Part shown: one piece after another, positions 1 to 54,364 of the stretch
How positions within the stretch are numbered: position 1 is the stretch's first letter
Layout of the letters: the number at the start of each line of letters is the position of its first letter
Origin: Candidatus Magasanikiibacteriota bacterium
Lineage (GTDB): Bacteria > Patescibacteriota > Patescibacteriia > Magasanikbacterales > UBA922
NCBI GenBank assembly: GCA_018652595.1
Contig: JABIBU010000001.1
Coordinates: 1 to 54,364 of the forward strand
Direction: 5' to 3'
Length of the DNA: 54,364 nucleotides
The notes under the pieces: generated by a model
Database searches by the model: none
What the model was told of the DNA's origin: nothing
What the model saw: only the letters and a program-made list of their open reading frames with translations
Position numbers and translations under genes: made by a program

Positions 1-1023
1 GTTTTTATTTTTGGCATGATGATAAGCAGTAACTGCGATCATCGTTGCATTGTCCATGGAATAAGAAGGCTGAGGAACAAGGAAAGTATACCCACAGGGC
101 ATCCCTCTTCGGGGAGAAGTTGAAAATTGTTTCTTTATTGCTTCTTCCAATGTGTCGCGTAATTTTTTGTTTGCAGATACGCCACCACCGAGAATCACTG
201 TTTTTGGTTTATATTGCTTTACAGCTTTAATTGTTTTGTGTACAAGTAGGTCAACAATGGCTTGTTCAAAACTCGCGCAGAAATCTTTTAAGGTTTTAGG
301 TTTTAGGTTATAGGTATTAGCATCTTTATTTTTTTTGGCATTATCTTGTAGCCAATATAATGCCGAGGTTTTTAGACCAGAAAAACTAAAATCAAAATCT
401 TTTGAGTTAATCATAGGACGAGGGAATTCTATTGCCTCAGGATTTCCTTTTTCTGCGTACTTAGAAATTTTTGGTCCACCCGGATAATCAAAGCCTAGTA
501 ATTTTGCAACTTTGTCAAAACACTCTCCAGCGGCATCATCGCGTGTTCCGCCTACTCGTTCATACTTACTCTCTTCAGTACTTAAAATAAGTTCTGAGTG
601 ACCTCCAGACGCTACCAAAGATAAGATAGGGTATTCAGTTTTACCCACTTTTTCGTCTTTTTGTATTTTTACACTATAGATATGACCTTCAATATGATTT
701 ATACTCACAATAGGAACATTCCAGAGATGGGATAGTGTCTTAGCTGTCTCAACACCAACAAGTAGGCCGGTAATTAATCCCGGCCCTGAAGTTACAGCAA
801 TAATGTCAGGGTTGTCTTGATTTTTCATTACTTCTTCAATCACAGGCAATATTTTTTCGGCATGAAGTCGGCCGGCAATCTCTGGGACCACGCCACCATA
901 TTTTTTGTGTATTTCAATTTGGCTAGCAGTTTTTTCAGCTAGTATTTCAATCTTTTCTTCTGTTATATCTATCAAGGCGACAGAGGTGTCGTCACATGAG
1001 GATTCAATACCTAAAATAATCAT
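1..1023 (-). CDS. tsaD: tRNA N6-threonylcarbamoyladenosine transferase TsaD (3' end runs off window)
   Basis: Not in the ORF track. Manual translation from ATG at 1023 gives MIILGIESSCDDTSVA...HKKYGGVVPEIAGRLHAE...GPGL...NHIEGH...SGGH...TRDDAAGECFDKVAK...YPGGP...FSFSGLKT, the hallmark TsaD/Kae1 motifs. Confidence 0.96.
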   Translation of the reverse strand, partial: MIILGIESSCDDTSVALIDITEEKIEILAEKTASQIEIHKKYGGVVPEIAGRLHAEKILPVIEEVMKNQDNPDIIAVTSGPGLITGLLVGVETAKTLSHLWNVPIVSINHIEGHIYSVKIQKDEKVGKTEYPILSLVASGGHSELILSTEESKYERVGGTRDDAAGECFDKVAKLLGFDYPGGPKISKYAEKGNPEAIEFPRPMINSKDFDFSFSGLKTSALYWLQDNAKKNKDANTYNLKPKTLKDFCASFEQAIVDLLVHKTIKAVKQYKPKTVILGGGVSANKKLRDTLEEAIKKQFSTSPRRGMPCGYTFLVPQPSYSMDNATMIAVTAYHHAKNKN

Positions 1024-1086
1024 ATAGTTATATTCTAGCTCAATTTAGGTTAAAAATCAAGTATCAAAAAACAGCTGATTAGCTGT

Positions 1087-2589
1087 TTATTTTTTCTTGA
1101 TAAAATGGCATCCAATACTTTCTTTTCTGTCTAGTGCTGCTTGGGTAATGAGCATTGCATTTATACACAAGCTTTTTAATTCAATAATTTCCTTACCGAT
1201 ATCTTTTTTATATACCTCCTCTATCTGAGTATTATATTTGTTCAGATTGTCCAGAGTTTGTTTTAGGTTTTTTTGATTTCTGATGATACCTACGTTTTTC
1301 CACATTAATTTTTGTATTTGGTTTTTTATATTTAAAATTTGCCTTGTGTTTGGCGAGCACACCCCAGTATTTCGTGACTTTTCATTCTCAATAGGGGATT
1401 TCTTATTCTTCTTTACATACTCTTTTGCGGATTCAATAGCTTTGGAACTAAAAACCATACATTCTAGTAGGGAATTAGAAGCTAAACGATTGGCACCATG
1501 AACCCCAGTATGGGCTACTTCTCCAAAGGCAAAAAGTCCAGGAATATTTGTTTCACCTTTTAAATTGGTGTGTACACCTCCACAGACAAAGTGAGCGGCT
1601 GGGGAAATTGGAATTAGGTCGCGATCTATTTTTATACCATGCCACCATAGGTTTTCAAAAAGATATGGAAAACGTTTTTTTATAAAACTGCTACCTTTGT
1701 GTCTGATATCCAAAAATACTTTTCCATTTTTTAGTTCTTCAAAAATAGCTCGAGAAACAATATCACGAGGAGCCAAATCAGCAAGCTTGTGATATTTTGA
1801 CATGAATTTTTCTCCTTTATCATTTACCAAAAAACCACCCTCACCACGAACAGTTTCCGATATTAGTAAAGCCGGTTTATTTTTTTTATCCAATGCTGTC
1901 GGGTGAAATTGAATAAATTCCATACCTCTAATTTCTGCACCAGCCTCGTGTGCCATGGCGACCCCGTCTCCTGTGGCAATTTTTGGGTTTGAATTGCGCA
2001 AATATACCTGTCCTGCTCCACCAGTGGCTAAGATTGTGGCTTTTGCAGAAAAATTTAATATTTTATTTTGTTCAGTATCTAAAACTAGTGTTCCTATACA
2101 TTTTTCGTTCTTTATTAATAGCTTATAAGCCAAGTGTGATTCAAAAATATTTATATTTTTGTTGTGCCTTACTTGGTGGATCAGCGCTCGTTCTATTTCT
2201 TTTCCAGTAGTGTCGTGAGAGTGGGCGATTCTTTTTGCGCTATGGCCCCCTTCTTTGCTTAGGCAAAGCTTGTCTTGTTTTTTGCTAAAGCCAACACCTA
2301 GATCGATTAGGCGCTTTATCTCTTTTGGGGCTTGTTTTATCATTAGTTCCACTGCTTTTTTGTTATTCAAATTGCAACCTGCCTTTAGTGTGTCCTCAAT
2401 GTGTTTATCAAAGCTGTCATACTTATCAAGTACAGCTGCGATACCACCCTGGGCATAGTTGGAATTACTTTCCATTAATTCTTTTTTGGTGACAATAGCG
2501 ACGGTTCCATATTTACTAGCTTGCAAAGCAAAATTAAGCCCAGCGATACCGGAGCCTATTACGAGGAAGTCATAATTAAATTCGTTCAT
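1087..2589 (-). CDS. nadB: L-aspartate oxidase
   Basis: GSGIAGL FAD motif, SNYAQGGIAA, EGGHS, QFHPT, LAPRDIVSRAI, HGANRLASNSLLE; lies in a nad operon. Confidence 0.96.
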   Translation of the reverse strand: MNEFNYDFLVIGSGIAGLNFALQASKYGTVAIVTKKELMESNSNYAQGGIAAVLDKYDSFDKHIEDTLKAGCNLNNKKAVELMIKQAPKEIKRLIDLGVGFSKKQDKLCLSKEGGHSAKRIAHSHDTTGKEIERALIHQVRHNKNINIFESHLAYKLLIKNEKCIGTLVLDTEQNKILNFSAKATILATGGAGQVYLRNSNPKIATGDGVAMAHEAGAEIRGMEFIQFHPTALDKKNKPALLISETVRGEGGFLVNDKGEKFMSKYHKLADLAPRDIVSRAIFEELKNGKVFLDIRHKGSSFIKKRFPYLFENLWWHGIKIDRDLIPISPAAHFVCGGVHTNLKGETNIPGLFAFGEVAHTGVHGANRLASNSLLECMVFSSKAIESAKEYVKKNKKSPIENEKSRNTGVCSPNTRQILNIKNQIQKLMWKNVGIIRNQKNLKQTLDNLNKYNTQIEEVYKKDIGKEIIELKSLCINAMLITQAALDRKESIGCHFIKKK

Positions 2590-2680
2590 ATCCGTCTAAT
2601 CAGTTTGATTCGTGTATCTATTTGGTAGATTGTTTAATAGATACACGGATTCAACAGATATAACGGATTAGAACTAATTT
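2590..2680. repeat. Intergenic imperfect palindrome (ATCCGT...GTGTATCTA / TAGATACAC...ACGGAT), related to 53061-53172
   Basis: Inverted arms are visible, and the same blocks recur in rearranged order at about 53061-53172. Confidence 0.7.
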
Positions 2681-3544
2681 TTATAAAATATTTAAAGAAA
2701 TGTCCAAAGACTTAACTGAATGCGTCAAACTACCCAAAGAAATAATATCAACACCAGTCTTTTGGTATTCACGAATATTTTTTTCTGTTATTCCACCAGA
2801 TGCTTCTATAATGATGTCCGGATTTGTTTTTTTGATCTGCTTTATTATTTTTTTGATCTTTTCTGGTCTCATATTGTCTAGCATTATTGCACCAGGATTT
2901 AGTTTGGCGAATTCAAAAACCTGTTTTTCTGTCTTACACTCTATTTCGTAGAAAGAAGTTATGGGTTTTAGGTTATGGGTTTTAGTATTGGCGATGTGAT
3001 TGTCTTTTATCAAGATCCAGTCGTAGAGTCCTAGTCTGTGTGTTCCACCACCACCGAGTGCCACAGCTTTTTTGTCTAAGAGCCCCCATTGTGTTTTGCG
3101 AGTAGAGCAGAGGAGGGGGTTGTTTTTAGTTATGAGTTTATTAGTCTGTGTTGCAATTCCAGACATTCGTTGAAGAATATTTAAGATAGTTCGTTCTAGT
3201 TTTAATATGTCTTTGATTTTTCCTGATAGCTTAATTATTTTTTCATTCTTTTTAATTTTCTGCCCATCTTTTTTATAGGTTTTAGGTTTTAGGTTGTAGG
3301 TATTTAGGATGCTTTCAACTTCTTCTAATCCAGCCAAAATACAGTTTTCTTTGACGGTGATGATTGCTGTAACTTTTGGATTGGATTTTATAATGGTGTC
3401 TGTTGTGATATCACCCTTGGTATCTAAATCTTCTTGTAGCATAAAATCTACCAACCATTTTACTTGGGTGTTATATTTTTTATTTTTGAGAGACAATTTT
3501 TCTTTTTGATTGAAATATTTTTTTATGGTTTGATTTTTGGTCAT
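2681..3544 (-). CDS. nadC: Quinolinate phosphoribosyltransferase (carboxylating nicotinate-nucleotide diphosphorylase)
   Basis: EDL..GDITT, ERTILN.LQRMSGIAT, STRKT, HRLGLYD.ILIKDNH, IMLDN, EASGGIT, GSLTHS. Confidence 0.96.
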   Translation of the reverse strand: MTKNQTIKKYFNQKEKLSLKNKKYNTQVKWLVDFMLQEDLDTKGDITTDTIIKSNPKVTAIITVKENCILAGLEEVESILNTYNLKPKTYKKDGQKIKKNEKIIKLSGKIKDILKLERTILNILQRMSGIATQTNKLITKNNPLLCSTRKTQWGLLDKKAVALGGGGTHRLGLYDWILIKDNHIANTKTHNLKPITSFYEIECKTEKQVFEFAKLNPGAIMLDNMRPEKIKKIIKQIKKTNPDIIIEASGGITEKNIREYQKTGVDIISLGSLTHSVKSLDISLNIL

Positions 3545-3545
3545 A

Positions 3546-4826
3546 TTAGTTTTTTATCATTTTGTCTAGTGCTTTTTTTGCTTTTATTTTAATATCTTCG
3601 CCTACTTCAATAACATGCTTTTCTTGCTCTAGAGATTCTAATACATTTTCTAGTGTATTTTTTTTCATTTGTATGCAAACACTGCCGACTGAGTAGAATT
3701 TTTTATTCGGAACTTCGATTTGTAGTCTTTCTATCATTCCCATTTCCGTGGCAATAATAAATTCTTGGGCATCACTTTCTTTTGCATAGGTAATCATTCC
3801 AGATGTTGAGGTCACGTGGTCAGCTTGCTCAATTATTTCCATTGGACACTCTGGGTGAACTACTACTTTTGCATCTGGGTGAAGTTCTTTTCCTTTTTTT
3901 AATTTTTCAATTAAAATTTTTGAGTGAACATAACAAAATCCATCCCAAGGAATTATTTGTTTTTCAGGTAATTTTGATTGGACATAGTTTGCTAGATTTT
4001 TATCAGGAAGAAAAATTATTTGTTTTGCATCTAGATTTTTTACTATTTCCACAGCATTGGCAGAAGTGCAACAGACATCACAGTGAGCTTTTGTTTCGGC
4101 TGTAGTATTTACATAGCAAACAGTTTTTGCTTCTGGATATTTGGCCTGCATCTGTTTCAGTTCTTCTGTATCAACCATACCTGCCATTGGGCACCTAGCT
4201 TCGTAAGTTGGGAGCAAGACTGTTTTGTCTGGGTTTAGTATTTTTGCAGTTTCTGCCATAAAGTCGACCCCACAAAATAGGATGATTTTTGCATCTGTTT
4301 CTACAGCACGCTTTGCTAGTTCTAGTGAATCACCAATAAAGTCAGCAATTTGATAAATTTCTGGGCGTTGGTAGTTGTGTACCAAAATAACAGCCTGCTT
4401 TTCTTTTTTTAAATTATTAATTTTATCTACTAGTTTTTTCATATTTCTTATTTTGGTGCCAGAAATGTTGATATTGATTTTTAATTTTTTTACTTGTATA
4501 TTTTTTTCTTCAAATAATTCTTCGACCCAATCATTGCCAGTGTAGACTACATCGAAATTGCCGGCTATGTTTTTTACATGATCTATCCAGTTGTTTTCAT
4601 CATGAATATCTGGAATTGCAATTATTTTGTAATTTGTGTTTGAGTTTTGTAGAGACTTTTCAATCATACTTTTTCTCTCTTTAAAACTATGTGGATTTTC
4701 ACTAGTATCACTATATTGAGAGCTTCCAATGCCAATAATAATCTCGTCTTCAGAGATTTGTTTTATTGCGTCTAAATGTCCCTCGTGAAAGGGTTGGAAT
4801 CTTCCTATAAATAATGCTGTTTTCAT
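3546..4826 (-). CDS. nadA: Fusion of NadM-type NMN/NaMN adenylyltransferase (aa 1-128) and quinolinate synthase NadA (aa 129-426)
   Basis: N-terminal GRFQPFHEGH (HxGH), GSSQ, ENP and SGTKIR motifs, then in frame LVHNYQ, GDSLEL, FCGVDFMAE, CPMA, YVNT, CTSANA, FLPDKNL, CYVH, HPEC and CIQMK (three Fe-S cysteines). Confidence 0.93.
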   Translation of the reverse strand: MKTALFIGRFQPFHEGHLDAIKQISEDEIIIGIGSSQYSDTSENPHSFKERKSMIEKSLQNSNTNYKIIAIPDIHDENNWIDHVKNIAGNFDVVYTGNDWVEELFEEKNIQVKKLKININISGTKIRNMKKLVDKINNLKKEKQAVILVHNYQRPEIYQIADFIGDSLELAKRAVETDAKIILFCGVDFMAETAKILNPDKTVLLPTYEARCPMAGMVDTEELKQMQAKYPEAKTVCYVNTTAETKAHCDVCCTSANAVEIVKNLDAKQIIFLPDKNLANYVQSKLPEKQIIPWDGFCYVHSKILIEKLKKGKELHPDAKVVVHPECPMEIIEQADHVTSTSGMITYAKESDAQEFIIATEMGMIERLQIEVPNKKFYSVGSVCIQMKKNTLENVLESLEQEKHVIEVGEDIKIKAKKALDKMIKN

Positions 4827-4845
4827 AACACTGATTACGTTGATT

Positions 4846-5610
4846 TTATTGGATTACACAGATTGGTAAAGGTTTTCTTTTGTGTTCTGAATTTTTTATT
4901 AAATTTTGCACTAGTTTCACATCGGTATCAACAAAATTATTTAAACTTTCATTATTTTCTCCACCCGAGGCGGATCTGTCTTGGTCGGAAATTGCCATCA
5001 AGATTTTATCTAATTTATCATAAGTTATTCCCAATTCATCTTCATCAGTCTGTCCTTCCCAAAGCCCAGCAGTTGGCGGGCGATCAATAATTTCTTGTGG
5101 AATACCAATATATTTTGCTAGTTCGCGTTCTTCTGTTTTGTATAGATCTCCAATTGGCAAAAGATCTGCTCCACCATCACCGTGTTTGGTAAAGTAGCCT
5201 GTCATTATTTCAGTTTTGTTTCCAGTGCCGAGTACTAGTCCATTTATTTCATTTGCCTTTGAATACAGCAGTGTCATTCGAATTCTGGTCTTGAGGTTGC
5301 CAAGGGTTTGTCTACCGAGTTCGAAATCTAGTGTTTCAGTGTAGCTTTTTAAAATAGGATCAAGCTGTAAGTTGTAAGTTGTAAGTCGTAAGTTTTTTGC
5401 TACCAATATTGCTAAGTCGAGATCTTCTGTGGTGTTGGTGGAGGAGGGGAGGATAAAGGTATGCACTTTGTCGGCCCCAAGGGCTTCTACGGCCAAATAT
5501 GCGACTACAGAGGAGTCTAGACCACCACTAAGACCCAAAACAACCGGTTTGTCGCCAGCCTGGATTTTGATAAAATTTATGAGTTTTTGCTTAATTTGCT
5601 CTAATTTCAT
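4846..5610 (-). CDS. nadE: NH3-dependent NAD+ synthetase
   Basis: GLSGGLDS, GNLKTRIRM, GTGNKTE, GYFTKHGDG, PIGDLYKT, PPTAGLWEGQTDEDELG, SEHKR. Confidence 0.96.
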   Translation of the reverse strand: MKLEQIKQKLINFIKIQAGDKPVVLGLSGGLDSSVVAYLAVEALGADKVHTFILPSSTNTTEDLDLAILVAKNLRLTTYNLQLDPILKSYTETLDFELGRQTLGNLKTRIRMTLLYSKANEINGLVLGTGNKTEIMTGYFTKHGDGGADLLPIGDLYKTEERELAKYIGIPQEIIDRPPTAGLWEGQTDEDELGITYDKLDKILMAISDQDRSASGGENNESLNNFVDTDVKLVQNLIKNSEHKRKPLPICVIQ

Positions 5611-5733
5611 ATATAAGTCTTATTCTAACAAAAAAATGGCTTTTTGACCATTTTTTGAAGATTACTTTTATTAGTCAAAATGATCCATTATCTAGATAAT
5701 GGTACTATATAATGTTACAGAAGTCAAAAAGTA

Positions 5734-5765
5734 AAACAACCTGCAAAATTGGCAGGTTGTTTTTT
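5734..5765. terminator. Rho-independent terminator
   Basis: aaaacaacctgc-aaaattg-gcaggttgtttttt hairpin with A/T tails, downstream of the minus-strand gene 5794-6798. Confidence 0.8.
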
Positions 5766-5793
5766 AATAAATATTTTTTTAGTCTACTTCTAA

Positions 5794-6798
5794 TTAGTTA
5801 CATCCAGTTATTATTCCATTGACAACTACTGTGGTAGAAGCTGCTCCACAAGTACCAGTCCAACCAGCGTTTGCACCAACAAAAATACCACTATCAAATC
5901 TTACTACGCCATCAACCTCTAGCTGGTCTACAATATATAAACTGGAACTAGTTAAACTTAGCCCAGGAACAGCAAGTTCAGATGCCCCTATCTGCACACG
6001 ACCATCGCGAACTCCATTATTGTTAACACCAGCGTAAAGTTTTAAATCTGGTCCAGACCCATCTTCATCTGTATCTTTTAGTGCATAAATAGAAGCTGTA
6101 TAATCTTCGAATACAATATCTCCTCCTTCAGTAGATAGTGCCTTTCCAAAACCAGATGCCATCACTATTCCATTTGCAAGAGCAGATCCTCCCGGAGTGT
6201 TATAAACCAATTGGAGAGCTCTATATTCATGTGTCTGAGTATCATTATCATCTCCAGTAAAACTAATTGACAGGCCTCTGGTAGTATTCTCTTGGGTGTG
6301 ACCAGCAGTGGCACCTGTCATGTTAATTCTCATACCTGTGGTGTCTTGATCATCTGTTGCACTCTTTACCTCTAAGTGCACTATTTCTGAAGCGGAAGAA
6401 TTATTCGTTGTGGATGCATCAATATATACATAGTCAGTAGCTCCTAGAGTAGTTGTTACTTGGCCATTTGAAATAATTGTTCCCAAATAAGCTGTACCAG
6501 AAGCAAATACATTCCCCCAGGCAGATCCCGAAGCACCTAAATCGTAGGTATTATTGGCACTAGGTAAGATATTACTAGCTACATCAGCTGTGACAACCAT
6601 TTTATCAGTAGCTGCATTTCCAATGGTGGTGGTAGTACCATTGACTGTGAGATTGCCTGTTAAGGTGGAGTTTCCTGTGACTCCCAATGTTCCGCCAACA
6701 GATACATTGTTTGCTATTGTAGTAGCTGCAAAAACAACTACAGGGGCCATCAATAGGCCAATAGCGAGGGAAAGAAAAAACAGTGTTCTTTTTTTCAT
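5794..6798 (-). CDS. Secreted Thr/Gly/Asn-rich beta-strand protein (surface or fibre-like), function unknown
   Basis: Signal peptide ending VFA-A; TTIANNVSVGGTLGV repeats; ILPSANNTYDLGASGSAW and C-terminal VVNGIITGC resemble fibre/adhesin segments. Confidence 0.6.
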   Translation of the reverse strand: MKKRTLFFLSLAIGLLMAPVVVFAATTIANNVSVGGTLGVTGNSTLTGNLTVNGTTTTIGNAATDKMVVTADVASNILPSANNTYDLGASGSAWGNVFASGTAYLGTIISNGQVTTTLGATDYVYIDASTTNNSSASEIVHLEVKSATDDQDTTGMRINMTGATAGHTQENTTRGLSISFTGDDNDTQTHEYRALQLVYNTPGGSALANGIVMASGFGKALSTEGGDIVFEDYTASIYALKDTDEDGSGPDLKLYAGVNNNGVRDGRVQIGASELAVPGLSLTSSSLYIVDQLEVDGVVRFDSGIFVGANAGWTGTCGAASTTVVVNGIITGCN

Positions 6799-6865
6799 AT
6801 GAGTTAGATTAGATTAATTTATTATATAAAATTATTTAATTAAGACTACTTTTGATTATTTATTA

Positions 6866-8164
6866 TTAATCCAACACTGTGCCATCGGGATATATTTCTG
6901 CTTCATCTATTGTGACAATTCTATCCCATCTAAAATTAAGACTCTCAAAAGCTGTTTCGTCTTTGACATGTCTCTTTTTGCCATCTTCTAGCCTGTATAC
7001 TTTGGGGTCATTTTCATATTTAATTATAGTGTAGTTGGGATGGCGGTCTGTATAGTCAATTTCAGAGCCAACGCTATATTTATCAAGTAAAGCCTCATCA
7101 ATATCTTCTATCCAGTCCCATGAATAGTTGAGAGAGTTAAATATACTTTCGGCAGTGATCCAATACTTTTCTGTACCCAAGAGTAGATAAACTTTTGGAT
7201 CGGTCACTGTCTTTACTAATGCACCATATTTTGGGTCGTACTTTGGGCCCCATGGCATGAAACCAAGGGCGTCATCTTTTGTGGAGTCTAGCTGGGTCTC
7301 ACTTACCAATACGACATCTGACCATGAATCAAAGTAGGTAAAAAAGACATCAGAGCGCTTGAATGCGCGTTTGGCACAATCTTTTGTTACATAGTATACC
7401 GCACTGTCATTTTCATTTTTGTAGGCTTGTCCCGTCTCTAGATTGCAGTCTGTTGTATCGTTGCCATAGTATGCACTATCATGTTCTTGGTCAGTTAGCT
7501 CAATGCTATCTGATACAATGATAGAGCCTCCTGATTCACCCATGATTTTGGTGTAGACTTGTTTAATACCATTGCCCAATTCTAATTTCCACTCCTTTCC
7601 ACTTGCGTAATCTTCGAAACTAACACCTTCAAATGAATTGGAATTGGAAATTGCAATTTTATCAGCATCTTTGTAGTTAAAATTGAGAGTAACTGAAGTT
7701 GTATCAGTCTTTTGGGCACCAGCGTCAATAGCAAAACCATCAATTCCTTCTTTGTCTATGCTTGGGAGCAAAATGATCGAATAGCCACTTATACTAGAAC
7801 ATGTACCGCTTGGAGTTAGCGTGATTGTGTGTTGAGATACATCACCACTACAAGTTAGTGTTATAGATGAGGCAGAATTAGTACAAGTAGATGCTGTTGA
7901 ACATCTATTGTTGCTGGTTACAGCGAAACCACTACGATTGGAAGAAGTGAGGGATACAACCGAATTAGCTTCTACGATAAATTGTACATTATTAGTATCT
8001 ACTGTAAAGGATTGAACTGAGGTATTTGTGCCTAGAGTAAAATTATTACCACCTATAGTAAGGATAGCACCCGACCCAGCACCAACGTCGTTTGCAGCAA
8101 GTGTATATAGTGGAGTCAGTATTGTGATACACAAAAACAACAAACTAAATTTTATTTTATTCAT
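6866..8164 (-). CDS. Secreted surface protein with C-terminal CPR-type repeats
   Basis: Signal peptide, Ser/Thr-rich Ig-like region, and three repeats of the form (SAVYY/PKVYL/PKVYR)..G.KR.....F..L...W..I. Confidence 0.65.
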   Translation of the reverse strand: MNKIKFSLLFLCITILTPLYTLAANDVGAGSGAILTIGGNNFTLGTNTSVQSFTVDTNNVQFIVEANSVVSLTSSNRSGFAVTSNNRCSTASTCTNSASSITLTCSGDVSQHTITLTPSGTCSSISGYSIILLPSIDKEGIDGFAIDAGAQKTDTTSVTLNFNYKDADKIAISNSNSFEGVSFEDYASGKEWKLELGNGIKQVYTKIMGESGGSIIVSDSIELTDQEHDSAYYGNDTTDCNLETGQAYKNENDSAVYYVTKDCAKRAFKRSDVFFTYFDSWSDVVLVSETQLDSTKDDALGFMPWGPKYDPKYGALVKTVTDPKVYLLLGTEKYWITAESIFNSLNYSWDWIEDIDEALLDKYSVGSEIDYTDRHPNYTIIKYENDPKVYRLEDGKKRHVKDETAFESLNFRWDRIVTIDEAEIYPDGTVLD

Positions 8165-8281
8165 ACAAAATTATCTACTAATATTTATTGATATATTATA
8201 CTCCTTTTTTGTGTGTTAATCAAAAAAAAATAGGAAATTGTGGATAAGTGGACCAACTTAATTTTGAGGATAAATTAACTC

Positions 8282-8310
8282 TTGACTTATCTTTCAAAAT
8301 ATAGTATAAT
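8282..8310 (+). promoter_or_regulatory. Sigma70 promoter for tRNA-Glu
   Basis: TTGACT-N17-TATAAT ending 15 nt before the tRNA. Confidence 0.85.
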
Positions 8311-8325
8311 ATTCCCGTCATTTAT

Positions 8326-8397
8326 GGCCCGTTCGTCTAGTGGTTAGGATTCCAGGTTTTCATCCTGGCGACAGGGGTTCGATTCCCCTACGGGCTA
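8326..8397 (+). tRNA. tRNA-Glu (TTC)
   Basis: GGCCCGT/ACGGGCT acceptor stem, anticodon arm ccagg-ttTTCat-cctgg, GGTTCGATTCC T-loop. Confidence 0.96.
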
Positions 8398-8430
8398 CAA
8401 AGCAGAATTTGGAGATTCTGTTTTTTGTTT

Positions 8431-8457
8431 ACAGGGCGTAGCTTAGCGAAGCCCTGT
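8431..8457. repeat. REP-like palindrome (GCTTCGCT-AAGCTACG family)
   Basis: acagggc-gtagcttagcgaa-gccctgt; its reverse complement resembles 42441-42460 and 26183-26212. Confidence 0.65.
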
Positions 8458-8473
8458 TTTCCACACCCGTGTA

Positions 8474-8502
8474 TTGACAGTTTTTTCAGTCTATGATATT
8501 AT
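8474..8502 (+). promoter_or_regulatory. Sigma70 promoter of rplJ-rplL
   Basis: TTGACA-N17-TATTAT with a TG extended -10. Confidence 0.8.
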
Positions 8503-8508
8503 ATGTGC

Positions 8509-8616
8509 ATCCACAGACAGTAGCTCCTAGTCATTCGACCGGGTTAAATATGCTACCGAGGAATCTAATTTCAGCTATATGCTGGAGAAGGTCGAAGATT
8601 CTCTTGAGATTGTGGT
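8509..8616 (+). ncRNA. Ribosomal protein L10 leader (autoregulatory RNA)
   Basis: AGACAGTAG...TTAA...CTACCGAGG core closed by a ccaca/tgtgg stem, directly upstream of rplJ. Confidence 0.8.
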
Positions 8617-8690
8617 GAAAACCACATTTTTTGTTTGATAAATTAACCTAGGTAATACAAGTTAATTAATCAACATAGTTATTTAGAATT

Positions 8691-9212
8691 ATGCCTAAAA
8701 CAAAACAACAAAAAGAAGAAGCGATCAAGGTGTTGACTGATAATATCAAAAATGCCAAGTCAGTTATCTTTGCTAATTTTCAGGGTTTGAAGGTATCAGA
8801 GTCTGAAGAATTACGCCAGAAATGTCGTGAGCAAAATATTGGTATTGTTGCCAGCAAAAAGACCTTGGTAAAGAAGGCCTTAGCTGACGCTGGTTTTGAT
8901 GTTGATACAAAATCTTTTGAAGGTGGTGTATCAGCCTTGTTTGGTCTAGAAGATGAAGTTGCTCCTGCCCAGGTATTGAGTAATTTTGCCAAAGATCATG
9001 ATGTAGTCAGTTTCTTTGGTGGAGTACTCGAAGGAAACTTCATTGATGCTGCCAAAGTTACAGAATTATCAAAACTACCAAGCAAACAAGAACTTTATGC
9101 CAAATTGGTTGGCTCTATCAACGCTCCAGTTTCTGGCTTTGTAAATGTACTAGCTGGTAACTTGCGCGGATTGGTAAATGTCCTAAATGCAGTAAAAGAT
9201 GCTAAAGCGTAG
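8691..9212 (+). CDS. rplJ: 50S ribosomal protein L10
   Basis: KKTL, EVAPAQ, LSKLPSKQELYAKLVGSINAP; upstream of rplL. Confidence 0.97.
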   Translation: MPKTKQQKEEAIKVLTDNIKNAKSVIFANFQGLKVSESEELRQKCREQNIGIVASKKTLVKKALADAGFDVDTKSFEGGVSALFGLEDEVAPAQVLSNFAKDHDVVSFFGGVLEGNFIDAAKVTELSKLPSKQELYAKLVGSINAPVSGFVNVLAGNLRGLVNVLNAVKDAKA

Positions 9213-9264
9213 ATTGCGGATTTAGCACGAATTAAAAAATTAATCACGAATAATAATAAATATT

Positions 9265-9732
9265 ATGACTGAAGAAAACGTAAAACCAGAGGATACAAAA
9301 GAAGAAGCTCCTAAGGTAGAAGAAACAAAAGAAGAAAGCAAGGACGTGGAAGTTCCTGCAAAATTCAAATCTCTAGTAGAAGAGATTGAAAAAATGTCTG
9401 TTCTAGATTTGGCAGAACTTGTCAAAATCTTGGAAGATAAGTTTGGTGTATCGGCTGCTGCTCCTGCCATGATGATGGCTGGCGCTCCTGCTGCTGGTGG
9501 CGAAGCTGCTGCAGAAGAAAAAAGTGAATTCGATGTAGAGCTAGTAGATGCTGGTGGTACAAAGATCGCTGTTATCAAAGCAGTAAAAGAAATCACTGGT
9601 CTTGGGCTTGCTGATGCCAAAGCTATGGTAGACGGTGCTCCAAAAGTGATCAAAGAAGCTGTTAAGAAAGAAGAAGCAGAAGAAATGAAGAAGAAGCTTG
9701 AAGAAGCTGGTGCTGCTGTTGAACTTAAATAA
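9265..9732 (+). CDS. rplL: 50S ribosomal protein L7/L12
   Basis: [49 protein letters not shown]; acidic N-terminal extension. Confidence 0.98.
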
Positions 9733-9753
9733 TAGCATTGATTTTATCGATTT

Positions 9754-9784
9754 AAAAACACTCCCAATTAGGGAGTGTTTTTTT
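9754..9784. terminator. Bidirectional rho-independent terminator
   Basis: aaaaacactccc-aatta-gggagtgttttttt between convergent genes. Confidence 0.85.
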
Positions 9785-9798
9785 GTTTTGGGTTTCTT

Positions 9799-10713
9799 TT
9801 ATTGTGTAATAGCTGCTTTCAATCTACTCACCATAACAATGGCAAACAGTAGGATTGCTGCGCCAATGAATTGGGTGGTGTTCATGAGCTTTCCGTGGAC
9901 AAAATATTCAAATACAACAGCAGACAAGGGGAGTCCTAGCTCGGCGATAGTAGAGACAGAAGCTTTAGTATGTTTTAGACCAAAATAGTAGAGGAACATG
10001 GCGACACCTCCAGAGCTAAAAATAATTATAAAAAGATAGCTCCATTGTGTGCCTGTGACTGTGGGAATTGCAGTATGTCCTCCAGTACTTAGCATTATGA
10101 TAAGTACAATCAAAGATGTAAGTCCAAAACGGATGTAAGTTCCAACACGGAAATTAGTGTCCTTTAGAGCGCCTTTACTAAATACAGTAGATGCTCCCCA
10201 GCACAACGCAGCTAATAGTCCAAACATGGCTGCGACTGTAGTCTTGTCGCCAGTATCAAAGTTTGGTACTAGTTCTGGAAAGGCGACAGCGTAGGCACCA
10301 ATAATTGCCAATATTGCGTAGACAAAGAATTTTTTTGGTAGTCGTTCTTTCAATATCAGCCAAGCTAGAAAAATGGCAAAAATCGGTTGAACTTTTTGCA
10401 TCAAGATAACGGCTGACAAATTGGCAAAGTTTACATAAAATAAACCTTTTGTAATAGCCAATGTTCCCAGGGCTCCACCAAATAGAGCGACTAAGAAAAA
10501 ATAAAAATAACCTTGCTTGGTTATTCTGCCCAGTTTTTTTCGTTCATAAATCAAAAATGGAACCATAATTACAAAAGCAATTGCATGTTCCAAAAATACT
10601 ACGGTGGCTACTGGCAATGAATAAAGTGCGGGGCGTAGTACTACGCCATCCAAGCCCCAGAGAATAGCTGCCAGAGCTATCATTGCTGGGAAGATCCAGA
10701 GGTGTTTTTTCAT
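9799..10713 (-). CDS. DMT/EamA family transporter
   Basis: About 10 TM helices with two EamA halves (QPIFAIFLAWLILKE; PLSAVVFEYFVHG). Confidence 0.88.
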   Translation of the reverse strand: MKKHLWIFPAMIALAAILWGLDGVVLRPALYSLPVATVVFLEHAIAFVIMVPFLIYERKKLGRITKQGYFYFFLVALFGGALGTLAITKGLFYVNFANLSAVILMQKVQPIFAIFLAWLILKERLPKKFFVYAILAIIGAYAVAFPELVPNFDTGDKTTVAAMFGLLAALCWGASTVFSKGALKDTNFRVGTYIRFGLTSLIVLIIMLSTGGHTAIPTVTGTQWSYLFIIIFSSGGVAMFLYYFGLKHTKASVSTIAELGLPLSAVVFEYFVHGKLMNTTQFIGAAILLFAIVMVSRLKAAITQ

Positions 10714-10759
10714 ATATATAAAAATAAAGAGAGGGTTTTCCTCTAAACCTCTCTATTAA

Positions 10760-12988
10760 TTAGTAGTTAAATTTGTAAATTTTGTTACTATCCAAGATGT
10801 ATATTGTTTTGCTTTCTTCTTCTACTATCATACTGGTTGGGCTCTGCCAAGAGTTTGATGTATATTGATTTAGCATCTTTCCTTCTTTGTCCAATATGAT
10901 TACACGCTTGTTGGTTGGCTCCAATATATAGATATTTTGCAGGCCATTGTAAGTCCAGATTTGGGTTGGGTTGTCTAATGCTGGATCTAGGCCTGTGATA
11001 TTAAATTCTTGTTTTTTTCCTGCGGTAAGTTTTATTATTTCACCACTAGATTTCAAAACAAATAGATCACCATCAATAGCAATAGATACGCCATCTGTTA
11101 TATCTATATCGCCATCCTTTATCCACGATGCTCCTTTGTCATATCCGGTCTGAGTTTGGCTATGGCGATAGATTTGATTGTTTTTTGTGTCTAGAGAGTA
11201 AAGTTTTCTATTGTAGACAAAGATACCCGATAGTACCACTTCTTCATTTTCAAAGCCTATATCTTTGGTAGAAAGTAGGGAAGATTCTTTGTTATATTCT
11301 GATACGCTAGAATCACCACTGACAAATACAATTTTGTCTTGCTCCTTTGGTGTAGAGGAATATACTAAGTTAGTAATATTATTATGATCCTTTGTCTCTA
11401 TGCTATTGCCGTTTAAATTTATTTTATAAAATGAAACGTCTTTTTCTCCATACGCTAGCAGGATGTTATCGATCTTCGCAAGTTTTATTGTGTCCACATT
11501 AGAATTTATTTGCGATAGGTCTGCTATGGTTTCTGGTTCAACCACTGATAGTTTTCTTAGTTTCATGAGTACGGAATCAACCTCATTTGATAGTTCTAAT
11601 ATTTTATCCTTTTCTTTTTTGCTATTATTTGGAAGCTTTGTGACTATTTGTTCAGCTTCTTGTAATAGGCTTAGAGCTCTTTCGTTATTTCCATAAATAA
11701 TACTAGCGTCAGCTGCATTTTTTTTGTCTATTACAGATTGTATTTGGTTGTGGTAGGCTTGTTTTTCTGCTTGCCAGTTTTCTTTTACCTTATATGTTGT
11801 AATGCTACCCAAAAAGACTATTGCCAGTACTATTGAGCTAACAAAAAGCATCTTGCTAAGTATGGGGAGTTTGTAGAATGCTTCTTTCTTTTCGTGTATA
11901 TTGTTTTTTATATTTCTTACAACATCATGACGTTTTTTGTCTTTGTTGGTTATTAGAAGAAAAAGTAAGATGCTTCCTCGTCCTAATTTTATTAATATTC
12001 TTTTTAGTAGTCTAAAAAGCCCGAGTGTTCCCAAAACAAGAGTTTTGCCAAGTGTAATTAAAATAGTATTAAAAATAGATTGCTGTCCTTTGTCTTGGCG
12101 CCTACGAAAGTTTGTTTCTATTGTGCCTTTTTTCTTTTTTACTATGCTTTCTGGGCTTTTTTCTTCTTTTGATCTATATTCTTTTATTTTTTTCTTGACA
12201 CCCTTTAAAATTGGAGGAGATAGTATTTCTTTGGTGTTTTTTTCTTGGGCTACAAGTTTATTGATAGATGCATCAGAGCCCTTTTCTTGGTAGATAGAAG
12301 AACGACCAGTTTTTGGTATATCGCTTGGGTAGTGCATTAATATTCCACCAAATGATATGTCGCTGTCTAGATCTTTTAAAACTTTTTGTATGTGTCCGGC
12401 ACTTTGGGAGGTGTCTCTGGTGTTGATAATTTTTTGGACACGATCGTGTGTAAAATAATCAGTAACGTGTGGGGTGGATATATAAAGATAGTCATTAATA
12501 TTTACATTTCCTTGTATGATAGAAGAGAATAGGTGATCGGTGCCTTTTTCTGATTCTTGTCCTTCCATTATGTCGATTTGTTCTAGATCACCTTCTTTGT
12601 TTTTAAAAAATAAAATTACATTTGGATTTCCGTGATATGCAAAAGAGACTTCATGATTTCTCATGACGCCAACCAGACAATTTACAACTGAGTTTTTGTA
12701 TTGCAAAATATGATGTCCGCGTCTATTGATATATTCTAGCGTTGCTTCAAAAGGATCTTTGTCTCCATTTGCGTCAGTCTCATAGTAACCAGATTCTAGA
12801 TCATCAATCATTTGTTGGAGATGTTCAATTTGTTCTAAGGGTCCATTATTGATTTCGGCCAAAGCAAAAAAATAGCCTTTTTTTCTTTCTTCGGCGTTAC
12901 TAGGTTCTGTAATATGGAGTAGAACATGAGATCTCTCTTGGTTGCTACCCTCGACAAAAAATTCTTCCAATTCTAGTATATCTGGCAT
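10760..12988 (-). CDS. Membrane-anchored hypothetical protein with a C-terminal beta-propeller
   Basis: Soluble N-terminal domain (possibly a degenerate PP2C-like fold), TM near aa 380, coiled coil, NHL-like repeats (LYSLD..NNQIYR, SIAIDGDLFVL, IYILEP.NKRV). Confidence 0.6.
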   Translation of the reverse strand: MPDILELEEFFVEGSNQERSHVLLHITEPSNAEERKKGYFFALAEINNGPLEQIEHLQQMIDDLESGYYETDANGDKDPFEATLEYINRRGHHILQYKNSVVNCLVGVMRNHEVSFAYHGNPNVILFFKNKEGDLEQIDIMEGQESEKGTDHLFSSIIQGNVNINDYLYISTPHVTDYFTHDRVQKIINTRDTSQSAGHIQKVLKDLDSDISFGGILMHYPSDIPKTGRSSIYQEKGSDASINKLVAQEKNTKEILSPPILKGVKKKIKEYRSKEEKSPESIVKKKKGTIETNFRRRQDKGQQSIFNTILITLGKTLVLGTLGLFRLLKRILIKLGRGSILLFLLITNKDKKRHDVVRNIKNNIHEKKEAFYKLPILSKMLFVSSIVLAIVFLGSITTYKVKENWQAEKQAYHNQIQSVIDKKNAADASIIYGNNERALSLLQEAEQIVTKLPNNSKKEKDKILELSNEVDSVLMKLRKLSVVEPETIADLSQINSNVDTIKLAKIDNILLAYGEKDVSFYKINLNGNSIETKDHNNITNLVYSSTPKEQDKIVFVSGDSSVSEYNKESSLLSTKDIGFENEEVVLSGIFVYNRKLYSLDTKNNQIYRHSQTQTGYDKGASWIKDGDIDITDGVSIAIDGDLFVLKSSGEIIKLTAGKKQEFNITGLDPALDNPTQIWTYNGLQNIYILEPTNKRVIILDKEGKMLNQYTSNSWQSPTSMIVEEESKTIYILDSNKIYKFNY

Positions 12989-13044
12989 ATATGATTTGGT
13001 GTGACTTTTGACTTTATCTTATATACATATTATACTATATATCG

Positions 13045-13170
13045 CAAAAGCTGAAAAGGCCTATCCGAATATTGGAAAGGCTCAAAGGGTCTAAAAGCCC
13101 TAAAATGCTTTTTAAAACTATTCTAAGCTTTTCTGGCCTTTTGGGCCTTTTAAGCTTTTTAAGCTTTTCA
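13045..13170. repeat. Paired inverted arrays of degenerate ~9-mer repeats
   Basis: A-rich aaaagct/aaaggcc/aaaagcc units followed by complementary agcttt/ggcctttt units, between divergent genes. Confidence 0.6.
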
Positions 13171-13174
13171 TATT

Positions 13175-13768
13175 ATGCTTGAACAACTATTTGGTTCAAA
13201 GACCAGATTCAATTTATTAAAAGTATTGTTTCGTCAGGCCGACAATCCGTTTTATGTAAGGGAGTTGGCTAGGCTCATAGATACACAGATAAATGCTATT
13301 AGGCGTGAGCTTGAGCTTTTGCTAAAGCTCGGAATTGTAAAAGAGGAAGAAGTGGATACTAGTGAAAAAACTACCCAAGGAGCCAAGCTTCGCAAGTACT
13401 ATATTTTGGACAAAGAATCACTTCTATATCCTGAATTACAAGCCCTACTTCTAAAGGCAAAAATTTTGGGTGAAAAAGAATTTATAAAAGAGATCACCAA
13501 GAGAGCCGGGGACATTTCTTTGTTTTTGCTTACTGGCAAGTTTACTAGTCGCGAGGGAATGTCTAGCGACCTGCTTCTAGTTGGTAAGATAAAAGAACGA
13601 ACTCTTGCCAAGATTATATCTCAATATGAAAAAGATTTTGGGTTTGAGATAATGTACACCACTATGACTGACCAAGAGTTCAAGGACCGTCGTCATGTGA
13701 TGGATAAATTTCTGTATTCTCTATTTGAGGCGGATAATTTGAAGGTTATCAATAAATTAAATGTCTAA
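13175..13768 (+). CDS. Winged-helix regulator with a C-terminal nucleotidyltransferase-like domain
   Basis: LFGSKTR...FYVRELAR....INAIRREL wHTH; LTGKF...SDLLLVG. Confidence 0.7.
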   Translation: MLEQLFGSKTRFNLLKVLFRQADNPFYVRELARLIDTQINAIRRELELLLKLGIVKEEEVDTSEKTTQGAKLRKYYILDKESLLYPELQALLLKAKILGEKEFIKEITKRAGDISLFLLTGKFTSREGMSSDLLLVGKIKERTLAKIISQYEKDFGFEIMYTTMTDQEFKDRRHVMDKFLYSLFEADNLKVINKLNV

Positions 13769-14156
13769 TATGTATTTGCTTTTTGATCTATCATCCAGAG
13801 ATATTGTTCATCTGGCTTTGTTTGATTCAGGTTCTATTGAACACAAAAAGTACTCTGGAATGAATAGAGAGCTATTGAGTTCTGTAGATGATTTTTTGAA
13901 ATTGCAAAATATTAAAAAAGAAGATGTAGGAGGAATAATGGTAGTCGTGGGTGCTGGTAGTTTTACGAGTACTCGAATTGCTTGTGTTGTGGCCAATACT
14001 TTCGCCTATGTTTTACAGGTTCCACTTTTGGCTATTGGAGAAGATAAGATTGATAGTGCGCAAGACTTAATTCCAGAGCTTTTGAAACAGACTAAAGGAC
14101 AATATATTTCAGCGACCTATTCAGGTGAGCCGAATATTGGGAAGAAGAAAAAATAA
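13761..14156 (+). CDS. tsaB: TsaB (short form)
   Basis: LLFDLSS, VVVGAGSFTSTRIACVVANTFAY, YSGEPNI. Confidence 0.85.
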   Translation: MSNMYLLFDLSSRDIVHLALFDSGSIEHKKYSGMNRELLSSVDDFLKLQNIKKEDVGGIMVVVGAGSFTSTRIACVVANTFAYVLQVPLLAIGEDKIDSAQDLIPELLKQTKGQYISATYSGEPNIGKKKK

Positions 14157-14172
14157 TTTTAATTTTTAAGAT

Positions 14173-14925
14173 ATGCATAAAAAAGAAGGTGTAATTAGGC
14201 AACCTGATCTTTTTCTTGAAAATGATCCAGAACTAAAAAGAAAATCAGAGAAAGTAAATTTTCGGGTGAGTATTTTGGGTGGTAAATCTGGTGAGCAGGA
14301 TGCAGATGAACTTGGGTATGAGTTAACCAAAGATTTTTTTTCAATACAAACTGGAGGATATAATAGGGGGGCGATGAAAAGTGGTCTAGAGGGGGCTGAT
14401 AGGGCACTAAAGGAGATGAAGGAAGATGCCCAAACTAAAAGAATATTGGGTCATATATGCCCCACCCCAAAAGGTATAGGGATGGAGAGAATATCTCCCG
14501 ACGAGGTGTTTAAGGGTGAACATACCCATTCGGAACTTCTGGGTGGTGGTGTTATGGATCACTATTTAAGATTGGGTAAGTTAATAGAAGAATCTTCCGC
14601 AAATATTGTTCTTGCTGGTGGTACCGGTACCGAAGTGGAATTTTTAGCTGATTTTAGGTTTAATAAGCAAATGTATAAAAAACAGGTAGAAGGTTTCAGT
14701 CATAAGCCTTTGATTTTTGTTGGTGATCATCATGATTCTATATTAAAAGATAAATTTGGTTCAGAAATTAATAAAAGCGATTTTGTTTATAAGACAGATA
14801 CAGCCAAAGAGGCTGTTGAGTTAGTGAAAGTTCTTGAATTGTTAGAAAATACAGAAGAAGAATTGAAAGATGATGAGTTGGAAAGGTTAAAAGAATTTAA
14901 GAGAAGTCATTTACTAAGAATTTAA
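14173..14925 (+). CDS. LOG/SLOG family Rossmann-fold protein (putative nucleotide N-glycosidase)
   Basis: RVSILGG, TGGYNRGAM, R..KLIE.S...IVLAGGTGTEVE (PGGxGTxxE-like), KPLIFVG. Confidence 0.72.
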   Translation: MHKKEGVIRQPDLFLENDPELKRKSEKVNFRVSILGGKSGEQDADELGYELTKDFFSIQTGGYNRGAMKSGLEGADRALKEMKEDAQTKRILGHICPTPKGIGMERISPDEVFKGEHTHSELLGGGVMDHYLRLGKLIEESSANIVLAGGTGTEVEFLADFRFNKQMYKKQVEGFSHKPLIFVGDHHDSILKDKFGSEINKSDFVYKTDTAKEAVELVKVLELLENTEEELKDDELERLKEFKRSHLLRI

Positions 14926-14948
14926 AAAATATCTAATATTAAAAATAT

Positions 14949-16361
14949 ATGACCAACAAAACTATTAACAAAAAGAGGATGTTACATTTTTTGTTGCCAG
15001 AAGATCAGTCTCTTTTTGATTATGATTATATTTTTTCAGCCTCTGCATTATGGGCAGAATTGGATATGGAAAATGTTACAGCAACTTTCGATCTCACTGT
15101 TAGAGACTTACCCCGAAATAGAAACTTCTTAGTGTTTAATGGGTTAGAAGAAATGCTGACAGGCATCTTGTCTTGGAATTTCACAAAAGAAGACGTTAGT
15201 TTTTTATTAAAAAGAAAAATTATAACCAAAAAATTTGCAAAGTTGTTGAGTAATTTTAAATTTGATGGTGATGTCTGGGCTATGCCAGAAGGGAGTATCT
15301 TTTTTCAAGGTGAGTCAGTTTTGAGAATTACAGGTAAATTGTGGCAAATAAATTTATTTACTTTCTTTTTGATAAATTCTTTAACCTCAAATGTTGTCTT
15401 TTCTAGTAAGCTGGCCCGTTGTTTTTTGGCTGCTGGAGGTAAAACTTATGTGGCTACTTGTCCACCTGTCAGAGGTCATGCTCATGAGGCATCTCTAAAA
15501 TTTGGCAGATCAGCCTATCTGTTTGGATCTGCTTCAGGCATGGTACCTGCGTTTGCCAGAAAGTTTGATATTCCATACGAAAGCAAGGCCAGGGGTTTCC
15601 ATGCTTTTATAAAATCATTTCCATATGAGCTTACAGCAATGAGGGAGTTGGCCAGAGTTTTCCCTGATGCTTCTCTTATGGTAGATACTTATGGTTTTGA
15701 GAGTGGTGTTGATAATGCTATCAAGGTTGCTTTGGAACAAAAAAGTAATAATAAACCAGTATTTTCAGCTATTTTTATTGATAGCGGTAAAGATGTAGAA
15801 GAATTTTCTGATAGAGCCAAATATGCTCGTAAAAAGATGGATAGAGCCGGATTAAAGAGTATTCAAATTACAGTAGCAGGCAACTTCGATGAATATAAGA
15901 TTAAAAAATTGGTCGATCTCAAGGCACCAGTTGATAAAGTCATATTAGGCACGGAAGCAATAACTCCCGCCGATGATCCTAAGCTTGAGACAGTTTTAAA
16001 AATGTCTCAATTTGTTAAGGAAGGAAAAATAACTAATACTGCCAAGCTGTCAAAAGGTAAATCTAGTTATCCTGGTATAAAGCAAGTTTTTAGAAAATAT
16101 AATAAAAATGGTCAAATGGTAGAAGACACCATAGGTTTGCATAACGAAAAATTGGGAGGGGCTTTATTAAAGCAATATATCAAGAGGGGTAAATTGAGTA
16201 GAAAATTACCAAGTATAGATGAAATTAAAAAATATCAAGAAAAAGAATTCAAAACTTTAAGTCCAAAATTAAAGAAAATTGATAAAAGTGCTGGTTATAT
16301 TGTGAAAAATAGTAAAAAATTAGAAAAATTGATGTTGGAAGTTAGTAAAAAACATTTGTAG
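14949..16361 (+). CDS. Divergent nicotinate phosphoribosyltransferase-like (type II PRTase) protein
   Basis: ATFDL.VR.LP, GLEE, AMPEG, LMVDTY, IDSG, DEYKI, KLSKGKSSYPGIKQVFR are NAPRT-like, but several substrate motifs are altered. Confidence 0.8.
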   Translation: MTNKTINKKRMLHFLLPEDQSLFDYDYIFSASALWAELDMENVTATFDLTVRDLPRNRNFLVFNGLEEMLTGILSWNFTKEDVSFLLKRKIITKKFAKLLSNFKFDGDVWAMPEGSIFFQGESVLRITGKLWQINLFTFFLINSLTSNVVFSSKLARCFLAAGGKTYVATCPPVRGHAHEASLKFGRSAYLFGSASGMVPAFARKFDIPYESKARGFHAFIKSFPYELTAMRELARVFPDASLMVDTYGFESGVDNAIKVALEQKSNNKPVFSAIFIDSGKDVEEFSDRAKYARKKMDRAGLKSIQITVAGNFDEYKIKKLVDLKAPVDKVILGTEAITPADDPKLETVLKMSQFVKEGKITNTAKLSKGKSSYPGIKQVFRKYNKNGQMVEDTIGLHNEKLGGALLKQYIKRGKLSRKLPSIDEIKKYQEKEFKTLSPKLKKIDKSAGYIVKNSKKLEKLMLEVSKKHL

Positions 16362-16365
16362 TCAT

Positions 16366-17022
16366 ATGGGTAAACTAATAATAATCTATGGTGTAAATGG
16401 TGTGGGCAAAGATGCTATCGCCCTAAGTTTAAGTCGAGAATACACGAATAGTGTTGTGGTTAGTGATCAGAGAATTTTGATGTATCATTTGGGAATTATA
16501 GATAGTTATGACAATAGTCTTAAAATAGACAAAGAAAAGTATAAGAAGCTTGAAGATACCTCAAATGAAAAATTTATAGATATTTATCAAAATAAATTTA
16601 TTCAAACACTGTCTGAAATTAAAAGTAATTATGATATTGTATTTTTGATATCCCATTTGGTTATTAGTTTGCATACGGATAAAGAAAGTCCATTATATAT
16701 GGATACAGAATCTATAAATATCAATTTAGAAAATCTTTTGTCAGGAATCGCAGATGGTGTTTTTTATATAAAAAGTGATTGTAAAGATATTTTAAAGAGA
16801 AGAGAGGTGGACGCAAAAAAATATGATAGACAAAGACCGCTTAGGTTGGAAGATATAAAACAACACCAATACTTGAATGATAAAAAATGGGATGAGATTT
16901 CAAAATATGTATCAGAAAACAAGAAAATTACTATTTTAAATGACGAAGGTAAATTGGACAAAGCTATTTCTACGGCGAGAGATTTTATAGATAATATATT
17001 GTCTGATGTGAGTAAATTATGA
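16366..17022 (+). CDS. P-loop nucleoside-monophosphate kinase-like protein (archaeal adenylate kinase-like)
   Basis: IIIYGVNGVGKD Walker A, SH after strand 3, ILKRR..D...R.R lid, ILND.G. Confidence 0.7.
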   Translation: MGKLIIIYGVNGVGKDAIALSLSREYTNSVVVSDQRILMYHLGIIDSYDNSLKIDKEKYKKLEDTSNEKFIDIYQNKFIQTLSEIKSNYDIVFLISHLVISLHTDKESPLYMDTESININLENLLSGIADGVFYIKSDCKDILKRREVDAKKYDRQRPLRLEDIKQHQYLNDKKWDEISKYVSENKKITILNDEGKLDKAISTARDFIDNILSDVSKL

Positions 17023-17291
17023 AACACCTAAATCTAAAAATCCACGGTAAAGTTCAAGGAGTTTTTTTTCGTGAAAAAACAAAACAGCTTGCACAAGAAT
17101 TGGGTTTAAATGGTTATGTGAAGAATACTTCAGATAATTGTGTGGAGGTCGTAGTTGAAGGTGATGAATTAGCTTTGAAAAAGCTGCTTGATTGGTGTAA
17201 AATAGGAACAGAGTATGCCGAGGTCGGTGAAGTTGAAGAAAAATGGAGCGATGAAGTGGGGGAGTTTGAAGAATTTAAAATAGTTTATTAA
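17019..17291 (+). CDS. acyP: Acylphosphatase
   Basis: GKVQGVFFR, GYVKN, VEVVVEG. Confidence 0.95.
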   Translation: MKHLNLKIHGKVQGVFFREKTKQLAQELGLNGYVKNTSDNCVEVVVEGDELALKKLLDWCKIGTEYAEVGEVEEKWSDEVGEFEEFKIVY

Positions 17292-17294
17292 ATT

Positions 17295-18782
17295 ATGTTA
17301 TCAGACTATCAACGTTACAGACTATACGAAATGTTACCAGGTCTATCTATCTGGCTTACTTTGATTTTGAGTATAGTATTATCTTTTATTCGTCCAATGT
17401 GGATGATATATTTTATAATTTTATTTGATATCTATTGGGTGTTAAAAGTCGCTAATTTTGCTTTTTATCTTACCTTGTCTTGGTCACGTTTTCGTGTTAC
17501 AAAGAAGATTGATTGGAAAGACAAGCTAAGTCATGATCTAGATAATTATCAAGATAAATATCACGTTGTTTTTCTTACTCTATATAATGAAGGTTGGGAT
17601 GTAGTGGAGACGGCTGTCCAGAGTGTGTGTGATGCAGTCTATGATAGGTCAAAATTTGTTATTGTGGTGGCTGGAGAGGCTAGAAAAGAAGATCATTACA
17701 ATGATATTTTGTCGAGAATACAAAATAAATTTGGAAATTGCTTTGGTGATGTTGTAGGTACTTTGCATCCAGTAGATTTGTCAGGAGAAATTTCGGGTAA
17801 AGGCTCCAATCTAAACTATGCTGAGATTGAGATGAAAAAATATATTGATAATAAAGGTTGGAATTATGACAATGTAATAACAACTATTTTTGATATCGAT
17901 ACAGTCTGTCATTCGCAGTATTTTGCATATCTCACTTATCTGTATTGCACACACCCAAATCCTACTCGCAGTTCTTATCAGCCTATTGCGCTCTACAATA
18001 ATAATATGTGGGAGTCCCCAGCAGTTTTGCGTATTATGGCTTTTGGTACTACTTTTTGGACTATGACTAGCCTGGCTAGGCAAGATGCTCTTGTGACTTT
18101 TTCATCTCACTCTATGAGCTTTCGTGCTATAGTGGATGCAGGATTTCATGAGAGGCGTATTGTCAGTGAAGACTCTAGAATCTTTTATCAATGTTTGTTG
18201 GTCTATAATGGAAATTATGAAGTAACACCAATGTATTTACCGGTATCTATGGATACAGTGCGTGATGAAAACTGGGGACAGAGCGTAAAAAATCTTTATC
18301 GCCAGCAGCGACGTTGGGCTTGGGGTGTGGAGCATGTCCCATATCTTATAAATGAATTTAGAAAAAAGGGTAAGCTAATTCCTTTTTGGAAAAAGTTTAA
18401 ATGGGTATTTATAGAGTGGGAAGGGAAGTGGTCTTGGTCATTAGTCGCTCTTATTATTACAATATTAGGCCGACTTCCTATGTGGGTAGCACCAGACTAT
18501 GTGAGACAGAGTGCCTTGTTTTTTAATGCTCCGCATATTCTAGAAGTTCTTATGATTATGGCTATGACGGGTATGCTTTTGTCAGCGGTTTTGAGTATTC
18601 CTCTTCTCCCAAAAAAACCAGACTCGCATCCTCATCATAAATATATTATAATGGTATTGCAGTGGTTACTATTGCCGATAACTTTAATTTTTATCTCAGC
18701 GATCCCAGCGATTGACGCTGTTACACACTTGATGTTTGGAAAGTATCTAGGTTTTAATATCTCACAAAAAAAGAGAGCTTAA
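17295..18782 (+). CDS. Processive membrane glycosyltransferase, GT2 family
   Basis: LYNE, GKGSN, FDID, SED and QQRRW motifs, with flanking TM helices. Confidence 0.88.
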   Translation: MLSDYQRYRLYEMLPGLSIWLTLILSIVLSFIRPMWMIYFIILFDIYWVLKVANFAFYLTLSWSRFRVTKKIDWKDKLSHDLDNYQDKYHVVFLTLYNEGWDVVETAVQSVCDAVYDRSKFVIVVAGEARKEDHYNDILSRIQNKFGNCFGDVVGTLHPVDLSGEISGKGSNLNYAEIEMKKYIDNKGWNYDNVITTIFDIDTVCHSQYFAYLTYLYCTHPNPTRSSYQPIALYNNNMWESPAVLRIMAFGTTFWTMTSLARQDALVTFSSHSMSFRAIVDAGFHERRIVSEDSRIFYQCLLVYNGNYEVTPMYLPVSMDTVRDENWGQSVKNLYRQQRRWAWGVEHVPYLINEFRKKGKLIPFWKKFKWVFIEWEGKWSWSLVALIITILGRLPMWVAPDYVRQSALFFNAPHILEVLMIMAMTGMLLSAVLSIPLLPKKPDSHPHHKYIIMVLQWLLLPITLIFISAIPAIDAVTHLMFGKYLGFNISQKKRA

Positions 18783-18792
18783 TTTTAAAACT

Positions 18793-20244
18793 ATGTTTAA
18801 ACGATTTTTTCTAAAACTTTCTATATTATTTTTTCTGATACTCGTTGCCGCTGGTGTATATGGATATTTTTGGGTAAAAAATTTAACTCCAGAAAAATTA
18901 TTGCAATCTAGTTTTGTTCAGGATCAGGTCAAAGAAAAATTGGGTGATGAGAATACAGAATTATTTAATTTGTTACCAAGATTCTTAGGATTCACTCAGC
19001 CGGTAAATTATTTATTATTATTCCAAAACAATACCGAGATTCGTCCTAGTGGTGGTTTTCTCGGAGTTTACGCAGTGGTTAGGGTAGATAAGGGTAAGAT
19101 GGAAGTTTTAAAAGTGGAGGGCACAGAGATTTTAGATAGAAATACACCAGAAGATTGGAAGCCAACCCCACCAAAAGTAATTTCTGAGCATCTAGATGTA
19201 GATCGTTGGTATTTTCGTGATGCCAATTGGTCACCAGATTATGTAGAGAGTGTAAAAAATGTACTAAAATTATACAAAGGTGAAGAAGGATTACTTGCAG
19301 ATGAGATTAATGCGGTTGTTGCCATTACGCCCACGGTATTAGAAAAATTTATAGAAAAAATTGGTCCTGTAGTTGTTCAAGATATAGAATTCACAGCTGA
19401 AAATGTAACTGAAAAATTGGAATACGAAGTAGAGTATGGTTATGACGATAAAGGAATTTCATTTCACGAGCGAAAGCAAATTATAGAGCCGTTTATGCTA
19501 GAGCTATTGAGTAGGTTAAAAATTAATAGCCTAACAAAAATACAAGATTATTTTGAAATAATTGAAGATTTAACAAAAGAAAAACATATTTTGATGTATA
19601 GTTTTGACGAAGATACACAAAAAGAATTTGATGATAGGGGTTGGTCTGGTCGAGTTGAAAAAACAGAAGGAGACTATCTAATGTGGGTGGATGCAAATTT
19701 GGCAGCTCTAAAAACTGACCACGCAATGGAAAGGGTTTTGAGCTACTCATTTGAACCTCGAGAAGACGGTGGGATACTCGCCACGGCTGAGATGGAATAT
19801 ATACATAATGGTAGTTTTGATTGGCGTACTAGTCGTTACCGAACTTATGCGCGTATCTATGTGCCAGTTGGTTCTGAATTTATTGATTCAGCTGGGTCAA
19901 TGGCTTGGGATAGGACTGATAAACTAGGCACAATTGATCAAGGCGAAGAATTGGGTAAGCAGTGGTTTGGTGCTTTTATTTCTATTGAACCAGGTAAGAC
20001 TGGGAAATTATCTTTTTCTTATCTTTTGCCCGAGTCAGTTTCCAAACAAATTGAAAACGGTTCGTATACATTATTTGTTCAAAAGCAGGCTGGTACAATT
20101 GATCACGGTTTGACTTTGGGGCTGAAATTTGGTAATAATATAGTGGCGGCTTCCCCAGAAGAAATTGAGTTAGAGTGGGGTGATTCAGTCTATAAGCGCT
20201 CTGATGACCTTAGAGTGGATAGGGAGTTTGAAGTCATCCTTTAA
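18793..20244 (+). CDS. DUF4012-like membrane-anchored protein
   Basis: YLLLFQNNTEIRPSGGFLG, RDANWSPD, YARIYVPVGS, QKQAG. Confidence 0.8.
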   Translation: MFKRFFLKLSILFFLILVAAGVYGYFWVKNLTPEKLLQSSFVQDQVKEKLGDENTELFNLLPRFLGFTQPVNYLLLFQNNTEIRPSGGFLGVYAVVRVDKGKMEVLKVEGTEILDRNTPEDWKPTPPKVISEHLDVDRWYFRDANWSPDYVESVKNVLKLYKGEEGLLADEINAVVAITPTVLEKFIEKIGPVVVQDIEFTAENVTEKLEYEVEYGYDDKGISFHERKQIIEPFMLELLSRLKINSLTKIQDYFEIIEDLTKEKHILMYSFDEDTQKEFDDRGWSGRVEKTEGDYLMWVDANLAALKTDHAMERVLSYSFEPREDGGILATAEMEYIHNGSFDWRTSRYRTYARIYVPVGSEFIDSAGSMAWDRTDKLGTIDQGEELGKQWFGAFISIEPGKTGKLSFSYLLPESVSKQIENGSYTLFVQKQAGTIDHGLTLGLKFGNNIVAASPEEIELEWGDSVYKRSDDLRVDREFEVIL

Positions 20245-20253
20245 TTTTCAAGT

Positions 20254-21261
20254 ATGTTAATAAAAAAAGTTGCAATTGATTTGGGAACAACAAATATCCT
20301 GGTACATGTACCTAGGCGTGGTATTGTGATTAATGAACCTTCAGTCGTAGCAGTCTCCAAAGGAGATAAGAAGATTTTGGCAGTTGGCGTAGAGGCAAAA
20401 GAGATGATTGGTAGAACACCTGACACTATTGTGGCAGAGAGACCTCTAAAGGATGGTGTAATTGCGAATTATCACACAACTGAGGCCATGATTAGGTACT
20501 TTATAAATAAAGCCCTAGGTGGTGTGAGACTCTTTCGTCCAGAAGTGATGATTGCTGTGCCTGCTGGTATTACATCTACAGAGAGACGTGCTGTGATTGA
20601 TGCTGCTGTTGCAGCTGGAGCACGCGCAGCTTATATTATAAAAGAACCTGTGGTGGCTGCAATTGGAGCTGATATTCCGATTGGTAGTGCATCAGGTCAC
20701 ATGATCATTGATATTGGTGGTGGTACTGCCGAGATTGCTGTGATTTCTCTAGGTGGAATAGTGTCAGTTGGCTCAGTTAGAATTGGTGGTAATAAATTTG
20801 ACGCATCAATTGCCGAGCATATTCGTCGAAAATATGGCCTAGCCATTGGTGAACAGCGCGCAGAAGAAGTAAAAATAAAAGTTGGTTCAGCTATGTTTAT
20901 GGATAAGCCACTTGTCATGGAAGTAAAAGGACGTGATGTAATTTCGGGTCTACCAAAAATAATAAAAGTAAGCTCAGAAGATGTCACCGAAGCTTTGCAA
21001 AATGATTTGCAAGGTTTGGTAGAAGCTGTAAAACAGGTTTTGCACGATACTCCTCCAGAATTATCCGCCGATGTGATGGACAAGGGGATTGTAATGTCTG
21101 GAGGTTCTAGTCAACTTCGTAATTTGGACGAACTATTCGCTGAGACTACTGGTGTGGCTTGTTATGTAGCAGACGAACCCATGCTTTGTGTGGCAAAGGG
21201 GACTGGTATTGCACTAGAAAATCTTGATAGTTACAAACGTTCAATATTGGCTACTAAATAA
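20254..21261 (+). CDS. mreB: Rod shape-determining protein MreB/Mbl
   Basis: IDLGT, EPSVVA, RPLKDGVIA, DIGGGT, TPPEL, SGGS. Confidence 0.95.
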   Translation: MLIKKVAIDLGTTNILVHVPRRGIVINEPSVVAVSKGDKKILAVGVEAKEMIGRTPDTIVAERPLKDGVIANYHTTEAMIRYFINKALGGVRLFRPEVMIAVPAGITSTERRAVIDAAVAAGARAAYIIKEPVVAAIGADIPIGSASGHMIIDIGGGTAEIAVISLGGIVSVGSVRIGGNKFDASIAEHIRRKYGLAIGEQRAEEVKIKVGSAMFMDKPLVMEVKGRDVISGLPKIIKVSSEDVTEALQNDLQGLVEAVKQVLHDTPPELSADVMDKGIVMSGGSSQLRNLDELFAETTGVACYVADEPMLCVAKGTGIALENLDSYKRSILATK

Positions 21262-21265
21262 TCCT

Positions 21266-22369
21266 ATGATAGTAGGTATTGATGCATCACGAGCAAACGA
21301 CGATAAAAAGACTGGCGTAGGCTGGTATGCATACCATACAATTCAAGAGTTTAAGAAAATAATACCCGACAATGTTCGGGTTGTTTTATATTCTAGAGAA
21401 AAATTAAAAGGTGAGTTGGCAATATTACCAGAAAATTGGGAAAGCAAAGTTTTGAAATGGTTACCAGGAAGACTGTGGACACAATTTAGACTGAGTCTCG
21501 AAATGCTTGTTTCTGCGCCTGATCTTTTATTTATTCCTGCTCATGTCTTTCCAATTATCCATCCCAAAAAAACTGTTATGGCACTGCATGATATTGCAGC
21601 CGTTAAGTTTCCAGAAGCTTACAATTGGTTTGAAAGGTGGTATACATTGTGGAGCGGAAGAGTTGCTTTGAAAAAATTATGGAGAGTAATTACAATAAGT
21701 CAATTTACAAAAAATGAATTAAAAAATGAATTTGGTGCTACAAATTTGGAAAAAGTAAAAATAACATATCTTGGCTATAATAAAGAGTGCGAAGAGATAG
21801 TAGAAAATGGTGTTGAAGTATTAAAGAAATATAAAATTGAAAAACCTTATTTGCTTTCAATTGGGAGATTGGAAGAGAAAAAGAATACAGTGAGGATAGT
21901 TAAAGCTTTTGAAAAAATAAAAAATAGACCCCAGACCCCAGACCCCAGACTCCAATTAGTTTTGGTAGGGTTAGAAGGCTTTGGTTATGAAAAAGTAAAA
22001 GATGTAATTGAAAATAGTGCATATAAAGACGATATTATTGTTCTGGGTTGGGTAGAAAATCAAGATTTACCAGCTTTGATGCAAAGTGCGGGTGTGTTTG
22101 TTTTTCCAAGTCTGTACGAAGGTTTTGGGATCCCTGTTTTGGAGGCTTTTGTATCTGGAACGCCAGTTGTGGCTTCTTCTGGCGGAGCTTCGCAAGAGAT
22201 AGGGGGAGATGCTTGTGAATATGTGGATCCGATGAGTGTAGGTGATATTGTCAGAGGGGTTGAAAAGGCTATACAGGGAAATAATATAGAAAAAGGAAAA
22301 GAGCGAGTGAAAAATTTTAGTTGGGAAAAGTGTGCTAGGGAAACATGGGAAGTTTTGAATTCTAACTAG
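21266..22369 (+). CDS. Glycosyltransferase family 4 (GT-B)
   Basis: Likely start is ATG 21266 (MIVGIDAS); TGVGWY, LHD, GRLEEKKN, FPSLYEGFGIPVLEA, FSWEKCA. Confidence 0.92.
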   Translation: MIVGIDASRANDDKKTGVGWYAYHTIQEFKKIIPDNVRVVLYSREKLKGELAILPENWESKVLKWLPGRLWTQFRLSLEMLVSAPDLLFIPAHVFPIIHPKKTVMALHDIAAVKFPEAYNWFERWYTLWSGRVALKKLWRVITISQFTKNELKNEFGATNLEKVKITYLGYNKECEEIVENGVEVLKKYKIEKPYLLSIGRLEEKKNTVRIVKAFEKIKNRPQTPDPRLQLVLVGLEGFGYEKVKDVIENSAYKDDIIVLGWVENQDLPALMQSAGVFVFPSLYEGFGIPVLEAFVSGTPVVASSGGASQEIGGDACEYVDPMSVGDIVRGVEKAIQGNNIEKGKERVKNFSWEKCARETWEVLNSN

Positions 22370-22391
22370 TTTTATGCTATTATAACTATAT

Positions 22392-23279
22392 ATGAATGAA
22401 ATTATCGGACATGACAAGATCCTAAATTTTTTTGATAGAGTAATGGAAAACGGCAATCTCAGTCATGCCTATTTATTTGTGGGGCCAGATCAGGTGGGCA
22501 AAAAGACAGTAGCTCAGGAAATGGGCTCTAAGATTTTGAAAGTGTCTAGAGATAAATTAAAGACTAGTCCTGATTATAGTTTTACCACCCAATTGTTTGA
22601 TGAAAAGACTGGTAAGACAAAAAAGAACATTATTATTGCTCAGATGAGAGAGCTTAGAGAGAATTTGGCTCGTCGATCGTATATGGGTGGCTATAAAATT
22701 GCTATAATAGACAGTGCTGACAAGATGAATATAGAAGCAGCCAATGCGTTACTTAAAACCTTGGAAGAGCCAAGTGAAAAGACAATTTTGTTTTTGATCA
22801 CAGATAATGATGTCGCTTTGCCCGCTACAATCAGATCGCGTTGTCAGATAATTCACTTTTCTTTGATACCAGAAGAATTATTAAAAAGTATTGCATCTGA
22901 TGAAGAAAAAATTAAATTATCACAAGGTAGGTCCGGTAGATTAATTGATTGGCAGAAAGACGAAGAAGAGTTTGTAAATTATAAAAAAGAAATAGATAGA
23001 TTTAATTCATTGTTTGATAGGCCTTTTTTTGAAAAATTAAAAAAAGTAGAAGAATTATTTGGTGATAAGAGCGATCATATTGGAACTAGAGAAAAATTGG
23101 ATAGCGCGCTATCTATCTGGCAGTCACAGGTTCGTGAAAGAGTGTTGATAGATTTGAATAGTAAAGAAAATAGAAATTTCTTACAAGTAGAAAAAAACAT
23201 CTTAAAGGCTAGAATGCTTTTGAAGCAAAATATCCATCCTAGGCTTTTGGTAGAAAATATTTTACTTTTAATACCATAA
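22392..23279 (+). CDS. holB: DNA polymerase III subunit delta'
   Basis: IIGH, SHAYLFVGP..VGK, AANALLKTLEEP, TIRSRC. Confidence 0.9.
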   Translation: MNEIIGHDKILNFFDRVMENGNLSHAYLFVGPDQVGKKTVAQEMGSKILKVSRDKLKTSPDYSFTTQLFDEKTGKTKKNIIIAQMRELRENLARRSYMGGYKIAIIDSADKMNIEAANALLKTLEEPSEKTILFLITDNDVALPATIRSRCQIIHFSLIPEELLKSIASDEEKIKLSQGRSGRLIDWQKDEEEFVNYKKEIDRFNSLFDRPFFEKLKKVEELFGDKSDHIGTREKLDSALSIWQSQVRERVLIDLNSKENRNFLQVEKNILKARMLLKQNIHPRLLVENILLLIP

Positions 23280-23316
23280 TTAGTTTATAAACTTTATAAT
23301 TTTTTAATAATAATCT

Positions 23317-24429
23317 ATGCGTAAAAATATATTTTTCTTGGTGGTGATTAGCTTTGCAATTTTGACAATGGGTGCTGGGTGTCTGTCTTTGTCTAATAGT
23401 AGTGCCGGTACGACTGGGCCAGCCGGGATGTTTGCTTCTACAGATAGGGGTGAGACTTGGCAACAGATTACGACTTGGCCAACAGTAGAAGGTGTAAAGA
23501 GTATTGCAGGTGTAAATGTATACCGAGTATTCGAAGATCCTCAAGACATAAAGACAATGTATTTGGCTAGTAGAAATGCAGGACTTTTTTATACCTATGA
23601 TGAGGGTCGCACTTGGCAACAAGAAGATTCTCCGCTAAATGCCGGATTTGTTTACAGTGTGGCTGTACATCCACAAAATAAATGTATTGTATACGCCACC
23701 AACGGAAGACAGGTTTTTAGGACAGATGATTGTTCACGCACATGGGTAGAGATGTATCGCGAATCTCGTAGTAGCGTTTCAATTAACAGCTTGGGCTTTA
23801 ATCAGTTTTCTCCATATCAGATATATGTAGGTCAATCCAACGGAGATTTATTACGTAGTTATGATAGTGGGAATAGTTGGAGTGTTGTCCATAGATTTGG
23901 CAATAGGGTAATGTATATTGTTAGTAGCCCTCTTCGTGAGAATTTGTCCTATGTAATAACAGCCAAAAAAGGACTTTTCCGGTCCGAAGACGGTGGTTCT
24001 ACTTGGGTATCCTTAAAGGATGGATTAAGTAAATTTTCTGGTGGTTCAGAGTATAGAAGACATTTATTGCATCCCACTGATCCAGACAGCTTTTATTGGA
24101 TCTCTACTTATGGAATTTTGCGAACACAAGATAGGGGGGAGACTTGGGAATCATACAGTTTGATTCATCCACCTGGAAGTGCTGATATATACGCATTTGC
24201 AGTGGACCCTACAGACGATAACAAGATGTATTACACTGCTACCATCGGTGTTAGGTCTACTTTTTATAAGAGTCTAGATGGTGGTAAAAATTGGATTACC
24301 AAAAAATTACCCTCTGGTCAGTATCCAATAGTATTACGAGTGCATCCAGAAAATACCAATATTCTATATCTTGGTTTTACTGTTCCGCCTCAAGCCAAAA
24401 AAACAGCACCTAAATTATATAATAATTAA
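23317..24429 (+). CDS. Lipoprotein with BNR/Asp-box beta-propeller (YCF48/sortilin-like)
   Basis: MGAGC lipobox; repeated S.D.G.TW motifs. Confidence 0.8.
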   Translation: MRKNIFFLVVISFAILTMGAGCLSLSNSSAGTTGPAGMFASTDRGETWQQITTWPTVEGVKSIAGVNVYRVFEDPQDIKTMYLASRNAGLFYTYDEGRTWQQEDSPLNAGFVYSVAVHPQNKCIVYATNGRQVFRTDDCSRTWVEMYRESRSSVSINSLGFNQFSPYQIYVGQSNGDLLRSYDSGNSWSVVHRFGNRVMYIVSSPLRENLSYVITAKKGLFRSEDGGSTWVSLKDGLSKFSGGSEYRRHLLHPTDPDSFYWISTYGILRTQDRGETWESYSLIHPPGSADIYAFAVDPTDDNKMYYTATIGVRSTFYKSLDGGKNWITKKLPSGQYPIVLRVHPENTNILYLGFTVPPQAKKTAPKLYNN

Positions 24430-24438
24430 TTTAATACT

Positions 24439-24990
24439 ATGAGTTTTGTAGAACAGCGTAAGGAGGATTTTGAAAAGACGATTATTCATTTTAGGCAAGA
24501 GATTACATCTTTACGTACGGGACGTGCTACACCTGCCCTAGTAGAGGACATCGCAGTAGAATCTTATGGTACCAAACAGCCAATGAAGGCGGTTGCTTCA
24601 ATTTCTGTACAAGATGCCAAGACTATTGTAGTGGATCCATGGGATAAGGGTCTAGTACAAGCCGTAGAGACTGCGATTCGCAATTCTCAGCTCGGGATTA
24701 ATCCAGTAAACGATGGTAAGGTAATTCGTCTACCGCTTCCTGATCTTACCCAAGAGCGCCGTCAGGAACTTATAAAAGTACTTCATCAAAAACTGGAAAG
24801 TGCTCGTGTGTCTATAAGAAAAATTAGAGAAGATATTCGTGATGAGATTGATAAGCAGTTCAAGAATAATGATATTGGTGAAGATGATAAATACAAGCTA
24901 CAAGAAGAGCTGGATAAGATTGTAAAGGATTATAATGAGAAAGTAAAAGCGATTGGAGAAGATAAGGAAAAGGAAATAAATACTATATAA
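24439..24990 (+). CDS. frr: Ribosome recycling factor
   Basis: LRTGRATP, GINPVNDG, PDLTQERR, ARVSIR. Confidence 0.97.
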   Translation: MSFVEQRKEDFEKTIIHFRQEITSLRTGRATPALVEDIAVESYGTKQPMKAVASISVQDAKTIVVDPWDKGLVQAVETAIRNSQLGINPVNDGKVIRLPLPDLTQERRQELIKVLHQKLESARVSIRKIREDIRDEIDKQFKNNDIGEDDKYKLQEELDKIVKDYNEKVKAIGEDKEKEINTI

Positions 24991-25019
24991 TTTCAGATAA
25001 TAGTTTTGTAGACAACAGA

Positions 25020-25050
25020 CAACAATCCCACGAAAGTGGGGTTGTTTTTT
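25020..25050 (+). terminator. Terminator after frr
   Basis: aacaatcccac-gaaa-gtggggttgtttttt. Confidence 0.8.
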
Positions 25051-25153
25051 ATCCCCTCTTGAGAGGGGTGCCCGAAGGGTGGGGTGTGCTGTCCAACGTT
25101 CGCCAACACACCTAGGCACTCGTTCCTCGTGTTCACCCCTCTCAAGAGGGGAA
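25051..25153. repeat. Non-autonomous palindromic element with CCCCTCTTGAGAGGGG / CCCCTCTCAAGAGGGG ends
   Basis: The two 16-bp ends are reverse complements of each other; architecture resembles the flanks of the DUF559 gene at 40811-41318. Confidence 0.75.
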
Positions 25154-25270
25154 CTAATATCAGATCTCTTGATTTTTTTGTAATAGTATGTAATAATTGT
25201 TGTAGTTTATTTTTGATCAACTTTGATCAGCATAACTGCCCCTATGCTAGGTGGGGCGAGGAGAGGTTAG

Positions 25271-25996
25271 ATGCGTGAGGAGAAAGGATTTAAGTTTACT
25301 GGTCTGTTAGCGAGTCGACCAAAGCAGTTTGTTTTGTGCGCCTTGGCGCTTTTAGTGGCATCTTCTTTGATTGGAGTGGCCATATGGCATAAGATTACCT
25401 ATGGCTCTATCCTTAATAAGGAAGACAGTGCGAAACCGAAACAATCTCAAGTCGAAATCATTGTAGAGGTAGACGAAGAGATGACAGAAGCTTTTCTTCA
25501 GAAGATCCGAAGAGAGGAGCGGGAAAACGGCCGAAGGGTTCAAGAACTTCTCGGATGTGGATTTGACCAGTGCGAAGAGTACTGCCTTTTGGATTTTCCC
25601 CACGAGCTCGTCAATGAGTTTGAGGTGAATGAGAAGGAAATACTCCAAAAGTTCTGGGAATCAGCTGGGGACATGGATGTCTGGGAGGATGACGGATTTT
25701 ACTATCGCCGCAGGGTGATGGCGGTGATGAAGATCATGCGTGAGAAGGACGCGGAGATTGATCGGCTTCGTCCTGCAGGTGATCCTGTCATAGAGGAGAG
25801 GAAGGCGTTTTTCAAGGAGCAATGTAGTCTCTGCCACATAGTGGATGATCGAACACTGGATCGATGGTCTCTTTTAGAGGAGGTAGAGAGTAGTTCTCGT
25901 GGTGGATTGGATGCTTTACCAGAAGGCGAGGAGGCTCCTCCCGGACATAAGTACCCGCCTCGGATTCGTAAAGAGGTGGGTACCGGCCCGCTGTAG
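25271..25996 (+). CDS. Orphan membrane-anchored protein containing a CxxCH motif
   Basis: N-terminal TM, acidic composition, FFKEQCSLCH; SD-like GAGGAGAGG upstream; visibly more GC-rich than its neighbours. Confidence 0.6.
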   Translation: MREEKGFKFTGLLASRPKQFVLCALALLVASSLIGVAIWHKITYGSILNKEDSAKPKQSQVEIIVEVDEEMTEAFLQKIRREERENGRRVQELLGCGFDQCEEYCLLDFPHELVNEFEVNEKEILQKFWESAGDMDVWEDDGFYYRRRVMAVMKIMREKDAEIDRLRPAGDPVIEERKAFFKEQCSLCHIVDDRTLDRWSLLEEVESSSRGGLDALPEGEEAPPGHKYPPRIRKEVGTGPL

Positions 25997-26056
25997 CTGG
26001 ACCTGCAACAAAGGGGGGAAGTCTGGTCGGTGTTCTAGCCACTGACCAGACAACCC

Positions 26057-26085
26057 TTGACTTCTACTACGAAAAATAGTATATT
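26057..26085 (+). promoter_or_regulatory. Sigma70 promoter of the glyQS leader
   Basis: TTGACT-N17-TATATT. Confidence 0.75.
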
Positions 26086-26099
26086 ATATCTATCCAATA

Positions 26100-26278
26100 T
26101 TGATCAGGAGATTGGCAACTTGGGAGTTGGATACAAATCTAACGAGTGGTCCGCCCTGGGCGGATAACCCGGGTGGAACCGTCCTTCGCTCTTCGCTACG
26201 CTCAGAGCTACGGACGGCAGGCCTCAAGCTTGTCGTTTAGAAGGACCCCGAGACCGATTTTTACGGTCTTTTTATTTT
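26100..26278 (+). promoter_or_regulatory. T-box-like leader of glycyl-tRNA synthetase
   Basis: Antiterminator CGGG-TGGAACC-GTCCTTC...GAAGGAC-CCCG, preceding tccgcc/ggcgga hairpin, candidate GGC specifier at 26114-26116, terminator agaccg/cggtct plus U-run. Confidence 0.72.
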
Positions 26279-26334
26279 GTTTAAAATTTGTTATAATTAG
26301 CAATAAGAAAAAAGGAAATTAATCTTAAAATTGT

Positions 26335-27714
26335 ATGTCAAAATTAGAATCTCTCGAACATATCGTATCCTTTGCAAAACGGCGTGGTTTTATATTTCAA
26401 TCCTCAGAAATTTATGGAGGCTTGTCATCTTGTTATGATTACGGTCCACTTGGAGTTGAGCTAAAAAACAATGTAAAAAAGGCTTGGTGGAAGGCCATGG
26501 TGCAAGACAGAAATGATGTAGTCGGACTAGACGCATCAATCTTGATGCATCCCAAAGTTTGGGAAGCTAGTGGACATTTAGAGGGTTTTACAGATCCTTT
26601 GGTTGATTGCAAAGAATGCAAAAAACGTTGGCGAGCTGATCATTTGCTAGAAGCAAAAGGTATTAAGCCGACTTTTGAGCCAGGTGACTGGGGAAATCAC
26701 AAAGTAAGATGTCCAGAGTGTGAGGGTGAGCTTACTGAAGTGAGAAAGTTCAATCTAATGTTCAAGACTCAGATGGGTGCACTTGAGGATGAGGCTGATG
26801 AAGTATATCTTCGTCCAGAGACTTGTCAGGGTATTTATACCAATTTTTTAAATGTTCAAAATACAATGAGAAAAAAACTTCCATTTGGTATTGCCCAGAT
26901 TGGAAAGGCTTTTCGAAATGAAATTACTCCGGGTCATTTTACTTTCAGAACTCGTGAGTTTGAGCAGATGGAACAGCAGTATTTTTCTCATCCAGATGAC
27001 AAAAAGAAGATATTTGATATGTGGCAAGAGGCAAGAATGAAATGGTATTTAGATCTAGGAATAAAAAAAGAAAATCTTCAATTTCGCGAACATGATCCTG
27101 ATGAGCTAGCCCACTATGCTTCCAGAGCTCTCGACATTGAATATAATTATCCTGGTATGGGATTTAGTGAATTGGCAGGTATTCACGATCGTGGTGATTG
27201 GGATCTTACCCGCCATAGTGAATTTAGCGGTGAGAAGCTAGAATATTTTGATCAGCAAGAAAATAAAAAATACATTCCACATATTATCGAGACTTCAGAT
27301 GGAGCTGACAGGGCTACACTAGCATTTTTGGTAGATGCTTATGACGAAGTAGAGACTAGAAGTGGTGAAGAGGGTGGTAAACATGAAAAAGAAGTGGTGC
27401 TTAGACTTCATAAAAGCCTAGCTCCAATTAAAGTCGCTATTCTACCATTATCCAAAAAAGAACCTTTACAAAAATTGTCAGACGAAATTCAGACTGAGCT
27501 TCGTCAGAATTTAATGACAATGTACGATGAAACAGGTTCAATTGGAAAAAGATACAGAAGACAAGATGAGATTGGAACTCCTTATTGTGTGACAGTTGAC
27601 TTCGATAGTTTGGAAGACAAGGCGGTGACAGTGAGAGATAGAGATACAATGGAGCAAGAGAGAATTAAGATTGGTGAATTAGACCGGTGGTTCAAAGAAA
27701 AATTTAATTTTTAG
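26335..27714 (+). CDS. glyQS: Glycine--tRNA ligase (alpha2, class IIa)
   Basis: [59 protein letters not shown]. Confidence 0.97.
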
Positions 27715-27718
27715 TTAT

Positions 27719-27985
27719 ATGGATAAGCGATTACTTTCACGAGAAGGGCAAATTGATTTAATGCGCGAGGAGGGGCTTTTGGCTAAACCAGGTAGAGAAA
27801 AAAAGAAGTTAGAAAAGACCTCAAAAGAAAAGAAAGAACATGAACCCCAAAAGCTCACATTTGATAAAGAGACCGGTATTGCTATTTGTGAAGATTGCAA
27901 TAAACCTATAACTGACGCAAGAGGCTGTCCAAATTGTATACATAACGCTTATAGAGATGAGAATCCTTTTGAGCCGAATGAATAG
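27719..27985 (+). CDS. Small hypothetical zinc-ribbon protein
   Basis: CEDC...CPNC; tightly packed within the operon. Confidence 0.55.
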   Translation: MDKRLLSREGQIDLMREEGLLAKPGREKKKLEKTSKEKKEHEPQKLTFDKETGIAICEDCNKPITDARGCPNCIHNAYRDENPFEPNE

Positions 27986-27991
27986 TTATTT

Positions 27992-29266
27992 ATGAAACAA
28001 AAAAACATGTTCAAAAAAACCCAACTTAAAAATAAGACAAATCTATTTTTAGTCCCGCTTGAAAATACACAGGCGGTGACTGTTTTGGTAATGTATCCTG
28101 TTGGTTCTCGTTATGAATCAGAAAAGTTATCAGGCGTGTCTCACTATATTGAACATCTAATGTTTAAGGGGACAAAAAAACGTCCAACCACACTAAAGTT
28201 GACTCGAGAGATTGATCGGCTTGGTGCACACTATAATGCTTTTACTAGTAAAGAATATACTGGATATTATATTACAACTGATAAGAAATATACTGATAAA
28301 TCTTTAGATATTTTGTCAGATATGTTGTATGGATCACTTTTTGATAAAAAAGAAATGGAAAGAGAAAAAGGTCCCATTGTTGAAGAGATTAGAATGTACA
28401 AAGATAACCCAATCATGAATATTAATAATATTTTTGAGGAATTAATGTACGATGGTTCTCCACTTGGGCGCGATATTGCAGGTACAGAAAAACATGTACT
28501 AAGCTATAAGCGAGATGATGTTTTGAAATTTCGAGATAAATACTACAGTCCAGCAAATATGACACTCGTGGTTGCTGGGGCAATAGATGATAGTACCAAA
28601 AAACTTATTGAACAATATTTTGGTTTAGAAAAAAATGGAAAAAATATATCAAAAGTGTTTAAACCATTTTGCTTTGGTTCTGGTATAAAAAAAGATAGAA
28701 TCAGAGTAGAACATAAAAAAACAGATCAAGCACAGCTAATGCTTGGTTTTCCGGGTTTCAAATATACTGACAAAGAAAATACAGTGGATACGCTTATGAA
28801 TACTATTTTGGGTGGTACGATGAGTTCCCGTTTATTTATTCAAATTCGTGAGAGAAGAGGGTTGGCATATTTTATTCGCAGTGGCTCTGATAATTTTAGA
28901 GATACAGGGTACTCATATGTTCGTGTTGCTCTAGAAGCAAAAAATATCAACAAAGCAATATCTGTGATCAAAAAAGAAATAGAAAAATTAATAGAAAAAG
29001 GACCCACAAAAAAAGAATTAGAAGATGCAAAGACACATATCCGCGGTTCAATGACACTTTCCTTGGAAAGTTCTAGTGCTCAAGCTAGTTGGTATGCACA
29101 TCGAGCATTATTTGCGGATAAAATTCAGACACCCGAAGAAAAATTAGCAGAATTAGAAAAAGTAACCATTGAAGATATTAAACGCGTAGCAAAGAAAATA
29201 TTTAAGTGGGATAAGATGAGAGTGGCAATTATAGGGGATGTGAAGAGAGGGGAAATAGAGTTTTAA
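27992..29266 (+). CDS. M16 (pitrilysin family) zinc peptidase
   Basis: GSRYE, HYIEHLMFKGT (HxxEH), NAFTS, SSRLF..IRERRGLAY. Confidence 0.94.
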   Translation: MKQKNMFKKTQLKNKTNLFLVPLENTQAVTVLVMYPVGSRYESEKLSGVSHYIEHLMFKGTKKRPTTLKLTREIDRLGAHYNAFTSKEYTGYYITTDKKYTDKSLDILSDMLYGSLFDKKEMEREKGPIVEEIRMYKDNPIMNINNIFEELMYDGSPLGRDIAGTEKHVLSYKRDDVLKFRDKYYSPANMTLVVAGAIDDSTKKLIEQYFGLEKNGKNISKVFKPFCFGSGIKKDRIRVEHKKTDQAQLMLGFPGFKYTDKENTVDTLMNTILGGTMSSRLFIQIRERRGLAYFIRSGSDNFRDTGYSYVRVALEAKNINKAISVIKKEIEKLIEKGPTKKELEDAKTHIRGSMTLSLESSSAQASWYAHRALFADKIQTPEEKLAELEKVTIEDIKRVAKKIFKWDKMRVAIIGDVKRGEIEF

Positions 29267-29324
29267 ATTTGTAATTATAAATTTTCAGGGTACACTGATG
29301 CCTTGAAGGTATAAATAAAAAATT

Positions 29325-30065
29325 ATGAAATATGTTTTTGGAAATTGGAAAATGTATCTTGATTTCGATGAATCGAATATTTTAATTAATGGATTGCTAC
29401 AAGAAAAATTCGATAGTGAAAAAGTTGGTTTGGCAGTTTTTCCATCTACCTTGGCTTTGCGTGAAGTCACCATGTCTGCAAAAGATACAGAATTTGCAGT
29501 TGGTGCCCAAAATGTGGCTTGGGTCCCCAAGGGAGCTTATACTGGAGCAGTTTCCGCCCAGATGTTTTCTGATGTTGGCTGTCACTATGCTTTGGTGGGT
29601 CATTCAGAGCGACGCCATGTCTTTGGTGAGACCAACGACGATGTTAGAAAAAAAATAGAAGCTTGTCTTGAGACTAATTTGATCCCAGTAGTTTGTATTG
29701 GTGAGACAGAAGATGATTTGGAAGCTGGAAAGCGTGAATACAGACTAAAGAAACAATTAATGAAGGCATTTGAAAATCTGGAATTAAATGGTGGTAAAGT
29801 AGTAGTTGCTTACGAACCAGTCTGGGCAATTGGCACTGGAAAGGCTTGTGATCCAGCTACTGCACAAGAGGTTCATGCTTTTTTAAAGACAGAGTTAAAA
29901 CAGTACTTTGATGCAGATATTACAGTCCTGTACGGTGGTAGTGTAAAAGCAGAAAATGTGGTATCATATGTAGCACTTGGTGCAATAGACGGTGTCTTAG
30001 TTGGGGGAGCATCAGCAAGGCTAGATAGTTTTACAGAGTTAATTAGGGCTGTTGAAGGTGTTTAA
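29325..30065 (+). CDS. tpiA: Triosephosphate isomerase
   Basis: GNWKM, GAYTG, GHSERR, AYEPVWAIGTG, LYGGSV, LVGGAS. Confidence 0.98.
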   Translation: MKYVFGNWKMYLDFDESNILINGLLQEKFDSEKVGLAVFPSTLALREVTMSAKDTEFAVGAQNVAWVPKGAYTGAVSAQMFSDVGCHYALVGHSERRHVFGETNDDVRKKIEACLETNLIPVVCIGETEDDLEAGKREYRLKKQLMKAFENLELNGGKVVVAYEPVWAIGTGKACDPATAQEVHAFLKTELKQYFDADITVLYGGSVKAENVVSYVALGAIDGVLVGGASARLDSFTELIRAVEGV

Positions 30066-30069
30066 ATTT

Positions 30070-30999
30070 ATGTATAGTATTTTACCATTTATTCTAATTT
30101 TATTTTCACTAGCAGTGATGATTTTTGTGATTGTGAGGAAGTTTCCACAACTGACATTGCTAGATGTGGAAACTATACCTGAGGTTAAGGTAGAAAAAAA
30201 GAAAGACGAGTTTCTCAAGAAAAAAGCAGAAAAGCGTGCTGATAGTGTTGCTGAAAAGCAAAAAGAAATGTTAAAACCATTATTCAAGAAATTAAAAGAA
30301 TTTCAGGCTTGGTTTAGAAAAATGGTTTTGGATGTTTATAAAAAGACGGTAATTAAAGCGGAAGCTTCTAAACGTAAAAAACGCACAATTAGTTCTGGTG
30401 CCAGTAATTTAAAAAAGGAAGAGTCCGAAGCTGAAAAGAAAGTGGATATTAAAAAAATAATAAGTGAGGGTGGTGTTGCTTTGCAAAATGATGATTTAGA
30501 TAGCGCTGAGGCAAAATTTATAAATGCAATAAGAATTGATTCAAAAAACGAAGAAGCTTATTTTGGTCTGGCCAGTGTGTATATAAAAAAAGAAGAGTTG
30601 AGCGATGCAGGCGATACATTGGAGTTTTTATTGAAGATCAATCCTCAAAACGCAAAAGCTTTGCTTACCCTGGCAGAAGTTTATGAAAAAAAGGAAGATT
30701 TGCAAAAAGCAGTAGAGTGCTATGAAAAAGCAGCTATTGCAGATGATGGCAGGGCAGAAACCTTTGCCAAAATAGGGGACTTGCTATTAGATATCAATCA
30801 GTGTGAGGGTGCCCTGGAAGCTGCGGTACAAGCAGGTGAATTGGAACCAGAAAACAAGGTATACCTTGACAAAATAGTGGATATTAGTGTAAAATGTGGT
30901 AACAAAGATTCGGCCGAAGAATACTATCAAAAGCTAAGAATGTTAGACCCAGAGAATAGCAGATTAGATGTTTTGAGGGGCAAGATTGACTCTTTGTAG
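30070..30999 (+). CDS. Membrane-anchored TPR protein
   Basis: Likely start MYSIL at 30070; N-terminal TM, coiled coil and TPR repeats (AYFGLASVY, ALLTLAEVY). Confidence 0.8.
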   Translation: MYSILPFILILFSLAVMIFVIVRKFPQLTLLDVETIPEVKVEKKKDEFLKKKAEKRADSVAEKQKEMLKPLFKKLKEFQAWFRKMVLDVYKKTVIKAEASKRKKRTISSGASNLKKEESEAEKKVDIKKIISEGGVALQNDDLDSAEAKFINAIRIDSKNEEAYFGLASVYIKKEELSDAGDTLEFLLKINPQNAKALLTLAEVYEKKEDLQKAVECYEKAAIADDGRAETFAKIGDLLLDINQCEGALEAAVQAGELEPENKVYLDKIVDISVKCGNKDSAEEYYQKLRMLDPENSRLDVLRGKIDSL

Positions 31000-31014
31000 T
31001 CTTTAGTGTATAAT
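30986..31014 (+). promoter_or_regulatory. Sigma70 promoter upstream of the GIY-YIG/tRNA cluster
   Basis: TTGACT-N17-TATAAT, 15 nt before the first tRNA-like fragment. Confidence 0.8.
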
Positions 31015-31029
31015 GCTGTCGTTATATAT

Positions 31030-31090
31030 GCCAACTTAGTCCGCCCGGCAATCGCCTACGGCTCAAGCCGTTGGCGGACGGGCTCAGCTG
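31030..31090 (+). repeat. Direct repeat copy 1: tRNA-Thr 5' end interrupted by a ~43-nt GC hairpin
   Basis: gccaacttag-[tccgcccggca...tggcggacggg]-ctcagctg; the flanks match the first ~18 nt of the tRNA at 31445. Confidence 0.85.
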
Positions 31091-31110
31091 TTTGTCACTC
31101 GTCATTTTAT

Positions 31111-31347
31111 ATGTTTTATACTTACGTTTTAAAAAGTAATAAAGATGATAAGTTGTATATCGGTTTTACTGATGATTTGAAGCGTAGATTCACTGAACAT
31201 AATGATGGTTTAGTAAAATCCACAAGAGATAGAAGGCCTTTTGAATTAATCTATTATGAGGCATGTTGTAAAAAAGATAAAGCTTTAAAACGGGAAAAAT
31301 ATTTTAAAACTGGTTTTGGAAGACGTTTTTTAAAAGATAGAATATAA
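31111..31347 (+). CDS. Standalone GIY-YIG nuclease (UPF0213-like)
   Basis: MFYTYVLKS...LYIGFT.DL.RR..EHN.G...ST..RRP..LIYYE......A..REK..K.G.GR. Confidence 0.92.
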   Translation: MFYTYVLKSNKDDKLYIGFTDDLKRRFTEHNDGLVKSTRDRRPFELIYYEACCKKDKALKREKYFKTGFGRRFLKDRI

Positions 31348-31348
31348 T

Positions 31349-31415
31349 GCCAACTTAGCCCGCCCGGCAGTCGCCTGAGGCTCCAGCCAATGGCGGACGG
31401 GCTCAGCTGGTAGAG
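31349..31415 (+). repeat. Direct repeat copy 2: tRNA-Thr 5' end interrupted by the same hairpin
   Basis: gccaacttag-[cccgcccggca...tggcggacggg]-ctcagctggtagag. Confidence 0.85.
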
Positions 31416-31444
31416 TATTTTATAATCGAGATATATTTATACAT

Positions 31445-31518
31445 GCCAACTTAGCTCAGCTGGTTAGAGCAACGGTTTTGTAAACCGTAGGTCCGGGGTT
31501 CGACTCCCCGAGTTGGCT
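31445..31518 (+). tRNA. tRNA-Thr (TGT)
   Basis: GCCAACT/AGTTGGC acceptor stem, acggt-ttTGTaa-accgt, GGTTCGACTCC. Confidence 0.96.
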
Positions 31519-31519
31519 C

Positions 31520-31591
31520 AGAAAAAGTAGAAAGGTAAAAGTATAAAGTAGAAAGTCTACAAAAAATACTTTTAACTTTATACTTTTTACT
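31520..31591. repeat. Paired inverted heptamer arrays (AGTAGAA / TACTTT units) between two tRNAs
   Basis: aagtagaaaggtaaaagtataaagtagaaagt ... tacttttaactttatactttttact. Confidence 0.7.
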
Positions 31592-31596
31592 AATAT

Positions 31597-31678
31597 GGGC
31601 AGGTTCTCGAGTGGTCAAAGAGGACAGACTGTAAATCTGTTGGCTCCGCCTTCGAAGGTTCGAATCCTTCTCTGCCCA
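31597..31678 (+). tRNA. tRNA-Tyr (GTA)
   Basis: GGGCAGG/TCTGCCC acceptor stem, acaga-ctGTAaa-tctgt, long variable arm, GGTTCGAATCC. Confidence 0.96.
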
Positions 31679-31763
31679 CACAAAAACGGCTTTGACGCTG
31701 TTTTTTATTTGTGGTAAGATGGATATATCTTTCAACCTATAGTACTTTCATCTGGAGGAGACC

Positions 31764-32021
31764 ATGAGTCGAAAATTTCCCGCTCACTTTCCGAAGGTTG
31801 GTGATGTCGTTACTATGAGGGAGGTGGAGAATGAAGATGTTCTTGTGGAGGTCCAAGTAGCAGGACGTCGTTGGTTTCAAGCTGATCCTATGCTTGTATT
31901 TAGTGACGGCACTGTTGGTATCCTCATCTCTACTGATGATGGTGAGTGGAAGTGGAATTGGATGCGATTTCCTGGTTCTTCTTGTGATGGCGACAAAATC
32001 TTGTGGTTGCTTTCCTATTAG
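31764..32021 (+). CDS. Small orphan protein
   Basis: Own promoter (TTGACG...TGGTAAGAT at about 31692-31720), GGAGGAG SD, 3' hairpin and terminator at 32086-32113. Confidence 0.6.
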   Translation: MSRKFPAHFPKVGDVVTMREVENEDVLVEVQVAGRRWFQADPMLVFSDGTVGILISTDDGEWKWNWMRFPGSSCDGDKILWLLSY

Positions 32022-32203
32022 TACATCGCGATGAGAGGGGGTAACCCGACTACACACAAAGAAAGGAGAAGTAGTCGGGTGTAGTCAAAAACAGCTCAGA
32101 TTGGGCTGTTTTTGTGTTTTTTGTTGTGATGTATTATACTAATAACCCAATTAATTTTTTGGTTCCCCAATCTTTTTGTAGTCAACTGTTCTAACTCTTC
32201 GAA

Positions 32204-32242
32204 AGATCCTTCACCCATCGCTTACGCTCCGGGTTCAGGATT
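32204..32242. repeat. REP-like hairpin (AGATCCTTC...CGCTTACGCTC...CAGGAT)
   Basis: atcct/aggat and accc/gggt stems; loop resembles cgctacgctc at about 26194-26203. Confidence 0.55.
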
Positions 32243-32253
32243 ATGAGAACTAT

Positions 32254-33114
32254 ATGCCAGAGCTCCCCGAAGTAGAAACAATTCGTCGTGATTTGAAAAA
32301 GAAAATCTTGAATAAAAAAATCAAGCAAGTCTTGGTTACCGGAAAAGCTAGAGTAAATTTAGATCACAAAGGATTTGTCAAAGTTTTGAAAAATAGAAAG
32401 TTTGTAAATATAGATAGAGTAGGGAAGTTACTCATTTTTGATATTGATTTGAAAAACAGATTTTTGTTAGTACATTTGAAGATGACAGGCCAACTTATTT
32501 ATACCCGAGGCCAACAAGTTACAGCTGGAGGACATTCAGATGTAAAATATAATTTTAATCTTCCAGATAAGTCAACCAGAGTTACATTTGAATTTGTTGA
32601 TGGGAGAAAACTGTTTTTTAATGATAGTCGTCGATTTGGATATTTGAGAATTGTAAATGCAACTGAGTTGCAAAAAGTGAAAGAAAAATTTGGCATAGAG
32701 CCTTTGGTTAAAAATTTTACATTAGAGAATTTTGAGAAAATCTTACAGGGTAGAAAGACAAATATAAAAGCCATTTTATTAAATCAGCAATTAATTGCTG
32801 GAATTGGTAATATTTATGCTGATGAGGCTTGTTTTGATGCGCGTGTTTTACCTGGTACACAAGTTAGTGAGTTAACAAGTGGGCAAGTCCTGAAATTGCA
32901 CAGGGCAGTAGAAAAAGTGATAAAAAAAGCAATTGAAGAACGAGGGACAACATTTAATAATTATAGAGATAGCGAAGGTAAAAGAGGAAATTTCCTTAAA
33001 TTTTTAAAAGTCTATGGGCGAGTTGGGTTGAAATGCAAACGATGTTCGGGTATAATAGAGAAAACTAAGGTTGCAGGGAGAGGAACACATTTTTGTTCTA
33101 AGTGTCAGAAATAG
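32254..33114 (+). CDS. mutM: Formamidopyrimidine-DNA glycosylase
   Basis: MPELPEVET, HLKMTG, D.RRFG, GIGNIYADE, C-terminal zinc finger RGTHFC..CQ. Confidence 0.97.
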   Translation: MPELPEVETIRRDLKKKILNKKIKQVLVTGKARVNLDHKGFVKVLKNRKFVNIDRVGKLLIFDIDLKNRFLLVHLKMTGQLIYTRGQQVTAGGHSDVKYNFNLPDKSTRVTFEFVDGRKLFFNDSRRFGYLRIVNATELQKVKEKFGIEPLVKNFTLENFEKILQGRKTNIKAILLNQQLIAGIGNIYADEACFDARVLPGTQVSELTSGQVLKLHRAVEKVIKKAIEERGTTFNNYRDSEGKRGNFLKFLKVYGRVGLKCKRCSGIIEKTKVAGRGTHFCSKCQK

Positions 33115-33116
33115 TG

Positions 33117-33189
33117 TACAAGCTAGCAAGTCAGCAAGTTTGCAAGTAAAAAATTTGTAAACTTGAGTACTTGTTAACTTGTAAACTTT
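33117..33189. repeat. Paired inverted octamer arrays (GCAAGT / ACTTG units)
   Basis: tacaagctagcaagtcagcaagtttgcaagt ... ttgtaaacttgagtacttgttaacttgtaaactt. Confidence 0.65.
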
Positions 33190-33194
33190 GGGTT

Positions 33195-34262
33195 ATGGAA
33201 AATTACATCGCATTTCTAAAAAATTATACTTACGCTGGTAATACCTTGTGGGATTATTGGTGGGCATTGGTAATATTTTTTGCAGTTTTGGTTGTCTTAA
33301 AGTTTATTCAGCTTGTCGTAATAGTCCGCTTAAAAAAACTTGCCAAAAAGACTATTACTGAGATAGACGACACTGTGATTGCTATTTTTGGTAGTATCAA
33401 GCCTTGGTTTTATTTACTAGTATCAGTTTTTGTTGCAATAAAGTATTTGAGTTTGCCAGATTTGGTTGGAAAAGTGGTTTATGTACTTTTGGTAGTGGCA
33501 GTAGTGTATGAAGTAGTTAGAGCTTTTGAAAAAGTTTTAGATTATTGGCTCTATAGGCAAATGCAAAAAAGTGAAGCTGGAAATGCTGAGCAATCCAAAT
33601 CAATGATGAGAATTTTGAAATTAATAGCCCAGGCAATTTTGTGGTTAATTGCACTTCTAATGATCATGTCAAACTTGGGAATAAATATTACTTCACTTGT
33701 GGCGAGTCTGGGTATTGGTGGTATCGCAGTAGCACTTGCATTACAAAATGTATTAAGTGATTTGTTTTCCAGCTTTTCTATCTTTATGGATAAGCCGTTT
33801 GAAGCAGGGGATTATATACAGGTCGGTACTGATTCTGGTACCGTTGAGCGTATTGGTATGAAGACTACAAGAGTCCGTACTTTACTTGGTGAAGAATTGG
33901 TAATTTCCAACAAAGAATTAACATCTGCACGAGTGCAAAATTTCAAACGCATGGAAAAACGTCGCGAAGCTATTACTCTAGGTCTAACTTATGAAACTCC
34001 AAAAGAAAAACTAGAAAAAATTCCTGAATTAATAAAGAAGGTAGTGGATGAAGTTGAATTAGCTACATATGATCGTTGTCACTTTTCTACTTATGGTGAT
34101 TTTAGTTTAAATTTTGATATTGTTTATTATATTGACGAACCAGATTATGGATTGTATATGAGTGTGAAGCAAAAAGTTAATCTGGGTATTTTTGATGAGT
34201 TTGCAAAGGCGGGGATTGAGTTTGCTTATCCTACACAGTTGGTTTATACAAAGAAAGGTTAA
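33195..34262 (+). CDS. mscS: Small-conductance mechanosensitive channel
   Basis: Likely start MENY at 33195; SLGIGGIAVALALQ, DKPFEAGDYI, GTVERIG.KTTR, GIEFAYPTQ. Confidence 0.93.
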   Translation: MENYIAFLKNYTYAGNTLWDYWWALVIFFAVLVVLKFIQLVVIVRLKKLAKKTITEIDDTVIAIFGSIKPWFYLLVSVFVAIKYLSLPDLVGKVVYVLLVVAVVYEVVRAFEKVLDYWLYRQMQKSEAGNAEQSKSMMRILKLIAQAILWLIALLMIMSNLGINITSLVASLGIGGIAVALALQNVLSDLFSSFSIFMDKPFEAGDYIQVGTDSGTVERIGMKTTRVRTLLGEELVISNKELTSARVQNFKRMEKRREAITLGLTYETPKEKLEKIPELIKKVVDEVELATYDRCHFSTYGDFSLNFDIVYYIDEPDYGLYMSVKQKVNLGIFDEFAKAGIEFAYPTQLVYTKKG

Positions 34263-34265
34263 AAT

Positions 34266-34916
34266 ATGAATGAACAAAAATATAGAGTCAATTATTTAGG
34301 ATTTACAGTTAACACAAAAAAAGAATCCATAATGATCGGTGTTGGCATGTTGATAATTTTATTGAATCGTTTGATTACTCAAATTGCGTTGGATGTTTTT
34401 TCTTCATTGGAAGTGGTAACAGGTGTGGCCGTGATTACAGGGCTGGTAGGATTTTTACTAGCTTCTTTGGGGATTTTTTTAATTAGGCAAAATAAAGTTT
34501 TTTTAGAAGTGACCTCCAGTGGGTTTATCATCTCACGTTTTCATAAGAACCAATTAAAAGAGCAAAAGGTAATAAGTACGGCTGAAATCAAAAAAGTGAA
34601 ATTAGAAGCATCCAGATTTACAGTTGCTGGTGGTGGAGTAGGGGCCAGAAGATTTATTTTAAACTTTTTACTAGAAAATGGCGAATCAGATGCTGTTTTT
34701 ATCAATCCTAAGGGGGTGTCAGATTTGAAAGAAAGTTTGTTATATTATGATCATGTTGAAAAAACAGAATTGACTGAAGTGGAAGAAAATATATTAAAAG
34801 TAAAAAAAATAGAAAAAGACACGAACTCTTTTATATTGAAGGGTGTTATTGTAATGATTTTGGCTATAATATTGTTTGCTGGTATTATAGTTTATTTCCT
34901 TTTATTTTATAAATAG
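34266..34916 (+). CDS. Hypothetical membrane protein
   Basis: Two N-terminal TMs, a soluble PH-like region and a C-terminal TM. Confidence 0.6.
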   Translation: MNEQKYRVNYLGFTVNTKKESIMIGVGMLIILLNRLITQIALDVFSSLEVVTGVAVITGLVGFLLASLGIFLIRQNKVFLEVTSSGFIISRFHKNQLKEQKVISTAEIKKVKLEASRFTVAGGGVGARRFILNFLLENGESDAVFINPKGVSDLKESLLYYDHVEKTELTEVEENILKVKKIEKDTNSFILKGVIVMILAIILFAGIIVYFLLFYK

Positions 34917-34943
34917 TAAAATCACCCTCAAGGGTGATTTTTT
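34917..34943. terminator. Bidirectional terminator
   Basis: aaaatcaccc-tcaa-gggtgattttt. Confidence 0.8.
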
Positions 34944-34947
34944 CCTG

Positions 34948-35021
34948 AGCCGTCTTCCGGAATCGAACCGGAGACCTCAGCCTTACCATGGCTGCGCTCT
35001 AACCAACTGAGCTAAGACGGC
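34948..35021 (-). tRNA. tRNA-Thr (GGT)
   Basis: Reverse complement reads GCCGTCTTAGCTCAGTTGGTTAGAGCG-cagcc-atGGTaa-ggctg...GGTTCGATTCCGGAAGACGGCT. Confidence 0.95.
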
Positions 35022-35086
35022 ATTTGACGTTGGCATTATAAAGCATATTTAATTTTTTGTCAATTGATATTATTAACAATTAATCT

Positions 35087-35491
35087 ATGTCATTTTTAAA
35101 TTATATTAAGATTTTTTTGCTATCTCTGGTTAGTTTTTTGTTACTAGATGGACTCTGGTTATTGGTTGTGGCTAAAAATTTCTATAAAAAATATTTAGGA
35201 TTTATAATGGGCCCAGTCAATTGGGTGCCTGTTATGATTTTTTATCCATTATATATTATTGGGCTAGTCTTTTTGGTAATTGTGCCGGCTATAGAGAGCG
35301 GTTCGTGGGTGAGGCTGTTGTTTGGGGCGGCGTTATTTGGGCTTTGTGCTTATGGGGCCTATGACCTAACTAATCAGGCTACAATAAAAGATTGGCCATG
35401 GATCGTTACCATAGTTGATATTTTATGGGGAATGATTGGGGCTGTGATTGTGTCCTCTGTAACTTTTTTTATAATTAATAAATTTTTCTAA
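35087..35491 (+). CDS. DUF2177 family membrane protein
   Basis: LDGLWL, FY.LY..G, GL.AYGAYDLTN.ATIK.W.....VD..WG. Confidence 0.85.
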   Translation: MSFLNYIKIFLLSLVSFLLLDGLWLLVVAKNFYKKYLGFIMGPVNWVPVMIFYPLYIIGLVFLVIVPAIESGSWVRLLFGAALFGLCAYGAYDLTNQATIKDWPWIVTIVDILWGMIGAVIVSSVTFFIINKFF

Positions 35492-35493
35492 AT

Positions 35494-35988
35494 ATGTTTA
35501 AAAAAAAGAAACGAAATCTCAAAAAATTAATAATTGCCCTAATTATTCCACAGTTGGCTGGATTTATTGGTTCTATTGCCAATTTTACATCACTAGATAC
35601 CTGGTACGAAGGAATTGTAAAGCCAAGTTTCAATCCACCCAATTGGATATTTGGTCCAGTTTGGACCGGATTGTTTCTTCTAATGGGCTATGCGTTGTAT
35701 ATCATTTGGGAGAAAAAACCAAAGTGGGGGAAAAATAAAAAGAGTGACTTTGCATTATTAATATTTTACACCCAACTGGGTTTTAATGTGATTTGGTCTT
35801 ATTTATTTTTTGGATTGCAAAATCCCTTGTTTGCTCTGGGTGAGATATTGGTTTTGTGGGCTGTAATTGTCCTAAATATCGTGCTTTTTTGGCGTTTGGA
35901 TCGCCGTGCTGGATTATTACTCTTTCCGTATATATTATGGGTAACATTTGCTATTTTCCTAAATTATGCCATTTTTATACTTAATTAA
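35494..35988 (+). CDS. tspO: TspO/MBR tryptophan-rich sensory protein
   Basis: WY....KPSFNPPNWIFGPVWT, N..WS.LFFG, PYILW.TFA..LN. Confidence 0.93.
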   Translation: MFKKKKRNLKKLIIALIIPQLAGFIGSIANFTSLDTWYEGIVKPSFNPPNWIFGPVWTGLFLLMGYALYIIWEKKPKWGKNKKSDFALLIFYTQLGFNVIWSYLFFGLQNPLFALGEILVLWAVIVLNIVLFWRLDRRAGLLLFPYILWVTFAIFLNYAIFILN

Positions 35989-36064
35989 CAGTATGCCATT
36001 GACAAAATTTTGGATTTGATGTATTATGTAGAGGTCTTAAATTTACTATAAAACTATCAAATAT

Positions 36065-36232
36065 ATGGCCAAATCAAGAGAAAGAGAGAATATGATCAAG
36101 ATGCAGTGTACTGAGTGCAAGCACACTAACTATTTTTCCCACAAGAACAAGAGAACTTTGAAAGATAGATTGGAGCTTAGCAAACATTGTAAATTTTGCA
36201 AAAAGCATACTCCTCATAAAGAGACAAAATAA
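36065..36232 (+). CDS. rpmG: 50S ribosomal protein L33 (zinc-binding form)
   Basis: Not in the ORF track (55 aa): [55 protein letters not shown]; TTGACA-type promoter upstream. Confidence 0.95.
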
Positions 36233-36276
36233 GCATAACAAAATAAAAATCCTCTGAATAAGCGGATTTTTTGTTG

Positions 36277-36347
36277 CAGGCGCGGAAGGAATCGAACCTA
36301 CGCTAGAGGTTTTGGAGACCCCTGTACTACCATTATACCACGCGCCC
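36277..36347 (-). tRNA. tRNA-Trp (CCA)
   Basis: Reverse complement reads GGGCGCGTGGTATAATGGTAGTACAGGGGT-ctCCAaa-ACCTC...GGTTCGATTCCTTCCGCGCCTG. Confidence 0.94.
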
Positions 36348-36710
36348 TTGTAAATTCAGTGGATATTATACACTATATTGGGAAATAAATCAAGACCTCC
36401 TACTTCAAACTGTTACACTTTGCCTATTTCCACGTCTACTATAGTATAAAGCAGTAATTCTCAAAAATATGTGGAATAAACTGGGTAAAATTTTGAGAGG
36501 AAAAAATTCTGGCAGACGTTGCGTGAGTCTGAATGTATTTCTTAAGTATGGCCTTTCATGGAGAGAGTTGAATTAAAAAATACATAGTTTTCCTAGCAGG
36601 GTGAGTTAAACATGTTTGACTTGTCTTGTTTGGTATAATATTATTTATGATTTTAAAATAGCTCAGTAGGGGCTGTTTTTGTTTTGGTCAAATTGTGTTA
36701 GAATATAATC

Positions 36711-37952
36711 ATGTCTGAAATATACGATCTAGTAGTAATAGGAGGTGGACCAGCTGGAATTATGTCAGCTGGGATAGCGGGCTCACACGGTGCGCGGGTT
36801 TTGCTATTGGAAAAAAACAAAGATCTAGGCAAAAAGATTCTTATCACTGGTAAAGGAAGGTGTAATATTACACAGGCAGAATTTGATTTGCGTAAGCTGG
36901 TCGAGACTTATGGAAAGACAGGAAAATTTTTGTTTTCATCTTTTCATCGATTTGGTCCGAGAGAGATAATGGACTTTTTTGAAAACAGAGGTGTAGAACT
37001 AAAGACCGAGAGAGGTGGAAGAGTTTTCCCTGTTAGTGACAATGCTCGTGATGTGGTAAGTGCTCTCAAAAAGTTTCTAAAAGAAAATAAGGTTGAGATT
37101 ATGTACGGAGCATGTGTTTCTGGTTTTGAACATGAAGACGGAGAAATAAAGGCAGTAAAGCTGGGTAGTAAAAAAATAAAAACAAAAAATTTGCTTATTG
37201 CAACTGGAGGCCTATCCTATCCTGTCACTGGGTGTACTGGAGATGGCTTTACTTGGGCAAAGGATTTGGGTCATTCTGTTACAGAGCCAGCCCCGGCACT
37301 CGTTCCTCTCAAAATAAAAGAACCTTGGACAAAGAAGTTGCAGGGATTAACTCTAAAAAATGTTGGTCTGGTAGCCAAGCAAGGAAAAAATAAAATTACC
37401 GATAGACAGGGTGACATGCTATTTACTCACTTCGGTATTACTGGTCCAATAGTTTTGGACATGAGTAAAGAGGTTATTGGGGCTGATAAAAAAGGAAAGA
37501 TTGAATTATTTCTCAATTTAAAACCCGCCCTTGGTCGTGAGCAATTGGATGCTCGTATTCAGAGAGACTTCAAAAAATATTCTAATAAAGTTTTTAAGAA
37601 TGCTTTGGGAGATCTACTAGCCAAGAAAATGATCCCAATAATTATTGAGCAGTCTGGCATTGATCCAGAAAAAAAAGTAAATAGTATTACCAAAGCAGAG
37701 CGTTTGAAATTTCTTGAATTAATACAAAATATAAAAATGACAGTGACAGGTAACACAGGATATATCCAAGCAATTGTAACTAGTGGGGGAGTGAGCTTAA
37801 AAGAAATCGACCCAAAGACAATGAGATCCAAAATAATACCAAATCTATACTTTGCCGGGGAAGTATTAGACATAGACGGTCCGACTGGTGGGTATAATTT
37901 GCACGTGGCTTGGAGCACTGGATTTAGTGTAGGTAGTCAATTTAATAAATAA
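36711..37952 (+). CDS. HI0933/YhiN/BaiN family flavoprotein
   Basis: [58 protein letters not shown]. Confidence 0.93.
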
Positions 37953-37956
37953 GAGT

Positions 37957-38322
37957 ATGAAACTAAATAAATTGACTGAAAAAGAAAAAAAGGTAATTAT
38001 TGATAAAGGAACCGAACGGCCTTTTACTGGCGAGTACGATAAGTTTTTTGAGTCTGGTAAATATGTTTGTCGTCAGTGTGGAGCAGATCTCTATCGTTCG
38101 GAAGATAAGTTTGATGCTCGCTGTGGCTGGCCTGCATTTGACGATGAGGTGCCTGGTGCCATAAAGCATTTGCCAGATGCCGATGGATCGCGTACTGAGA
38201 TACGATGTAATAAATGCGATGCTCATCTGGGACATGTATTTCAAAATGAAAAGCATACCCCAAAAAATGTTCGTCATTGTGTCAATTCAATTTCATTAAA
38301 ATTTGTACCTTATGAAAAATAA
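37957..38322 (+). CDS. msrB: Peptide-methionine (R)-S-oxide reductase
   Basis: [32 protein letters not shown]. Confidence 0.96.
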
Positions 38323-38923
38323 GGGAGTGTCAACCTCGTATTATCATCGTTCGCTCGGTCATAAAAAAACTCGCTTGAGCTCGTCTTTTCACGACTCTCA
38401 CTCACTCGATAATAAAACCATAGTTCTCGGTGGTGGATGTTTTTGGTGTACTGAGGCTACCTTTTTACTTTTGCCTGGTGTTACCAAAGTTGAACCAGGT
38501 TATGCTGGTGGAGATGTACCAGATCCTACTTACGAGCAAGTTTCAGCGGGGGATACTGGTCATGCAGAAGTAATACGTGTCGAATATGATTCAAAAAAAA
38601 CTGATTTAGATAATATATTTGAATTATTTTTTACAGTGCATGATCCAACTACGCTTGATAGGCAGGGGGCTGATGTTGGTACTCAGTATCGCTCAATTGT
38701 GCTTTATGAGGATGAAGGACAAAGACAATCAACTGAAGATTATATTGCAAAAATCCAAGATAATTATAAGGATAAAATTGTAACTGAGATAAAAAAACTA
38801 GATAAATTTTATCTAGCCGAAGATTATCATAAAAATTATTTTGAAAAAAATCCTAATGCTGGTTATTGTCGAGTAGTTATTGCGCCAAAAGTTGAAAAAG
38901 CCAAAAAAATAATTAATAAATAA
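38312..38923 (+). CDS. msrA: Peptide-methionine (S)-S-oxide reductase with an N-terminal insertion
   Basis: [39 protein letters not shown]; likely start ATG 38312. Confidence 0.95.
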
Positions 38924-38927
38924 TTCT

Positions 38928-39332
38928 ATGCTTTATATTATTTTATTCGTACTAAGTATTGCTGGGATGATAGATAGCCTATATATCTATCACAAGAACA
39001 AACAAGTAGCACCAATGACATGTCCGATAAATAGTGATTGCAATGCAGTGTTAAAAAGTAAGTGGAATAAGTTTCTAGGAGTAAAAAATGAAGTCTGGGG
39101 ATTTTTATACTTTTTATTTATTTTTTGCCTAAGTACTTTTTATATTTTTGGTTTGTTTGATCTTCTAAATTTTGATCTGATTGTGTTTTTTACAGTTGCT
39201 TTTGGATTTCTTTATTCTCTGTTTTTAATATATGTGCAGATTTTCAAAATTAAGGAATACTGCCTGTATTGCCTGTATTCAGCTGGGATAAATTTATTAA
39301 TGTTTTTATTTACTATATATTTTGTTTTATGA
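38928..39332 (+). CDS. Vitamin K epoxide reductase family protein
   Basis: C.....C..VL.S.W..FLGV, C-terminal CLYC, four TMs. Confidence 0.88.
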   Translation: MLYIILFVLSIAGMIDSLYIYHKNKQVAPMTCPINSDCNAVLKSKWNKFLGVKNEVWGFLYFLFIFCLSTFYIFGLFDLLNFDLIVFFTVAFGFLYSLFLIYVQIFKIKEYCLYCLYSAGINLLMFLFTIYFVL

Positions 39333-39784
39333 AAAAAATATTTCTTTTATCTTTTCTAATTCTTCCTTTGCTTTTATTTACCGGAGCAGGGTGTAGTGAT
39401 AGTCTTCCAGAAGATCAACAAGTTGATTACGAAGAAGATGTAGCGCCTTTGATAGAGGAAGTAGATGGGGATTATAAAGTCCGTGGTAGCTGTAATGTGG
39501 TCGCAGAAAAAAGTACTTGTATAGATTATGTGGGATCTCTTTGGGATCAGCCAGAGCAGAAAGAATTAAATTGTAGTAATGTGGGAGTGTATTCCGATAA
39601 TACTTGCCCATATTCTGAGCTAGGCGGTTGTCAGATGGGTGGTGGGACATTTACAGAGGTTATTACATGGCACTATGGCACTGGTGGCCAGGCATTCACT
39701 GCTGAGGACGCATATTATGCTGCTCAGGCCTGTAATACACTTCCTATGGGGACATGGGTTGGATCGGATCATTTTTTACAATAA
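39329..39784 (+). CDS. Cys-rich lipoprotein, function unknown
   Basis: Likely start MKKIF at 39329; TGAGC lipobox; six further cysteines. Confidence 0.7.
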   Translation: MKKIFLLSFLILPLLLFTGAGCSDSLPEDQQVDYEEDVAPLIEEVDGDYKVRGSCNVVAEKSTCIDYVGSLWDQPEQKELNCSNVGVYSDNTCPYSELGGCQMGGGTFTEVITWHYGTGGQAFTAEDAYYAAQACNTLPMGTWVGSDHFLQ

Positions 39785-39797
39785 TATAAGCAATAAA

Positions 39798-39825
39798 TAA
39801 AAACAGCCTTTCAAAGGCTGTTTTT
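39798..39825. terminator. Bidirectional terminator
   Basis: aaaaacagcct-ttcaa-aggctgtttttg. Confidence 0.8.
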
Positions 39826-39857
39826 GGTTTGTTAGGGGTTGGGTGGCGTCCCCCTTG

Positions 39858-40127
39858 TCATGCGACAGTTGGTTTTTGGTCATTTTTCGAGGTTGTTGCC
39901 TCGAGGCGTCCGAGAATATCGACCTCTGGCATTTTTCCTGCGATGAGCAGGTCGATTGCCTCAGGGTCAAGCCCTTTGTAGCGAAGTAGATGATTCCGAA
40001 TTTCTTCATCATCCCAATCAGAACTTCGTTGTTGTGGAATCCACATTTCCAGCAGAAAGGTATATGCTTCGCACATGTTCTTTTCTGCTTCCAAGATTAC
40101 TCCCGGTAAGCTTTTATCTTTCGCCAT
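39858..40127 (-). CDS. Small orphan protein
   Basis: AAGGAGG SD just before ATG 40127 (MAKDK); more GC-rich than the flanks. Confidence 0.55.
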   Translation of the reverse strand: MAKDKSLPGVILEAEKNMCEAYTFLLEMWIPQQRSSDWDDEEIRNHLLRYKGLDPEAIDLLIAGKMPEVDILGRLEATTSKNDQKPTVA

Positions 40128-40289
40128 GTTCCTCCTTTTGCCACCCACTTTATCCTAGCATGTTTATTGGTTTTGGGCAAGATTGTTTAATAATATTATT
40201 TTAATGTATATTACTTATCCACAATAATTTTTTATATTAAAATATTTTTCTGCTATACTTTAAAGATAATAATTTTTTAATTAAACAAT

Positions 40290-40799
40290 ATGAAGAAAAA
40301 AGGATGGGGCATAGCTGCTATTTTGGGAATCGCAGTTTTTTTATTTACGGTCTTTGCCTATAGTTGGGTTTATGATCGTCTTGAATTGGTAAGTGAGGGG
40401 TTGGCTAATCCAAAATTTCCTTATCCGAAATATTCACAAGAAGATTTGAGTAAAATGTTTCCGCAATATGTAAATGAAGATGTGGTCACTACTCAGAGTC
40501 CAGAAGAGACTCATGAAATTTTTCTAAGTCACTTAAAAGCTGGGAATATTAATGAGGCAGTTGAATGTTGTTTTGTGAAGGGGGATTGGGAAGACCAGAA
40601 AGAGTTTTTTCAAGGTGTAAAGGATAAAGATATGTGGGATGTGATGGTGGCGGATTTGAGTGAGATTGAGAAGGATTTATTTTTGGGTACAAAAATAACC
40701 TATGTGTACAGTGGTACTTGGGAAGGCGGAAAGAAAATAGCTAATGTGATAACATTTATAAAAAATTCAAAAGGTGTTTGGTTGATTGATAGTTTGTAG
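40290..40799 (+). CDS. Membrane-anchored hypothetical protein (NTF2-like C-terminus)
   Basis: N-terminal TM; SPEET...F...LK.G.I..A; F.KN.KG.W.I. Confidence 0.6.
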   Translation: MKKKGWGIAAILGIAVFLFTVFAYSWVYDRLELVSEGLANPKFPYPKYSQEDLSKMFPQYVNEDVVTTQSPEETHEIFLSHLKAGNINEAVECCFVKGDWEDQKEFFQGVKDKDMWDVMVADLSEIEKDLFLGTKITYVYSGTWEGGKKIANVITFIKNSKGVWLIDSL

Positions 40800-40810
40800 A
40801 TTATAATTTG

Positions 40811-41346
40811 TCCCCTCCTTTTCAAGGAGGGGTAATACATGAGCCCGAGCAAAGCGAAGAGGTGATTGAGGGGGTGGTTATAACGCTATATTAGCTATGT
40901 CAAAAATATTCAATCAAAAAAGACAAAAGCATTTGAGGAAAGAATTACGAGGAACTCTGGTAAAAAGTGAGGCTGCTCTTTGGAAGAAGTTACGTGGTAG
41001 TCAGATAGGTTTTAAATTTCGTCGCCAGCATGGTATTTGGCCTTATATTGTAGATTTTTATTGTCCCAGGGTTAAATTGGTTGTGGAAATTGATGGCTAT
41101 ACTCACATTGATGAAGAAGATTATAAAGAAGATTTAAAAAGAGAAAAATATTTAAGATCTTTGGATCTGAATATAAAAAGATACTCCAGTGGTTTTGTGT
41201 TGAAAAACATAAAAGAAACCTGCTTTGATATTTATGGTAAGTGTGTGGAGCTTAAAGGTGATTCTGAGTACACCACCCCGCCACTTCGTGTGCGCCCCTC
41301 CTCCGAAAGGAGGGGGCAAATATAATATTACCCTTCGTAAGGGGGA
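40811..41346 (+). mobile_element. DUF559 nuclease gene bracketed by inverted CCCCTCC..GGAGGGG palindromes
   Basis: Left end tcccctccttttcaaggagggg...ggggtggt; right end accacccc...cccctcctccgaaaggagggg. Confidence 0.6.
40897..41325 (+). CDS. DUF559 / Vsr-like endonuclease
   Basis: R..LR......E..LW..LR, KFRRQH.I.PYIVDFYC, LVVEIDG..H. Confidence 0.92.
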   Translation: MSKIFNQKRQKHLRKELRGTLVKSEAALWKKLRGSQIGFKFRRQHGIWPYIVDFYCPRVKLVVEIDGYTHIDEEDYKEDLKREKYLRSLDLNIKRYSSGFVLKNIKETCFDIYGKCVELKGDSEYTTPPLRVRPSSERRGQI

Positions 41347-41378
41347 TCAAATGTGAATTAACTTTTTAAAAAAACAGT

Positions 41379-44300
41379 ATGAACAAAAAAAGGGGGAATA
41401 TTTTTGGTATAAGTTTGGGTATTATAATTGTTTTATTTTTGGGCACTATTACTATTCGTAATAGTGTTTTTTCTTATGACACAACAGTAGCCCATCCTAA
41501 TATTGTGGACCTGGCTGCTAAAGTTTATAATGAGGATTCTTTTGAGAAATTGACTGATCAGCAAATTACTTGGATGAGACAAGGTGCAGAAGATGAGGAT
41601 ATGCCGATTCGATGGATGAATCATTTTTATGATCCAGTTTATAATGTTGGTTTTAAGTCATCATACCTAACTGCAAAAGATTGGTCAGGGGCTAGTGAAA
41701 AACAGCGCGATTATTCTCTAGGTGACAAATCATGGCAAAGAGCAATAAGTGATTATCAAGATGGTAATAGCGAGGAAGCTTTTCAGGCTTTGGGCCATGT
41801 CTTACATCTTATAGCTGATATGAGTGTGCCTGCACATACTCGCGATGATGCTCATCCAGAGGGAGATTCGCTGGAGCAGTTTATAAAATACAATTGGGAT
41901 ATTTTGTACGCTGGGTTGCAAGAAATTGATATGGATTTAACTTATTATTCTAGATTGGATTATTATTTTGATAATTTGGCAAATTATTCTAATAATAATT
42001 TTTATAGCGATGATACTATTGAAAGCGATAAATATAAGAACATAATTATTGATTATTATAATGAAAAAATTAATGATAATGGTAATAGTATTATATTGGC
42101 AATTTCTGATCAAGATATTTATGCCCATGTACAGCGAGGTACTTTGTGGAAAGGTGATTTGGAAAAGAGCTTAAAAAACCAAATAGTCCTAGCCGACTAC
42201 ACTAAACACCTCCTTCCAAAAGCAGTTAGTCATAGTGCTGGTGTTATAAAGTTATTTTTTAAAGAAGTAGAAAAGGAGCATGATTTTGATTTGAATAAAA
42301 ATAAAATTAGTTTTGTCGGTAAAATGGGAAATATGCTTGGTTGGGGAGTAGAAAAATTAGCTGGTCTTAAGCAATATTTTGGTGGTGGAAAAGAAGTGGT
42401 AAGAGCAGATGAAAATACTGTTTTGTCGGTAATGAATCCAGGCTCCGCTAAAGCTATGCCGGACAAGGTGATTACGAAAGAGATAGATGTCGTAGAACCA
42501 ATTTACTACGGACCACCAAAGCCAACAATTGTTTATACCGCTCTAGAACCGGAAATCGAGGTAAAAGAGCCGGAAGCGCTAGTAAACATTCCAGTACCAC
42601 CAAGTTTTCCTAAGATTGATATCGAGACAGAAATAGTAGTGGATGCGGAAGTGATTGACGAAGTGGAGGAAAACGAGGTTGTTGAAGAGAAAAAAGTTTA
42701 TCATTATGGAGGTGGTGGAGGATATTCTGCTCCAGTAGTCGAACCAGACACAGAACCAGTTCTTGATCCTATAACACCAACATCTACATCCACTAGCACG
42801 CCTTCAGATGATGGAGAGGGATCAAGTGATGGTGGGGAGGAAGATGAGGAAGTTGTAACTTCTACTTTACCAACTATTCAGATAACCAGTCATCAGGCTT
42901 CAAGTTATACCAATGTAACATCTACAATTATTACAGGTACTAGTAGTGAAAGCATGGTGCGAGTTTTTATAAATACCAGCACAGTAGAGGTAGGTACCAG
43001 TTCTACCTGGCAAGTGGAAGTTGATTTAGTAGAAGGAGAAAATAGTTTTGAAATTTTTGGAGAAGATAGTGTTGAATTACGGAGTGTTACTAGTACAATA
43101 GAAATTATTTTGGATACCACTGCGCCAGAAGTTTTGAGTGTTGAAACAGCGCAGACTGAGTTTGCTACACCGACAATCCGAGTTAGTTGGATTGTTGAGG
43201 ATGTGGGTGTAGGTATATCTTATTATGATTTGGAATATAATACAGATTCTGGTGATTGGTTAGGGTTGGCAACTAGCACCACCAGTACGACCTATGATTT
43301 TATTGGTGAAAATTTACACGAGTATAATTTCCGTATTAAGGCTTATGACAGTTTTGATTATGTATCTGAGTGGGTTACAAGTAGTTCAACTCTTACTGAT
43401 TGGCCTAAGAGTGTAGTTGTTAATGAAATCGCTTGGATGGGTACTTCTGTGGCAAAGACTTCAGATGAGTGGTTGGAATTATACAATAATACTGATGAAA
43501 CGATTGACCTGACTGGTTGGAGAATATTGGTTTCTGGCGATGAGATAAATTGGGATAATACGGATCATGTTATTCCAGCCAAAGGTTATTATTTATTAGA
43601 GAGAAGCGATGATGATACTGTTTTTGGTGTTGATGCAGATGGTATTTTTACTTTATCTGGTGGATTAGGTAACAGCGGAGAGAATGTAGTTCTCATGAAC
43701 AGTGTTAGTTCTACTATAGATCAGGTTGATTGCTCTTCTGGTTGGTTTGCAGGTGTTACAAATAATGGTTATCGCTCCATGGAGCGTTTGAATCCGAGTG
43801 ACCCTGGTAGTATAAGTGGTAATTGGCAAACCAGTGAGTCGGTCGCGCCAAAAGGAAGACCATATGGCGGAGATGTTATTTATGGCTCTCCAGGCTACCA
43901 GAATACTGCTTATTGGTTTCTAAAAGGTGATCTAAGCTTCCATTATGCAGATTTGATAGTTGATAACAAATTAACTCTAACTAAGGCTAGCAGTCCTTAT
44001 TTAATAGATTATTCAACTGAAATTCTAGGTGGTTTGAAAGTAGAAGTAGAGCCAGGAGTGGTTTTGATGGGAATAGATAGGAGTTCTTATATTAATATAA
44101 AAGGCGATTTGATTTTAAATGGTACAGCAGAGGATCCGATTATATTTACCTCAGCTTTGGATACAAATTATGTTCAACAAAATTTAACAACTTTGACTGA
44201 TGAAACTCCACAGGCGGGTGATTGGTCGAGAATTGAAATAGAAGAAGGTGGTAGTCTGCAGGCTGAGAGTGTTAAGTTTTTTTATGGTGGGCAGACTTTT

Positions 44301-45320
44301 ACAAAAGGAACAGGGTGGGTTTATGGTACCAAGTGGATATCCCAGGTTTTGCGTAATACTGGTGGCACAGCTAATTTGAATAATGTTGAATTTGCGAATA
44401 ATTATATTGATGGAGTAAATCCAGATTACAATACAGTTGTTTGGGTCGAGGCACCTCTGGGCTATAGCGCTAGCACTACGATTGAAAATAGTATTTTGGA
44501 TGCAGGTTACACAGCTGTTAATTTTTATGGACAAAATAATGGACAGACAGTTTCGGGTGTCCTTGAGAATAATGTATTGAAAAACTTTACTGATCCAGAA
44601 GCAATTATAAAGGTTAGTAATAGTGAACCAAAGATTAATGGTAATTTTTTAGAAAATAACACAAGTGATTATATTGATATGGGTGGTTTTGTCTTGAGCA
44701 GTGACTTTACTTTGAAGCAAGATCAAAAATATTTATTTTCTAATATTGAAGTGCCCGTGGACAAGATATTAACAATTGAACCAGGGGTTGATGTTAAATT
44801 GAGTGGCTATATAAAAGTAGATGGTAGTCTACAAGCCAATGGCGAAGTAGGTAATCCAATCAATTTTATACCTAGAGATAATTATTGGAATATAATGTTG
44901 TTTAATAATTCTAGCTCTAGTTTGTCTAACGTAAATATAACAAGGGGTAATGGTGGTGGAGGACTGCGCGCCCCAAACAAGCGCGGTATGGTGACTGCTG
45001 AAAATTCAACTGTCAGTTTTGATAGTGTTAATTTTATGGATGCAGAACGACCATATAATATGCTTTATCTAGAAAATTCAGATATAAATATCAAAGATAG
45101 CATCATTTCATGGACAGACAACTACACCGGATCAAAAAATATCGATGGAATAATGTTTAAGAGTGGAAAACTACATTTAGATAGCGTGACTTTTAATAAT
45201 ATGAAGCGAGGAGTTGAGATTATGAGTGGGGGAGTAATAACTATGGATAATATGAATCTCGGCCACTTCCAAAACATAGCAGACCTAAACTGGTGGCCGG
45301 CGAGTGCTCTGAGCATGTAA
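41379..45320 (+). CDS. Large surface protein: Zn phospholipase C/P1-nuclease-like domain, linker, Ig/FN3, lamin-tail domain, beta-helix
   Basis: N-terminal TM; H...EDED...NHFYDP and LGHVLHLIADMSVPAHTRDDAH...E; VVNEIAWMG...EWLELYN...IDLTGW (lamin-tail domain); GTAEDPIIFTS repeats. Confidence 0.8.
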   Translation: MNKKRGNIFGISLGIIIVLFLGTITIRNSVFSYDTTVAHPNIVDLAAKVYNEDSFEKLTDQQITWMRQGAEDEDMPIRWMNHFYDPVYNVGFKSSYLTAKDWSGASEKQRDYSLGDKSWQRAISDYQDGNSEEAFQALGHVLHLIADMSVPAHTRDDAHPEGDSLEQFIKYNWDILYAGLQEIDMDLTYYSRLDYYFDNLANYSNNNFYSDDTIESDKYKNIIIDYYNEKINDNGNSIILAISDQDIYAHVQRGTLWKGDLEKSLKNQIVLADYTKHLLPKAVSHSAGVIKLFFKEVEKEHDFDLNKNKISFVGKMGNMLGWGVEKLAGLKQYFGGGKEVVRADENTVLSVMNPGSAKAMPDKVITKEIDVVEPIYYGPPKPTIVYTALEPEIEVKEPEALVNIPVPPSFPKIDIETEIVVDAEVIDEVEENEVVEEKKVYHYGGGGGYSAPVVEPDTEPVLDPITPTSTSTSTPSDDGEGSSDGGEEDEEVVTSTLPTIQITSHQASSYTNVTSTIITGTSSESMVRVFINTSTVEVGTSSTWQVEVDLVEGENSFEIFGEDSVELRSVTSTIEIILDTTAPEVLSVETAQTEFATPTIRVSWIVEDVGVGISYYDLEYNTDSGDWLGLATSTTSTTYDFIGENLHEYNFRIKAYDSFDYVSEWVTSSSTLTDWPKSVVVNEIAWMGTSVAKTSDEWLELYNNTDETIDLTGWRILVSGDEINWDNTDHVIPAKGYYLLERSDDDTVFGVDADGIFTLSGGLGNSGENVVLMNSVSSTIDQVDCSSGWFAGVTNNGYRSMERLNPSDPGSISGNWQTSESVAPKGRPYGGDVIYGSPGYQNTAYWFLKGDLSFHYADLIVDNKLTLTKASSPYLIDYSTEILGGLKVEVEPGVVLMGIDRSSYINIKGDLILNGTAEDPIIFTSALDTNYVQQNLTTLTDETPQAGDWSRIEIEEGGSLQAESVKFFYGGQTFTKGTGWVYGTKWISQVLRNTGGTANLNNVEFANNYIDGVNPDYNTVVWVEAPLGYSASTTIENSILDAGYTAVNFYGQNNGQTVSGVLENNVLKNFTDPEAIIKVSNSEPKINGNFLENNTSDYIDMGGFVLSSDFTLKQDQKYLFSNIEVPVDKILTIEPGVDVKLSGYIKVDGSLQANGEVGNPINFIPRDNYWNIMLFNNSSSSLSNVNITRGNGGGGLRAPNKRGMVTAENSTVSFDSVNFMDAERPYNMLYLENSDINIKDSIISWTDNYTGSKNIDGIMFKSGKLHLDSVTFNNMKRGVEIMSGGVITMDNMNLGHFQNIADLNWWPASALSM

Positions 45321-45347
45321 CATATAACATGACCTTCCTAAAGGAGG

Positions 45348-45454
45348 GTTTTTTTGTACTTGACATTTTGGGGAAAATGGTATAGTATGTTTATTATGTT
45401 CTATTTACCTGAGTCCATGATGGGCGAAGGTTTTTCACTGAAGGGGGAAGTTCG
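45348..45454 (+). promoter_or_regulatory. Cassette 1 promoter, leader hairpin and RBS
   Basis: TTGACA-N17-TATAGT, acct-gagtccatgatgggcga-aggt hairpin, AAGGGGG; homologous to 45909-46013. Confidence 0.75.
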
Positions 45455-45769
45455 ATGACAAAGAGTGCACATGTGTTTAGGCTCCGGGAAGGAGTCGAAG
45501 TGGAAATTCCCAGGTGGATGTTCTTTACGGAGGCGAAGGAGCCTGATGCCGAGGGTGGTATCACCCCGATGATCACGCGTATCAAGGGTGTCGGCGGGGG
45601 CAAATTCACCTTCCGATCCATGTCGGAACTCGATCCGAGTGACGATGACCTGACTGGGATCGTGGGGTTCATCCCGCGTTTCGCCCCAGGTGACATTCTC
45701 GTGCTCAACCGTGTGGAGGTTGGTGGAGAGAAGGGGATCCGCAACTTGCGCTTCCTGCCCAAGACCTAG
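45455..45769 (+). CDS. Orphan protein (cassette 1 cargo)
   Basis: Promoter and RBS upstream; GC-rich relative to the window; ends ACC TAG within the shared trailer. Confidence 0.7.
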   Translation: MTKSAHVFRLREGVEVEIPRWMFFTEAKEPDAEGGITPMITRIKGVGGGKFTFRSMSELDPSDDDLTGIVGFIPRFAPGDILVLNRVEVGGEKGIRNLRFLPKT

Positions 45770-45915
45770 AGACGCTCGTCTCTCAAGCTCGTCCGGGCTA
45801 GGTTTCATCCGTTCATTAAGTAGTAGGAGGATAGGAGGTGGTCTTTGAGCCCAAGGCTCACTGTGTCCACCTCCTGAAATTGATTTTTTTATTCCACCTG
45901 AGAGGTGGTTTTTTT
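45763..45915 (+). repeat. Structured 3' trailer copy 1 (98 bp identical to copy 2) plus terminator
   Basis: 45801-45898 equals 46561-46658; aggaggtgg/ccacctcct stem with inner tgagcc/ggctca hairpin. Confidence 0.92.
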
Positions 45916-46013
45916 GTACTTGACTTTTTGAAAAAAATAGTGTAGTATATTTGCTATGCTATGTTTACCTAAGCCTATGGTGGGTGAAGGTTTTTTTCAA
46001 GGGGGTTTCTTTT
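45909..46013 (+). promoter_or_regulatory. Cassette 2 promoter, leader hairpin and RBS
   Basis: TTGACT-N17-TGTAGT, acct-aagcctatggtgggtga-aggt hairpin, AAGGGGG. Confidence 0.7.
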
Positions 46014-46526
46014 ATGCCGATGAGAAATTTGGAGAATTGTTTGATTGCGTTTGAGTTCGGAACTGTAGAAGTCGGGTTCTGGAAGGGGGGTCGGGTTCGT
46101 GCTCTCAAGTCTGCATTCGTCGCTTGGGAGATGAGAAAAACGGAGATTCCGGAGGTTCCCATTTCTCCGGCACTCGGTGGTAAGGGATATTACACCCCGA
46201 TCGAGAATGTCCTCTGGGACAATCACGATGTCCTCAATGGGCAGTTCGGTTATCCCAAGGGGTTCGTTGCCATTCAGGCTTTTCAGCAGGAGGGTGGTTG
46301 CTCTTGCGGCTTCCCCGGTGCTGGATGCGGTGGTGGTGGTTGCGACGACTGCAACTGCGATCCATCTGTGGAGTTCGTCTCCACCGAGTCGAGTCATCGC
46401 GATGATGGTCCATGCGATGGGTGTGTGGCATGTCATGGTGGCGATGATTGTCCATGCGATGGGTGCGTCGATGACTTCTGTTCTGAGTGTGCTCACAATG
46501 TCCCGCAGCAGTCTGCTACGACCTAG
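46014..46526 (+). CDS. Orphan protein with a Cys/Asp/Gly-rich metallothionein-like C-terminus (cassette 2 cargo)
   Basis: Likely start ATG 46014 after AAGGGGG; CSC, CDDCNC, PCDGCVACH, CPCDGC and CSEC. Confidence 0.7.
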   Translation: MPMRNLENCLIAFEFGTVEVGFWKGGRVRALKSAFVAWEMRKTEIPEVPISPALGGKGYYTPIENVLWDNHDVLNGQFGYPKGFVAIQAFQQEGGCSCGFPGAGCGGGGCDDCNCDPSVEFVSTESSHRDDGPCDGCVACHGGDDCPCDGCVDDFCSECAHNVPQQSATT

Positions 46527-46673
46527 AGACATTTCGTCTCTCCTGTCCATCTCTGGGCTGGGTTTCATCCGTTCATTAAGTAGTAGGAGGATAGGAGGTG
46601 GTCTTTGAGCCCAAGGCTCACTGTGTCCACCTCCTGAAATTGATTTTTTTATTCCACCAATAGGTGGTTTTTT
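46520..46673 (+). repeat. Structured 3' trailer copy 2 plus terminator
   Basis: Direct repeat of 45763-45915; the identical core is offset by 760 bp. Confidence 0.92.
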
Positions 46674-46735
46674 GATATTTGAATTAAACATCAAAAAATG
46701 TTAGTATATAGTCATGAATATTAATAAATAAATAT

Positions 46736-48259
46736 ATGAAAAAAGGTCTAATATCCTTAATTTTGGTAACCTTTGTTTTTGCTCCGGTTCTTGCATTGGC
46801 TCAAGCGGAGACTGCATTTGATGAGATACCAGAAGAAGAAAAAATGATTGAACCGATTATTACAGCAGAGGAATTTGTTCGAGTGGACAAGAAGCTTATT
46901 TTGGATGCATTTCAGTCTTTGGTAAACAAAGATATTTCTGGGACCGCTATATATACTTGGCAGTTTGGTGATGGTTTTTATGAATCAGCTGAGCAGGTCG
47001 TACATCAGTATTCAAAAGTTGGTACATATACTATCACCCTTACCATGAGACAGGGTGAGGAGACAGAAGAGGTGACAAAGGATATCTTTGTTTATGATAA
47101 AAAAGCCTTGCTCGTAACAGACAAATCAAAGGAAGAGGAGTTGACACTAATAGATGAGCAAGCCAGAGAGAACGGTGTAGGTTTGCAGACCTTGTCACTG
47201 CTCTCAAAGGACGGTGGTTTTTTGGCTGAAGATAAATTATTACAACAAATTAATGAACTAAGCGATTATATAAATGATTCGGACTTGCTGATCTTTTATA
47301 GTAGGTCCGCTACTGGTTTGCAGGTTTTTAGTCGGTTTTTTCAGGGTCTAAAGGCGGAAGACAAAAAAATTATTGCCAATAAATTTATTACTGTTTTGAC
47401 CGATACCAGTATGGATGTGACAGGTAATTTTGCATATCAGGCTTTCAAAATTATTCAACCAGATTTTATACTCCTTAGTCGTCCAGAGGCTTTTGGTCCG
47501 CTTTTTTCAGAAAAAGATTATGATGCTCTGCCTGACATCTTGCGTAGTCGAGGAGTAGAGTATAGGATGGTAGATGAAAAAGAAGAAAAAAATCCAGTAT
47601 TTGTCTTTTCTCATCTTAGTACTTGGCTTTTGAGTCGTGGTATTACACCTAGTACTATTTATTTGATACTGATGATTCCTTTCCTTAGTTTTTTTGTGAT
47701 ATTTTTTAGACAAGTCGTGGGTTTGAGTACATTTGGTGTGTATACCCCAATTATGATAGTGGCATCGTTTTTTATTCTAGGTATCGCATTGGGGCTTATC
47801 ACTTTTCTTTTTGCTGTAGTAACTAGTTATGCTGTGAAGCATATTATTAATAAATTTGATTTATTATATTTACCAAAAGTTGGTTTGAATCTGAGTGTTG
47901 TGTCCCTTTCATTTTTGTTGGTAATAGTTTTGGCAATTTTACTTGATTTCAATGTCTCCTTTTCTTTGGCAATATTCCCGATGCTTGTGATGTCCAATGT
48001 GGCAGAAAAGTTTATGGCAGCGCAGACCGAAGAAGGTTTTCGCGGAGCTTTGTTTGGTGTAATTGAGACTTTGGTGGTAGTGGTGGTATCATACTATATT
48101 ATAATCTGGCATTATTTTAATAATCTTATAATGTCTTGGCCAGAGCTTATACTGTTGCCAATGCTTTTGACTTTGCTTTTGGCCAAGTTTAGTGGTCTTA
48201 GACTTAGTGAGTATTTACGCTTTAGAAGCTTATTTTCTGAACACGCAGAAGAAGAATAA
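46736..48259 (+). CDS. PKD-domain protein with a C-terminal 7TM (7TM_transglut-like) domain
   Basis: Signal peptide, YTWQFGDG..HQY...GTY (PKD); RQVVGLSTFGVYTP, IFPMLVMS..AEKF, GLRLSEYLRFR. Confidence 0.85.
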   Translation: MKKGLISLILVTFVFAPVLALAQAETAFDEIPEEEKMIEPIITAEEFVRVDKKLILDAFQSLVNKDISGTAIYTWQFGDGFYESAEQVVHQYSKVGTYTITLTMRQGEETEEVTKDIFVYDKKALLVTDKSKEEELTLIDEQARENGVGLQTLSLLSKDGGFLAEDKLLQQINELSDYINDSDLLIFYSRSATGLQVFSRFFQGLKAEDKKIIANKFITVLTDTSMDVTGNFAYQAFKIIQPDFILLSRPEAFGPLFSEKDYDALPDILRSRGVEYRMVDEKEEKNPVFVFSHLSTWLLSRGITPSTIYLILMIPFLSFFVIFFRQVVGLSTFGVYTPIMIVASFFILGIALGLITFLFAVVTSYAVKHIINKFDLLYLPKVGLNLSVVSLSFLLVIVLAILLDFNVSFSLAIFPMLVMSNVAEKFMAAQTEEGFRGALFGVIETLVVVVVSYYIIIWHYFNNLIMSWPELILLPMLLTLLLAKFSGLRLSEYLRFRSLFSEHAEEE

Positions 48260-48261
48260 TT

Positions 48262-50625
48262 ATGAAAAAGATATCCTTTATAGAAAAAGCTAGTGGAATA
48301 TTGGGAATGAACGCCCGTAATCTTTTGTATGTGGGTAGATACAATACTCGTGCGAGTAAAAAATTTGCGGATGATAAAATCTTTACAAAAAACTATCTTA
48401 ACTCTCGTGGAGTGGGTGTGGCTAAGATCTTTAATATAATCAAGAACCATAAGGAGCTCAGGACTTTTGATCCAAAAAGTTTACCAGATAGTTTTGTGAT
48501 AAAACCAAATCGTGGTTTTGGGGGAGAGGGAATAACCGTTATTGGTTCAAAAAAGGGAAATAAGTTTGTTAGCGTTAATGGTATTGAATATACTTGGCGT
48601 GATTTGTATCGTCAGCTCATTGCAATTTTGGATGGTAAGTACGCTATATCTGGTCTGTCCGATCAGGTCATTATAGAAGAGATGCTTATAATGCATGATA
48701 GTTTCAAGCGATTTACTTCGGTAGGTTTGCCTGATGTGCGTATTATCGTTTTCAACTATGTACCTATTATTGCAATGTTGCGTTTGCCTACAGAGGAGTC
48801 TGGTGGAAAAGCAAATCTGCATATGGGTGCAGTGGGTGTTGGAATTGATATTGCCACTGGCAAGGCTACATATGCTGTCCAGCGTAACAAATTTATTCAT
48901 CGCCTGCCAAATGGTGAAAAAATACGCGATATTCAGGTTCCCAATTGGAATGAGGTTTTGTTGACCGCTGCTCGAGCTCAGCATGCTAGTCAGATTGGTT
49001 TTTTGGCAGTCGACATTGTTATTACCACGACTGGTGTAAAAATTTTGGAACTCAATGCTAGGGCAGGACTTTCGGTACAGATTGCAAATCAGATTCCATT
49101 AAAAGCCAGACTAAAAAAGGTAGCAGATCTAAAAGTGCCTAGCCCAGAAAAAGGGGTAGAGGTCAGCAAGACCTTGTTTAGCTCTAATTTGCCAGAAGAA
49201 AAAAAAGAAGAAAAAAAAGAAGACAAGCCAACCATAGGGCTTTTTGAGTATATCAATGTCTTGAATACAAAGCATAAAAATTTGCTCGCAAAAATTGATC
49301 CTCATGCAGAAGATTCTTATCTAGATGATAGGTTTGATAATATAAAAAGTAAGGCTGGTTTTGTAGATATAAAAATGAAGCAAAGGAGAATTACTCTACC
49401 GCTAAAGTTCAAAGATCTGCAATCAGAAAAAGCCGATCTTATTATTGCTGGACGACATTTGACCGACTTTGTAATTGATCTAAATTTGAAGCAACCTCCG
49501 AAATTAAAAATAACAAATAAAAAAACAGACGAAGGTGCAGATGAAAAGATGATTCAAAATATTGATAAAAAGATTTTTGAGATTGAGAGTAAAATAAATA
49601 CAATTGGTGCTATTAGGCCGACTAATTTGGATCAGGAAAAAGCAAACTTTTTGGCAGACCCTACCAAGTCGCCAGTGTTTTTTTATAAAAAACCAGTAGA
49701 GAGTATTGAACAGCACAAACGCGAATTAAAGTCATTGCCTAGAGAGATTGATCATCCGCTGGCAAAAATTTATTTGAAAAAAATAGATGAAGTTAGAGCT
49801 AAATTGGATTTGATGGAAGCTGTGGATTCATCTAGATTCCAAGCTATTTCAGAGCGCCTTTATGGTAAGGCCGATAAACTGCTTTATGATAAGGCGGTTC
49901 GTTATATTCATGACAACCCTATTGAAGTAGATGAAAGCAAGATGTTAAGTACAAAAATAATTATAAAGCGGTTGGAGAAATTTTTAAAGGACAAAAAATT
50001 ATCAAAATGGAAATTGGTTTTGCGCGAAGATGCTACAGCTGATATAGCCGTTAATAAGAGTGGTACTATATTTTTGAGAGACGGGGTAGAATTTAGTGAA
50101 AATAGACTAAAGGCTATTATCGCTCATGAAATAGAGACTCATGTCTATCGATTGGAAAATGGACGCGAACAAAAGTATAAGATTTTTGAAAAAGGAACTG
50201 CGGGGTACCTTACTACCGAAGAAGGGTTGGCAATTTATAATCAAAAACAGTTGGGTATTCCTTTGGGTGAAAAAGATATTTGGCCAGCCTTGCGCGTGAT
50301 TGGGGCTTATTTGGCGGATGAGATGAGTTTTGTAGACTTGTTTCACTATATGAAGGAACACTATAGTTTGGATGATGAGTCGGCGTGGAAGACATGTGTA
50401 AAAGCAAAGAGAGGATTATCAGACACTTCGCAAAAACAAGCTTTTACCAGAGATGTAATTTATTTCCGTGGATTTTTGGCTGTGACAGAGTATTTGAAGC
50501 AAAATCCAGAAGAGGGGTTACACAACTTATATATTGGAAAGCTTGCTATAGTTGATCTACAGCTTTTGGGTGATTTGAAGGAGTATAAGGTGAAGTATAT
50601 GCCAGAAGAGATATTGAAGGAGTAG
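48262..50625 (+). CDS. ATP-grasp peptide ligase (alpha-L-glutamate ligase-like) fused to a degenerate aspartyl-protease-like domain and a DUF1704/MATCAP-like metallocarboxypeptidase
   Basis: ILGMNARN, ADDK, FVIKPN.G.GGEGI, PDVRIIV, AMLRLPT..S.GKANLH.GA, LELNAR.GL..QIAN; IG..E...AKID; AHEIETH...N and TEEGLA, FTRD..Y.RG. Confidence 0.85.
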   Translation: MKKISFIEKASGILGMNARNLLYVGRYNTRASKKFADDKIFTKNYLNSRGVGVAKIFNIIKNHKELRTFDPKSLPDSFVIKPNRGFGGEGITVIGSKKGNKFVSVNGIEYTWRDLYRQLIAILDGKYAISGLSDQVIIEEMLIMHDSFKRFTSVGLPDVRIIVFNYVPIIAMLRLPTEESGGKANLHMGAVGVGIDIATGKATYAVQRNKFIHRLPNGEKIRDIQVPNWNEVLLTAARAQHASQIGFLAVDIVITTTGVKILELNARAGLSVQIANQIPLKARLKKVADLKVPSPEKGVEVSKTLFSSNLPEEKKEEKKEDKPTIGLFEYINVLNTKHKNLLAKIDPHAEDSYLDDRFDNIKSKAGFVDIKMKQRRITLPLKFKDLQSEKADLIIAGRHLTDFVIDLNLKQPPKLKITNKKTDEGADEKMIQNIDKKIFEIESKINTIGAIRPTNLDQEKANFLADPTKSPVFFYKKPVESIEQHKRELKSLPREIDHPLAKIYLKKIDEVRAKLDLMEAVDSSRFQAISERLYGKADKLLYDKAVRYIHDNPIEVDESKMLSTKIIIKRLEKFLKDKKLSKWKLVLREDATADIAVNKSGTIFLRDGVEFSENRLKAIIAHEIETHVYRLENGREQKYKIFEKGTAGYLTTEEGLAIYNQKQLGIPLGEKDIWPALRVIGAYLADEMSFVDLFHYMKEHYSLDDESAWKTCVKAKRGLSDTSQKQAFTRDVIYFRGFLAVTEYLKQNPEEGLHNLYIGKLAIVDLQLLGDLKEYKVKYMPEEILKE

Positions 50626-50645
50626 CTAGTTTATAAGATTTAAAC

Positions 50646-50672
50646 AAAAAAACCACTAAGGGTGGTTTTTTT
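50646..50672 (+). terminator. Terminator
   Basis: aaaaaaaccac-taagg-gtggttttttt. Confidence 0.75.
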
Positions 50673-50726
50673 GTTTGTGTTATATATGCTATAATGAATA
50701 TAGATATTATTCTGTTTATTATATAT

Positions 50727-52094
50727 ATGAAAAATAAAATTCACAAAAAAGCATACGTTGTGGCAGTAGACATGGGCTATGGTCATCAGCGAGCAGCCGA
50801 ACCTTTGCGTGATATTGCGACAGCACCAGAATTTATGGGGGGAGGCGAAGGGTATATTATCAATGCCAATAAGTATGCTGGTATTCCAAATTCTGATACA
50901 AGAAAGTGGGAAGGTGGTCGTAAGGTTTATGAGCGGATTTCACGTATGAAGCATTTGCCAATTGTGGGTGAATGGGTTTTTGGTATTTTAAATTATATTC
51001 AGAGAATTGAGCCATTTTATCCCAAGCGTGATTTGTCTGGTAGTACCTTGCAATTGAAGCAAATATATAAATGGATAAGAAAAGGTTGGGGAAAAGATTT
51101 GATAGAAAAATTAAATAAAAAGCCCTTGCCATTTATTGCTACTTTTTTTACTCCAGCATTTTTTGCTGAAGAACATGGTTATAAAGGTGAAATTTATTGT
51201 ATTTGTACCGATACAGATATTTCTAGAGCGTGGGCGCCACTAGAACCAGCCAAGACCAAAATAAAATATTTGGCCCCCAATCGTCGAGTCAAAGAACGTT
51301 TGCAAGAGTATGGTGTTCCAGCTAAACAAATTTTTGTGACAGGTTTTCCTTTACCCAAAGAAAATATTGGTGGTAAGAGTTTAAAAATTTTAAAACAAAG
51401 CATTGCTTCTAGAATTGCCAACCTTGATCCAGAAAAAAAATATCGCAAAAAATATCGCAAAACCATTGAACAGTTTTTGGGCGCTGAGTATTGCGATGAA
51501 AGTTGCATAGTAGAGCATCCATTGACTATTACTTTTGCAGTTGGTGGGGCTGGAGCACAAAGAGAGTTGGGGGTAGAGATTTTGACTAGCTTACGAGATT
51601 ATATTGACAAAGGTAAAATAAGACTGAATTTGGTGGCGGGTACTCACAATGATGTCTATCTTTATTATCAAAAGCATATAAAGAAGTTAGGATTATTAAA
51701 AAAACAAAATGGTCATGTAAATGTTTTGTATGCCAATAATAAATGGGAATATTTTACAGCCTTTAATCAATTACTATTGACTACTGATTTGCTCTGGACC
51801 AAGCCAAGTGAGCTGTCTTTTTATACTGGTCTAGGTATACCAATTATAATGGCACCGCCAATTGGTGCTCAAGAAGATTATAATCGTGCCTGGTTGGATT
51901 CAGTGGGTGGCGGTGTGGATCAGTTGGATCCCAAGTTCGCCAATGAATGGCTTTTTGATTGGCTAAAGTCTGGCTGGCTAGCAGAGGCTGCTATGGAAGG
52001 ATTTCTCGATGCGCCCAGAAATGGTGCTTATCATGTAGAAGAAGTGGTGTTGAAGGGCAAGAGGAGTGAGATTGAGGATTTGCACTTATTGTAA
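50727..52094 (+). CDS. GT-B fold glycosyltransferase-like protein (MGDG synthase-like)
   Basis: Likely start MKNK at 50727; MGYGHQRAA, TD...RAW, VTGFP, DLLWTKPSE, GIP....P.G.QE..N. Confidence 0.75.
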   Translation: MKNKIHKKAYVVAVDMGYGHQRAAEPLRDIATAPEFMGGGEGYIINANKYAGIPNSDTRKWEGGRKVYERISRMKHLPIVGEWVFGILNYIQRIEPFYPKRDLSGSTLQLKQIYKWIRKGWGKDLIEKLNKKPLPFIATFFTPAFFAEEHGYKGEIYCICTDTDISRAWAPLEPAKTKIKYLAPNRRVKERLQEYGVPAKQIFVTGFPLPKENIGGKSLKILKQSIASRIANLDPEKKYRKKYRKTIEQFLGAEYCDESCIVEHPLTITFAVGGAGAQRELGVEILTSLRDYIDKGKIRLNLVAGTHNDVYLYYQKHIKKLGLLKKQNGHVNVLYANNKWEYFTAFNQLLLTTDLLWTKPSELSFYTGLGIPIIMAPPIGAQEDYNRAWLDSVGGGVDQLDPKFANEWLFDWLKSGWLAEAAMEGFLDAPRNGAYHVEEVVLKGKRSEIEDLHLL

Positions 52095-52131
52095 TTTGAA
52101 AACAATTTTAAATTAATTAATTTAAAAAAAC

Positions 52132-53040
52132 ATGAGTTGGTTTTTAATAGCAATTTTGGGCTATGTTTTCTTAGCTATTGTCTTCATACTCGACAAAGTC
52201 GTAGTTAGTCAGTCCAAAGTAAAACCGGTGGTCTATACCTTTTATTCCACGATTTTTATGTTTGGGGCACTTGTCGCCCTGCCTTTTGTGGGTTGGGGTA
52301 TTTTGAGTGGATTGGATTGGTGGTGGGCTGTTGTGTCTGGTGTAGCTTTTGGATTGGCGCTCCTCACTTTTTATAAGGCAATACAGCATGGAGAAATTAG
52401 TCATATTGGACCATTCAATGGTGCTGCTATTACAGTCTTTTTATATATAACTGGCTATTATTTTTTGGCAGAAAAATTATCCACAACACAGATTATTGGA
52501 ATTGTTATTTTAATTCTATCTTCACTTTTGTTGGCATTTGAAAAGTCTAGAAAACACAGTGGTTTTCATGTTGGTTTTGTTTGGGCTATTGTTTCGGCGC
52601 TTTTGTTTGCTATATCACACACTAGTGCCAAGTATTTGTATGGAATATATTCATTTGAGATAGCTTTTATTTGGACGAGGGCTACCACAGGTTTGGTTGG
52701 CTTGTTTCTTTTATTTTTTCCATCTGTTAGAAAGACGTTTAAGAGAAAAAAGAACACAAAAAAAACTTATGCTGGGCGCCATGCTGTTGGTTTGGTAATA
52801 ACAGATAAGGTTTTGGGAGTTTTGTCTGTTGTCTGTATCCAGTATGCTATAGCTTTGGGTAGCCCGACATTGGTCCAAGCTTTGAGTGGTTTGCAGTTTG
52901 TCCTAATGTTTGTGTTTATTTATGTTCTAACTAAAATTTTACCTAGAGTTTTCAAGGAGTATTTTACCAAGAAGGAATTGAAGATAGAGTTTGTGGCAAT
53001 TTTATTGGTGTTGGTAGGTTCAGCCCTACTTGTTTTGTGA
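52132..53040 (+). CDS. DMT/EamA family transporter
   Basis: About 10 TMs; A.V.ILDK, YKAIQHGEIS, LAEKLS. Confidence 0.85.
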   Translation: MSWFLIAILGYVFLAIVFILDKVVVSQSKVKPVVYTFYSTIFMFGALVALPFVGWGILSGLDWWWAVVSGVAFGLALLTFYKAIQHGEISHIGPFNGAAITVFLYITGYYFLAEKLSTTQIIGIVILILSSLLLAFEKSRKHSGFHVGFVWAIVSALLFAISHTSAKYLYGIYSFEIAFIWTRATTGLVGLFLLFFPSVRKTFKRKKNTKKTYAGRHAVGLVITDKVLGVLSVVCIQYAIALGSPTLVQALSGLQFVLMFVFIYVLTKILPRVFKEYFTKKELKIEFVAILLVLVGSALLVL

Positions 53041-53060
53041 CGTAATACTAAACTATGTTT

Positions 53061-53218
53061 ATAGATACACAGATCTAACGAATTAAACTAATTTGAACGG
53101 ATTTATATATATTAAAAAATTCGTTATTATCCGTTAAATCAGTTTAATCCGTGTATCTGTAAACAATCTATCACGAAATTTGGTTATATTTGATTTTATA
53201 ATTCGTAATTCGTAATTC
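53061..53218. repeat. Intergenic palindromic element related to 2590-2680, plus a TAATTCG heptamer tail
   Basis: atagatacacagat...aactaattt and atccgttaaatcagtttaatccgtgtatct blocks; taattcgtaattcgtaattc. Confidence 0.7.
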
Positions 53219-53219
53219 T

Positions 53220-54227
53220 GTGGTAAAAAAACACATACTATTATTTATACTCGTCGACATAATTATCGTACTAGTCGTATTTTATGTTGCTCTGTGGGCT
53301 ATTAGTTTCAAAAAATATCCAGTTGACTATGGTATTAGTTTTAATATTAACCATGCCAAGAGTTTAGATTTGGATTGGAAAGAGACATATTTGGCAATGT
53401 TGGACGATTTACAGCCCAAATATATTAGAATTTCGGCAACTTGGAGTGACGCTGAGGGTGTACGCGATTTGTTTGATTCAACGAATGTAGATTGGATGAT
53501 GCTTGAGGCCGGAAAAAGAAAGACCCGTGTGATTTTGGCAATTGGTCAAAAGGCACCACGTTGGCCAGAGTGCCATGTGCCTGATTGGACAAATGATTTA
53601 GAACAAGAAGAATATAGACAAGAATTAAAAAACTATGTGAGATATGTGGTAGAGCGTTATCGCAACCATCCTGCTTTAGATATTTGGCAGGTTGAAAATG
53701 AACCATTTATAAATTTTAGATTTGGCGATTGCGAACATTTCGATGAGGGGGTAGTAAAAGATGAGATTGAACTAGTTCAATCTTTGGATTCACAACACAA
53801 AGTATTAACAACTGACAGTGGTGAGCTCAGCACTTGGCGCAAGGCAATTGGGGCTGGAGATATTTTTGGTACGACAGTTTATCGGATTGTTATGACACCA
53901 AATGGGTTTTATTGGAATTATGATTGGTTACCAGCTGGATTTTACAAATTAAAATATAAGTTTTGGTTTCCTGGAGACAAACCATTTATTGTTTCGGAAC
54001 TGCAAGCAGAGCCATGGTTTACAGGCGAGGGTGCTGTATATACACCTGTTGAGGTTCAAGAAAAAAGTATGGATCCAGAAAGACTTCAAAAACATTTTGA
54101 TTTTGTAGAGAGAATGGGAGTGTCACGTGCGTATCTTTGGGGAGTGGAGTGGTGGTATTTTATGAAGGAAGTAAATGATGATGAGAGATATTGGGAGATG
54201 GTAAAACTAAAAATAAAGCAGATTTGA
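53220..54227 (+). CDS. Membrane-anchored clan GH-A glycoside hydrolase (GH5/GH42-like)
   Basis: N-terminal TM; GQKAPRWPECH.P.W, WQVENEP (acid/base), SELQAEPW (nucleophile), LWG.EWW. Confidence 0.8.
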   Translation: MVKKHILLFILVDIIIVLVVFYVALWAISFKKYPVDYGISFNINHAKSLDLDWKETYLAMLDDLQPKYIRISATWSDAEGVRDLFDSTNVDWMMLEAGKRKTRVILAIGQKAPRWPECHVPDWTNDLEQEEYRQELKNYVRYVVERYRNHPALDIWQVENEPFINFRFGDCEHFDEGVVKDEIELVQSLDSQHKVLTTDSGELSTWRKAIGAGDIFGTTVYRIVMTPNGFYWNYDWLPAGFYKLKYKFWFPGDKPFIVSELQAEPWFTGEGAVYTPVEVQEKSMDPERLQKHFDFVERMGVSRAYLWGVEWWYFMKEVNDDERYWEMVKLKIKQI

Positions 54228-54241
54228 TCGCTGGTTTACTA

Positions 54242-54270
54242 TTGACATTTTTTTTGATATCTTGTATAAT
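54242..54270 (+). promoter_or_regulatory. Consensus sigma70 promoter for tRNA-Val
   Basis: TTGACA-N17-TATAAT. Confidence 0.9.
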
Positions 54271-54287
54271 ATTTTCACAAATAAAAA

Positions 54288-54364
54288 GCGCGCCTAGCTC
54301 AGTTGGTTAGAGCACCTCGTTTACACCGAGGGGGTCAGGGGTTCGAATCCCTTGGCGCGCACCA
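54288..54364 (+). tRNA. tRNA-Val (TAC)
   Basis: GCGCGCC/GGCGCGC acceptor stem, ctcg-ttTACac-cgag, GGTTCGAATCC, encoded CCA. Confidence 0.96.

What the first reader, a model, noticed from the sequence alone, without database searches (positions are those of the whole stretch)
14173..17022. LOG/SLOG + divergent NAPRT-like + NMP-kinase module: candidate new nucleotide or base-exchange pathway
Seen: three tightly spaced, very AT-rich genes lie between tsaB and acyP. The PRTase keeps the NAPRT scaffold and the His of the GTxAHS motif (ARGFHAF). Substrate motifs are replaced: TDLY by DYDY, FGxRR by CPPVRG, TSN by SGMV, and VRxDSG by IFIDSG. Established: LOG/SLOG proteins cleave bases from nucleotides or act in NAD-linked defence (for example the SLOG domain of ThsA), type II PRTases join a base to PRPP, and phage NARP pathways use NAMPT to rebuild NAD. 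Inference: a release, re-attach and phosphorylate pathway for a non-nicotinate base, or an NAD-related conflict module. The genome already has de novo NAD synthesis.
Basis: partly seen in the sequence, partly recalled or inferred. Interest (0 to 1): 0.75.

Follow-up and report, generated by a model that had tools for sequence, protein, structure and literature searches.

The report
Remodelled NAPRT-like enzyme with LOG partner
A tiny symbiont-type bacterium carries an inserted three-gene block whose central enzyme looks like the NAD-salvage enzyme NAPRT but has lost the residues that hold nicotinate. It belongs to a conserved, undescribed branch of that enzyme family and probably handles a different base.

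Summary
Three co-directional genes at 14173-17022 encode a LOG-family hydrolase, an NAPRT-like type II phosphoribosyltransferase (PRT) and an archaeal-adenylate-kinase-like P-loop kinase.

They define a clade rather than decay. Of 112 full-length homologues, 93 lack the Arg equivalent to human R318. All 93 also lack the R171 equivalent, and 87 of them have Ala in place of S214. H213, K396, D-S-G and the NAPRT-specific C-terminal residues stay invariant.

The block replaces other DNA in a variable slot between tsaB and acyP. The PRT gene is rare and patchy: 1 of 60 relatives, and 6-7 of 400 phylum genomes.

The three-gene unit is not conserved. The kinase was found only with the closest relatives. 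A LOG-like gene sits directly upstream of the PRT in 3 of 14 loci. A close LOG-like relative elsewhere sits with an unrelated kinase and two type I PRTases.

Most carriers show no NadE and no recognisable NMNAT. No defence or phage signal was found.

Best reading (about 0.45): a nucleotide/base salvage pair built around a non-canonical, probably non-nicotinate PRTase, with a lineage-specific kinase. An ordinary NAPRT remains possible (about 0.3).

The parts
14173..14925 (+). LOG-family (SLOG cluster 4-like) protein, 250 aa. Predicted nucleotide N-glycosidase (phosphoribohydrolase).
   Evidence: Pfam Lysine_decarbox E=1e-3, 19.7 bits, below the cut-off of 27. Relatives in L002, L119 and L146 pass the LDcluster4 cut-off. 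The ESM Atlas structure search gives TM 0.62-0.67 to LOG clusters. For the AF2 model (pLDDT 73), the top Foldseek hits are type I/II LOG and PpnN. AGGTGTEVE at 148-156 fits the PGGXGTXXE motif, and R133 and E156 are invariant in A4. The family holds 81 representative clusters at E<=1e-10.
14949..16361 (+). Divergent NAPRT-like type II phosphoribosyltransferase, 470 aa.
   Evidence: NAPRTase_N and NAPRTase_C match, but the catalytic model PF04095 does not. All NCBIfam NAPRT equivalogs score below cut-off. 2f7f matches at E=5e-37. The clade forms one bipartition with support 0.98.
16366..17022 (+). P-loop NMP-kinase-like protein, 218 aa, closest in fold to archaeal-type adenylate kinase.
   Evidence: AAA_18 E=1e-3. 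PRK04040 archaeal adenylate kinase scores 31 bits against a cut-off of 155. For the AF2 model (pLDDT 83), Foldseek's top hits are archaeal adenylate kinases 6pk5, 1kht and 7owh (E about 1e-8, TM 0.5-0.6, 17-21% identity). Walker A GVNGVGKD and the basic residues R145, R146, R155 and R157 are invariant in 4 sequences. The genome also has a bacterial Adk elsewhere.
14147..17013 (.). Insertion or replacement segment relative to the same-genus genome G001.
   Evidence: DNA homology with G001 stops at 14146 and resumes at 17014. G001 holds 1.07 kb of other genes there: a PEP-utilizers mobile-domain ORF and an LPD3-domain ORF. In G004 and G005 tsaB abuts the GT2 gene directly.
13761..14156 (+). tsaB (short form). 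Conserved left flank, not part of the module.
17019..17291 (+). acyP (acylphosphatase). Right flank, present in G001 without the module.
1087..5610 (-). Context: de novo NAD cluster of nadB, nadC, a NadM-type NMNAT fused to NadA, and nadE. It lies 8.6 kb upstream and could use NaMN or NMN made by the PRT.
   Evidence: NadA was found in only 4 of 60 relatives, and the same-genus genomes match only the NMNAT part.

Best explanation
This is an accessory three-gene block inserted in a variable slot.

Its core is a member of a conserved Patescibacteria/DPANN branch of the NAPRT family. That branch keeps the ATP-coupled phosphoribosyl-transfer machinery: the phosphorylatable His, the pyrophosphate Lys, D-S-G, and the NAPRT N- and C-terminal domains. 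It has replaced the residues that hold the nicotinate carboxylate and the PRPP 5-phosphate.

I infer that it still makes a ribotide from PRPP. I also infer that its base is not recognised as nicotinate is. A neutral pyridine such as nicotinamide is the leading candidate in this genome, which has a NadM-type NMNAT and no PncA.

The upstream LOG-family enzyme is predicted to be catalytically competent. It would cleave a nucleoside monophosphate into base plus ribose-5-phosphate. That supplies either the base or, through Prs, the PRPP. The pair would therefore act as a base-exchange or salvage couple in an organism that lives on scavenged nucleotides.

The adenylate-kinase-like gene is a lineage-specific addition. 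It would either phosphorylate the product or rebalance adenylates used by the ATP-driven PRT.

Shown: folds, motifs, clade structure, insertion, distribution and gene neighbourhoods. Inferred: all substrates and the direction of flux.
For: 1. Active site. PMC4442680 (passages read) names Y21, L170, R171, H213, S214, R318 and K396 as the NAPRT active site. The window protein has Y27, P173, V174, H218, A219, F276 and K351.

2. These changes are fixed across a clade. 112 of the 120 listed homologues were aligned; 8 were dropped for length outside 420-500 aa.
- 93 lack Arg at position 276: V33, F28, T15, M5, I3, S3, P3, N2, A1.
- In those 93, position 174 is never Arg, whereas all 19 canonical sequences have Arg.
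- Position 219 is Ala in 87.
- Position 222 is Lys in 76, where canonical sequences have Met.
- Position 336 is Glu or Asp in 92.
- H218, R175, K351, D278 and T335 are kept in 92-93 of 93.
- The split is one branch with support 0.98.

3. The protein scores below every curated NAPRT cut-off and has no PF04095 match.

4. All 13 other loci fetched carry the non-Arg type.

5. The LOG-PRT pair. A LOG-like gene lies directly upstream in the window, L002 (PRT 56% identical) and L119 (42%). That is 3 of 14 loci. In 401 phylum genomes the LOG-like profile scored strongly only in G000 and G095, and both copies lie next to the PRT.

6. The closest relative of the L119 LOG-like protein (36% identity, E=9e-45) sits in L146 beside an APH-family kinase and two type I PRTases. 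One subfamily member is fused to NUDIX, and a NUDIX gene follows the PRT in L111.

7. In G052 the genome's only Prs lies one gene upstream of the PRT.

8. LOG catalytic features are present.

9. NAD-pathway partners are mostly missing in carriers. NadE was found in 1 of 7 divergent-type genomes of the phylum sample, against 38 of 401 overall. No NMNAT-like protein was recognised in 8 of 8 carriers searched.

10. No PncA was found in G000.
Against: - No substrate was tested. Everything about the base is inferred from lost contacts.
- The protein is still far closer to NAPRT than to anything else. The human R318A mutant keeps about half its activity when ATP is present (PMC4442680), so losing that Arg need not abolish nicotinate use. 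The new conserved Lys222 could take over its role.
- This genome has NadM and NadE and could use NaMN.
- 11 of 14 PRT loci lack a significant LOG-like neighbour. The upstream ORFs in L097 and L120 are not significantly LOG-like (E 0.098 and 0.42).
- The kinase is not a conserved partner.
- No LOG-PRT fusion appeared among the 10 long hits compared with the PRT, out of the best 150 LOG-like hits.
- Gene adjacency in these genomes is weak evidence, because long co-directional arrays are the rule.
- The small nucleotidyltransferase present in 6 of 8 carriers could be an unrecognised NMNAT. It is common, though: 94 of 241 phylum genomes, a tally that includes one unpublished genome, G212.
Confidence: 0.45

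Rival explanations
1. This is an ordinary nicotinate phosphoribosyltransferase of a lineage-specific sequence type. It salvages external nicotinate into NaMN for the NadM/NadE genes 8.6 kb upstream. The LOG-like and kinase genes are unrelated neighbours.
For: - The best matches everywhere are NAPRT: 2f7f at E=5e-37 and NCBIfam NAPRT models at 258-310 bits.
- H218, K351, D-S-G, Y27 and the NAPRT-specific N and C domains are kept.
- Human R318A keeps about 50% activity with ATP (PMC4442680).
- The genome can convert NaMN to NAD.
- Source databases name these proteins NAPRT.
- The kinase, and in most loci the LOG-like gene, are not conserved neighbours.
Against: - Both arginines that contact the position-3 substituent and PRPP are lost. 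So are S214 and the G-x-G of the 5-phosphate loop. These losses hold across 93 sequences, while 19 neighbouring canonical sequences keep all of them.
- The protein is below all curated cut-offs and has no PF04095 match.
- 6 of 7 divergent-type carriers in the phylum sample have no NadE match, and 8 of 8 carriers searched have no recognisable NMNAT, so NaMN would have no outlet.
- Genomes with 2-3 paralogues (G170, G211, G333) are hard to explain by a single housekeeping step.
- The canonical NAPRT of G292 sits next to NadE, whereas none of the divergent ones does.
Confidence: 0.3
2. This is an NAD- or nucleotide-centred conflict module. It would act either in defence or in repair of NAD after depletion, in the manner of phage NARP pathways. 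The LOG/SLOG protein would sense or degrade a signal, and the PRTase would rebuild or divert a pyridine nucleotide.
For: - The block sits in a variable slot. In a same-genus genome that slot holds an LPD3-domain ORF, a domain typical of mobile elements.
- Distribution is patchy and paralogues have expanded.
- NARP1 pairs a Prs-like enzyme with a type II PRTase (abstracts of PMC12774641 and PMC13586617). G052 has Prs near the PRT.
- The conserved upstream HTH gene matches the PADLOC candidate PDC-M05A at 72.6 bits.
Against: - None of the three proteins matches PADLOC or PHROGs.
- The pattern-based viral scans found no kinase or LOG-like relative. They found only 3 PRT loci, all of the canonical Arg type.
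- No TIR, SIR2, nuclease or other effector lies beside any of the 14 loci.
- The LOG-like protein carries the catalytic LOG motif. It does not resemble the sensor-type YpsA clade that PMC9503650 links to cADPR sensing (passages).
- The Prs in G052 is that genome's only Prs and so is housekeeping.
- Namat keeps a Nampt-like catalytic core (abstract), whereas this clade has lost core arginines.
Confidence: 0.1
3. The PRT is a catalytically dead or decaying NAPRT copy (a pseudoenzyme), and the block has no joint function.
For: Several residues called essential in NAPRT are missing. The gene is dispensable in 59 of 60 relatives.
Against: The frame is intact at 470 aa. Ninety-three homologues down to about 40% identity keep the same alternative residues. 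H218, K351, R175, D246, Y248, D278 and G280 are invariant, along with several C-terminal residues. Such catalytic and PRPP-site residues would drift in a dead enzyme.
Confidence: 0.05

Closest known systems
Nicotinate phosphoribosyltransferase (PncB/NAPRT; E. faecalis 2F7F, human 4YUB)
   Same: Same three-part architecture, with NAPRTase_N, a barrel and NAPRTase_C. The His that is phosphorylated in NAPRT (H218) is conserved. Also conserved are the pyrophosphate Lys (K351), D246-T-Y248, D278-S-G280, T335 and the K-Q-V-x-R C-terminal block.
   Different: Human R171 becomes V, R318 becomes F, S214 becomes A and L170 becomes P. The G-x-G before T335 is lost. New clade-conserved residues are K222, E336, N135 and T138. 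There is no PF04095 match, and all NCBIfam cut-offs are missed. Carriers mostly lack NadE and NMNAT.
NAMPT/NadV and phage Namat (NARP1/NARP2)
   Same: They belong to the same type II PRTase superfamily. A neutral pyridine base (nicotinamide) is a plausible substrate here too. In G052 a Prs gene lies one gene upstream of the PRT, which recalls the NARP1 pairing of Adps with Namat.
   Different: By sequence the protein is NAPRT-like, not NAMPT-like. NAMPT keeps the two arginines (R196, R311) that this clade lacks (PMC4442680). No viral homologue of the divergent type was found and there is no PHROGs match. The Namat selectivity clamp was not tested.
LOG / PpnN nucleotide 5'-monophosphate phosphoribohydrolases
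   Same: Same Rossmann-like LOG fold. A GGxGTxxE motif with the catalytic Glu is present, along with a conserved Arg upstream.
   Different: This is a separate subfamily of about 250 aa with an N-terminal extension. The motif starts with A instead of P. The window protein is below the Pfam cut-off. The genome has a canonical tandem LOG elsewhere. The substrate is unknown.
Archaeal-type adenylate kinase (AdkA; 6PK5, 1KHT, 7OWH)
   Same: It is the best structural match. It has a P-loop and a basic LID-like region.
   Different: Identity is only 17-21%, and the NCBIfam score is 31 bits against a cut-off of 155. The genome already has a bacterial Adk. Only 3 sequence relatives were found. Specificity is unknown.
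Thoeris ThsA SLOG sensor
   Same: Same SLOG superfamily.
   Different: ThsA-type SLOG belongs to the sensor (YpsA-like) side of the superfamily, whereas this protein has LOG-clade catalytic residues (PMC9503650 passages). There is no SIR2 or TIR partner and no PADLOC match.

Membership tests
NAPRT (EC 6.3.4.21) | Match to the curated family models above their cut-offs | tested here: not met
   TIGR01513 scores 281.2 against 297.4, NF009131 291.3 against 330, and NF006696 309.6 against 503. There is no PF04095 match at E<=0.01. NAPRTase_N and NAPRTase_C do pass.
NAPRT (EC 6.3.4.21) | Seven active-site residues (human Y21, L170, R171, H213, S214, R318, K396; PMC4442680) | tested here: not met
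   The window protein has Y27, H218 and K351 (3 of 7 kept). The other four are P173, V174, A219 and F276.
NAPRT (EC 6.3.4.21) | Nicotinate + PRPP -> NaMN, stimulated by ATP | not testable with these tools
   This needs an enzyme assay.
NAPRT (EC 6.3.4.21) | Genomic company of NaMN-using enzymes (NMNAT and NadE) | tested here: inconclusive
   Both are present in G000. NadE was found in 1 of 7 divergent-type carriers of the phylum sample. No recognisable NMNAT was found in 8 of 8 carriers searched.
LOG family (cytokinin/nucleotide phosphoribohydrolase) | PGGXGTXXE motif with catalytic Glu, plus catalytic Arg (PMC4979012) | tested here: met
   AGGTGTEVE at 148-156 (P replaced by A). E156 and R133 are invariant in A4. 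A G-x(1,2)-[GA]-T-x-x-E pattern occurs in 57 of the 60 best subfamily hits. The Arg equivalence comes from motif position only, not from a structural superposition.
LOG family (cytokinin/nucleotide phosphoribohydrolase) | Pfam PF03641/PF18306 above cut-off | tested here: inconclusive
   The window protein scores 19.7 bits against 27. Its relatives pass: L002 at 39.4, L119 at 29.2 and 29.6, and L146 at 31.2.
LOG family (cytokinin/nucleotide phosphoribohydrolase) | LOG fold | tested here: met
   Foldseek's top hits are 5wq3, 5zbj and PpnN 6gfl (E 2e-5 to 1e-4; TM 0.45 on a model of pLDDT 73). The Atlas gives TM 0.62-0.67.
Archaeal-type adenylate kinase | Family model above cut-off | tested here: not met
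   NF003122 scores 31 bits against 155.
Archaeal-type adenylate kinase | NMP-kinase fold with P-loop and LID arginines | tested here: met
   The AMP-site residues were not examined.
Anti-phage defence or phage NAD-reconstitution systems | Match to a known defence or phage family, or presence in viral contigs | tested here: not met
   PADLOC gives 0 of 3 proteins and PHROGs 0 of 3. The viral scans found 3 PRT loci, all canonical type, and no kinase or LOG-like relative. The scans are pattern-limited.

The most novel reading that the evidence does not exclude
The Patescibacteria/DPANN 'NAPRT' clade may be a fourth functional class of type II phosphoribosyltransferase. It would ribosylate a base other than nicotinate, nicotinamide or quinolinate, or use a donor other than PRPP, given the remodelled 5-phosphate loop with a conserved acidic residue. 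With its LOG-family partner it would form a base-exchange route by which genome-reduced episymbionts rebuild a nucleotide or cofactor from scavenged nucleotides.
Probability: 0.25. Interest if true: 0.8.

Novelty: new variant of a known kind. Interest (0 to 1): 0.55.

Why it matters
Databases label these proteins as nicotinate phosphoribosyltransferase, and metabolic reconstructions of Patescibacteria and DPANN would count them as NAD salvage. If the clade has a different substrate, those reconstructions are wrong for this step. A new reaction in the small type II PRTase superfamily would then be open to direct assay, because the protein is soluble-looking, 470 aa long and defined by clear diagnostic residues. 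The recurrent LOG-PRTase pairing, seen with both type II and type I PRTases, suggests how ultra-small symbionts recycle ribose-phosphate and bases.

Tried and rejected
- **Trio as a conserved unit: rejected.** The kinase profile A3 gave only weak P-loop matches (E>=1e-4) in 11 of 400 phylum genomes, and none of those genomes carries the PRT. No Walker-A protein other than ABC ATPases lies in the 13 other PRT loci.
- **Kinase with the nearest PRT relatives: suggested, not shown.** Kinase homologues P0125 and P0126 list the same longest-contig lengths (45254 and 3930) as PRT homologues P0002 and P0003.
- **Upstream ORFs of L097 (G052) and L120 (G329) as LOG-like: rejected.** hhalign gave E 0.098 and 0.42.
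- **LOG-PRT fusion proteins: none found.** I scanned 19 long hits among the best 150 LOG-like hits against Pfam and compared 10 of them with the PRT by BLAST and a PRT HMM.
- **Genome-contig scan.** It returned 80 loci. I examined only the 2 above 40% identity (L002, L003). The other 78 (<=37%) were not examined.
- **Metagenome scan with the LOG-like profile.** It gave 4 loci. One duplicates L119, one is cut at the contig end, one is an ordinary short LOG alone, and one is L146.
- **Mobile-element signatures around the insertion.** Only short AT-rich chance repeats were found, with no tRNA or Rfam match nearby.
- **Promoter and terminator scan.** No more sites than in shuffles.
- **Small cytidylyltransferase-like protein as a PRT-specific NMNAT partner: rejected as specific.** It occurs in 94 of 241 phylum genomes, G000 included.
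- **Expression.** No RNA holder was listed for the stretch.
- **Earlier findings of this scan.** Nothing for this place or sequence.
- **Literature.** Searches found no paper describing this clade or a LOG-NAPRT pairing. Subscription journals and supplements were not covered.


Full report
**1. What is there**

The window belongs to a 965-kb, 27-contig genome that is 95% complete. Homologues from source databases carry Patescibacteria and related labels.

At 14173-17022 three + strand ORFs of 250, 470 and 218 aa follow tsaB and precede acyP. The gaps are 16, 23 and 4 nt, and the last ORF overlaps acyP by 4 nt.

GC is 0.357, 0.336 and 0.282 against a window mean of 0.367. Only the third gene is unusually AT-rich.

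The genes lie in a long co-directional array. Consensus promoter and terminator sites are no more frequent than in shuffles. Tight spacing therefore says little on its own.

**2. The phosphoribosyltransferase (PRT)**

- Pfam finds NAPRTase_N (7e-20) and NAPRTase_C (2.9e-11) but not the catalytic model PF04095.
- Ten NCBIfam NAPRT models match, the best at 258-310 bits, and all are below their curated cut-offs.
- The nearest solved structure is E. faecalis NAPRT 2f7f (E=5e-37), followed by human 4yub.

Marletta et al. (PMC4442680; passages read) define the active site as E. faecalis Y17, T162, R163, H205, S206, R262 and K333. These equal human Y21, L170, R171, H213, S214, R318 and K396. In their docking model:
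- R318 binds the nicotinate carboxylate and the PRPP ribose. They call it 'the major player in catalysis'.
- R171 binds the PRPP phosphate and the position-3 substituent of the base.
- S214 and K396 bind the pyrophosphate.

Counting along the printed alignments and my own alignments, the window protein has Y27, P173, V174, H218, A219, F276 and K351. Three of the seven residues are kept.

**3. It is a clade, not decay**

The word-indexed search returned 211 homologues, of which the best 120 are listed. I aligned the 112 that are 420-500 aa long and dropped 8 for length.

At the R318 column 93 have no Arg (V33, F28, T15, M5, I3, S3, P3, N2, A1) and 19 have Arg. I defined the two groups by that column, so it is circular for that column only. 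The other columns co-vary:

| Position | Divergent (93) | Canonical (19) |
|---|---|---|
| 174 | V/T/M/I/L, or a gap in 7 | Arg in 19 |
| 219 | Ala in 87 | Ser in 18 |
| 222 | Lys in 76 | Met in 17 |
| 332 | never Gly | Gly in 19 |
| 334 | Gly in 18 | Gly in 19 |
| 336 | Glu or Asp in 92 | N/H/R/K |
| 135 | Asn in 86 | Gln in 19 |
| 138 | Thr in 75 | Glu in 19 |

Positions 27 (Tyr) and 173 are variable within the clade. The window's subgroup keeps Tyr, and most others have Gln.

H218, R175, K351 and D278 are kept in all 112 sequences, and T335 in 111. D246, Y248, G280 and several C-terminal residues (K366, K371, K378, Q379, R382) are invariant in the 32-sequence alignment A1 and at least 85% conserved in both groups of the 112.

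In a FastTree LG+gamma tree the 93/19 split is a single branch with support 0.98-0.99.

So the fold is under purifying selection, and so are the phospho-His, the pyrophosphate Lys and the ribose-binding D-S-G. The base pocket and the 5-phosphate loop are remodelled in a fixed way.

Source databases call these proteins nicotinate phosphoribosyltransferase. Three full-text searches found no paper on this clade.

**4. Distribution and the insertion**

- The PRT was found in 1 of 60 relatives (G052, same order). It was found in neither same-genus genome, both of which are 98-99% complete.
- In an even sample of 400 genomes of the phylum, 9 had a match at E<=1e-30.
- By motif, 6 are the divergent type (G095, G170, G211, G305, G329, G333). 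One (G160) has Gln at the Arg position. Two (G292, G404) are canonical.
- G170 and G211 have two copies each, and G333 has three.

Protein and DNA comparison with relatives shows a conserved backbone of HTH, tsaB and GT2:
- In G004 and G005, tsaB abuts GT2 directly.
- In same-genus G001, tsaB is followed by a 94-aa PEP-utilizers mobile-domain ORF, a 161-aa LPD3-domain ORF, and then acyP.
- Homology between G001 and the window stops at 14146 and resumes at 17014.

The three genes therefore occupy a variable slot. I found no flanking repeats, tRNA or Rfam element.

**5. The LOG-like protein**

- The Pfam match is weak for the window protein (19.7 bits against 27). Relatives pass the LDcluster4 or Lysine_decarbox cut-offs.
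- The ESM Atlas structure search and an AF2 model (pLDDT 73) both point to LOG and PpnN.
- Seo et al. (PMC4979012; passages) define the PGGXGTXXE motif and the catalytic Arg99 and Glu122. The window has AGGTGTEVE at 148-156, and R133 and E156 are invariant in the four-sequence alignment.
- An exhaustive profile search found 639 hits at E<=1e-3, 81 at E<=1e-10 and 31 at E<=1e-30. Most of the strongest are 240-300 aa long. 57 of the 60 best carry the motif pattern.
- The genome has a canonical tandem LOG elsewhere.

**6. The kinase**

- Matches are weak: AAA_18 and the archaeal adenylate-kinase model at 31 bits against 155.
- The Atlas structure search and an AF2 model (pLDDT 83) give archaeal adenylate kinases as best matches (E about 1e-8, TM 0.5-0.6, 17-21% identity).
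- The P-loop and several basic residues are invariant among the only four sequences known.
- A bacterial Adk is present elsewhere in the genome, so this is an extra kinase.

**7. Are the genes linked elsewhere?**

I examined 14 PRT loci: the window, L002 and L003 from genome contigs, and 11 loci from 7 genomes.

- A significant LOG-like gene lies directly upstream in three: the window, L002 (PRT 56% identical) and L119/G095 (42%).
- The upstream ORFs in L097/G052 and L120/G329 are not significantly LOG-like.
- With the LOG-like profile, only G000 and G095 of 401 phylum genomes scored strongly. G095 is in the profile. Both copies are next to the PRT. The other 86 matches are weak (E 1e-11 to 1e-3), which is what general LOG/SLOG relatives give.
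- In a metagenome scan, the closest relative of the G095 LOG-like protein (36% identity, E=9e-45) lies in L146, followed by an APH-family kinase and two type I PRTases. That is the same functional trio built from unrelated kinase and PRTase folds, but it is a single case.
- One subfamily member is fused to NUDIX, and a NUDIX gene follows the PRT in L111.
- In G052 the genome's only Prs lies one gene upstream of the PRT.

Against linkage:
- 11 of 14 loci have other neighbours, including aminotransferase, GIY-YIG, MurJ and PEP-utilizers proteins.
- No LOG-PRT fusion was found.
- The kinase has no real relative in the 400 phylum genomes, beside any other PRT locus, or in viral contigs. It seems to travel with the PRT only in the nearest relatives. 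That is inferred from matching contig lengths, not shown.

**8. NAD context**

- The window holds nadB, nadC, nadE and a fusion of a NadM-type NMNAT (PRK01153, 123 bits against 127) with NadA.
- NadA occurs in 4 of 60 relatives. The same-genus genomes match only the NMNAT part.
- No PncA was found in G000.
- Among the 7 non-Arg PRT genomes of the phylum sample, only G305 has a NadE match, against 38 of 401 overall. The canonical NAPRT of G292 sits beside NadE.
- In 8 carriers, PF01467 found only short generic nucleotidyltransferases in 6. Their best NCBIfam labels are RfaE, TagD or generic, not NMNAT. The same protein is common, in 94 of 241 genomes, G000 included. That tally includes the unpublished genome G212.

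Most carriers therefore show no route from NaMN or NMN to NAD. One carrier, G333, is only 76% complete, and absence here means 'not found with these queries'.

**9. Conflict reading**

- None of the three proteins matches PADLOC or PHROGs.
- The viral-contig scans are pattern-limited. They gave three PRT loci, all canonical type, and nothing for the other two proteins.
- No effector domain lies beside any locus.
- Aravind-group passages (PMC9503650) separate the catalytic LOG-like clade from the cADPR-sensing YpsA-like clade. This protein has the catalytic motif.

**10. Verdict**

The PRTase fails the membership tests for NAPRT while clearly descending from it. It represents a conserved, undescribed variant.

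The most likely role is a salvage or base-exchange step with a base not bound as nicotinate is, often coupled to a LOG-family hydrolase. The kinase is a local addition. An ordinary NAPRT function cannot be excluded without an assay.

All statements about substrates are inference.

Noticed in passing
window 3546-4826 (-): A single ORF fuses a NadM-type NMN adenylyltransferase (residues about 1-131) to quinolinate synthase NadA. Similar long frames occur in G030 and G012. The same-genus genomes match only the NMNAT part, with stop codons at the edges of the match.
   Followed up: partly
L092 (G001:C19) 5298-6077, and L112, L113: The slot that holds the module in this genome holds a 94-aa PEP-utilizers mobile (phospho-His swivel) domain ORF and an LPD3-domain ORF in G001. 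Proteins ending in the same swivel domain flank the divergent PRT in L112 (four copies) and L113 (one copy). A link to the PRT's own phospho-His chemistry is conceivable but untested.
   Followed up: partly
L146 897-4217 (metagenome contig): An operon-like row holds a LOG-like protein (36% identical to the one beside the G095 PRT), an APH-family kinase and two type I phosphoribosyltransferases. A LAGLIDADG endonuclease fragment precedes it.
   Followed up: partly
P0159 (398 aa), and L111 4079-4495: One LOG-like subfamily member is fused to a NUDIX hydrolase. A separate NUDIX gene directly follows the divergent PRT in G333 contig 129.
   Followed up: no
window 13175-13768 (+): The conserved HTH protein upstream of tsaB matches the PADLOC candidate-defence family PDC-M05A (72.6 bits). 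It is syntenic in G001, G004 and G005, so it is core rather than part of the insertion.
   Followed up: no
G170, G211, G333 (loci L113-L118): These roughly 1-Mb genomes carry two or three paralogues of the divergent PRT (45-55% identical to the window's) in different neighbourhoods: aminotransferase, GIY-YIG and IS200-like.
   Followed up: partly
G000:C1:90003-91049: Two canonical LOG domains (110 and 103 bits) lie in one 458-aa open frame elsewhere in the genome.
   Followed up: no
window 46736-50625 (+): A PKD + 7TM_transglut protein is followed by a fusion of a sugar-transfer-associated ATP-grasp domain with a MATCAP-like carboxypeptidase domain.
   Followed up: no
window 25001-26000 and 45001-47000: Local GC rises to 0.44-0.48 against about 0.36. 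The ORF at 25271-25996 has no Pfam match, and no rRNA or other Rfam family lies there.
   Followed up: no

Follow-up and report, generated by a model that had tools for sequence, protein, structure and literature searches.

RESULTS

Organization of the tRNA-Thr locus

The window analyzed here is a stretch of 54,364 nucleotides from a Candidatus Magasanikiibacteriota bacterium, and the locus of interest occupies positions 30986-31705 on its + strand. A promoter-like site with TTGACT and TATAAT separated by 17 nt (30986-31014) agrees with the consensus at 11 of 12 positions and overlaps the end of a TPR gene; it presumably serves the tRNA operon. Downstream of it lie nt 1-10 of tRNA-Thr (31030-31039), a GC-rich hairpin of 43 nt (hp1, 31040-31082), and nt 11-18 of the tRNA (31083-31090), where tRNA homology stops. 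Sequence and repeat comparison suggest that this interrupted fragment, stub 1, is the displaced 5' end of the resident gene. After a 20-nt spacer (31091-31110), a gene for a 78-aa single-domain GIY-YIG nuclease follows (31111-31347). Stub 2 starts one base past its stop codon and is again composed of tRNA-Thr nt 1-10 (31349-31358), a 43-nt variant of hp1 (hp2, 31359-31401), and tRNA nt 11-24 (31402-31415). A 29-nt spacer (31416-31444) then leads to an intact tRNA-Thr(UGU) gene (31445-31519, 71.8 bits), the sole gene with a UGU anticodon in the genome. The final 8 nt of this spacer resemble the leader before stub 1, and a direct-repeat search found 31022-31039 and 31437-31454 to be 94% identical (repeat D4). 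The locus closes with tRNA-Tyr and a terminator-like site (31597-31705), the presumed end of the transcript. The initial annotation, made from the sequence alone, had given the order as promoter, interrupted stub, GIY-YIG gene, interrupted stub, and intact tRNA-Thr, and this order was confirmed base for base.

The two stubs form 63-nt direct repeats (31028-31090 and 31347-31409) that are 89% identical and 319 nt apart. As had been claimed, both hairpins are inserted at the same position of the tRNA, after nt 10 (or 11, one C being ambiguous) in the D arm, and they keep an outer stem in common. hp1 and hp2 are identical at 36/43 positions; the seven that differ all belong to the inner part or are the first base. 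When folded as DNA, hp1 did far better than shuffled sequences (z -3.98, 0/200), and it folded well as RNA too. The folding of hp2 as DNA was no better than that of shuffles (z -0.89, 34/200). Because hp1 lies 28 nt 5' of the ORF start and hp2 11 nt 3' of the stop, the gene has hairpins on both sides. The entire insert is ~415 nt long and duplicates tRNA 5' ends.

The only strong promoter-like site was that 5' of stub 1, where the initial annotation had placed the promoter, and the site at 31682-31705 was the only terminator-like one, with none before tRNA-Tyr. Transcription of the GIY-YIG gene probably starts at the tRNA promoter that the cassette captured. No integrase was found among the ORFs of 29500-33000, which agrees with the earlier reading that none is present. 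An Rfam scan of 30500-32200 with E up to 10 returned only two tRNAs above threshold, nothing for the hairpins, and no group I intron family. An interpretation of the locus as a tRNA gene with a group I intron was rejected on the grounds that no intron family matched, that the stubs have no 3' half, and that the insertions are in the D arm. Two runs have Logan contigs, of 5316 nt and 12525 nt, that bridged the locus with 0 differences over 30500-31554 and 30500-31494, respectively; it is possible that both runs are themselves source samples, yet they represent a separate assembly. An assembly artefact, set beforehand as one of two outcomes that would overturn the reading, did not materialize.

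The GIY-YIG protein

The 81-codon stretch 31102-31347, used as input for the profile scan, matched PF01541 with 64.3 bits against a cut-off of 22.6 (E = 1.3e-17) over profile positions 1-72 of 78. In NCBIfam, the only match was a sub-threshold one to a group I intron endonuclease. The nearest solved structures by sequence were the UPF0213 proteins 1zg2 (4.3e-6) and 1ywl (2.2e-5), with which the conserved GIY-YIG residues align. An alignment of the 8 copies in the genome, inspected by eye, showed conservation of Y3/Y5, Y16-I-G, R25/R26, H30, and E62; we take each of these to have the catalytic or metal-binding role known for the domain in general or from SsnA mutants. The domain fills nearly the whole protein with no second domain, as in the single-domain Ssn family, CDD class cd10448, whose members have about 90-100 aa. 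Since the protein is a bare catalytic domain of 78 aa, there is no space for a DNA-binding domain.

Empty and filled sites in relatives

At this locus, the two same-genus genomes G001 and G002 have the TPR gene, a short spacer, and an intact tRNA-Thr(tgt), with no GIY-YIG gene and no hairpin; in G001, a promoter-like site also precedes the bare tRNA. The cassette at tRNA-Thr is an insertion relative to these kin, and the empty site anticipated in the initial annotation exists behind the same TPR gene. Fpg identity to the window genome is 79% for G002, 69% for G001, and 63% for G205. In the last of these, which is more distant (TPR identity 42%), the corresponding locus (L031) is filled by a simpler cassette with a hairpin upstream only: the TPR gene is followed by tRNA nt 1-10, the hairpin, nt 11-17, the GIY-YIG gene, and then directly by the intact tRNA. 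The hairpin of L031 is identical to hp1 at 42/43 positions, and the proteins are identical at 62/78 (79.5%), with third codon positions differing at 26/78 in the gene; around the spacer (31090-31110), 11/21 columns align. The hairpin is far better conserved than the ORF, and these data reveal constraint on it.

The D-loop form GGTAGAG is common to stub 2, L031, G001, and G002, and the present tRNA of the window has GGTTAGAG. Because stub 2 abuts the GIY-YIG stop exactly where L031 has its intact tRNA, and shares its D-loop form, two successive displacements are probable, and stub 2 would be the former cassette tRNA. The initial annotation had read the locus as one element with a stub at each end; the insertion holds, but the stubs are probably not its two ends. 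The same annotation had the intact tRNA left behind by the element. An intact tRNA is indeed downstream, but it was probably supplied by an incoming unit, since foreign acceptor stems occur at sister loci; for the present tRNA of the window, a foreign origin is suggested by no more than 2-3 base differences.

The tRNA-Glu(UUC) locus showed the reverse distribution, filled in G002 and empty in the window (8326-8398). In G002, the resident tRNA-Glu gene is split in the anticodon loop, and the GIY-YIG stop lies inside a tRNA with a foreign acceptor stem. These reciprocal filled and empty sites between genus-mates support mobility, as judged by sequence comparison. The tRNA-Thr gene for the nuclease is present at a conserved locus in the window genome (G000) and G205 and absent from G001 and G002, a pattern that could alternatively reflect precise losses between direct repeats. 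The empty allele, with the window's own upstream flank joined to an uninterrupted tRNA start, had 0 matches in JGI metagenome contigs. A joint skipping the cassette, as expected for an excised or deleted form, was not found in contigs of 4 runs, and contigs cannot reveal rare forms.

Recurrence in the genome and across the order

The initial annotation would have been refuted had no other GIY-YIG gene shown this flanking pattern, but we found the pattern both within the genome and beyond. In the window genome, 6/8 small GIY-YIG genes adjoin a tRNA on the same strand, accompanied by partial tRNA copies that carry hairpins. Such partial copies accompany 12/41 tRNAs of the genome by blastn-short and three more by eye, and some stubs stand downstream of their tRNAs. 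Nuclease-less units are present at tRNA-Phe, His, Val, Met, Gln, Lys, and Ser. The assembly consists of 27 contigs, some of which end in tRNA pseudo-copies.

GIY-YIG homologues were detected in 135/201 genomes of the order, and 95 matches in 89 loci were sampled. A same-strand tRNA lay beside 61/95 homologues. For 50 of the 95, the tRNA started between -36 and +118 nt from the ORF stop, overlapping the ORF in 19 cases; in 45 of these 50 the stop abutted or overlapped the tRNA start (-36 to +10 nt). An upstream tRNA only was found for 11/95, and a nearby antisense tRNA for 0 of the 95. The tRNA-adjacent genes span 22 anticodons with unrelated leaders. A further 28/95 have no tRNA nearby and lie instead between terminal inverted repeats. 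We regard the cassette as one case of a selfish element that is widespread and for which no published account seems to exist; full-text literature searches for GIY-YIG/hairpin cassettes in bacterial tRNA genes found no description.

Pairing of the hairpin class with a nuclease clade

On a tree of 98 proteins, the 13 nucleases accompanied by the window's hairpin class form one clade (support 99/87), requiring a single change; the class was present at all 13 and at 0/85 outside. The tRNAs beside these 13 genes are those for Thr, Lys, Phe, Gln, and Asn, and the tree shows nuclease and hairpin to be paired. The initial annotation, which had tied the hairpins to the nuclease, needs refining in that the hairpin class is widely dispersed and mostly has no adjoining nuclease gene or tRNA. 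In the window genome, 12 additional copies lie away from tRNAs. Among 80 metagenome loci picked by hairpin pattern, a GIY-YIG gene was found at most 150 nt downstream in only one; therefore, cis linkage is not general. A strict hairpin pattern matched only one other genome among the species genomes. Several metagenome copies, inspected by eye, were located inside larger palindromic arrays. Insertion of a hairpin into the loop of another hairpin was rejected: in the immediate flanks of 66 distinct metagenome copies, complementarity was not above that of shuffles (at least 8 pairs in 3/66 versus 37/1320).

The ORF that follows a hairpin at C18:20131 was considered as a GIY-YIG gene and encodes a small membrane-like protein instead. 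Two weak Y1_Tnp-like (RAYT-like) ORFs are present in the genome, at C17:161-691 and C15:1073-1771. A RAYT as the enzyme of the window's hairpin was discarded, because the hairpins on either side of the C17 ORF are of another type.

DISCUSSION

Comparison with known systems

Among published systems, the Ssn nuclease/hairpin (NTS/SRM) family comes closest (Chenal et al. 2025, PMC11893778). According to that paper, SsnA is a 94-aa single-domain GIY-YIG protein that requires its hairpin to be ssDNA for binding and makes its cut a few nt from it, and the role proposed is in transformation, not tRNA replacement. Compared with Ssn as described there, the window shares a bare GIY-YIG domain (about 80-110 aa in Ssn, 78 aa here), a gene with GC-rich hairpin repeats on either side, further copies of which are scattered through the genome, an own hairpin variant for each nuclease lineage, and tyrosines and a glutamate that align with Y6, Y17, and E64 of SsnA. 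It differs in that its hairpins are embedded in partial tRNA copies, its gene abuts a tRNA, and UPF0213 proteins are its closest solved structures by sequence. The main text of PMC11893778 does not use the word tRNA at all; cases next to a tRNA might be among the homologues with flanking SRMs that its supplement lists. The SRM search motif given in PMC11893778 had 0 matches on both strands of the 964,590-bp genome (0-3 in shuffles).

The SegB endonuclease of phage T4, as described in PMC2330249, likewise has a GIY-YIG gene among tRNA genes, uses tRNA gene sequence as target or homology, is inherited with neighboring tRNA genes, and is missing from close relatives. By contrast, the SegB protein reads a 27-bp double-stranded site, and hairpin-tagged tRNA stubs are not part of that description (PMC2330249). 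The window protein is the catalytic domain alone and is tied to a hairpin class.

In Allomyces mitochondrial DNA, work by Paquin, Laforest and Lang from 1994 and 2000 reportedly described a mobile GIY-YIG ORF that goes with duplication of a gene end, as well as elements made of GC-rich double hairpins. There too an endonuclease ORF reportedly enters an essential gene and brings a replacement, the old piece becoming a pseudogene, and GC-rich double hairpins are scattered through an AT-rich genome; the target is said to be the organellar protein gene atp6, unlike the bacterial tRNA genes here. We know of no fixed relation between hairpin and breakpoint in that system. In REP/REPIN elements with RAYT and in IS200/IS605, ssDNA hairpins are also recognized by a small dedicated enzyme, and autonomous and enzyme-less copies occur together with dispersed arrays. 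The enzyme there is an HUH tyrosine transposase that cuts and rejoins DNA, whereas a GIY-YIG hydrolase cannot rejoin it. The window element does not belong to this group, as it has no HUH Y1 transposase flanked by its REP hairpins.

Two probable generations of a selfish cassette

We consider it probable, though well short of certain, that a small selfish cassette, of a kind that overwrites tRNA genes by means of a hairpin-guided nuclease and repair, is present at the locus in two generations. The first unit would have comprised the GC-rich hairpin, a few tRNA bases, the 78-aa GIY-YIG gene, and a copy of tRNA-Thr, and would have entered the D arm of the resident tRNA-Thr(UGU). Stub 1, the 5' end of the resident gene, would have stayed behind its original promoter and would carry the hairpin at a distance of 8 nt from the breakpoint, and the tRNA of the cassette would have replaced the resident one in function. 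A related nuclease-less unit, consisting of hp2, the 29-nt spacer, and a tRNA 5' part, would then have split the cassette tRNA at the same position, giving stub 2 and supplying the current working tRNA. By analogy with SsnA, the nuclease may bind its cognate hairpin in single-stranded DNA and nick a few bases away, and repair through the conserved tRNA sequence may copy or recombine the cassette into tRNA genes. Because a GIY-YIG hydrolase alone cannot join DNA, insertion would need host functions. Because the tRNA-Thr gene is single-copy and essential, only events that preserve a whole tRNA would survive.

A classical homing endonuclease, free-standing like T4 SegB, could instead account for these features. 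Its protein would recognize the double-stranded tRNA gene of genomes without the element and make a double-strand break that is repaired by copying, with the hairpins as unrelated passengers. The filled and empty alleles among kin would fit, as would the precedent of SegB, which sits in a tRNA cluster, recognizes a T-loop motif, and spreads with flanking tRNA genes according to the published account (PMC2330249). We nevertheless regard this as quite unlikely: a bare catalytic domain of 78 aa has no domain for reading a long double-stranded site, hairpin class and nuclease clade coincide without exception among the sampled proteins (13 versus 0/85), and conservation is far higher in the hairpin than in the ORF. 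There is also no site immunity, because the target sequence persists in the cassette tRNA, which was re-invaded in its turn, as stub 2 testifies. Also unlikely is that the hairpins are autonomous REP- or MITE-like repeats moved by another activity, which break tRNA genes and generate duplications nearby through replication slippage while the GIY-YIG gene rides along or is a host nuclease that processes hairpins. Most copies of the hairpin class indeed lack a GIY-YIG gene or tRNA, nuclease-less units occur at seven tRNA types, and the genome has two RAYT-like genes, but these are flanked by a different hairpin type, and random hitch-hiking predicts neither the pairing of clade and hairpin nor the strict co-orientation and the abutting or overlapping stops in 45/50 cases.

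It appears very improbable that stubs and hairpins together make up a leader that evolved to serve the tRNA operon, for processing, attenuation, or RNA stability, and that the ORF is an ordinary small gene. Everything does lie on one strand between one promoter-like and one terminator-like site, and hp1 folds well as RNA; however, the leader is missing at tRNA-Thr in both same-genus genomes and matches no Rfam family, stubs are also found downstream of tRNAs, and the same architecture recurs at 22 anticodons with unrelated leaders. tRNA genes are common integration sites, and the assembly is in 27 contigs, some ending in tRNA pseudo-copies, so attL/attR scars of an integrase-mediated island or a misassembly might be suspected. 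We give this almost no credence. There is no integrase nearby, the two tyrosine recombinases of the genome are on other contigs (C27 and C18), the insert is only ~415 nt and duplicates the 5' rather than the 3' end of the tRNA, and the contigs of two runs span the locus with 0 differences.

Implications

The two-generation reading invites a broader proposal, which we put forward tentatively and with some doubt: that single-domain GIY-YIG nucleases guided by their own hairpins may drive a cycle of tRNA gene replacement in ultra-small bacteria. A cassette tRNA fused to a nuclease gene would break the resident gene in a loop, take over its promoter and function, and stay open to re-invasion, so that the tRNA set would be continually overwritten horizontally, with the stubs as its fossil record. 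The stubs confuse tRNA annotation, and assemblies of this genome also break at stub-type repeats. Phylogenies built on tRNAs could be distorted by horizontal replacement. Because small nucleases pair strictly with 40-nt hairpins, they offer many candidates for sequence-specific ssDNA nucleases whose substrates can be predicted. If the proposal is true, overwriting tRNA genes while keeping their function would be a second, unreported lifestyle for the hairpin-guided nucleases of the Ssn type described in 2025, and single-copy essential tRNA genes would be a main battleground for selfish DNA in tiny symbiotic bacteria.

Organization of the tRNA-Thr locus

The elements of the locus, re-read from the sequence, lie in exactly the order described in the initial annotation: promoter, partial tRNA, GIY-YIG gene, partial tRNA, and intact tRNA-Thr. 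A TPR-repeat gene (30052-30999) has its 3' end inside a promoter-like site (TTGACT at 30986 and TATAAT at 31014, 17 nt apart; 11 of 12 positions match). Downstream is stub 1, a partial 5' copy of tRNA-Thr in which nucleotides 1-10 (31030-31039) and 11-18 (31083-31090) are separated by a 43-nt GC-rich hairpin, hp1 (31040-31082). After a 20-nt spacer, an ORF (31111-31347) encodes the 78-aa GIY-YIG nuclease, and stub 2 starts one base past its stop codon, with tRNA-Thr nucleotides 1-10 (31349-31358), hairpin hp2 (31359-31401), and nucleotides 11-24 (31402-31415). A 29-nt spacer leads to the intact tRNA-Thr(tgt) (31445-31519), and tRNA-Tyr and then the only terminator-like site found (31682-31705) lie 3' of it. 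An AT-rich 23-nt inverted repeat (31522-31588; 91% complementary) was observed between tRNA-Thr and tRNA-Tyr, and a similar AT-rich spacer occupies this place in the same-genus genome G002 and at locus L031 of the more distant genome G205.

The Pfam GIY-YIG model matched the nuclease over nearly its full length (E 1.3e-17; the scanned stretch, 31102-31347, is slightly longer than the ORF), and NCBIfam gave a sub-threshold match only. Among solved structures, the nearest in sequence were two single-domain UPF0213 proteins, 1zg2 and 1ywl, with Slx1 a weak next match. In a repeat search, the two stub units were 63-nt direct repeats, 89% identical and 319 nt apart, with no further copy in the 964,590-bp genome of the window (G000). 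The two hairpins are identical at 36 of 43 positions; hp1 folded much more stably than shuffled sequences (DNA, z -3.98, 0/200; RNA, z -3.3), and the DNA fold of hp2 was no better than shuffles (z -0.89, 34/200).

The initial annotation had named an assembly artefact as a possible explanation. In Logan contigs of two runs, which may be the source samples of G000, the stretch from the TPR gene through both stubs and the GIY gene to the tRNA start was bridged without differences. Therefore, the arrangement is not a product of G000's own assembly.

Empty and filled sites in related genomes

In the same-genus genomes G001 and G002, tRNA-Thr(tgt) stands uninterrupted, a short spacer after the same TPR gene, with neither nuclease gene nor hairpin. 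Fpg of G002 is 79% identical to that of the window, and the Fpg and TPR proteins of G001 are 69% and 70.5% identical. The insertion claimed in the initial annotation thus has its empty site in relatives, and on sequence comparison the locus is a real insertion. The hairpin pattern, scanned against the species genomes, matched one other genome, G205, which is more distant than G001 and G002 (Fpg 63% and TPR protein 42% identical to the window). Its locus L031 has the gene order of the window in a simpler layout: TPR gene, tRNA nucleotides 1-10, hairpin, nucleotides 11-17, a 17-nt spacer, the GIY gene, one base, intact tRNA-Thr, and tRNA-Tyr. The nuclease is 79.5% identical to that of the window (62/78) and the hairpin is identical at 42 of 43 positions, whereas third codon positions of the ORF differ at 26 of 78 and the spacer aligns at 11 of 21 columns. 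The primary sequence of the hairpin, loops included, is therefore much more strongly constrained than the adjoining gene. G000 and G205 have the cassette, but the closer genomes G001 and G002 lack it, which implies that it was gained horizontally or else was lost precisely, and repeatedly, between the direct repeats.

Other differences were observed nearby. In the window, the interval from tRNA-Tyr to fpg contains an 85-aa ORF without a Pfam match (31764-32021); in G002, fpg starts ~60 nt past the tRNA-Tyr terminator, so that ~480 nt extra in the window is another indel difference. In G001 (locus L029, 3520-4800), a 204-aa ORF, LAGLIDADG-like by eye only, lies 3' of the bare tRNA-Thr, together with a tRNA-Tyr-like gene whose anticodon loop holds a ~230-nt insert. 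Next comes another tRNA-Tyr copy, truncated at its 5' end, whose anticodon loop contains a GC-rich double hairpin. ARAGORN called no tRNA-Tyr in this stretch.

The reverse situation was found at tRNA-Glu(UUC). The resident gene of G002 (locus L095), which shares its promoter, leader, and acceptor stem with the intact tRNA-Glu of the window (8326-8398, the empty form), is split in the anticodon loop, and a 31-nt double hairpin is retained in each half. The halves enclose a GIY gene and a complete tRNA-Glu(UUC) whose acceptor stem differs from the resident one. The stop codon of this GIY gene falls inside the D loop of the incoming tRNA; therefore, nuclease gene and tRNA are one physical unit. 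The Thr site is filled in G000 and empty in G002, and the Glu site shows the opposite. Recent movement is most clearly indicated by these reciprocal states, and the supply of a tRNA by the cassette itself is most clearly indicated by the Glu locus of G002. The element had been proposed to leave an intact tRNA downstream; an intact tRNA is indeed there, but foreign acceptor stems suggest that the cassette probably supplied it.

GIY-YIG genes and partial tRNAs in the genome and the order

Nine GIY-YIG matches were found in G000: one is part of a 403-aa open frame, and eight are small genes. A same-strand tRNA neighbors six of these small genes (Thr, Gln, Leu-GAG, Leu-CAA, Lys, and Arg), and all six loci have hairpin-bearing partial tRNA copies; the other two lie between protein-coding genes, with hairpins on both sides. 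By blastn-short (matches of at least 14 nt, or in two pieces), 12 of 41 tRNAs have a same-strand partial copy within 1.2 kb, and three more were seen by eye; the nuclease gene is absent at nine of the loci with partial copies. The stubs are 5' pieces upstream or 3' pieces downstream of the tRNA, with the hairpin in the D arm, anticodon arm, or T loop. At Leu-GAG, Leu-CAA, Glu-CUC, and Ile-UAU, the acceptor stem of the stub differs from that of the adjacent working tRNA; at these four loci, the working copy is not merely the original gene.

Several contigs of G000 end inside tRNA genes or hairpin-bearing pseudo-copies (C15, 23609-23760; C10, 1-165; the window, 54288-54364; and the end of C24), and such repeats seem to break the assembly. 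At the start of C10, the apparent C-terminus of a further GIY gene precedes a tRNA-Ile pseudo-copy. On the minus strand of C18 (38300-39300), two pseudo-copies lie ahead of tRNA-His, one of them with hairpins in both the D loop and the T loop. A 140-aa ORF also precedes this tRNA; its product is no GIY-YIG protein, and it may be different cargo in a unit of this kind.

Homologues of the nuclease (E up to 1e-8) were detected in 135 of 201 sampled genomes of the order, often in multiple copies. Neighborhoods were examined at 89 loci with 95 GIY hits, namely the best 29 loci and 60 stretches around the next listed matches. A same-strand tRNA starts -36 to +118 nt from the ORF stop in 50 hits; 11 have only an upstream same-strand tRNA within 150 nt, 28 have no tRNA nearby, 6 are at a contig edge, and none has an antisense tRNA nearby. 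The downstream tRNA starts within -36 to +10 nt of the stop in 45 of the 50, with 19 ORFs ending inside it, and 22 anticodons are represented. Scripted exact matching recovered an upstream split 5' stub for 28 of the 50; a few of these are doubtful, and at least three real cases seen by eye were missed owing to mismatches. Insertion points concentrate at tRNA nucleotides 7-21 and 34-36, and tRNA homology past the hairpin is usually just 5-11 nt. Many tRNA-less homologues are intergenic, between terminal inverted repeats. The initial annotation had allowed that no other GIY-YIG gene might be flanked in this way; such flanks occur at six of the eight small genes in G000 and at many homologues in the order.

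Nuclease-hairpin pairing and dispersed hairpins

The hairpin class of the window was defined by its outer arms, CCCGCCnGC...GCnGGCGGG. A hairpin of this class lies within 200 nt of all 12 homologues at least 62% identical to the window protein (one, L038, added by eye) and near none of the 85 other proteins on the tree. In a maximum-likelihood tree of 98 proteins, these 12 and the window protein form one clade (support 99/87), with one change of state. Their tRNA partners vary (Thr, Lys-UUU, Lys-CUU, Phe, Gln, and Asn); the lineage has thus switched from one tRNA species to another without a change in its hairpin class or D-arm preference. Because kin share traits, this shows a stable nuclease-hairpin pairing rather than independent co-evolution.

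G000 also holds 12 further copies related to this class, all intergenic and away from tRNAs. An outer-arm scan of metagenomes gave at least 121 stretches; among the 80 fetched, a GIY gene lies within 150 nt downstream in one, and a tRNA is near only a handful. Flanking bases were preferred (G at -2, 50/63; C at -1, 56/63; C at +1, 42/63), with no excess complementarity between the flanks. Since most copies are solo, this hairpin has the behavior of a dispersed repeat, on which the enzyme, if it is the GIY nuclease, would mostly act in trans. Of the fetched stretches (L123-L202), many are in contigs of ~47% G+C, inside larger GC-rich palindromic arrays. Within this set, contigs from sediment and groundwater (~47% G+C) commonly contain a near-invariant 42-nt hairpin of this class, often nested in such arrays, with neither GIY gene nor tRNA within 500 nt on either side.

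Other repeats were observed in G000. A ~150-nt composite repeat with a related hairpin occupies several intergenic sites (C25:161001-162682, C23:2661-2692, and C17:2790-2825). Two ORFs (C17:161-691 and C15:1073-1771) have weak Y1 transposase (RAYT-like) matches, and the one on C17 has its own hairpin type on both sides, unlike the tRNA-stub hairpins.

Proposed two generations at the Thr locus

One base past the GIY stop, L031 has an intact tRNA and the window has stub 2. The D-loop form of stub 2, GGTAGAG, is common to L031, G001, and G002; the working tRNA-Thr of the window has GGTTAGAG there, plus two more loop differences. The 8 nt preceding the working tRNA-Thr resemble the 8 nt preceding stub 1 in the repeat search. 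From this placement, D-loop form, and leader likeness, we read two steps. Stub 1 would be the 5' end of the resident tRNA-Thr gene, and the GIY gene and stub 2 would be a first, L031-like cassette; a nuclease-less second unit (hp2, the 29-nt spacer, and a tRNA 5' part) would later have split the tRNA of the first cassette at the same position. The least secure step is the probable foreign origin of the present tRNA-Thr, which depends on few bases. Nuclease-less units of such form occur elsewhere, at tRNA-Phe in G000 and tRNA-Gln in metagenome contig L139. The cassette tRNA retains the insertion-point sequence and was re-invaded, which speaks against a classical homing model with site immunity.

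Relation to known systems and proposed mechanism

A GIY-YIG hydrolase cannot ligate; therefore, host repair must complete any move. No empty allele of G000's own strain was seen in metagenome contigs, nor was an excision joint skipping the cassette seen in contigs of four runs, which cannot show rare forms. Literature searches gave no account of GIY-YIG/hairpin cassettes within tRNA genes of bacteria.

Among published systems, the Ssn family is the closest. According to the main text of its report, in which the word "tRNA" is absent, SsnA is a single-domain GIY-YIG enzyme of 94 aa that binds its hairpin repeat as single-stranded DNA only and cuts a few nucleotides upstream; 42% of homologues have repeats on both flanks, and homologues favor their own repeat (PMC11893778). 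The degenerate Ssn repeat motif from that report had no match in G000. The window gene is therefore likened to Ssn, and treated as probably working like it, rather than classed as a member. A second near analogue is T4 SegB, in which the protein itself reads double-stranded DNA (PMC2330249).

Most likely, the small nuclease would make a hairpin-guided single-strand nick, and homology-dependent repair would then install the cassette with its replacement tRNA, twice in the window; we infer the enzymology, the route of transfer, and use of the tRNA promoter for expression. Nuclease-hairpin cassettes linked to tRNA genes make up a large, coherent class, of which this locus is one example.

What the first reader, a model, noticed from the sequence alone, without database searches (positions are those of the whole stretch)
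45348..46673. Tandem expression cassettes: same promoter/leader and trailer, different cargo ORF
Seen: two adjacent units share the layout tttttttgtacttgac promoter, leader hairpin (tttacct.ag.c.atg.tggg.gaaggtttt, pairing retained despite substitutions), AAGGGGG RBS, ORF ending ACC TAG, agagac/gtctct hairpin, 98 identical bp and a ccacc/ggtgg terminator. The two ORFs (104 and 170 aa) show no similarity I can detect. Homology stops near the start codon and resumes at the last codon. Inference: a gene-capture or cargo-swapping system distinct from integrons, or extremely rapid ORF turnover inside a conserved regulatory shell.
Basis: partly seen in the sequence, partly recalled or inferred. Interest (0 to 1): 0.82.

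Follow-up and report, generated by a model that had tools for sequence, protein, structure and literature searches.

The report
Split gene sharing duplicated regulatory flanks
Two neighbouring small genes in a tiny uncultured marine bacterium share almost the same control sequences because they are most likely the two complementary halves of one older gene that was duplicated and then trimmed differently in each copy, not cargo of a gene-capture system.

Summary
Two tandem promoter-to-terminator units (window 45347-45906 and 45907-46666) share a promoter, leader hairpin, ribosome-binding site, last codon plus stop, and a 107-nt trailer. Their GC-rich ORFs (104 and 170 aa) show no mutual similarity.

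The ORFs are not unrelated cargo. A 247-aa metagenomic protein (P0004) contains the ORF2 N-terminal domain, then an ORF1-like domain, then the ORF2 cysteine-rich tail. ORF1 and ORF2 are therefore complementary pieces of one protein family.

My best reading (0.6) is gene fission by duplication followed by complementary in-frame deletions. Both copies kept the ancestral untranslated regions, and the trailer was later homogenised by gene conversion.

Both ORFs are real genes. ORF1 has dN/dS 0.16 against a syntenic orthologue, and ORF2 has 40-51% identical relatives. I found no recombinase and no further copies of the shell in this genome. The leader matched in 0 of 239 other genomes of the order.

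Some cargo turnover does occur. The syntenic relative carries a different ORF in slot 2, and one other genus has the trailer's stop-codon junction behind an unrelated ORF.

Earlier follow-ups in this scan had already noted the wider class of GC-rich accessory units in this genome. Interest is moderate.

The parts
45331..45350 (+). Intrinsic terminator of the upstream 1313-aa surface-protein gene. Its T-run is where the first repeat unit begins.
   Evidence: conserved in L036
45360..45388 (+). Promoter 1 (TTGACA-17-TAGTAT), preceded by a T-run from 45349
   Evidence: 84% identical to promoter 2 and 81% to the L036 orthologue; same promoter type found in front of tRNA and rpmH genes in relatives
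45407..45431 (+). Leader hairpin 1 (4+5 base pairs with an internal loop), followed by a U-run. It could be a 5' stabiliser or an attenuator.
   Evidence: 9 pairs, 2 with compensatory double changes, 0 broken across 3 sequences; also flagged as terminator-like
45441..45447 (+). Shine-Dalgarno-like AAGGGGG, 7 nt before the ATG
   Evidence: sequence; such motifs are rare in the low-GC genes of this genome
45455..45769 (+). ORF1, 104 aa: domain B of the composite family
   Evidence: GC 57%, GC3 0.69; orthologue in L036 with dN/dS 0.16; 41% identical to P0004 residues 78-171, E 8e-18
45764..45803 (+). Three-way RNA junction that encloses the last codon ACC and the stop UAG (P1 ACCUA/UAGGU, P2 GAGAC/GUCUC, P3 GCUCG/CGGGC)
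   Evidence: compensatory changes in P2 and P3; homologue in G022
45792..45898 (+). Trailer core, copy 1 (107 nt, 98% identical to copy 2). It contains the AGGAGG-rich stretch and long hairpin T1 (about 45833-45875) followed by a U-run.
45894..45908 (+). Second terminator (T2) of unit 1. Its U-run is also the T-run of promoter 2.
45920..45948 (+). Promoter 2 (TTGACT-17-TAGTAT)
   Evidence: conserved in L036
45967..45991 (+). Leader hairpin 2
45999..46005 (+). Shine-Dalgarno-like AAGGGGG, 8 nt before the ATG
   Evidence: sequence
46014..46526 (+). ORF2, 170 aa: domain A (about residues 1-77), a linker, then cysteine-rich domain C (about 95-151)
   Evidence: relatives P0004, P0005 and P0006; 51% identical to P0004 residues 3-75 and 186-242
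46521..46563 (+). Three-way junction around ACC-UAG, copy 2
46552..46658 (+). Trailer core, copy 2. This is a probable gene-conversion tract: 99% identical to copy 1 but 75% to the L036 orthologue.
46654..46667 (+). Second terminator (T2) of unit 2
46679..46707 (+). Promoter 3 (TTGAAT-17-TAGTAT by my reading) in front of the 7TM-transglutaminase-like gene. It is a diverged third copy of the promoter.
   Evidence: sequence; 83% identical to L036. The scan placed two overlapping weaker sites here instead.

Best explanation
The two units are sister transcription units descended from one ancestral gene for a three-part small protein: an N-terminal domain A, a middle domain B and a cysteine-rich tail C. 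The whole unit, from promoter to terminators, was duplicated, most simply in tandem.

The upstream copy then lost A and C by in-frame deletions, leaving ORF1 (B only). The downstream copy lost B, leaving ORF2 (A plus C). Both copies kept the ancestral parts:
- promoter
- leader hairpin
- ribosome-binding site
- first 1-3 codons
- last codon and stop
- structured 3' untranslated region with two terminators

This is why homology stops just after the start codon and resumes just before the stop. The 107-nt trailer core was later made nearly identical by gene conversion.

Each unit works as an independent, strongly transcribed single-gene unit of the GC-rich, Shine-Dalgarno-led accessory class that is scattered through this AT-rich Magasanikbacteria (CPR) genome. 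The organism name comes from earlier notes of this scan.

Shown: the repeats, the coding status of both ORFs, the composite relative, the conserved RNA pairing, and the absence of further shell copies.
Inferred: the direction (fission rather than insertion of B), duplication in place, gene conversion, and that the two products act together.

Biochemical function is unknown. My guess is a non-covalent complex of a small beta-rich domain with a possibly metal-binding cysteine-rich protein.
For: 1. Composite relative. P0004 (247 aa, reported from four sources, on 2 contigs, the longest 176,973 nt) matches three pieces:
   - ORF2 residues 1-77 at its residues 3-75 (51% identity, E 1e-17)
   - ORF1 at its residues 78-171 (41% identity, E 8e-18)
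   - ORF2 residues 95-151 at its residues 186-242 (51% identity, E 1e-13)
   The order A-B-C cannot arise by read-through fusion of a B gene next to an A-C gene.
2. Homology crosses the ORF ends. The ATG of ORF1 aligns with Met3 of ORF2 (CGATGA[C/G]AAA), and both end [A/C]GACCTAG. The L036 orthologue of ORF1 starts M-C-R-N against M-R-N at residues 3-5 of ORF2.
3. Both ORFs are genes. ORF1 against L036 gives dN 0.205, dS 1.31, ratio 0.16. ORF2 domain A is 40-51% identical to three other protein clusters.
4. The shell is old, apart from the trailer core:
   - leader: G000 unit 1 vs unit 2, 71%; unit 1 vs L036, 68%
   - stop hairpin: unit 1 vs unit 2, 69%; unit 1 vs L036, 86%
   - trailer core: unit 1 vs unit 2, 99%; unit 1 vs L036, 75%
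5. The leader and trailer RNA structures are kept through compensatory changes: 2 of 9 and 6 of 42 pairs.
6. No mobility machinery among the 15 proteins scanned in window 36.7-54.2 kb, and no further copies of the shell in the genome.
7. [quoted passage not shown] 2004).
Against: - Direction is not shown. Only one composite cluster (P0004) is known, against three A-C clusters (ORF2, P0005, P0006) and two B-only clusters. Insertion of B into an A-C gene in the P0004 lineage is therefore possible.
- I could not obtain DNA for P0004, P0005 or P0006, so I do not know whether they carry the same untranslated regions.
- L036 has the B-only unit but no A or C in slot 2 in any frame. That needs an extra replacement event, and it means B can persist without an adjacent A-C gene.
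- A visual remnant of B in the ORF2 linker (PKGFVAIQA against PYGMFATSA) got no support from a B profile: ORF2 was not reported, and 1,000 shuffled ORF2 sequences scored up to 6.6 bits.
- The trailer's junction also occurs behind an unrelated ORF in G022. The trailer can therefore be paired with other cargo.
- With 35-63 nt per segment, the identities cannot date the duplication.
Confidence: 0.6

Rival explanations
1. Reusable expression shell with cargo exchange. The leader hairpin, ribosome-binding site, stop-codon junction and double terminator form a module that persists while ORFs between them are replaced by recombination. ORF1 and ORF2 would be two such fillings, and P0004 a later domain insertion.
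For: - L036 keeps promoter 2 and a similar ribosome-binding-site context, but has a different 94-aa basic ORF and a different trailer in slot 2.
- G022, a different genus, has the stop-codon junction (about 70% identical; full-trailer model R2, built without G022, E 7e-4 per genome) 17 nt after the stop of an unrelated 146-aa ORF with a hydrophobic, signal-peptide-like N-terminus. There the former TAG reads CAG.
- A-C architectures without B outnumber A-B-C.
Against: - It is very unlikely that two random fillings would both be parts of one composite protein when that family has only six clusters among 5.8 billion proteins.
- The leader matched in 0 of 239 other genomes of the order.
- The junction model R3 found only the sequences it was built from in 107 family genomes, plus two weak matches at E 0.007 and 0.07.
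- An exact-pattern scan of the species-genome collection found only G022.
- In L036 the two units share nothing but the generic promoter.
- No recombinase was found nearby.
Confidence: 0.17
2. Independent arrival. The B-only gene and the A-C gene each came by horizontal transfer or islet replacement from relatives. Each brought the family's own untranslated regions, and the trailer was later converted. The shell still descends from one source, but there was no duplication in place.
For: - Slot 2 differs between G000 and L036 while promoters 2 and 3 are conserved. That fits replacement of whole units by recombination in conserved flanks.
- G088 has the downstream operon without any GC-rich unit.
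- The GC-rich units are a scattered accessory class in this genome.
Against: - It needs two acquisitions of the same very rare family at adjacent positions.
- No donor was found. P0004-like genes were not found in 239 other genomes of the order (one weak Cys-rich match in G174), in the species-genome collection or in IMG/VR.
Confidence: 0.15
3. Assembly artefact. The repeat was wrongly resolved and the two units are not adjacent, or one unit belongs to another strain.
For: - The public-run contigs (k=31) break at the 98-nt repeat and cannot bridge it.
- One low-depth contig in run X7 joins the tail of unit 1, through the repeat, to the sequence downstream of unit 2.
Against: - Unique parts have equal depth (12.2-12.9) and the repeat unitig has depth 27 in X1.
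- L036 independently shows trailer 1 running directly into promoter 2.
- The two trailer copies have different flanks on both sides in the 54-kb contig.
- ORF1 and ORF2 each list a longest contig of 10,502 nt in the protein collection. This hints at one shared contig in another assembly but does not show it.
Confidence: 0.04
4. The GC-rich inserts are structured non-coding RNAs and the ORFs are incidental open frames in GC-rich DNA.
For: - GC-rich islands in AT-rich genomes are often RNA genes.
- Several frames are open on both strands.
- The unit 2 transcript folds better than shuffled sequence (z = -3.2).
Against: - dN/dS of 0.16 for ORF1.
- Protein-level relatives at 40-51% identity, with conservative substitutions.
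- GC by codon position 0.58/0.43/0.69 for ORF1.
- A ribosome-binding site at the correct distance from each ATG.
- No Rfam match.
Confidence: 0.02

Closest known systems
Gene fission by duplication-degeneration (subfunctionalisation model; Wang, Yu and Long 2004, seen only as cited in a passage and the reference list of PMC6442393)
   Same: A composite gene is duplicated and each copy loses complementary parts. The two daughter genes keep homologous non-coding flanks and termini but share no coding similarity.
   Different: This case is in a bacterium with about 1 Mb of genome. The split is not collinear: the middle domain ends up in one gene and the two outer domains in the other. The duplicated flanks are complete promoter-to-terminator shells, and one 107-nt tract is kept 98-99% identical. 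The ancestral composite is inferred from a single metagenomic relative rather than observed at this locus.
Phage 'morons' and small accessory islets
   Same: Each unit has its own promoter and terminators and is 57% GC in a 37% GC genome. The units lie between genes that sit next to other neighbours in a relative.
   Different: I saw no phage context: the two ORFs have no PHROGs match and no phage-type families appeared among the neighbours scanned. At least unit 1 is vertically conserved under purifying selection.
Integron gene cassettes
   Different: Every unit has its own promoter. No integrase was found among the proteins scanned. There are only two units, and the repeats are untranslated regions with terminators. 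A formal attC test was not run.
Split/fused gene pairs (Rosetta-stone pairs)
   Same: Two separate neighbouring genes correspond to parts of one fused protein elsewhere, which predicts that they work together.
   Different: The fused form interleaves the parts as A-B-C. Neither simple fusion nor simple splitting by a stop codon can convert one arrangement into the other.

Membership tests
Gene fission by duplication-degeneration | A composite (fused) homologue covers both daughter genes | tested here: met
   P0004 residues 3-75 and 186-242 match ORF2, and residues 78-171 match ORF1
Gene fission by duplication-degeneration | The daughters retain complementary, non-overlapping parts | tested here: met
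   ORF1 against ORF2 by BLASTP gives E=12. Profile comparison of A against B gives probability 0.5%.
Gene fission by duplication-degeneration | The daughters are duplicates, with homologous flanks and termini | tested here: met
   89-nt leader repeat at 81% and 107-nt trailer repeat at 98%. Homology reaches the first about 3 codons and the last 1-2 codons.
Gene fission by duplication-degeneration | The composite state is ancestral | not testable with these tools
   Only six protein clusters are known. No DNA or genomic context could be obtained for P0004, P0005 or P0006.
Gene fission by duplication-degeneration | Both daughters are maintained by selection | tested here: inconclusive
   ORF1 has dN/dS 0.16. 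ORF2 has only distant relatives and no orthologue for a rate test.
Integron cassette array | Adjacent tyrosine-recombinase integrase (IntI) | tested here: not met
   Pfam scan of 15 proteins in window 36.7-54.2 kb found no recombinase. ORFs under 100 aa were not scanned.
Integron cassette array | Promoterless cassettes expressed from a common promoter | tested here: not met
   Each unit has its own consensus promoter and its own terminators
Integron cassette array | attC recombination site at the end of each cassette | not tested
   No attC model was run. The trailer folds as a three-way junction plus two terminators.
Phage moron | Own promoter and terminator, deviant composition, inserted between conserved genes | tested here: met
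Phage moron | Resides in a phage or prophage genome | tested here: not met
   The flanking genes encode a surface protein, a 7TM-transglutaminase-like protein, an ATP-grasp protein, Msr enzymes and similar. The cargo ORFs have no PHROGs match. IMG/VR holds no relative of the family.
Described RNA families (Rfam 15) for the leader or trailer | Match at the gathering score | tested here: not met
   Only tRNAs were found in the window. Nothing better than E=3.9 was found in 45300-46720.

The most novel reading that the evidence does not exclude
The leader hairpin, the three-way junction that encloses the stop codon, and the double terminator together form a heritable, reusable RNA shell for accessory genes of these CPR bacteria. 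ORFs, or single protein domains such as B, would be exchanged in frame within this shell. On this reading ORF1, ORF2, the L036 slot-2 gene, the G022 gene and the interleaved P0004 are all products of one domain- and cargo-shuffling process that uses no dedicated recombinase.
Probability: 0.12. Interest if true: 0.75.

Novelty: new member of a known kind. Interest (0 to 1): 0.42.

Why it matters
This is a clean bacterial example of how a multi-domain gene can be split non-collinearly. The duplicated untranslated regions survive as the evidence of common origin after all coding similarity is gone. It also warns that 'same flanks, unrelated ORFs' need not mean a cassette-exchange system.

Two further points could be followed up:
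- A rare RNA junction that pairs the last codon and the stop codon with downstream sequence is supported by covariation. It is a candidate cis-acting element for translation termination or mRNA stability.
- The pair adds a concrete history to the poorly understood GC-rich, Shine-Dalgarno-led accessory genes of AT-rich CPR genomes.

Tried and rejected
- **Single-sequence AlphaFold2 models** of ORF1 and ORF2 were too poor to use (mean pLDDT 45.1 and 32.0), so I ran no fold search.
- **ESM Atlas with P0004** gave no usable hit. Its own model has pLDDT 0.37 and all TM scores were 0.33 or lower.
- **Complex prediction for ORF2 with ORF1** returned no verdict (score 0.02, mark 0.32). It counts neither for nor against binding.
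- **Family and structure libraries** gave nothing: Pfam, PHROGs and PADLOC for the cargo proteins, and a PDB sequence search with P0004.
- **Are A and B old internal repeats?** One BLASTP sub-hit had E 0.033, but hhalign gave probability 0.5%. A B profile scored no better on A-C proteins than on shuffled sequences. Rejected as unsupported.
- **Is the L036 slot-2 ORF a frame-shifted A-C gene?** tblastn found nothing in any frame, and the ORF has no homologue in the G000 genome.
- **Paralogues of either ORF in the genome:** none.
- **A shared AGGAGGATA..GGTGG terminator motif** occurs in two other GC-rich units, on contigs C4 and C25. Apart from one 15-nt exact match (E 0.002) between unit 2 and the C4 unit, those units share no blastn-detectable similarity with these units or with each other. 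I treat it as a terminator style, not a shared shell.
- **Weak full-trailer model hits** in G034, G045 and G019 (E 1.7e-4 to 0.028 per genome) align mainly over generic terminator hairpins. I do not count them as homologues.
- **RNA data:** no RNA holder listed among the public runs.
- **Parts of the stretch without contig cover** in runs X6-X8 are not interpreted.
- **Rfam on the small promoter-to-terminator unit on contig C25** gave only matches below the gathering scores.
- **Literature:** two full-text searches found no paper on GC-rich Shine-Dalgarno-led units in CPR, nor on this protein family. I read only the listings, plus passages of one paper. I consulted no supplementary files.
Full report
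**Observation**

The window is contig C13 of a 964,590-bp, 27-contig genome, 95% complete and 37.2% GC. Earlier notes of this scan call the organism a Magasanikbacteria (CPR) bacterium.

Between the terminator of a 1313-aa surface-protein gene (LTD domain) and a 7TM-transglutaminase-like gene lie two head-to-tail units, at 45347-45906 and 45907-46666. They share these features:
- An 89-nt promoter/leader block, 81% identical, and a 107-nt trailer block, 98% identical.
- Consensus promoters TTGACA/TTGACT-17-TAGTAT, and CCACC/GGTGG terminators.
- An AAGGGGG ribosome-binding site 7-8 nt before each ATG.
- The ending ACC TAG, followed by an AGAGAC/GTCTCT hairpin.

The ORFs (45455-45769, 104 aa; 46014-46526, 170 aa) show no similarity to each other (E=12). 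They are about 57% GC. Alignment A1 shows that homology fades about three codons after the ATG and returns one or two codons before the stop.

**Assembly**

In run X1 the contigs break at the 98-nt identical core. The unique parts have depth 12.2-12.9 and the 98-nt unitig has depth 27. This fits two copies in one genome, although the contigs do not bridge the repeat.

Pieces 100% identical to the window occur in runs dated 2012, 2016 and 2017. A related contig, L036, independently shows trailer 1 running straight into promoter 2.

One low-depth contig in X7 joins the tail of unit 1, through the repeat, to the sequence downstream of unit 2. It is either a low-coverage graph artefact or a deletion variant made by recombination between the two trailer copies. 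I cannot tell which.

**Is the shell a widespread cassette frame?**

No.
- Leader and trailer each occur twice in the genome and nowhere else there, by BLAST and, for the leader, by covariance model R1.
- Among 107 family genomes (G000 included), a BLASTN search with the whole 1351-nt region gave only 20-61-nt matches in the other 106. These fell on the T-run/promoter stretch, on an AT-rich bit at the start of ORF2, or on the terminator.
- The leader pattern, with up to 3 mismatches, matched 1 of 240 genomes of the order, namely G000 itself.
- The promoter-like matches in relatives sit in front of tRNA genes, rpmH and ordinary genes. The 'tttttttgtacttgac' promoter is therefore the family's generic strong promoter, not a cassette feature.
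- Pfam scans of 15 proteins in window 36.7-54.2 kb found no integrase, transposase or reverse transcriptase.

**The ORFs are real genes**

ORF1 has a 74%-identical relative, P0003. Its contig L036 is syntenic with the window:
- the 3' end of the same surface-protein gene (81.5% nt identity)
- unit 1
- a second unit
- promoter 3
- the 7TM gene (78%)
- the ATP-grasp/MATCAP gene (85%; all identities)

ORF1 against its L036 orthologue gives dN 0.205, dS 1.31 and a ratio of 0.16.

An exhaustive HMMER scan of 1.84 billion representative proteins with ORF2 found only three other clusters: P0004, P0005 and P0006, at 44-52% identity. A profile search of the 5.8-billion-protein collection found the same six clusters in all.

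**The key result**

P0004 (247 aa) aligns to three pieces in turn:
- its residues 3-75 to ORF2 residues 1-77 (51% identity, E 1e-17)
- its residues 78-171 to ORF1 (41% identity, E 8e-18)
- its residues 186-242 to the cysteine-rich part of ORF2 (51% identity, E 1e-13)

If the parts are called A, B and C, then P0004 is A-B-C, ORF2 is A-C, ORF1 is B, and P0005 and P0006 are A plus a short C. The two 'unrelated cargos' are thus complementary pieces of one very rare protein family.

A and B are not detectably homologous to each other (hhalign probability 0.5%).

**Best explanation**

A B gene next to an A-C gene cannot turn into A-B-C by read-through, and A-B-C cannot become B plus A-C by a simple stop/start mutation. 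One explanation accounts at once for the composite relative and for the identical shells: a whole A-B-C transcription unit was duplicated, and complementary in-frame deletions followed. This is the established duplication-degeneration route to gene fission (passage in PMC6442393 citing Wang et al. 2004).

It predicts that homology should include the extreme ends of the coding regions, and it does:
- The ATG of ORF1 aligns with Met3 of ORF2.
- Both ORFs end [A/C]GACCTAG.
- The L036 orthologue begins M-C-R-N, against M-R-N at residues 3-5 of ORF2.

Segment identities are:

| Segment | Unit 1 vs unit 2 | Unit 1 vs L036 orthologue |
|---|---|---|
| Leader | 71% | 68% |
| Stop hairpin | 69% | 86% |
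| 103-nt trailer core | 99% | 75% |

The shells therefore separated about as long ago as the two organisms did, or earlier. The trailer core is the exception, and I read it as recent gene conversion. These segments are short (35-103 nt), so the dating is weak.

**Structure of the shell**

Across the three available leaders, all 9 pairs of the hairpin are kept, 2 of them through changes on both sides. The hairpin is followed by a U-run and was flagged as terminator-like. It could be a 5' stabiliser or an attenuator; that is inference.

In the trailer, RNAalifold predicts 42 pairs, 6 of them with compensatory changes. They form a three-way junction in which the last codon ACC and the first two bases (UA) of the stop codon pair with a downstream UAGGU, followed by a long hairpin with a U-run (T1) and a second terminator (T2). 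This pairing explains why 'ACC TAG' is conserved in all copies.

- In L036, slot 2 holds promoter 2 and a similar ribosome-binding-site context, but also a different 94-aa basic GC-rich ORF and a different trailer. There is no trace of A or C in any frame, and within L036 the two units share only the promoter.
- The trailer model R2 gave weak matches in 4 of 106 other family genomes. Three align mostly over generic terminators. The G022 match reproduces the three-way junction and about 70 nt beyond it. It lies 17 nt after the stop of an unrelated 146-aa ORF with a signal-peptide-like N-terminus, the former TAG reads CAG, and the unit sits inside a small GC-rich islet.
- A model of the junction alone (R3) found nothing further in the 107 family genomes apart from two weak matches at E 0.007 and 0.07. 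An exact-pattern scan of the species-genome collection found only G022.

So cargo does turn over at this locus, and the trailer has met at least one other ORF. But this is rare, and it needs no dedicated capture mechanism.

**Context**

- The genome carries about 20 other GC-rich, single-gene units with a Shine-Dalgarno-like site.
- In a rough count, 14 of 646 low-GC long ORFs have such a site at their first start, against 9 of 19 ORFs with GC of 0.50 or more.
- Earlier follow-ups in this scan (e1-1132874, e1-1268304) described this class on other pieces of the same genome. The pair studied here belongs to it.
- The downstream 7TM/ATP-grasp operon occurs in 2 of the 30 other genomes sampled. 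In G088 no GC-rich unit lies upstream of it, so the units are not an obligatory part of that operon.

**Function**

Function remains unknown. There was no match in Pfam, PHROGs, PADLOC or the PDB, and the structure models were poor. From the fused relative I infer that the two products act together, but this is not shown.

**Verdict**

A gene-capture system is not supported. The most likely reading (0.6) is a non-collinear gene fission that kept duplicated regulatory shells. Cargo exchange within a reusable shell (0.17) and independent arrival of two family members (0.15) are the main rivals.

I class it as a new member of a known kind, of moderate interest. It also yields a small candidate cis-acting RNA element, supported by covariation, around the stop codon.

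Noticed in passing
window 46736-50625: The operon downstream of the units encodes a PKD-domain protein with a 7TM 'inactive transglutaminase' module, and a fusion of a sugar-transfer-type ATP-grasp with a MATCAP-like carboxypeptidase. It occurs in only 2 of the 30 other genomes sampled. A ligase/peptidase fusion hints at a cycle that adds and removes a C-terminal residue; this is speculation, and the target is unknown.
   Followed up: partly
window 45779-45898 joined to 46659-46801 (run X7, record 19): A 263-nt, depth-2.2 contig joins the tail of unit 1, through the trailer repeat, to the sequence downstream of unit 2. This is the product expected if recombination between the two trailer copies deleted unit 2. 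It may equally be a low-coverage assembly-graph artefact.
   Followed up: no
G000 contigs C1, C3, C4, C5, C6, C10, C11, C18, C23, C24, C25, C27 (list): About 20 further islands of 52-60% GC, each 300-900 bp. Each holds one ORF without detected relatives, led by a Shine-Dalgarno-like site and flanked by its own promoter and terminator. Several have lipoprotein-like or signal-peptide-like N-termini. About 7-9 carry an AGGAGG-like motif in the 3' untranslated region (visual count, not tested statistically).
   Followed up: partly
G000 C4 about 900-990 and C25 about 22150-22240 (minus strand): Two unrelated GC-rich units end in terminators of the same design: CCACCYGCGACTCG, a hairpin, then CGAGGAGGATA..GGTGG and a T-run. 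This resembles the AGGAGGATAGGAGGTGG stretch of the trailer studied here. blastn finds no wider similarity, apart from one 15-nt exact match between the C4 unit and unit 2.
   Followed up: partly
G000 C25:27871 to about 28130 (locus L026, about 1500-1760): The same generic promoter drives a stretch of about 200 nt with several hairpins and a terminator but no obvious ORF. It is a candidate small RNA. Rfam gave only matches below the gathering scores.
   Followed up: partly
window 40897-41325: A DUF559 (Vsr-like endonuclease fold) gene lies just upstream of the giant surface-protein gene.
   Followed up: no
L054 (G022 contig) 1486-3520: G022 carries a cluster of three GC-rich units (45-59% GC) in a region of 27-35% GC. 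One of them ends in the homologue of the stop-codon junction. The record title calls this genome Gammaproteobacteria, although genome search places it in the same family as G000.
   Followed up: partly
window 41379-45320: A 1313-aa secreted protein with a phospholipase-C-like N-terminus, a lamin-tail domain and S/T-rich linkers. Its C-terminal 466 residues are conserved in L036.
   Followed up: no

Follow-up and report, generated by a model that had tools for sequence, protein, structure and literature searches.

A Glu-ended seven-helix membrane protein and an ATP-grasp–MATCAP fusion enzyme form a candidate tail-editing module in a Patescibacteria genome

RESULTS

Two adjacent genes encode a membrane protein and a three-domain enzyme

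We analyzed a window (the whole stretch of DNA, 54,364 nucleotides) from a tiny uncultured bacterium of the CPR/Patescibacteria and found two adjacent open reading frames (ORFs) on the + strand, the strand of all features described below. Gene A (46736-48259) encodes a 507-amino-acid (aa) protein with a signal peptide, a PKD domain, an alpha/beta ectodomain, a 7TM_transglut region, and a Glu-ended, predicted cytoplasmic tail. Gene B (48262-50625) encodes a 787-aa enzyme made up of an ATPgrasp_ST domain, a decayed retropepsin-like domain, and a MATCAP domain. The TAA stop codon of gene A (48257-48259) is followed by TT and then by the ATG of gene B at 48262, leaving a gap of 2 nt. The ORF positions, this spacing, and the ...AEEE end of the gene A product are all as an earlier note on this DNA had described them.

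A consensus scan, which yields pattern matches only, placed a terminator-like hairpin with a T run at 46654-46667, 5' of gene A, and promoter-like hexamers at 46672-46712, ahead of gene A. The same scan found a terminator-like hairpin with a 17-pair stem and a T run at 50641-50677, 16 nt past the gene B stop codon. The elements at 46654-46712 likely mark the start of a two-gene unit, and the hairpin at 50641-50677 likely marks its end. No RNA run was found to contain this locus. The pairing recurs: in 97 of 111 related loci, the ligase gene is directly preceded by a gene A homologue of the same orientation, and every one of the 16 upstream proteins that we tested carried PF14402.

Gene A encodes a seven-helix protein with a predicted cytoplasmic, Glu-ended tail

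The first 22 residues of the gene A product (46736-46801) are a putative signal peptide, a role that we infer from a hydropathy peak at aa 4 to 22. An extracytoplasmic PKD domain follows at aa 59 to 115 (46910-47080; Pfam PKD_4, 1.3e-10, match at aa 64 to 115), and its model matches the PKD domain of ColG/ColH (Foldseek E, 3.5e-8; VIA Z, 13.6). In the AlphaFold model (pLDDT 86.1), the region at about aa 122 to 285 (47099-47590) forms a flavodoxin-like alpha/beta ectodomain with a five-stranded parallel sheet. Pfam gave no match to this ectodomain, and its fold matches were only generic ones (HemD, Z 10.1; CheY-like receivers, Z 9 to 9.5). We found no transglutaminase family in gene A by Pfam and none covering the ectodomain among the fold-search matches listed. 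Seven transmembrane helices span about aa 305 to 488 (47648-48199), as judged from hydropathy and from the match to PF14402 (7TM_transglut; 3.9e-29, aa 307 to 499). The NCBIfam RloB model matched at aa 304 to 500 only, with 59.3 bits against a cutoff of 900.

The protein ends in the tail RLSEYLRFRSLFSEHAEEE (aa 489 to 507, 48200-48256), a candidate substrate on the basis of partner-protein alignment and tail statistics. The layout of the tail is a conserved GLRxxExxRF motif, a variable spacer, and terminal Glu residues, and the C terminus itself reads ...SEHAEEE. The signal peptide and the seven helices together predict a cytoplasmic location for the tail, where it would share a compartment with the gene B enzyme and ATP.

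Gene B joins an ATP-grasp ligase to a MATCAP-type peptidase

The ATP-grasp ligase domain of the gene B protein (aa 19 to 287, 48316-49122) is of the RloC/TIGR02291 kind. PF14397 (ATPgrasp_ST) matched with 5.9e-61 and 206.5 bits (cutoff, 31.4). TIGR02291 matched with 3.6e-79 and 266 bits, which is under its cutoff of 314.2, and thus the ligase is not a TIGR02291 equivalog. We aligned 43 fusion proteins that are 33 to 77% identical to the gene B protein. K81, G85, G88, G90, E139, D251, E263, N265, and R267, which we take to be ATP/Mg-site residues (KPN-motif Lys, Gly-rich loop, and E-x-N Mg ligands), are invariant in all 43, as are D158, R160, K183, and N185. RimK proper was rejected for this domain (PF08443, 20.3 bits; cutoff, 21). 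The tubulin TTL family (PF03133) was also rejected, as it did not match the gene B protein at an E value of 0.1 or better; on short forms, by which we mean a ligase with an active-looking retropepsin domain and no fused MATCAP, TTL scored 13 to 21 bits.

The C-terminal part of the protein (aa 445 to 787, 49594-50622) is a MATCAP-type zinc carboxypeptidase domain, matched by PF08014 (former DUF1704) at aa 468 to 778 with 8.3e-46 and 157 bits (cutoff, 27). MATCAP is a trimmer of acidic tubulin tails. Comparison of gene B with human MATCAP (7z5g) gave an E value of 1.5e-11 by sequence and 5e-26 by profile; the MATCAP-related PDB entries among the matches were 7z5g, 7z5h, and 7z6s. The QEGLA equivalog TIGR02421 was rejected (176.6 bits; cutoff, 338.65). 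Translation confirmed the HEIETH motif given in the earlier note (H622 to H627, 50125-50142) and its EEGLA motif, which lies within TEEGLA at aa 652 to 657. H622, E623, T626, H627, E654, G655, L656, A657, K716, R717, G718, and Y734 show no variation among the 43 aligned fusions, and HExxxH is kept in 120 of 121 fusion homologues. By their conserved residues, the ligase and MATCAP domains both look active. The ATP-grasp, MATCAP/DUF1704, and PKD-7TM calls, made at first from the letters, are all borne out by the HMM matches to PF14397, PF08014, PKD_4, and PF14402.

The middle domain is degenerate and retropepsin-like

Between the ligase and the peptidase, at about aa 320 to 432 (49219-49557), profile comparison and an AlphaFold model place a degenerate retropepsin-like domain of the RimB/RloA type. 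Pfam did not match this middle domain directly. In homologues, PF05618 scored above its cutoff on the middle domain of four of five short forms and two of the five other fusions tested. An hhalign comparison of 37 DTG-less with 63 DTG-bearing middle domains gave a probability of 99.8% and an E value of 3e-29. The best PDB match of the middle-domain model (pLDDT 82.5) was RloA (9g58_B; Foldseek E, 1.6e-4; TM, 0.55), followed by Ddi1 retropepsin domains. By these homologue, profile-profile, and modeled-fold matches, the domain is retropepsin-like.

In gene B, D346-P347-H348 takes the place of the catalytic D-T-G, within a DPHA motif (D346 to A349, 49297-49308). A regular expression that finds only an Asp at the catalytic position matched 86 of 121 fusion homologues and left 35 without a match; DPH was present in 72 of the 86, and DTG or DSG was present in none. 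The site sequence suggests that the domain is probably inactive, as had been recognized from DPHA alone, and the profile comparison and the RloA fold match uphold that call. The domain is internal to a cytoplasmic ligase protein and has no signal peptide.

EE tails occur with MATCAP fusions that lack DTG

The distribution of the fusion, a survey of which had been proposed earlier, covers 46 of 109 related loci. Every ligase in these loci has a retropepsin domain, and the ligase-retropepsin fusion is the common form within this phylum. D-T/S-G is retained in the 63 loci whose ligase has no fused MATCAP, and none of the 55 partner tails known from them ends in EE. DTG was lost in 39 of the 46 MATCAP fusions, and 30 of the 35 known tails of DTG-less fusions end in EE. 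The loci form a stepwise series, from an active retropepsin through both peptidase domains to a dead retropepsin with MATCAP and a Glu tail. The special feature of the MATCAP-fusion systems, as read from their sequences, is that MATCAP was gained and the older eraser decayed.

Most of the closest partner proteins (111 of 120) end in Glu, with runs of one (20 proteins), two (75), three (11), or four (5) Glu residues. The 32 EE tails in the surveyed loci have 28 distinct last 8-mers; the Glu end is conserved while the neighboring residues vary. In this genome, 5 of 692 ORFs of at least 150 aa end in EE, four of them besides gene A. Judging from these sequences, the EE end appears to go with the exo-acting eraser of the DTG-less MATCAP fusions. 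The counts favor the acidic tail as a target, as the earlier note had suggested, but the evolutionary events are few and no test was significant. The fewest changes on the tree were two for fusion, four for DTG, and four for EE. Because of these few events, the association of EE, fusion, and DTG loss has no statistical support (three to four independent pairs; sign test p, 0.5 to 1). The one apparent second origin, L024, could also be placed with the main clade, a placement that the AU test did not reject (p, 0.068).

Ten fused loci lack EE (L014, L016, L018 to L022, L053, L068, and L070). Five loci of the short form (L026, L029, L031, L057, and L099) have a separate MATCAP gene close by and tails that do not end in EE, and thus MATCAP needs no EE partner. 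Short-form tails are basic, with a mean net charge of +1.4 over the last six residues. The 7TM tail is therefore unlikely to be the acceptor in short-form systems, and the ancestral substrate may have been something other than the 7TM tail.

The Glu codons could also be a by-product of translational coupling, with GAA/GAG repeats acting as a purine-rich ribosome-binding site and having no meaning at the protein level. The stop-to-start gap is 4 nt or less in 14 of 30 EE loci, including the gene A/gene B locus with its gap of 2 nt, and the Glu codons therefore sit at the Shine-Dalgarno position in these loci. However, EE is kept at gaps of 16 to 94 nt in 8 of the 30, GAA accounts for 48 of the 60 codons at the last two Glu positions, and GAAGAA matches GGAGG poorly. 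Moreover, 56 non-EE loci are coupled equally or more tightly (gaps of -26 to +137) without Glu codons. We consider this explanation very improbable.

DISCUSSION

We propose that genes A and B encode a membrane-bound tail-editing module in which amino acids are reversibly added to and trimmed from the partner tail, and we give this reading an even chance of being right. The gene A product would be a surface-exposed, sensor-like protein that displays its PKD and alpha/beta domains on the outside, crosses the membrane with seven helices, and has a short C-terminal tail with a Glu end in the cytoplasm. The gene B product would be a cytoplasmic enzyme whose ATP-grasp domain uses ATP to couple amino acids to the carboxylate at the free C terminus of the tail. 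The added residue would most likely be glutamate, by analogy with RimK. The MATCAP-type domain would take the added residues off singly, back to the encoded Glu end. The two activities would oppose each other on this one substrate, perhaps with a signaling output. The retropepsin-like domain would be a remnant of an older, endo-acting eraser of the RimB/RloA type; having lost DTG, it would probably be kept for scaffolding or for binding acidic tails.

The gene A/gene B module belongs with the Rlo/Rim systems, as a variant with no published description. In rloABC of Pseudomonas aeruginosa, RloA is a secreted retropepsin-like protease, RloB is a 7TM protein with an inactive transglutaminase, and RloC is an ATP-grasp protein, and loss of RloB or RloC suppresses the loss of RloA proteases (mBio 2025, PMC12239564). 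Both systems have a PF14402 7TM protein and a TIGR02291/ATPgrasp_ST ligase in one operon, and both have a retropepsin-like domain, for which the nearest solved structure is RloA. In contrast to RloB, gene A has a PKD and a flavodoxin-like ectodomain, with no transglutaminase detected, at the place of the inactive transglutaminase, and its Glu-ended tail runs several residues beyond the end of the RloB model (about residue 500 of 507). Gene B also differs in that its protease domain is part of the cytoplasmic ligase protein, without a signal peptide and without D-T-G, and in that it has an extra MATCAP carboxypeptidase.

As has been suggested for rloABC, the product of the ligase could instead be free (an acidic peptide or poly-alpha-glutamate) or a carrier-borne peptide. 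The 7TM protein would then anchor the enzyme or export the product, the peptidase domains would set its length, and the Glu tail would be at most a primer or docking mimic. RimK makes free poly-alpha-L-glutamate and is stimulated by RimB (PMC11957791), and the P. aeruginosa arrangement of a periplasmic protease and a cytoplasmic ligase fits an exported product (PMC12239564). Consistently with this, the tails are basic and non-Glu in all 55 known short-form CPR cases, and the shared ancestral function therefore probably did without the tail. However, a free product leaves unexplained why the terminal Glu is fixed just where the eraser needs a free C terminus. Both gene B peptidase domains are cytoplasmic, and no transport function is on record for PF14402. 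We regard the free-polymer reading as unlikely.

The Rim system offers a second comparison. RimK lengthens RpsF at its Glu end, the added Glu is taken off again by RimB, and a RimBK hybrid is active (J Biol Chem 2025, PMC11957791). Gene B likewise pairs an ATP-grasp with a retropepsin-like domain in one polypeptide, but the order is reversed, with RimB N-terminal in RimBK and the ligase N-terminal in gene B. Furthermore, the gene B retropepsin is dead, its place being taken by an exopeptidase with a different fold, and the proposed target is a membrane protein. The earlier idea of a writer and an eraser in one enzyme is consistent with the intact-looking ligase and MATCAP domains, but given the published hybrid it is not new in itself. 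Ribosomal protein S6, earlier suggested as a further substrate, is 249 aa long in this genome and ends in ...DIDLSNV; because it lacks a terminal Glu, it is unlikely to be a target.

The enzyme might still have a different target to edit, either another protein or a small molecule (a gamma-glutamyl compound, a folate-like one, or an envelope precursor, for example). In that case, the partner's Glu end would serve only in binding or regulation, for instance, as a pseudo-substrate holding or inhibiting MATCAP at the membrane. In Proteobacteria, proteins of the MATCAP family occur fused with or next to N-formylglutamate-amidohydrolase (FGase)-like domains and to glutathione-synthetase-type ATP-grasp proteins, with no 7TM gene, on plasmids of Vibrio sp. 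HDW18 and Aminobacter sp. SR38 (gene order on Aminobacter pSR7: FGase, QEGLA, GshB-like). The corresponding Photobacterium genes have adjacent locus tags in a published table (PMC10308900). This MATCAP-FGase-GshB setting looks like small-molecule or peptide chemistry, and the four other EE-ended ORFs of our genome also suit another substrate. These proteobacterial systems share with gene B the genetic linkage of a MATCAP-family domain to an ATP-grasp ligase; unlike gene B, they lack a retropepsin domain, a 7TM partner is absent within 6 kb, and their ligase is of the glutathione-synthetase type. Another substrate sits poorly with the tight two-gene linkage across enzymes that are so diverged and with the missing terminal Glu of S6. 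We judge this reading improbable and prefer the tail as the substrate.

In the tubulin tyrosination/glutamylation cycle, TTL/TTLL ATP-grasp ligases act against MATCAP, vasohibin, and CCP peptidases. The proposed module would resemble this cycle in having an ATP-grasp ligase, a MATCAP-family zinc peptidase, and an acidic C-terminal tail ending in -EE. It differs in that the tubulin writers and erasers are separate proteins, the substrate there is a cytoskeletal polymer, and the gene B ligase is of the RloC kind, not TTL. The likeness is an analogy of mechanism, with homology for the peptidase domain only. As a bolder and quite tentative extension, which we think doubtful, the module may constitute a "tail code," in which a seven-helix, surface-sensing receptor stores its state as the length of an extension of amino acids (Glu or other) on its own cytoplasmic C terminus. 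One ligase-carboxypeptidase would write and erase this code, MATCAP having displaced the retropepsin eraser in the same protein. Such a code would give prokaryotes a counterpart to the tubulin TTL/MATCAP cycle, to which it may also be related through the peptidase.

A full-text search found no paper joining ATP-grasp with MATCAP/DUF1704 terms; the survey by Iyer et al. 2009 (Mol Biosyst), which reportedly covers ATP-grasp operons of such kind, lay outside that search. Should the tail prove to be the substrate, the module would be the first in bacteria to extend the C terminus of a membrane protein reversibly, and a bacterial MATCAP-family peptidase would gain its first function. The tail peptide of about 19 residues gives a fully defined candidate substrate. 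Among the related loci, the stepwise pattern shows clearly how one eraser took the place of another within the same polypeptide. If true, the proposal would also help with the Rlo system of Pseudomonas and Vibrio, which affects osmotic tolerance, biofilm, and antibiotic resistance.

Gene pair and genomic setting

We found that gene A, which encodes the 7TM_transglut membrane protein (an ORF of 507 aa at 46736-48259, + strand), is followed at once by gene B, which encodes the ATP-grasp/retropepsin-like/MATCAP fusion enzyme (an ORF of 787 aa at 48262-50625, + strand). The ATG of gene B lies 2 bases after the TAA stop codon of gene A (48257-48259). By pattern matching alone, we located a terminator-like hairpin and promoter-like hexamers directly 5' of gene A and a 17-pair terminator-like hairpin 16 nt 3' of gene B. 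Given these flanking elements and the tight coupling, the pair looks like a bicistronic unit. The source genome is small (0.96 Mb, 95% complete, ~36% G+C). Among the matches listed, named relatives of both proteins came from Patescibacteria/CPR only, e.g., Magasanikbacteria, Kerfeldbacteria, and Peregrinibacteria. We found 10 sequencing runs for the locus, all of them DNA and labeled marine metagenome.

The 1.4 kb 5' of gene A (45321-46735) contains only overlapping ORFs on both strands. The ORF scan gave 45401-45808 (-), 45951-46526 (+), and 45975-46694 (-). Pfam returned no match for any ORF in this interval, and an Rfam scan of it gave no match at an E value of ≤1. The interval is preceded by a gene for a 1,313-aa protein (41379-45320) that is probably secreted or on the surface; it has a lamin-tail domain (4.3e-11), and Glucodextran_B and zinc phospholipase C each matched it weakly. 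Directly 5' of that gene is a small DUF559 protein gene (40897-41325; 7.3e-24; Vsr-like endonuclease-fold family). Downstream of the pair, 3' of the terminator-like hairpin, a 466-aa DUF6938 protein is encoded (50694-52094; 2.2e-15), and L032, the closest metagenome locus among the matches listed, has this gene in the same place (85% identity). The larger ORFs between 40 and 54 kb are on the + strand, GC skew is strongly positive throughout 8000-54364 (0.18 to 0.30), and six tRNA genes are scattered over the window.

Domain architecture of the two proteins

The earlier note had called ATP-grasp, MATCAP/DUF1704-like, and 7TM domains from sequence, and Pfam bore these calls out. In gene A, 7TM_transglut (PF14402) covers aa 307-499 (3.9e-29) and a PKD domain covers aa 59-115. 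Hydropathy shows a signal-like N-terminal helix, seven helices within aa 305-488, and then 19 tail residues (RLSEYLRFRSLFSEHAEEE). If the N-terminal domains lie outside, the seven helices that follow place the tail in the cytoplasm, a predicted topology with which the Lys/Arg-rich loops are consistent. In the AlphaFold model of aa 23-300 (pLDDT, 86.1), one domain is clearly a PKD sandwich (match to ColG/ColH PKD with a Foldseek E value of 3.5e-8 and a VIA Z of 13.6), and the other is an alpha/beta domain with a five-stranded parallel sheet. The latter, which we left unassigned, matched only generic flavodoxin-like folds (HemD, Z of 10.1; CheY-like receivers, Z of 9 to 9.5). Pfam and fold searches of the model detected no transglutaminase in the ectodomain. 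The NCBIfam RloB model covers only the 7TM part of gene A, at 59 bits versus a cutoff of 900.

Gene B matched ATPgrasp_ST over aa 19-287 (5.9e-61) and MATCAP (PF08014, formerly DUF1704) over aa 468-778 (8.3e-46). NCBIfam gave TIGR02291 (RimK-related ligase-like) and TIGR02421 (QEGLA), both under their equivalog cutoffs. The MATCAP part matched the solved human MATCAP (KIAA0895L, 7z5g) with an E value of 1.5e-11 (profile, 5e-26); its HEIETH motif pairs with the human HEIGTH, and TEEGLA is conserved. A PDB profile search found no solved ATP-grasp relative at an E value of ≤1e-3. We aligned 43 fusions, 33 to 77% identical (29 of 121 database proteins and 14 from our loci). Invariant in all 43 were the ATP-grasp residues K81, G85, G88, G90, E139, D158, R160, K183, N185, D251, E263, N265, and R267 and the peptidase residues H622, E623, T626, H627, E654-A657, K716-G718, and Y734. 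Because these residues are invariant, both the ligase and the MATCAP domain look active.

Pfam gave no match in aa 290-465 of gene B. In the same region of homologs, PF05618, the RimB/RloA retropepsin-like family, scored above the cutoff in 4 of 5 short forms (ligase and retropepsin-like domain without fused MATCAP) and in 2 of 5 other fusions tested. A profile of 37 middle domains lacking the catalytic DTG motif aligned to one of 63 DTG-bearing domains by hhalign with a probability of 99.8% (E value of 3e-29), and an HMM built from the 37 recovered all 63. The middle domain was modeled by AlphaFold with a pLDDT of 82.5. Its top PDB match was RloA of P. fluorescens (9g58_B; E value of 1.6e-4; TM of 0.55), followed by Ddi1 retropepsin domains, RloA2, and DUF785. 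In gene B, D346-P347-H348 stands in place of D-T-G. The retropepsin homology and this replacement mean that the earlier note was right to propose an inactive RimK-associated aspartyl-protease-like domain here.

Distribution of the fusion

A database search gave 1,482 matches among 8,000 candidates scored, and the best 120 of these were all 761 to 811 aa long and all carried PF14397 and PF08014. Of 401 evenly sampled genomes from the phylum, a ligase relative was present in 127; 22 of the 127 had the full fusion, and 2 more had it split over adjacent frames, figures that describe the sample, in which kin are not independent, and do not constitute a test. The fusion occurred in 0 of 3 genomes of the window's own family and in 1 of 6 of family f2 of its order. 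PF08014 was present in 74 of the 401 genomes, 70 of which also had the ligase. It was found in 0 of 14 control genomes, so no named model organism is usable for comparison.

We compared 109 loci, drawn from 30 genome loci and the best 80 of at least 566 relatives (597 candidate metagenome stretches). The set omits L027, which is split by a stop, and L001, the sole, fragmentary locus from a single-protein search of genome contigs, which is excluded from all counts; it includes the window itself (L002) and two identical pairs (L035/L037 and L083/L084). Within the locus set, with its best 80 of at least 566 metagenome relatives, every ligase has the middle domain, and in 97 of 111 loci the gene directly 5' of the ligase gene, in the same orientation, is PF14402-like. 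PF14402 was confirmed in 16 of 16 upstream proteins tested. In two loci of a DTG-retaining fusion clade (L019 and L020, genomes G076 and G051), a neighboring gene of ~490 aa, downstream of the fusion on the opposite strand, gave a second, weaker MATCAP-like match.

Glutamate tail of the partner protein

The 109 loci, with the same limit on metagenome relatives, fall into three states. In 63, the ligase and retropepsin-like domain occur without fused MATCAP; D-T/S-G is intact in all, and none of the 55 partners with known tails ends in Glu-Glu (EE), the tails being mostly basic (8 unknown). MATCAP is fused and D-T/S-G retained in 7 loci, with EE in 2 (L011 and L041) and other tails in 5. MATCAP is fused and D-T/S-G lost in 39, with EE in 30, other tails in 5, and 4 unknown. 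There are real counterexamples. Ten fused loci have no EE tail, and five short forms that have MATCAP as a separate gene close by all have non-EE tails.

We built a quick IQ-TREE tree from the ATP-grasp domain alone (109 rows, again including the best 80 of at least 566 relatives). The DTG-less, EE-tailed fusions formed one clade (39 rows; SH-aLRT, 98). The DTG-retaining fusions formed a separate clade (7 rows; SH-aLRT, 99), which includes L024, with DTS and an EE tail. On the tree, fusion requires at least 2 changes, and DTG and EE require at least 4 each. Independent contrasts relating EE to fusion or to loss of DTG yielded only 3 to 4 pairs (sign test, P of 0.5 to 1). An AU test of whether EE arose a second time, on a group picked after the tree was seen, did not reject placement of L024 in the main clade (P = 0.068). 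Because of the few changes, the few pairs, and the nonsignificant AU test, we concluded that the co-occurrence of EE, fusion, and DTG loss amounts in essence to a single evolutionary event or two. The pattern of DTG decay, MATCAP fusion, and Glu tail is statistically inseparable from shared ancestry.

The case for the tail rests instead on how long the Glu end has been conserved; the correlation tests lend it no support. Among the 120 closest partners in the matches listed, an independent set, 111 end in Glu, in runs of 1 (20 partners), 2 (75), 3 (11), or 4 (5); the other 9 all fall among the ten most distant matches. Of the 692 source-genome ORFs with ≥150 aa, just 5 have an EE end. In the 109-locus set, EE tails reach 9 to 12 residues beyond the conserved GLRxxExxRF, and most non-EE tails reach 6 to 8. 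The residue preceding the Glu run varies (A in 11, I in 7, Q in 5, and others), and 28 of the last 8-mers are distinct among 32 EE tails.

Since the Glu codons directly precede the ligase start, they could be a by-product of translational coupling, forming a purine-rich ribosome-binding site. Against this, the stop-start gap in 30 EE loci is ≤4 nt in 14, 8 to 12 nt in 8, and 16 to 94 nt in 8, with EE retained at every gap length. Moreover, GAA makes up 48 of 60 last Glu codons, GAAGAA is a poor Shine-Dalgarno match, and 56 non-EE loci are equally tightly coupled. This explanation accounts for little, and we consider it very improbable.

Candidate substrates and relation to known systems

The earlier note had proposed a reversible C-terminal tagging cycle that may act on the gene A tail, and had named ribosomal protein S6 as a second protein to assay. 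We rejected S6 as a substrate because the S6 of the source genome ends in ...DLSNV. This protein (L113 80-829, contig C7) is 249 aa long, and at its C terminus ~150 residues form a Lys-, Glu-, and Ala-rich extension that finishes in ...DIDLSNV.

MATCAP trims tubulin tails. Operons of the present kind were reportedly surveyed by Iyer et al. in 2009, a paper outside the reach of our literature search, which found none linking ATP-grasp with DUF1704 or MATCAP. On a Vibrio sp. HDW18 plasmid, we found a MATCAP-family QEGLA protein fused to an FGase domain (L114 5080-7071), and on an Aminobacter sp. SR38 plasmid a QEGLA gene has an FGase gene on one side and, on the other, a gene for an ATP-grasp of the glutathione-synthetase type (L115 4406-8150). 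Neither has a 7TM gene within 6 kb. Locus tags given for Photobacterium place a MATCAP-family gene in a like FGase/ATP-grasp context (PMC10308900). This proteobacterial FGase/GshB context without a 7TM gene is a caution that relatives of MATCAP in bacteria may act on something other than protein tails.

The rloABC operon of P. aeruginosa codes for a secreted retropepsin (RloA), an inactive-transglutaminase 7TM protein (RloB), and an ATP-grasp protein (RloC), and the hypo-osmotic lethality seen in a triple protease mutant is suppressed when either rloB or rloC is deleted (PMC12239564). Synthesis of a free acidic peptide, as proposed for Rlo, is a possible but tentative account of the present pair. 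That the enzyme acts on a different substrate, with the tail as a docking or regulatory element, we think unlikely.

RimK lengthens the Glu end of RpsF (S6), and RimB, a retropepsin-like endopeptidase, takes the added Glu off again and requires 5 to 6 contiguous Glu residues (PMC11957791). RimB also stimulates poly-Glu synthesis, and an active RimB-RimK hybrid exists (PMC11957791). For our pair, extension and trimming of the partner's tail is the best-supported mechanism, although we judge it about evenly balanced between right and wrong. The gene B ligase would lengthen the cytoplasmic Glu end of the 7TM partner, the MATCAP domain of the same polypeptide would cut the extension back, and the dead retropepsin domain would be the remnant of an older eraser.
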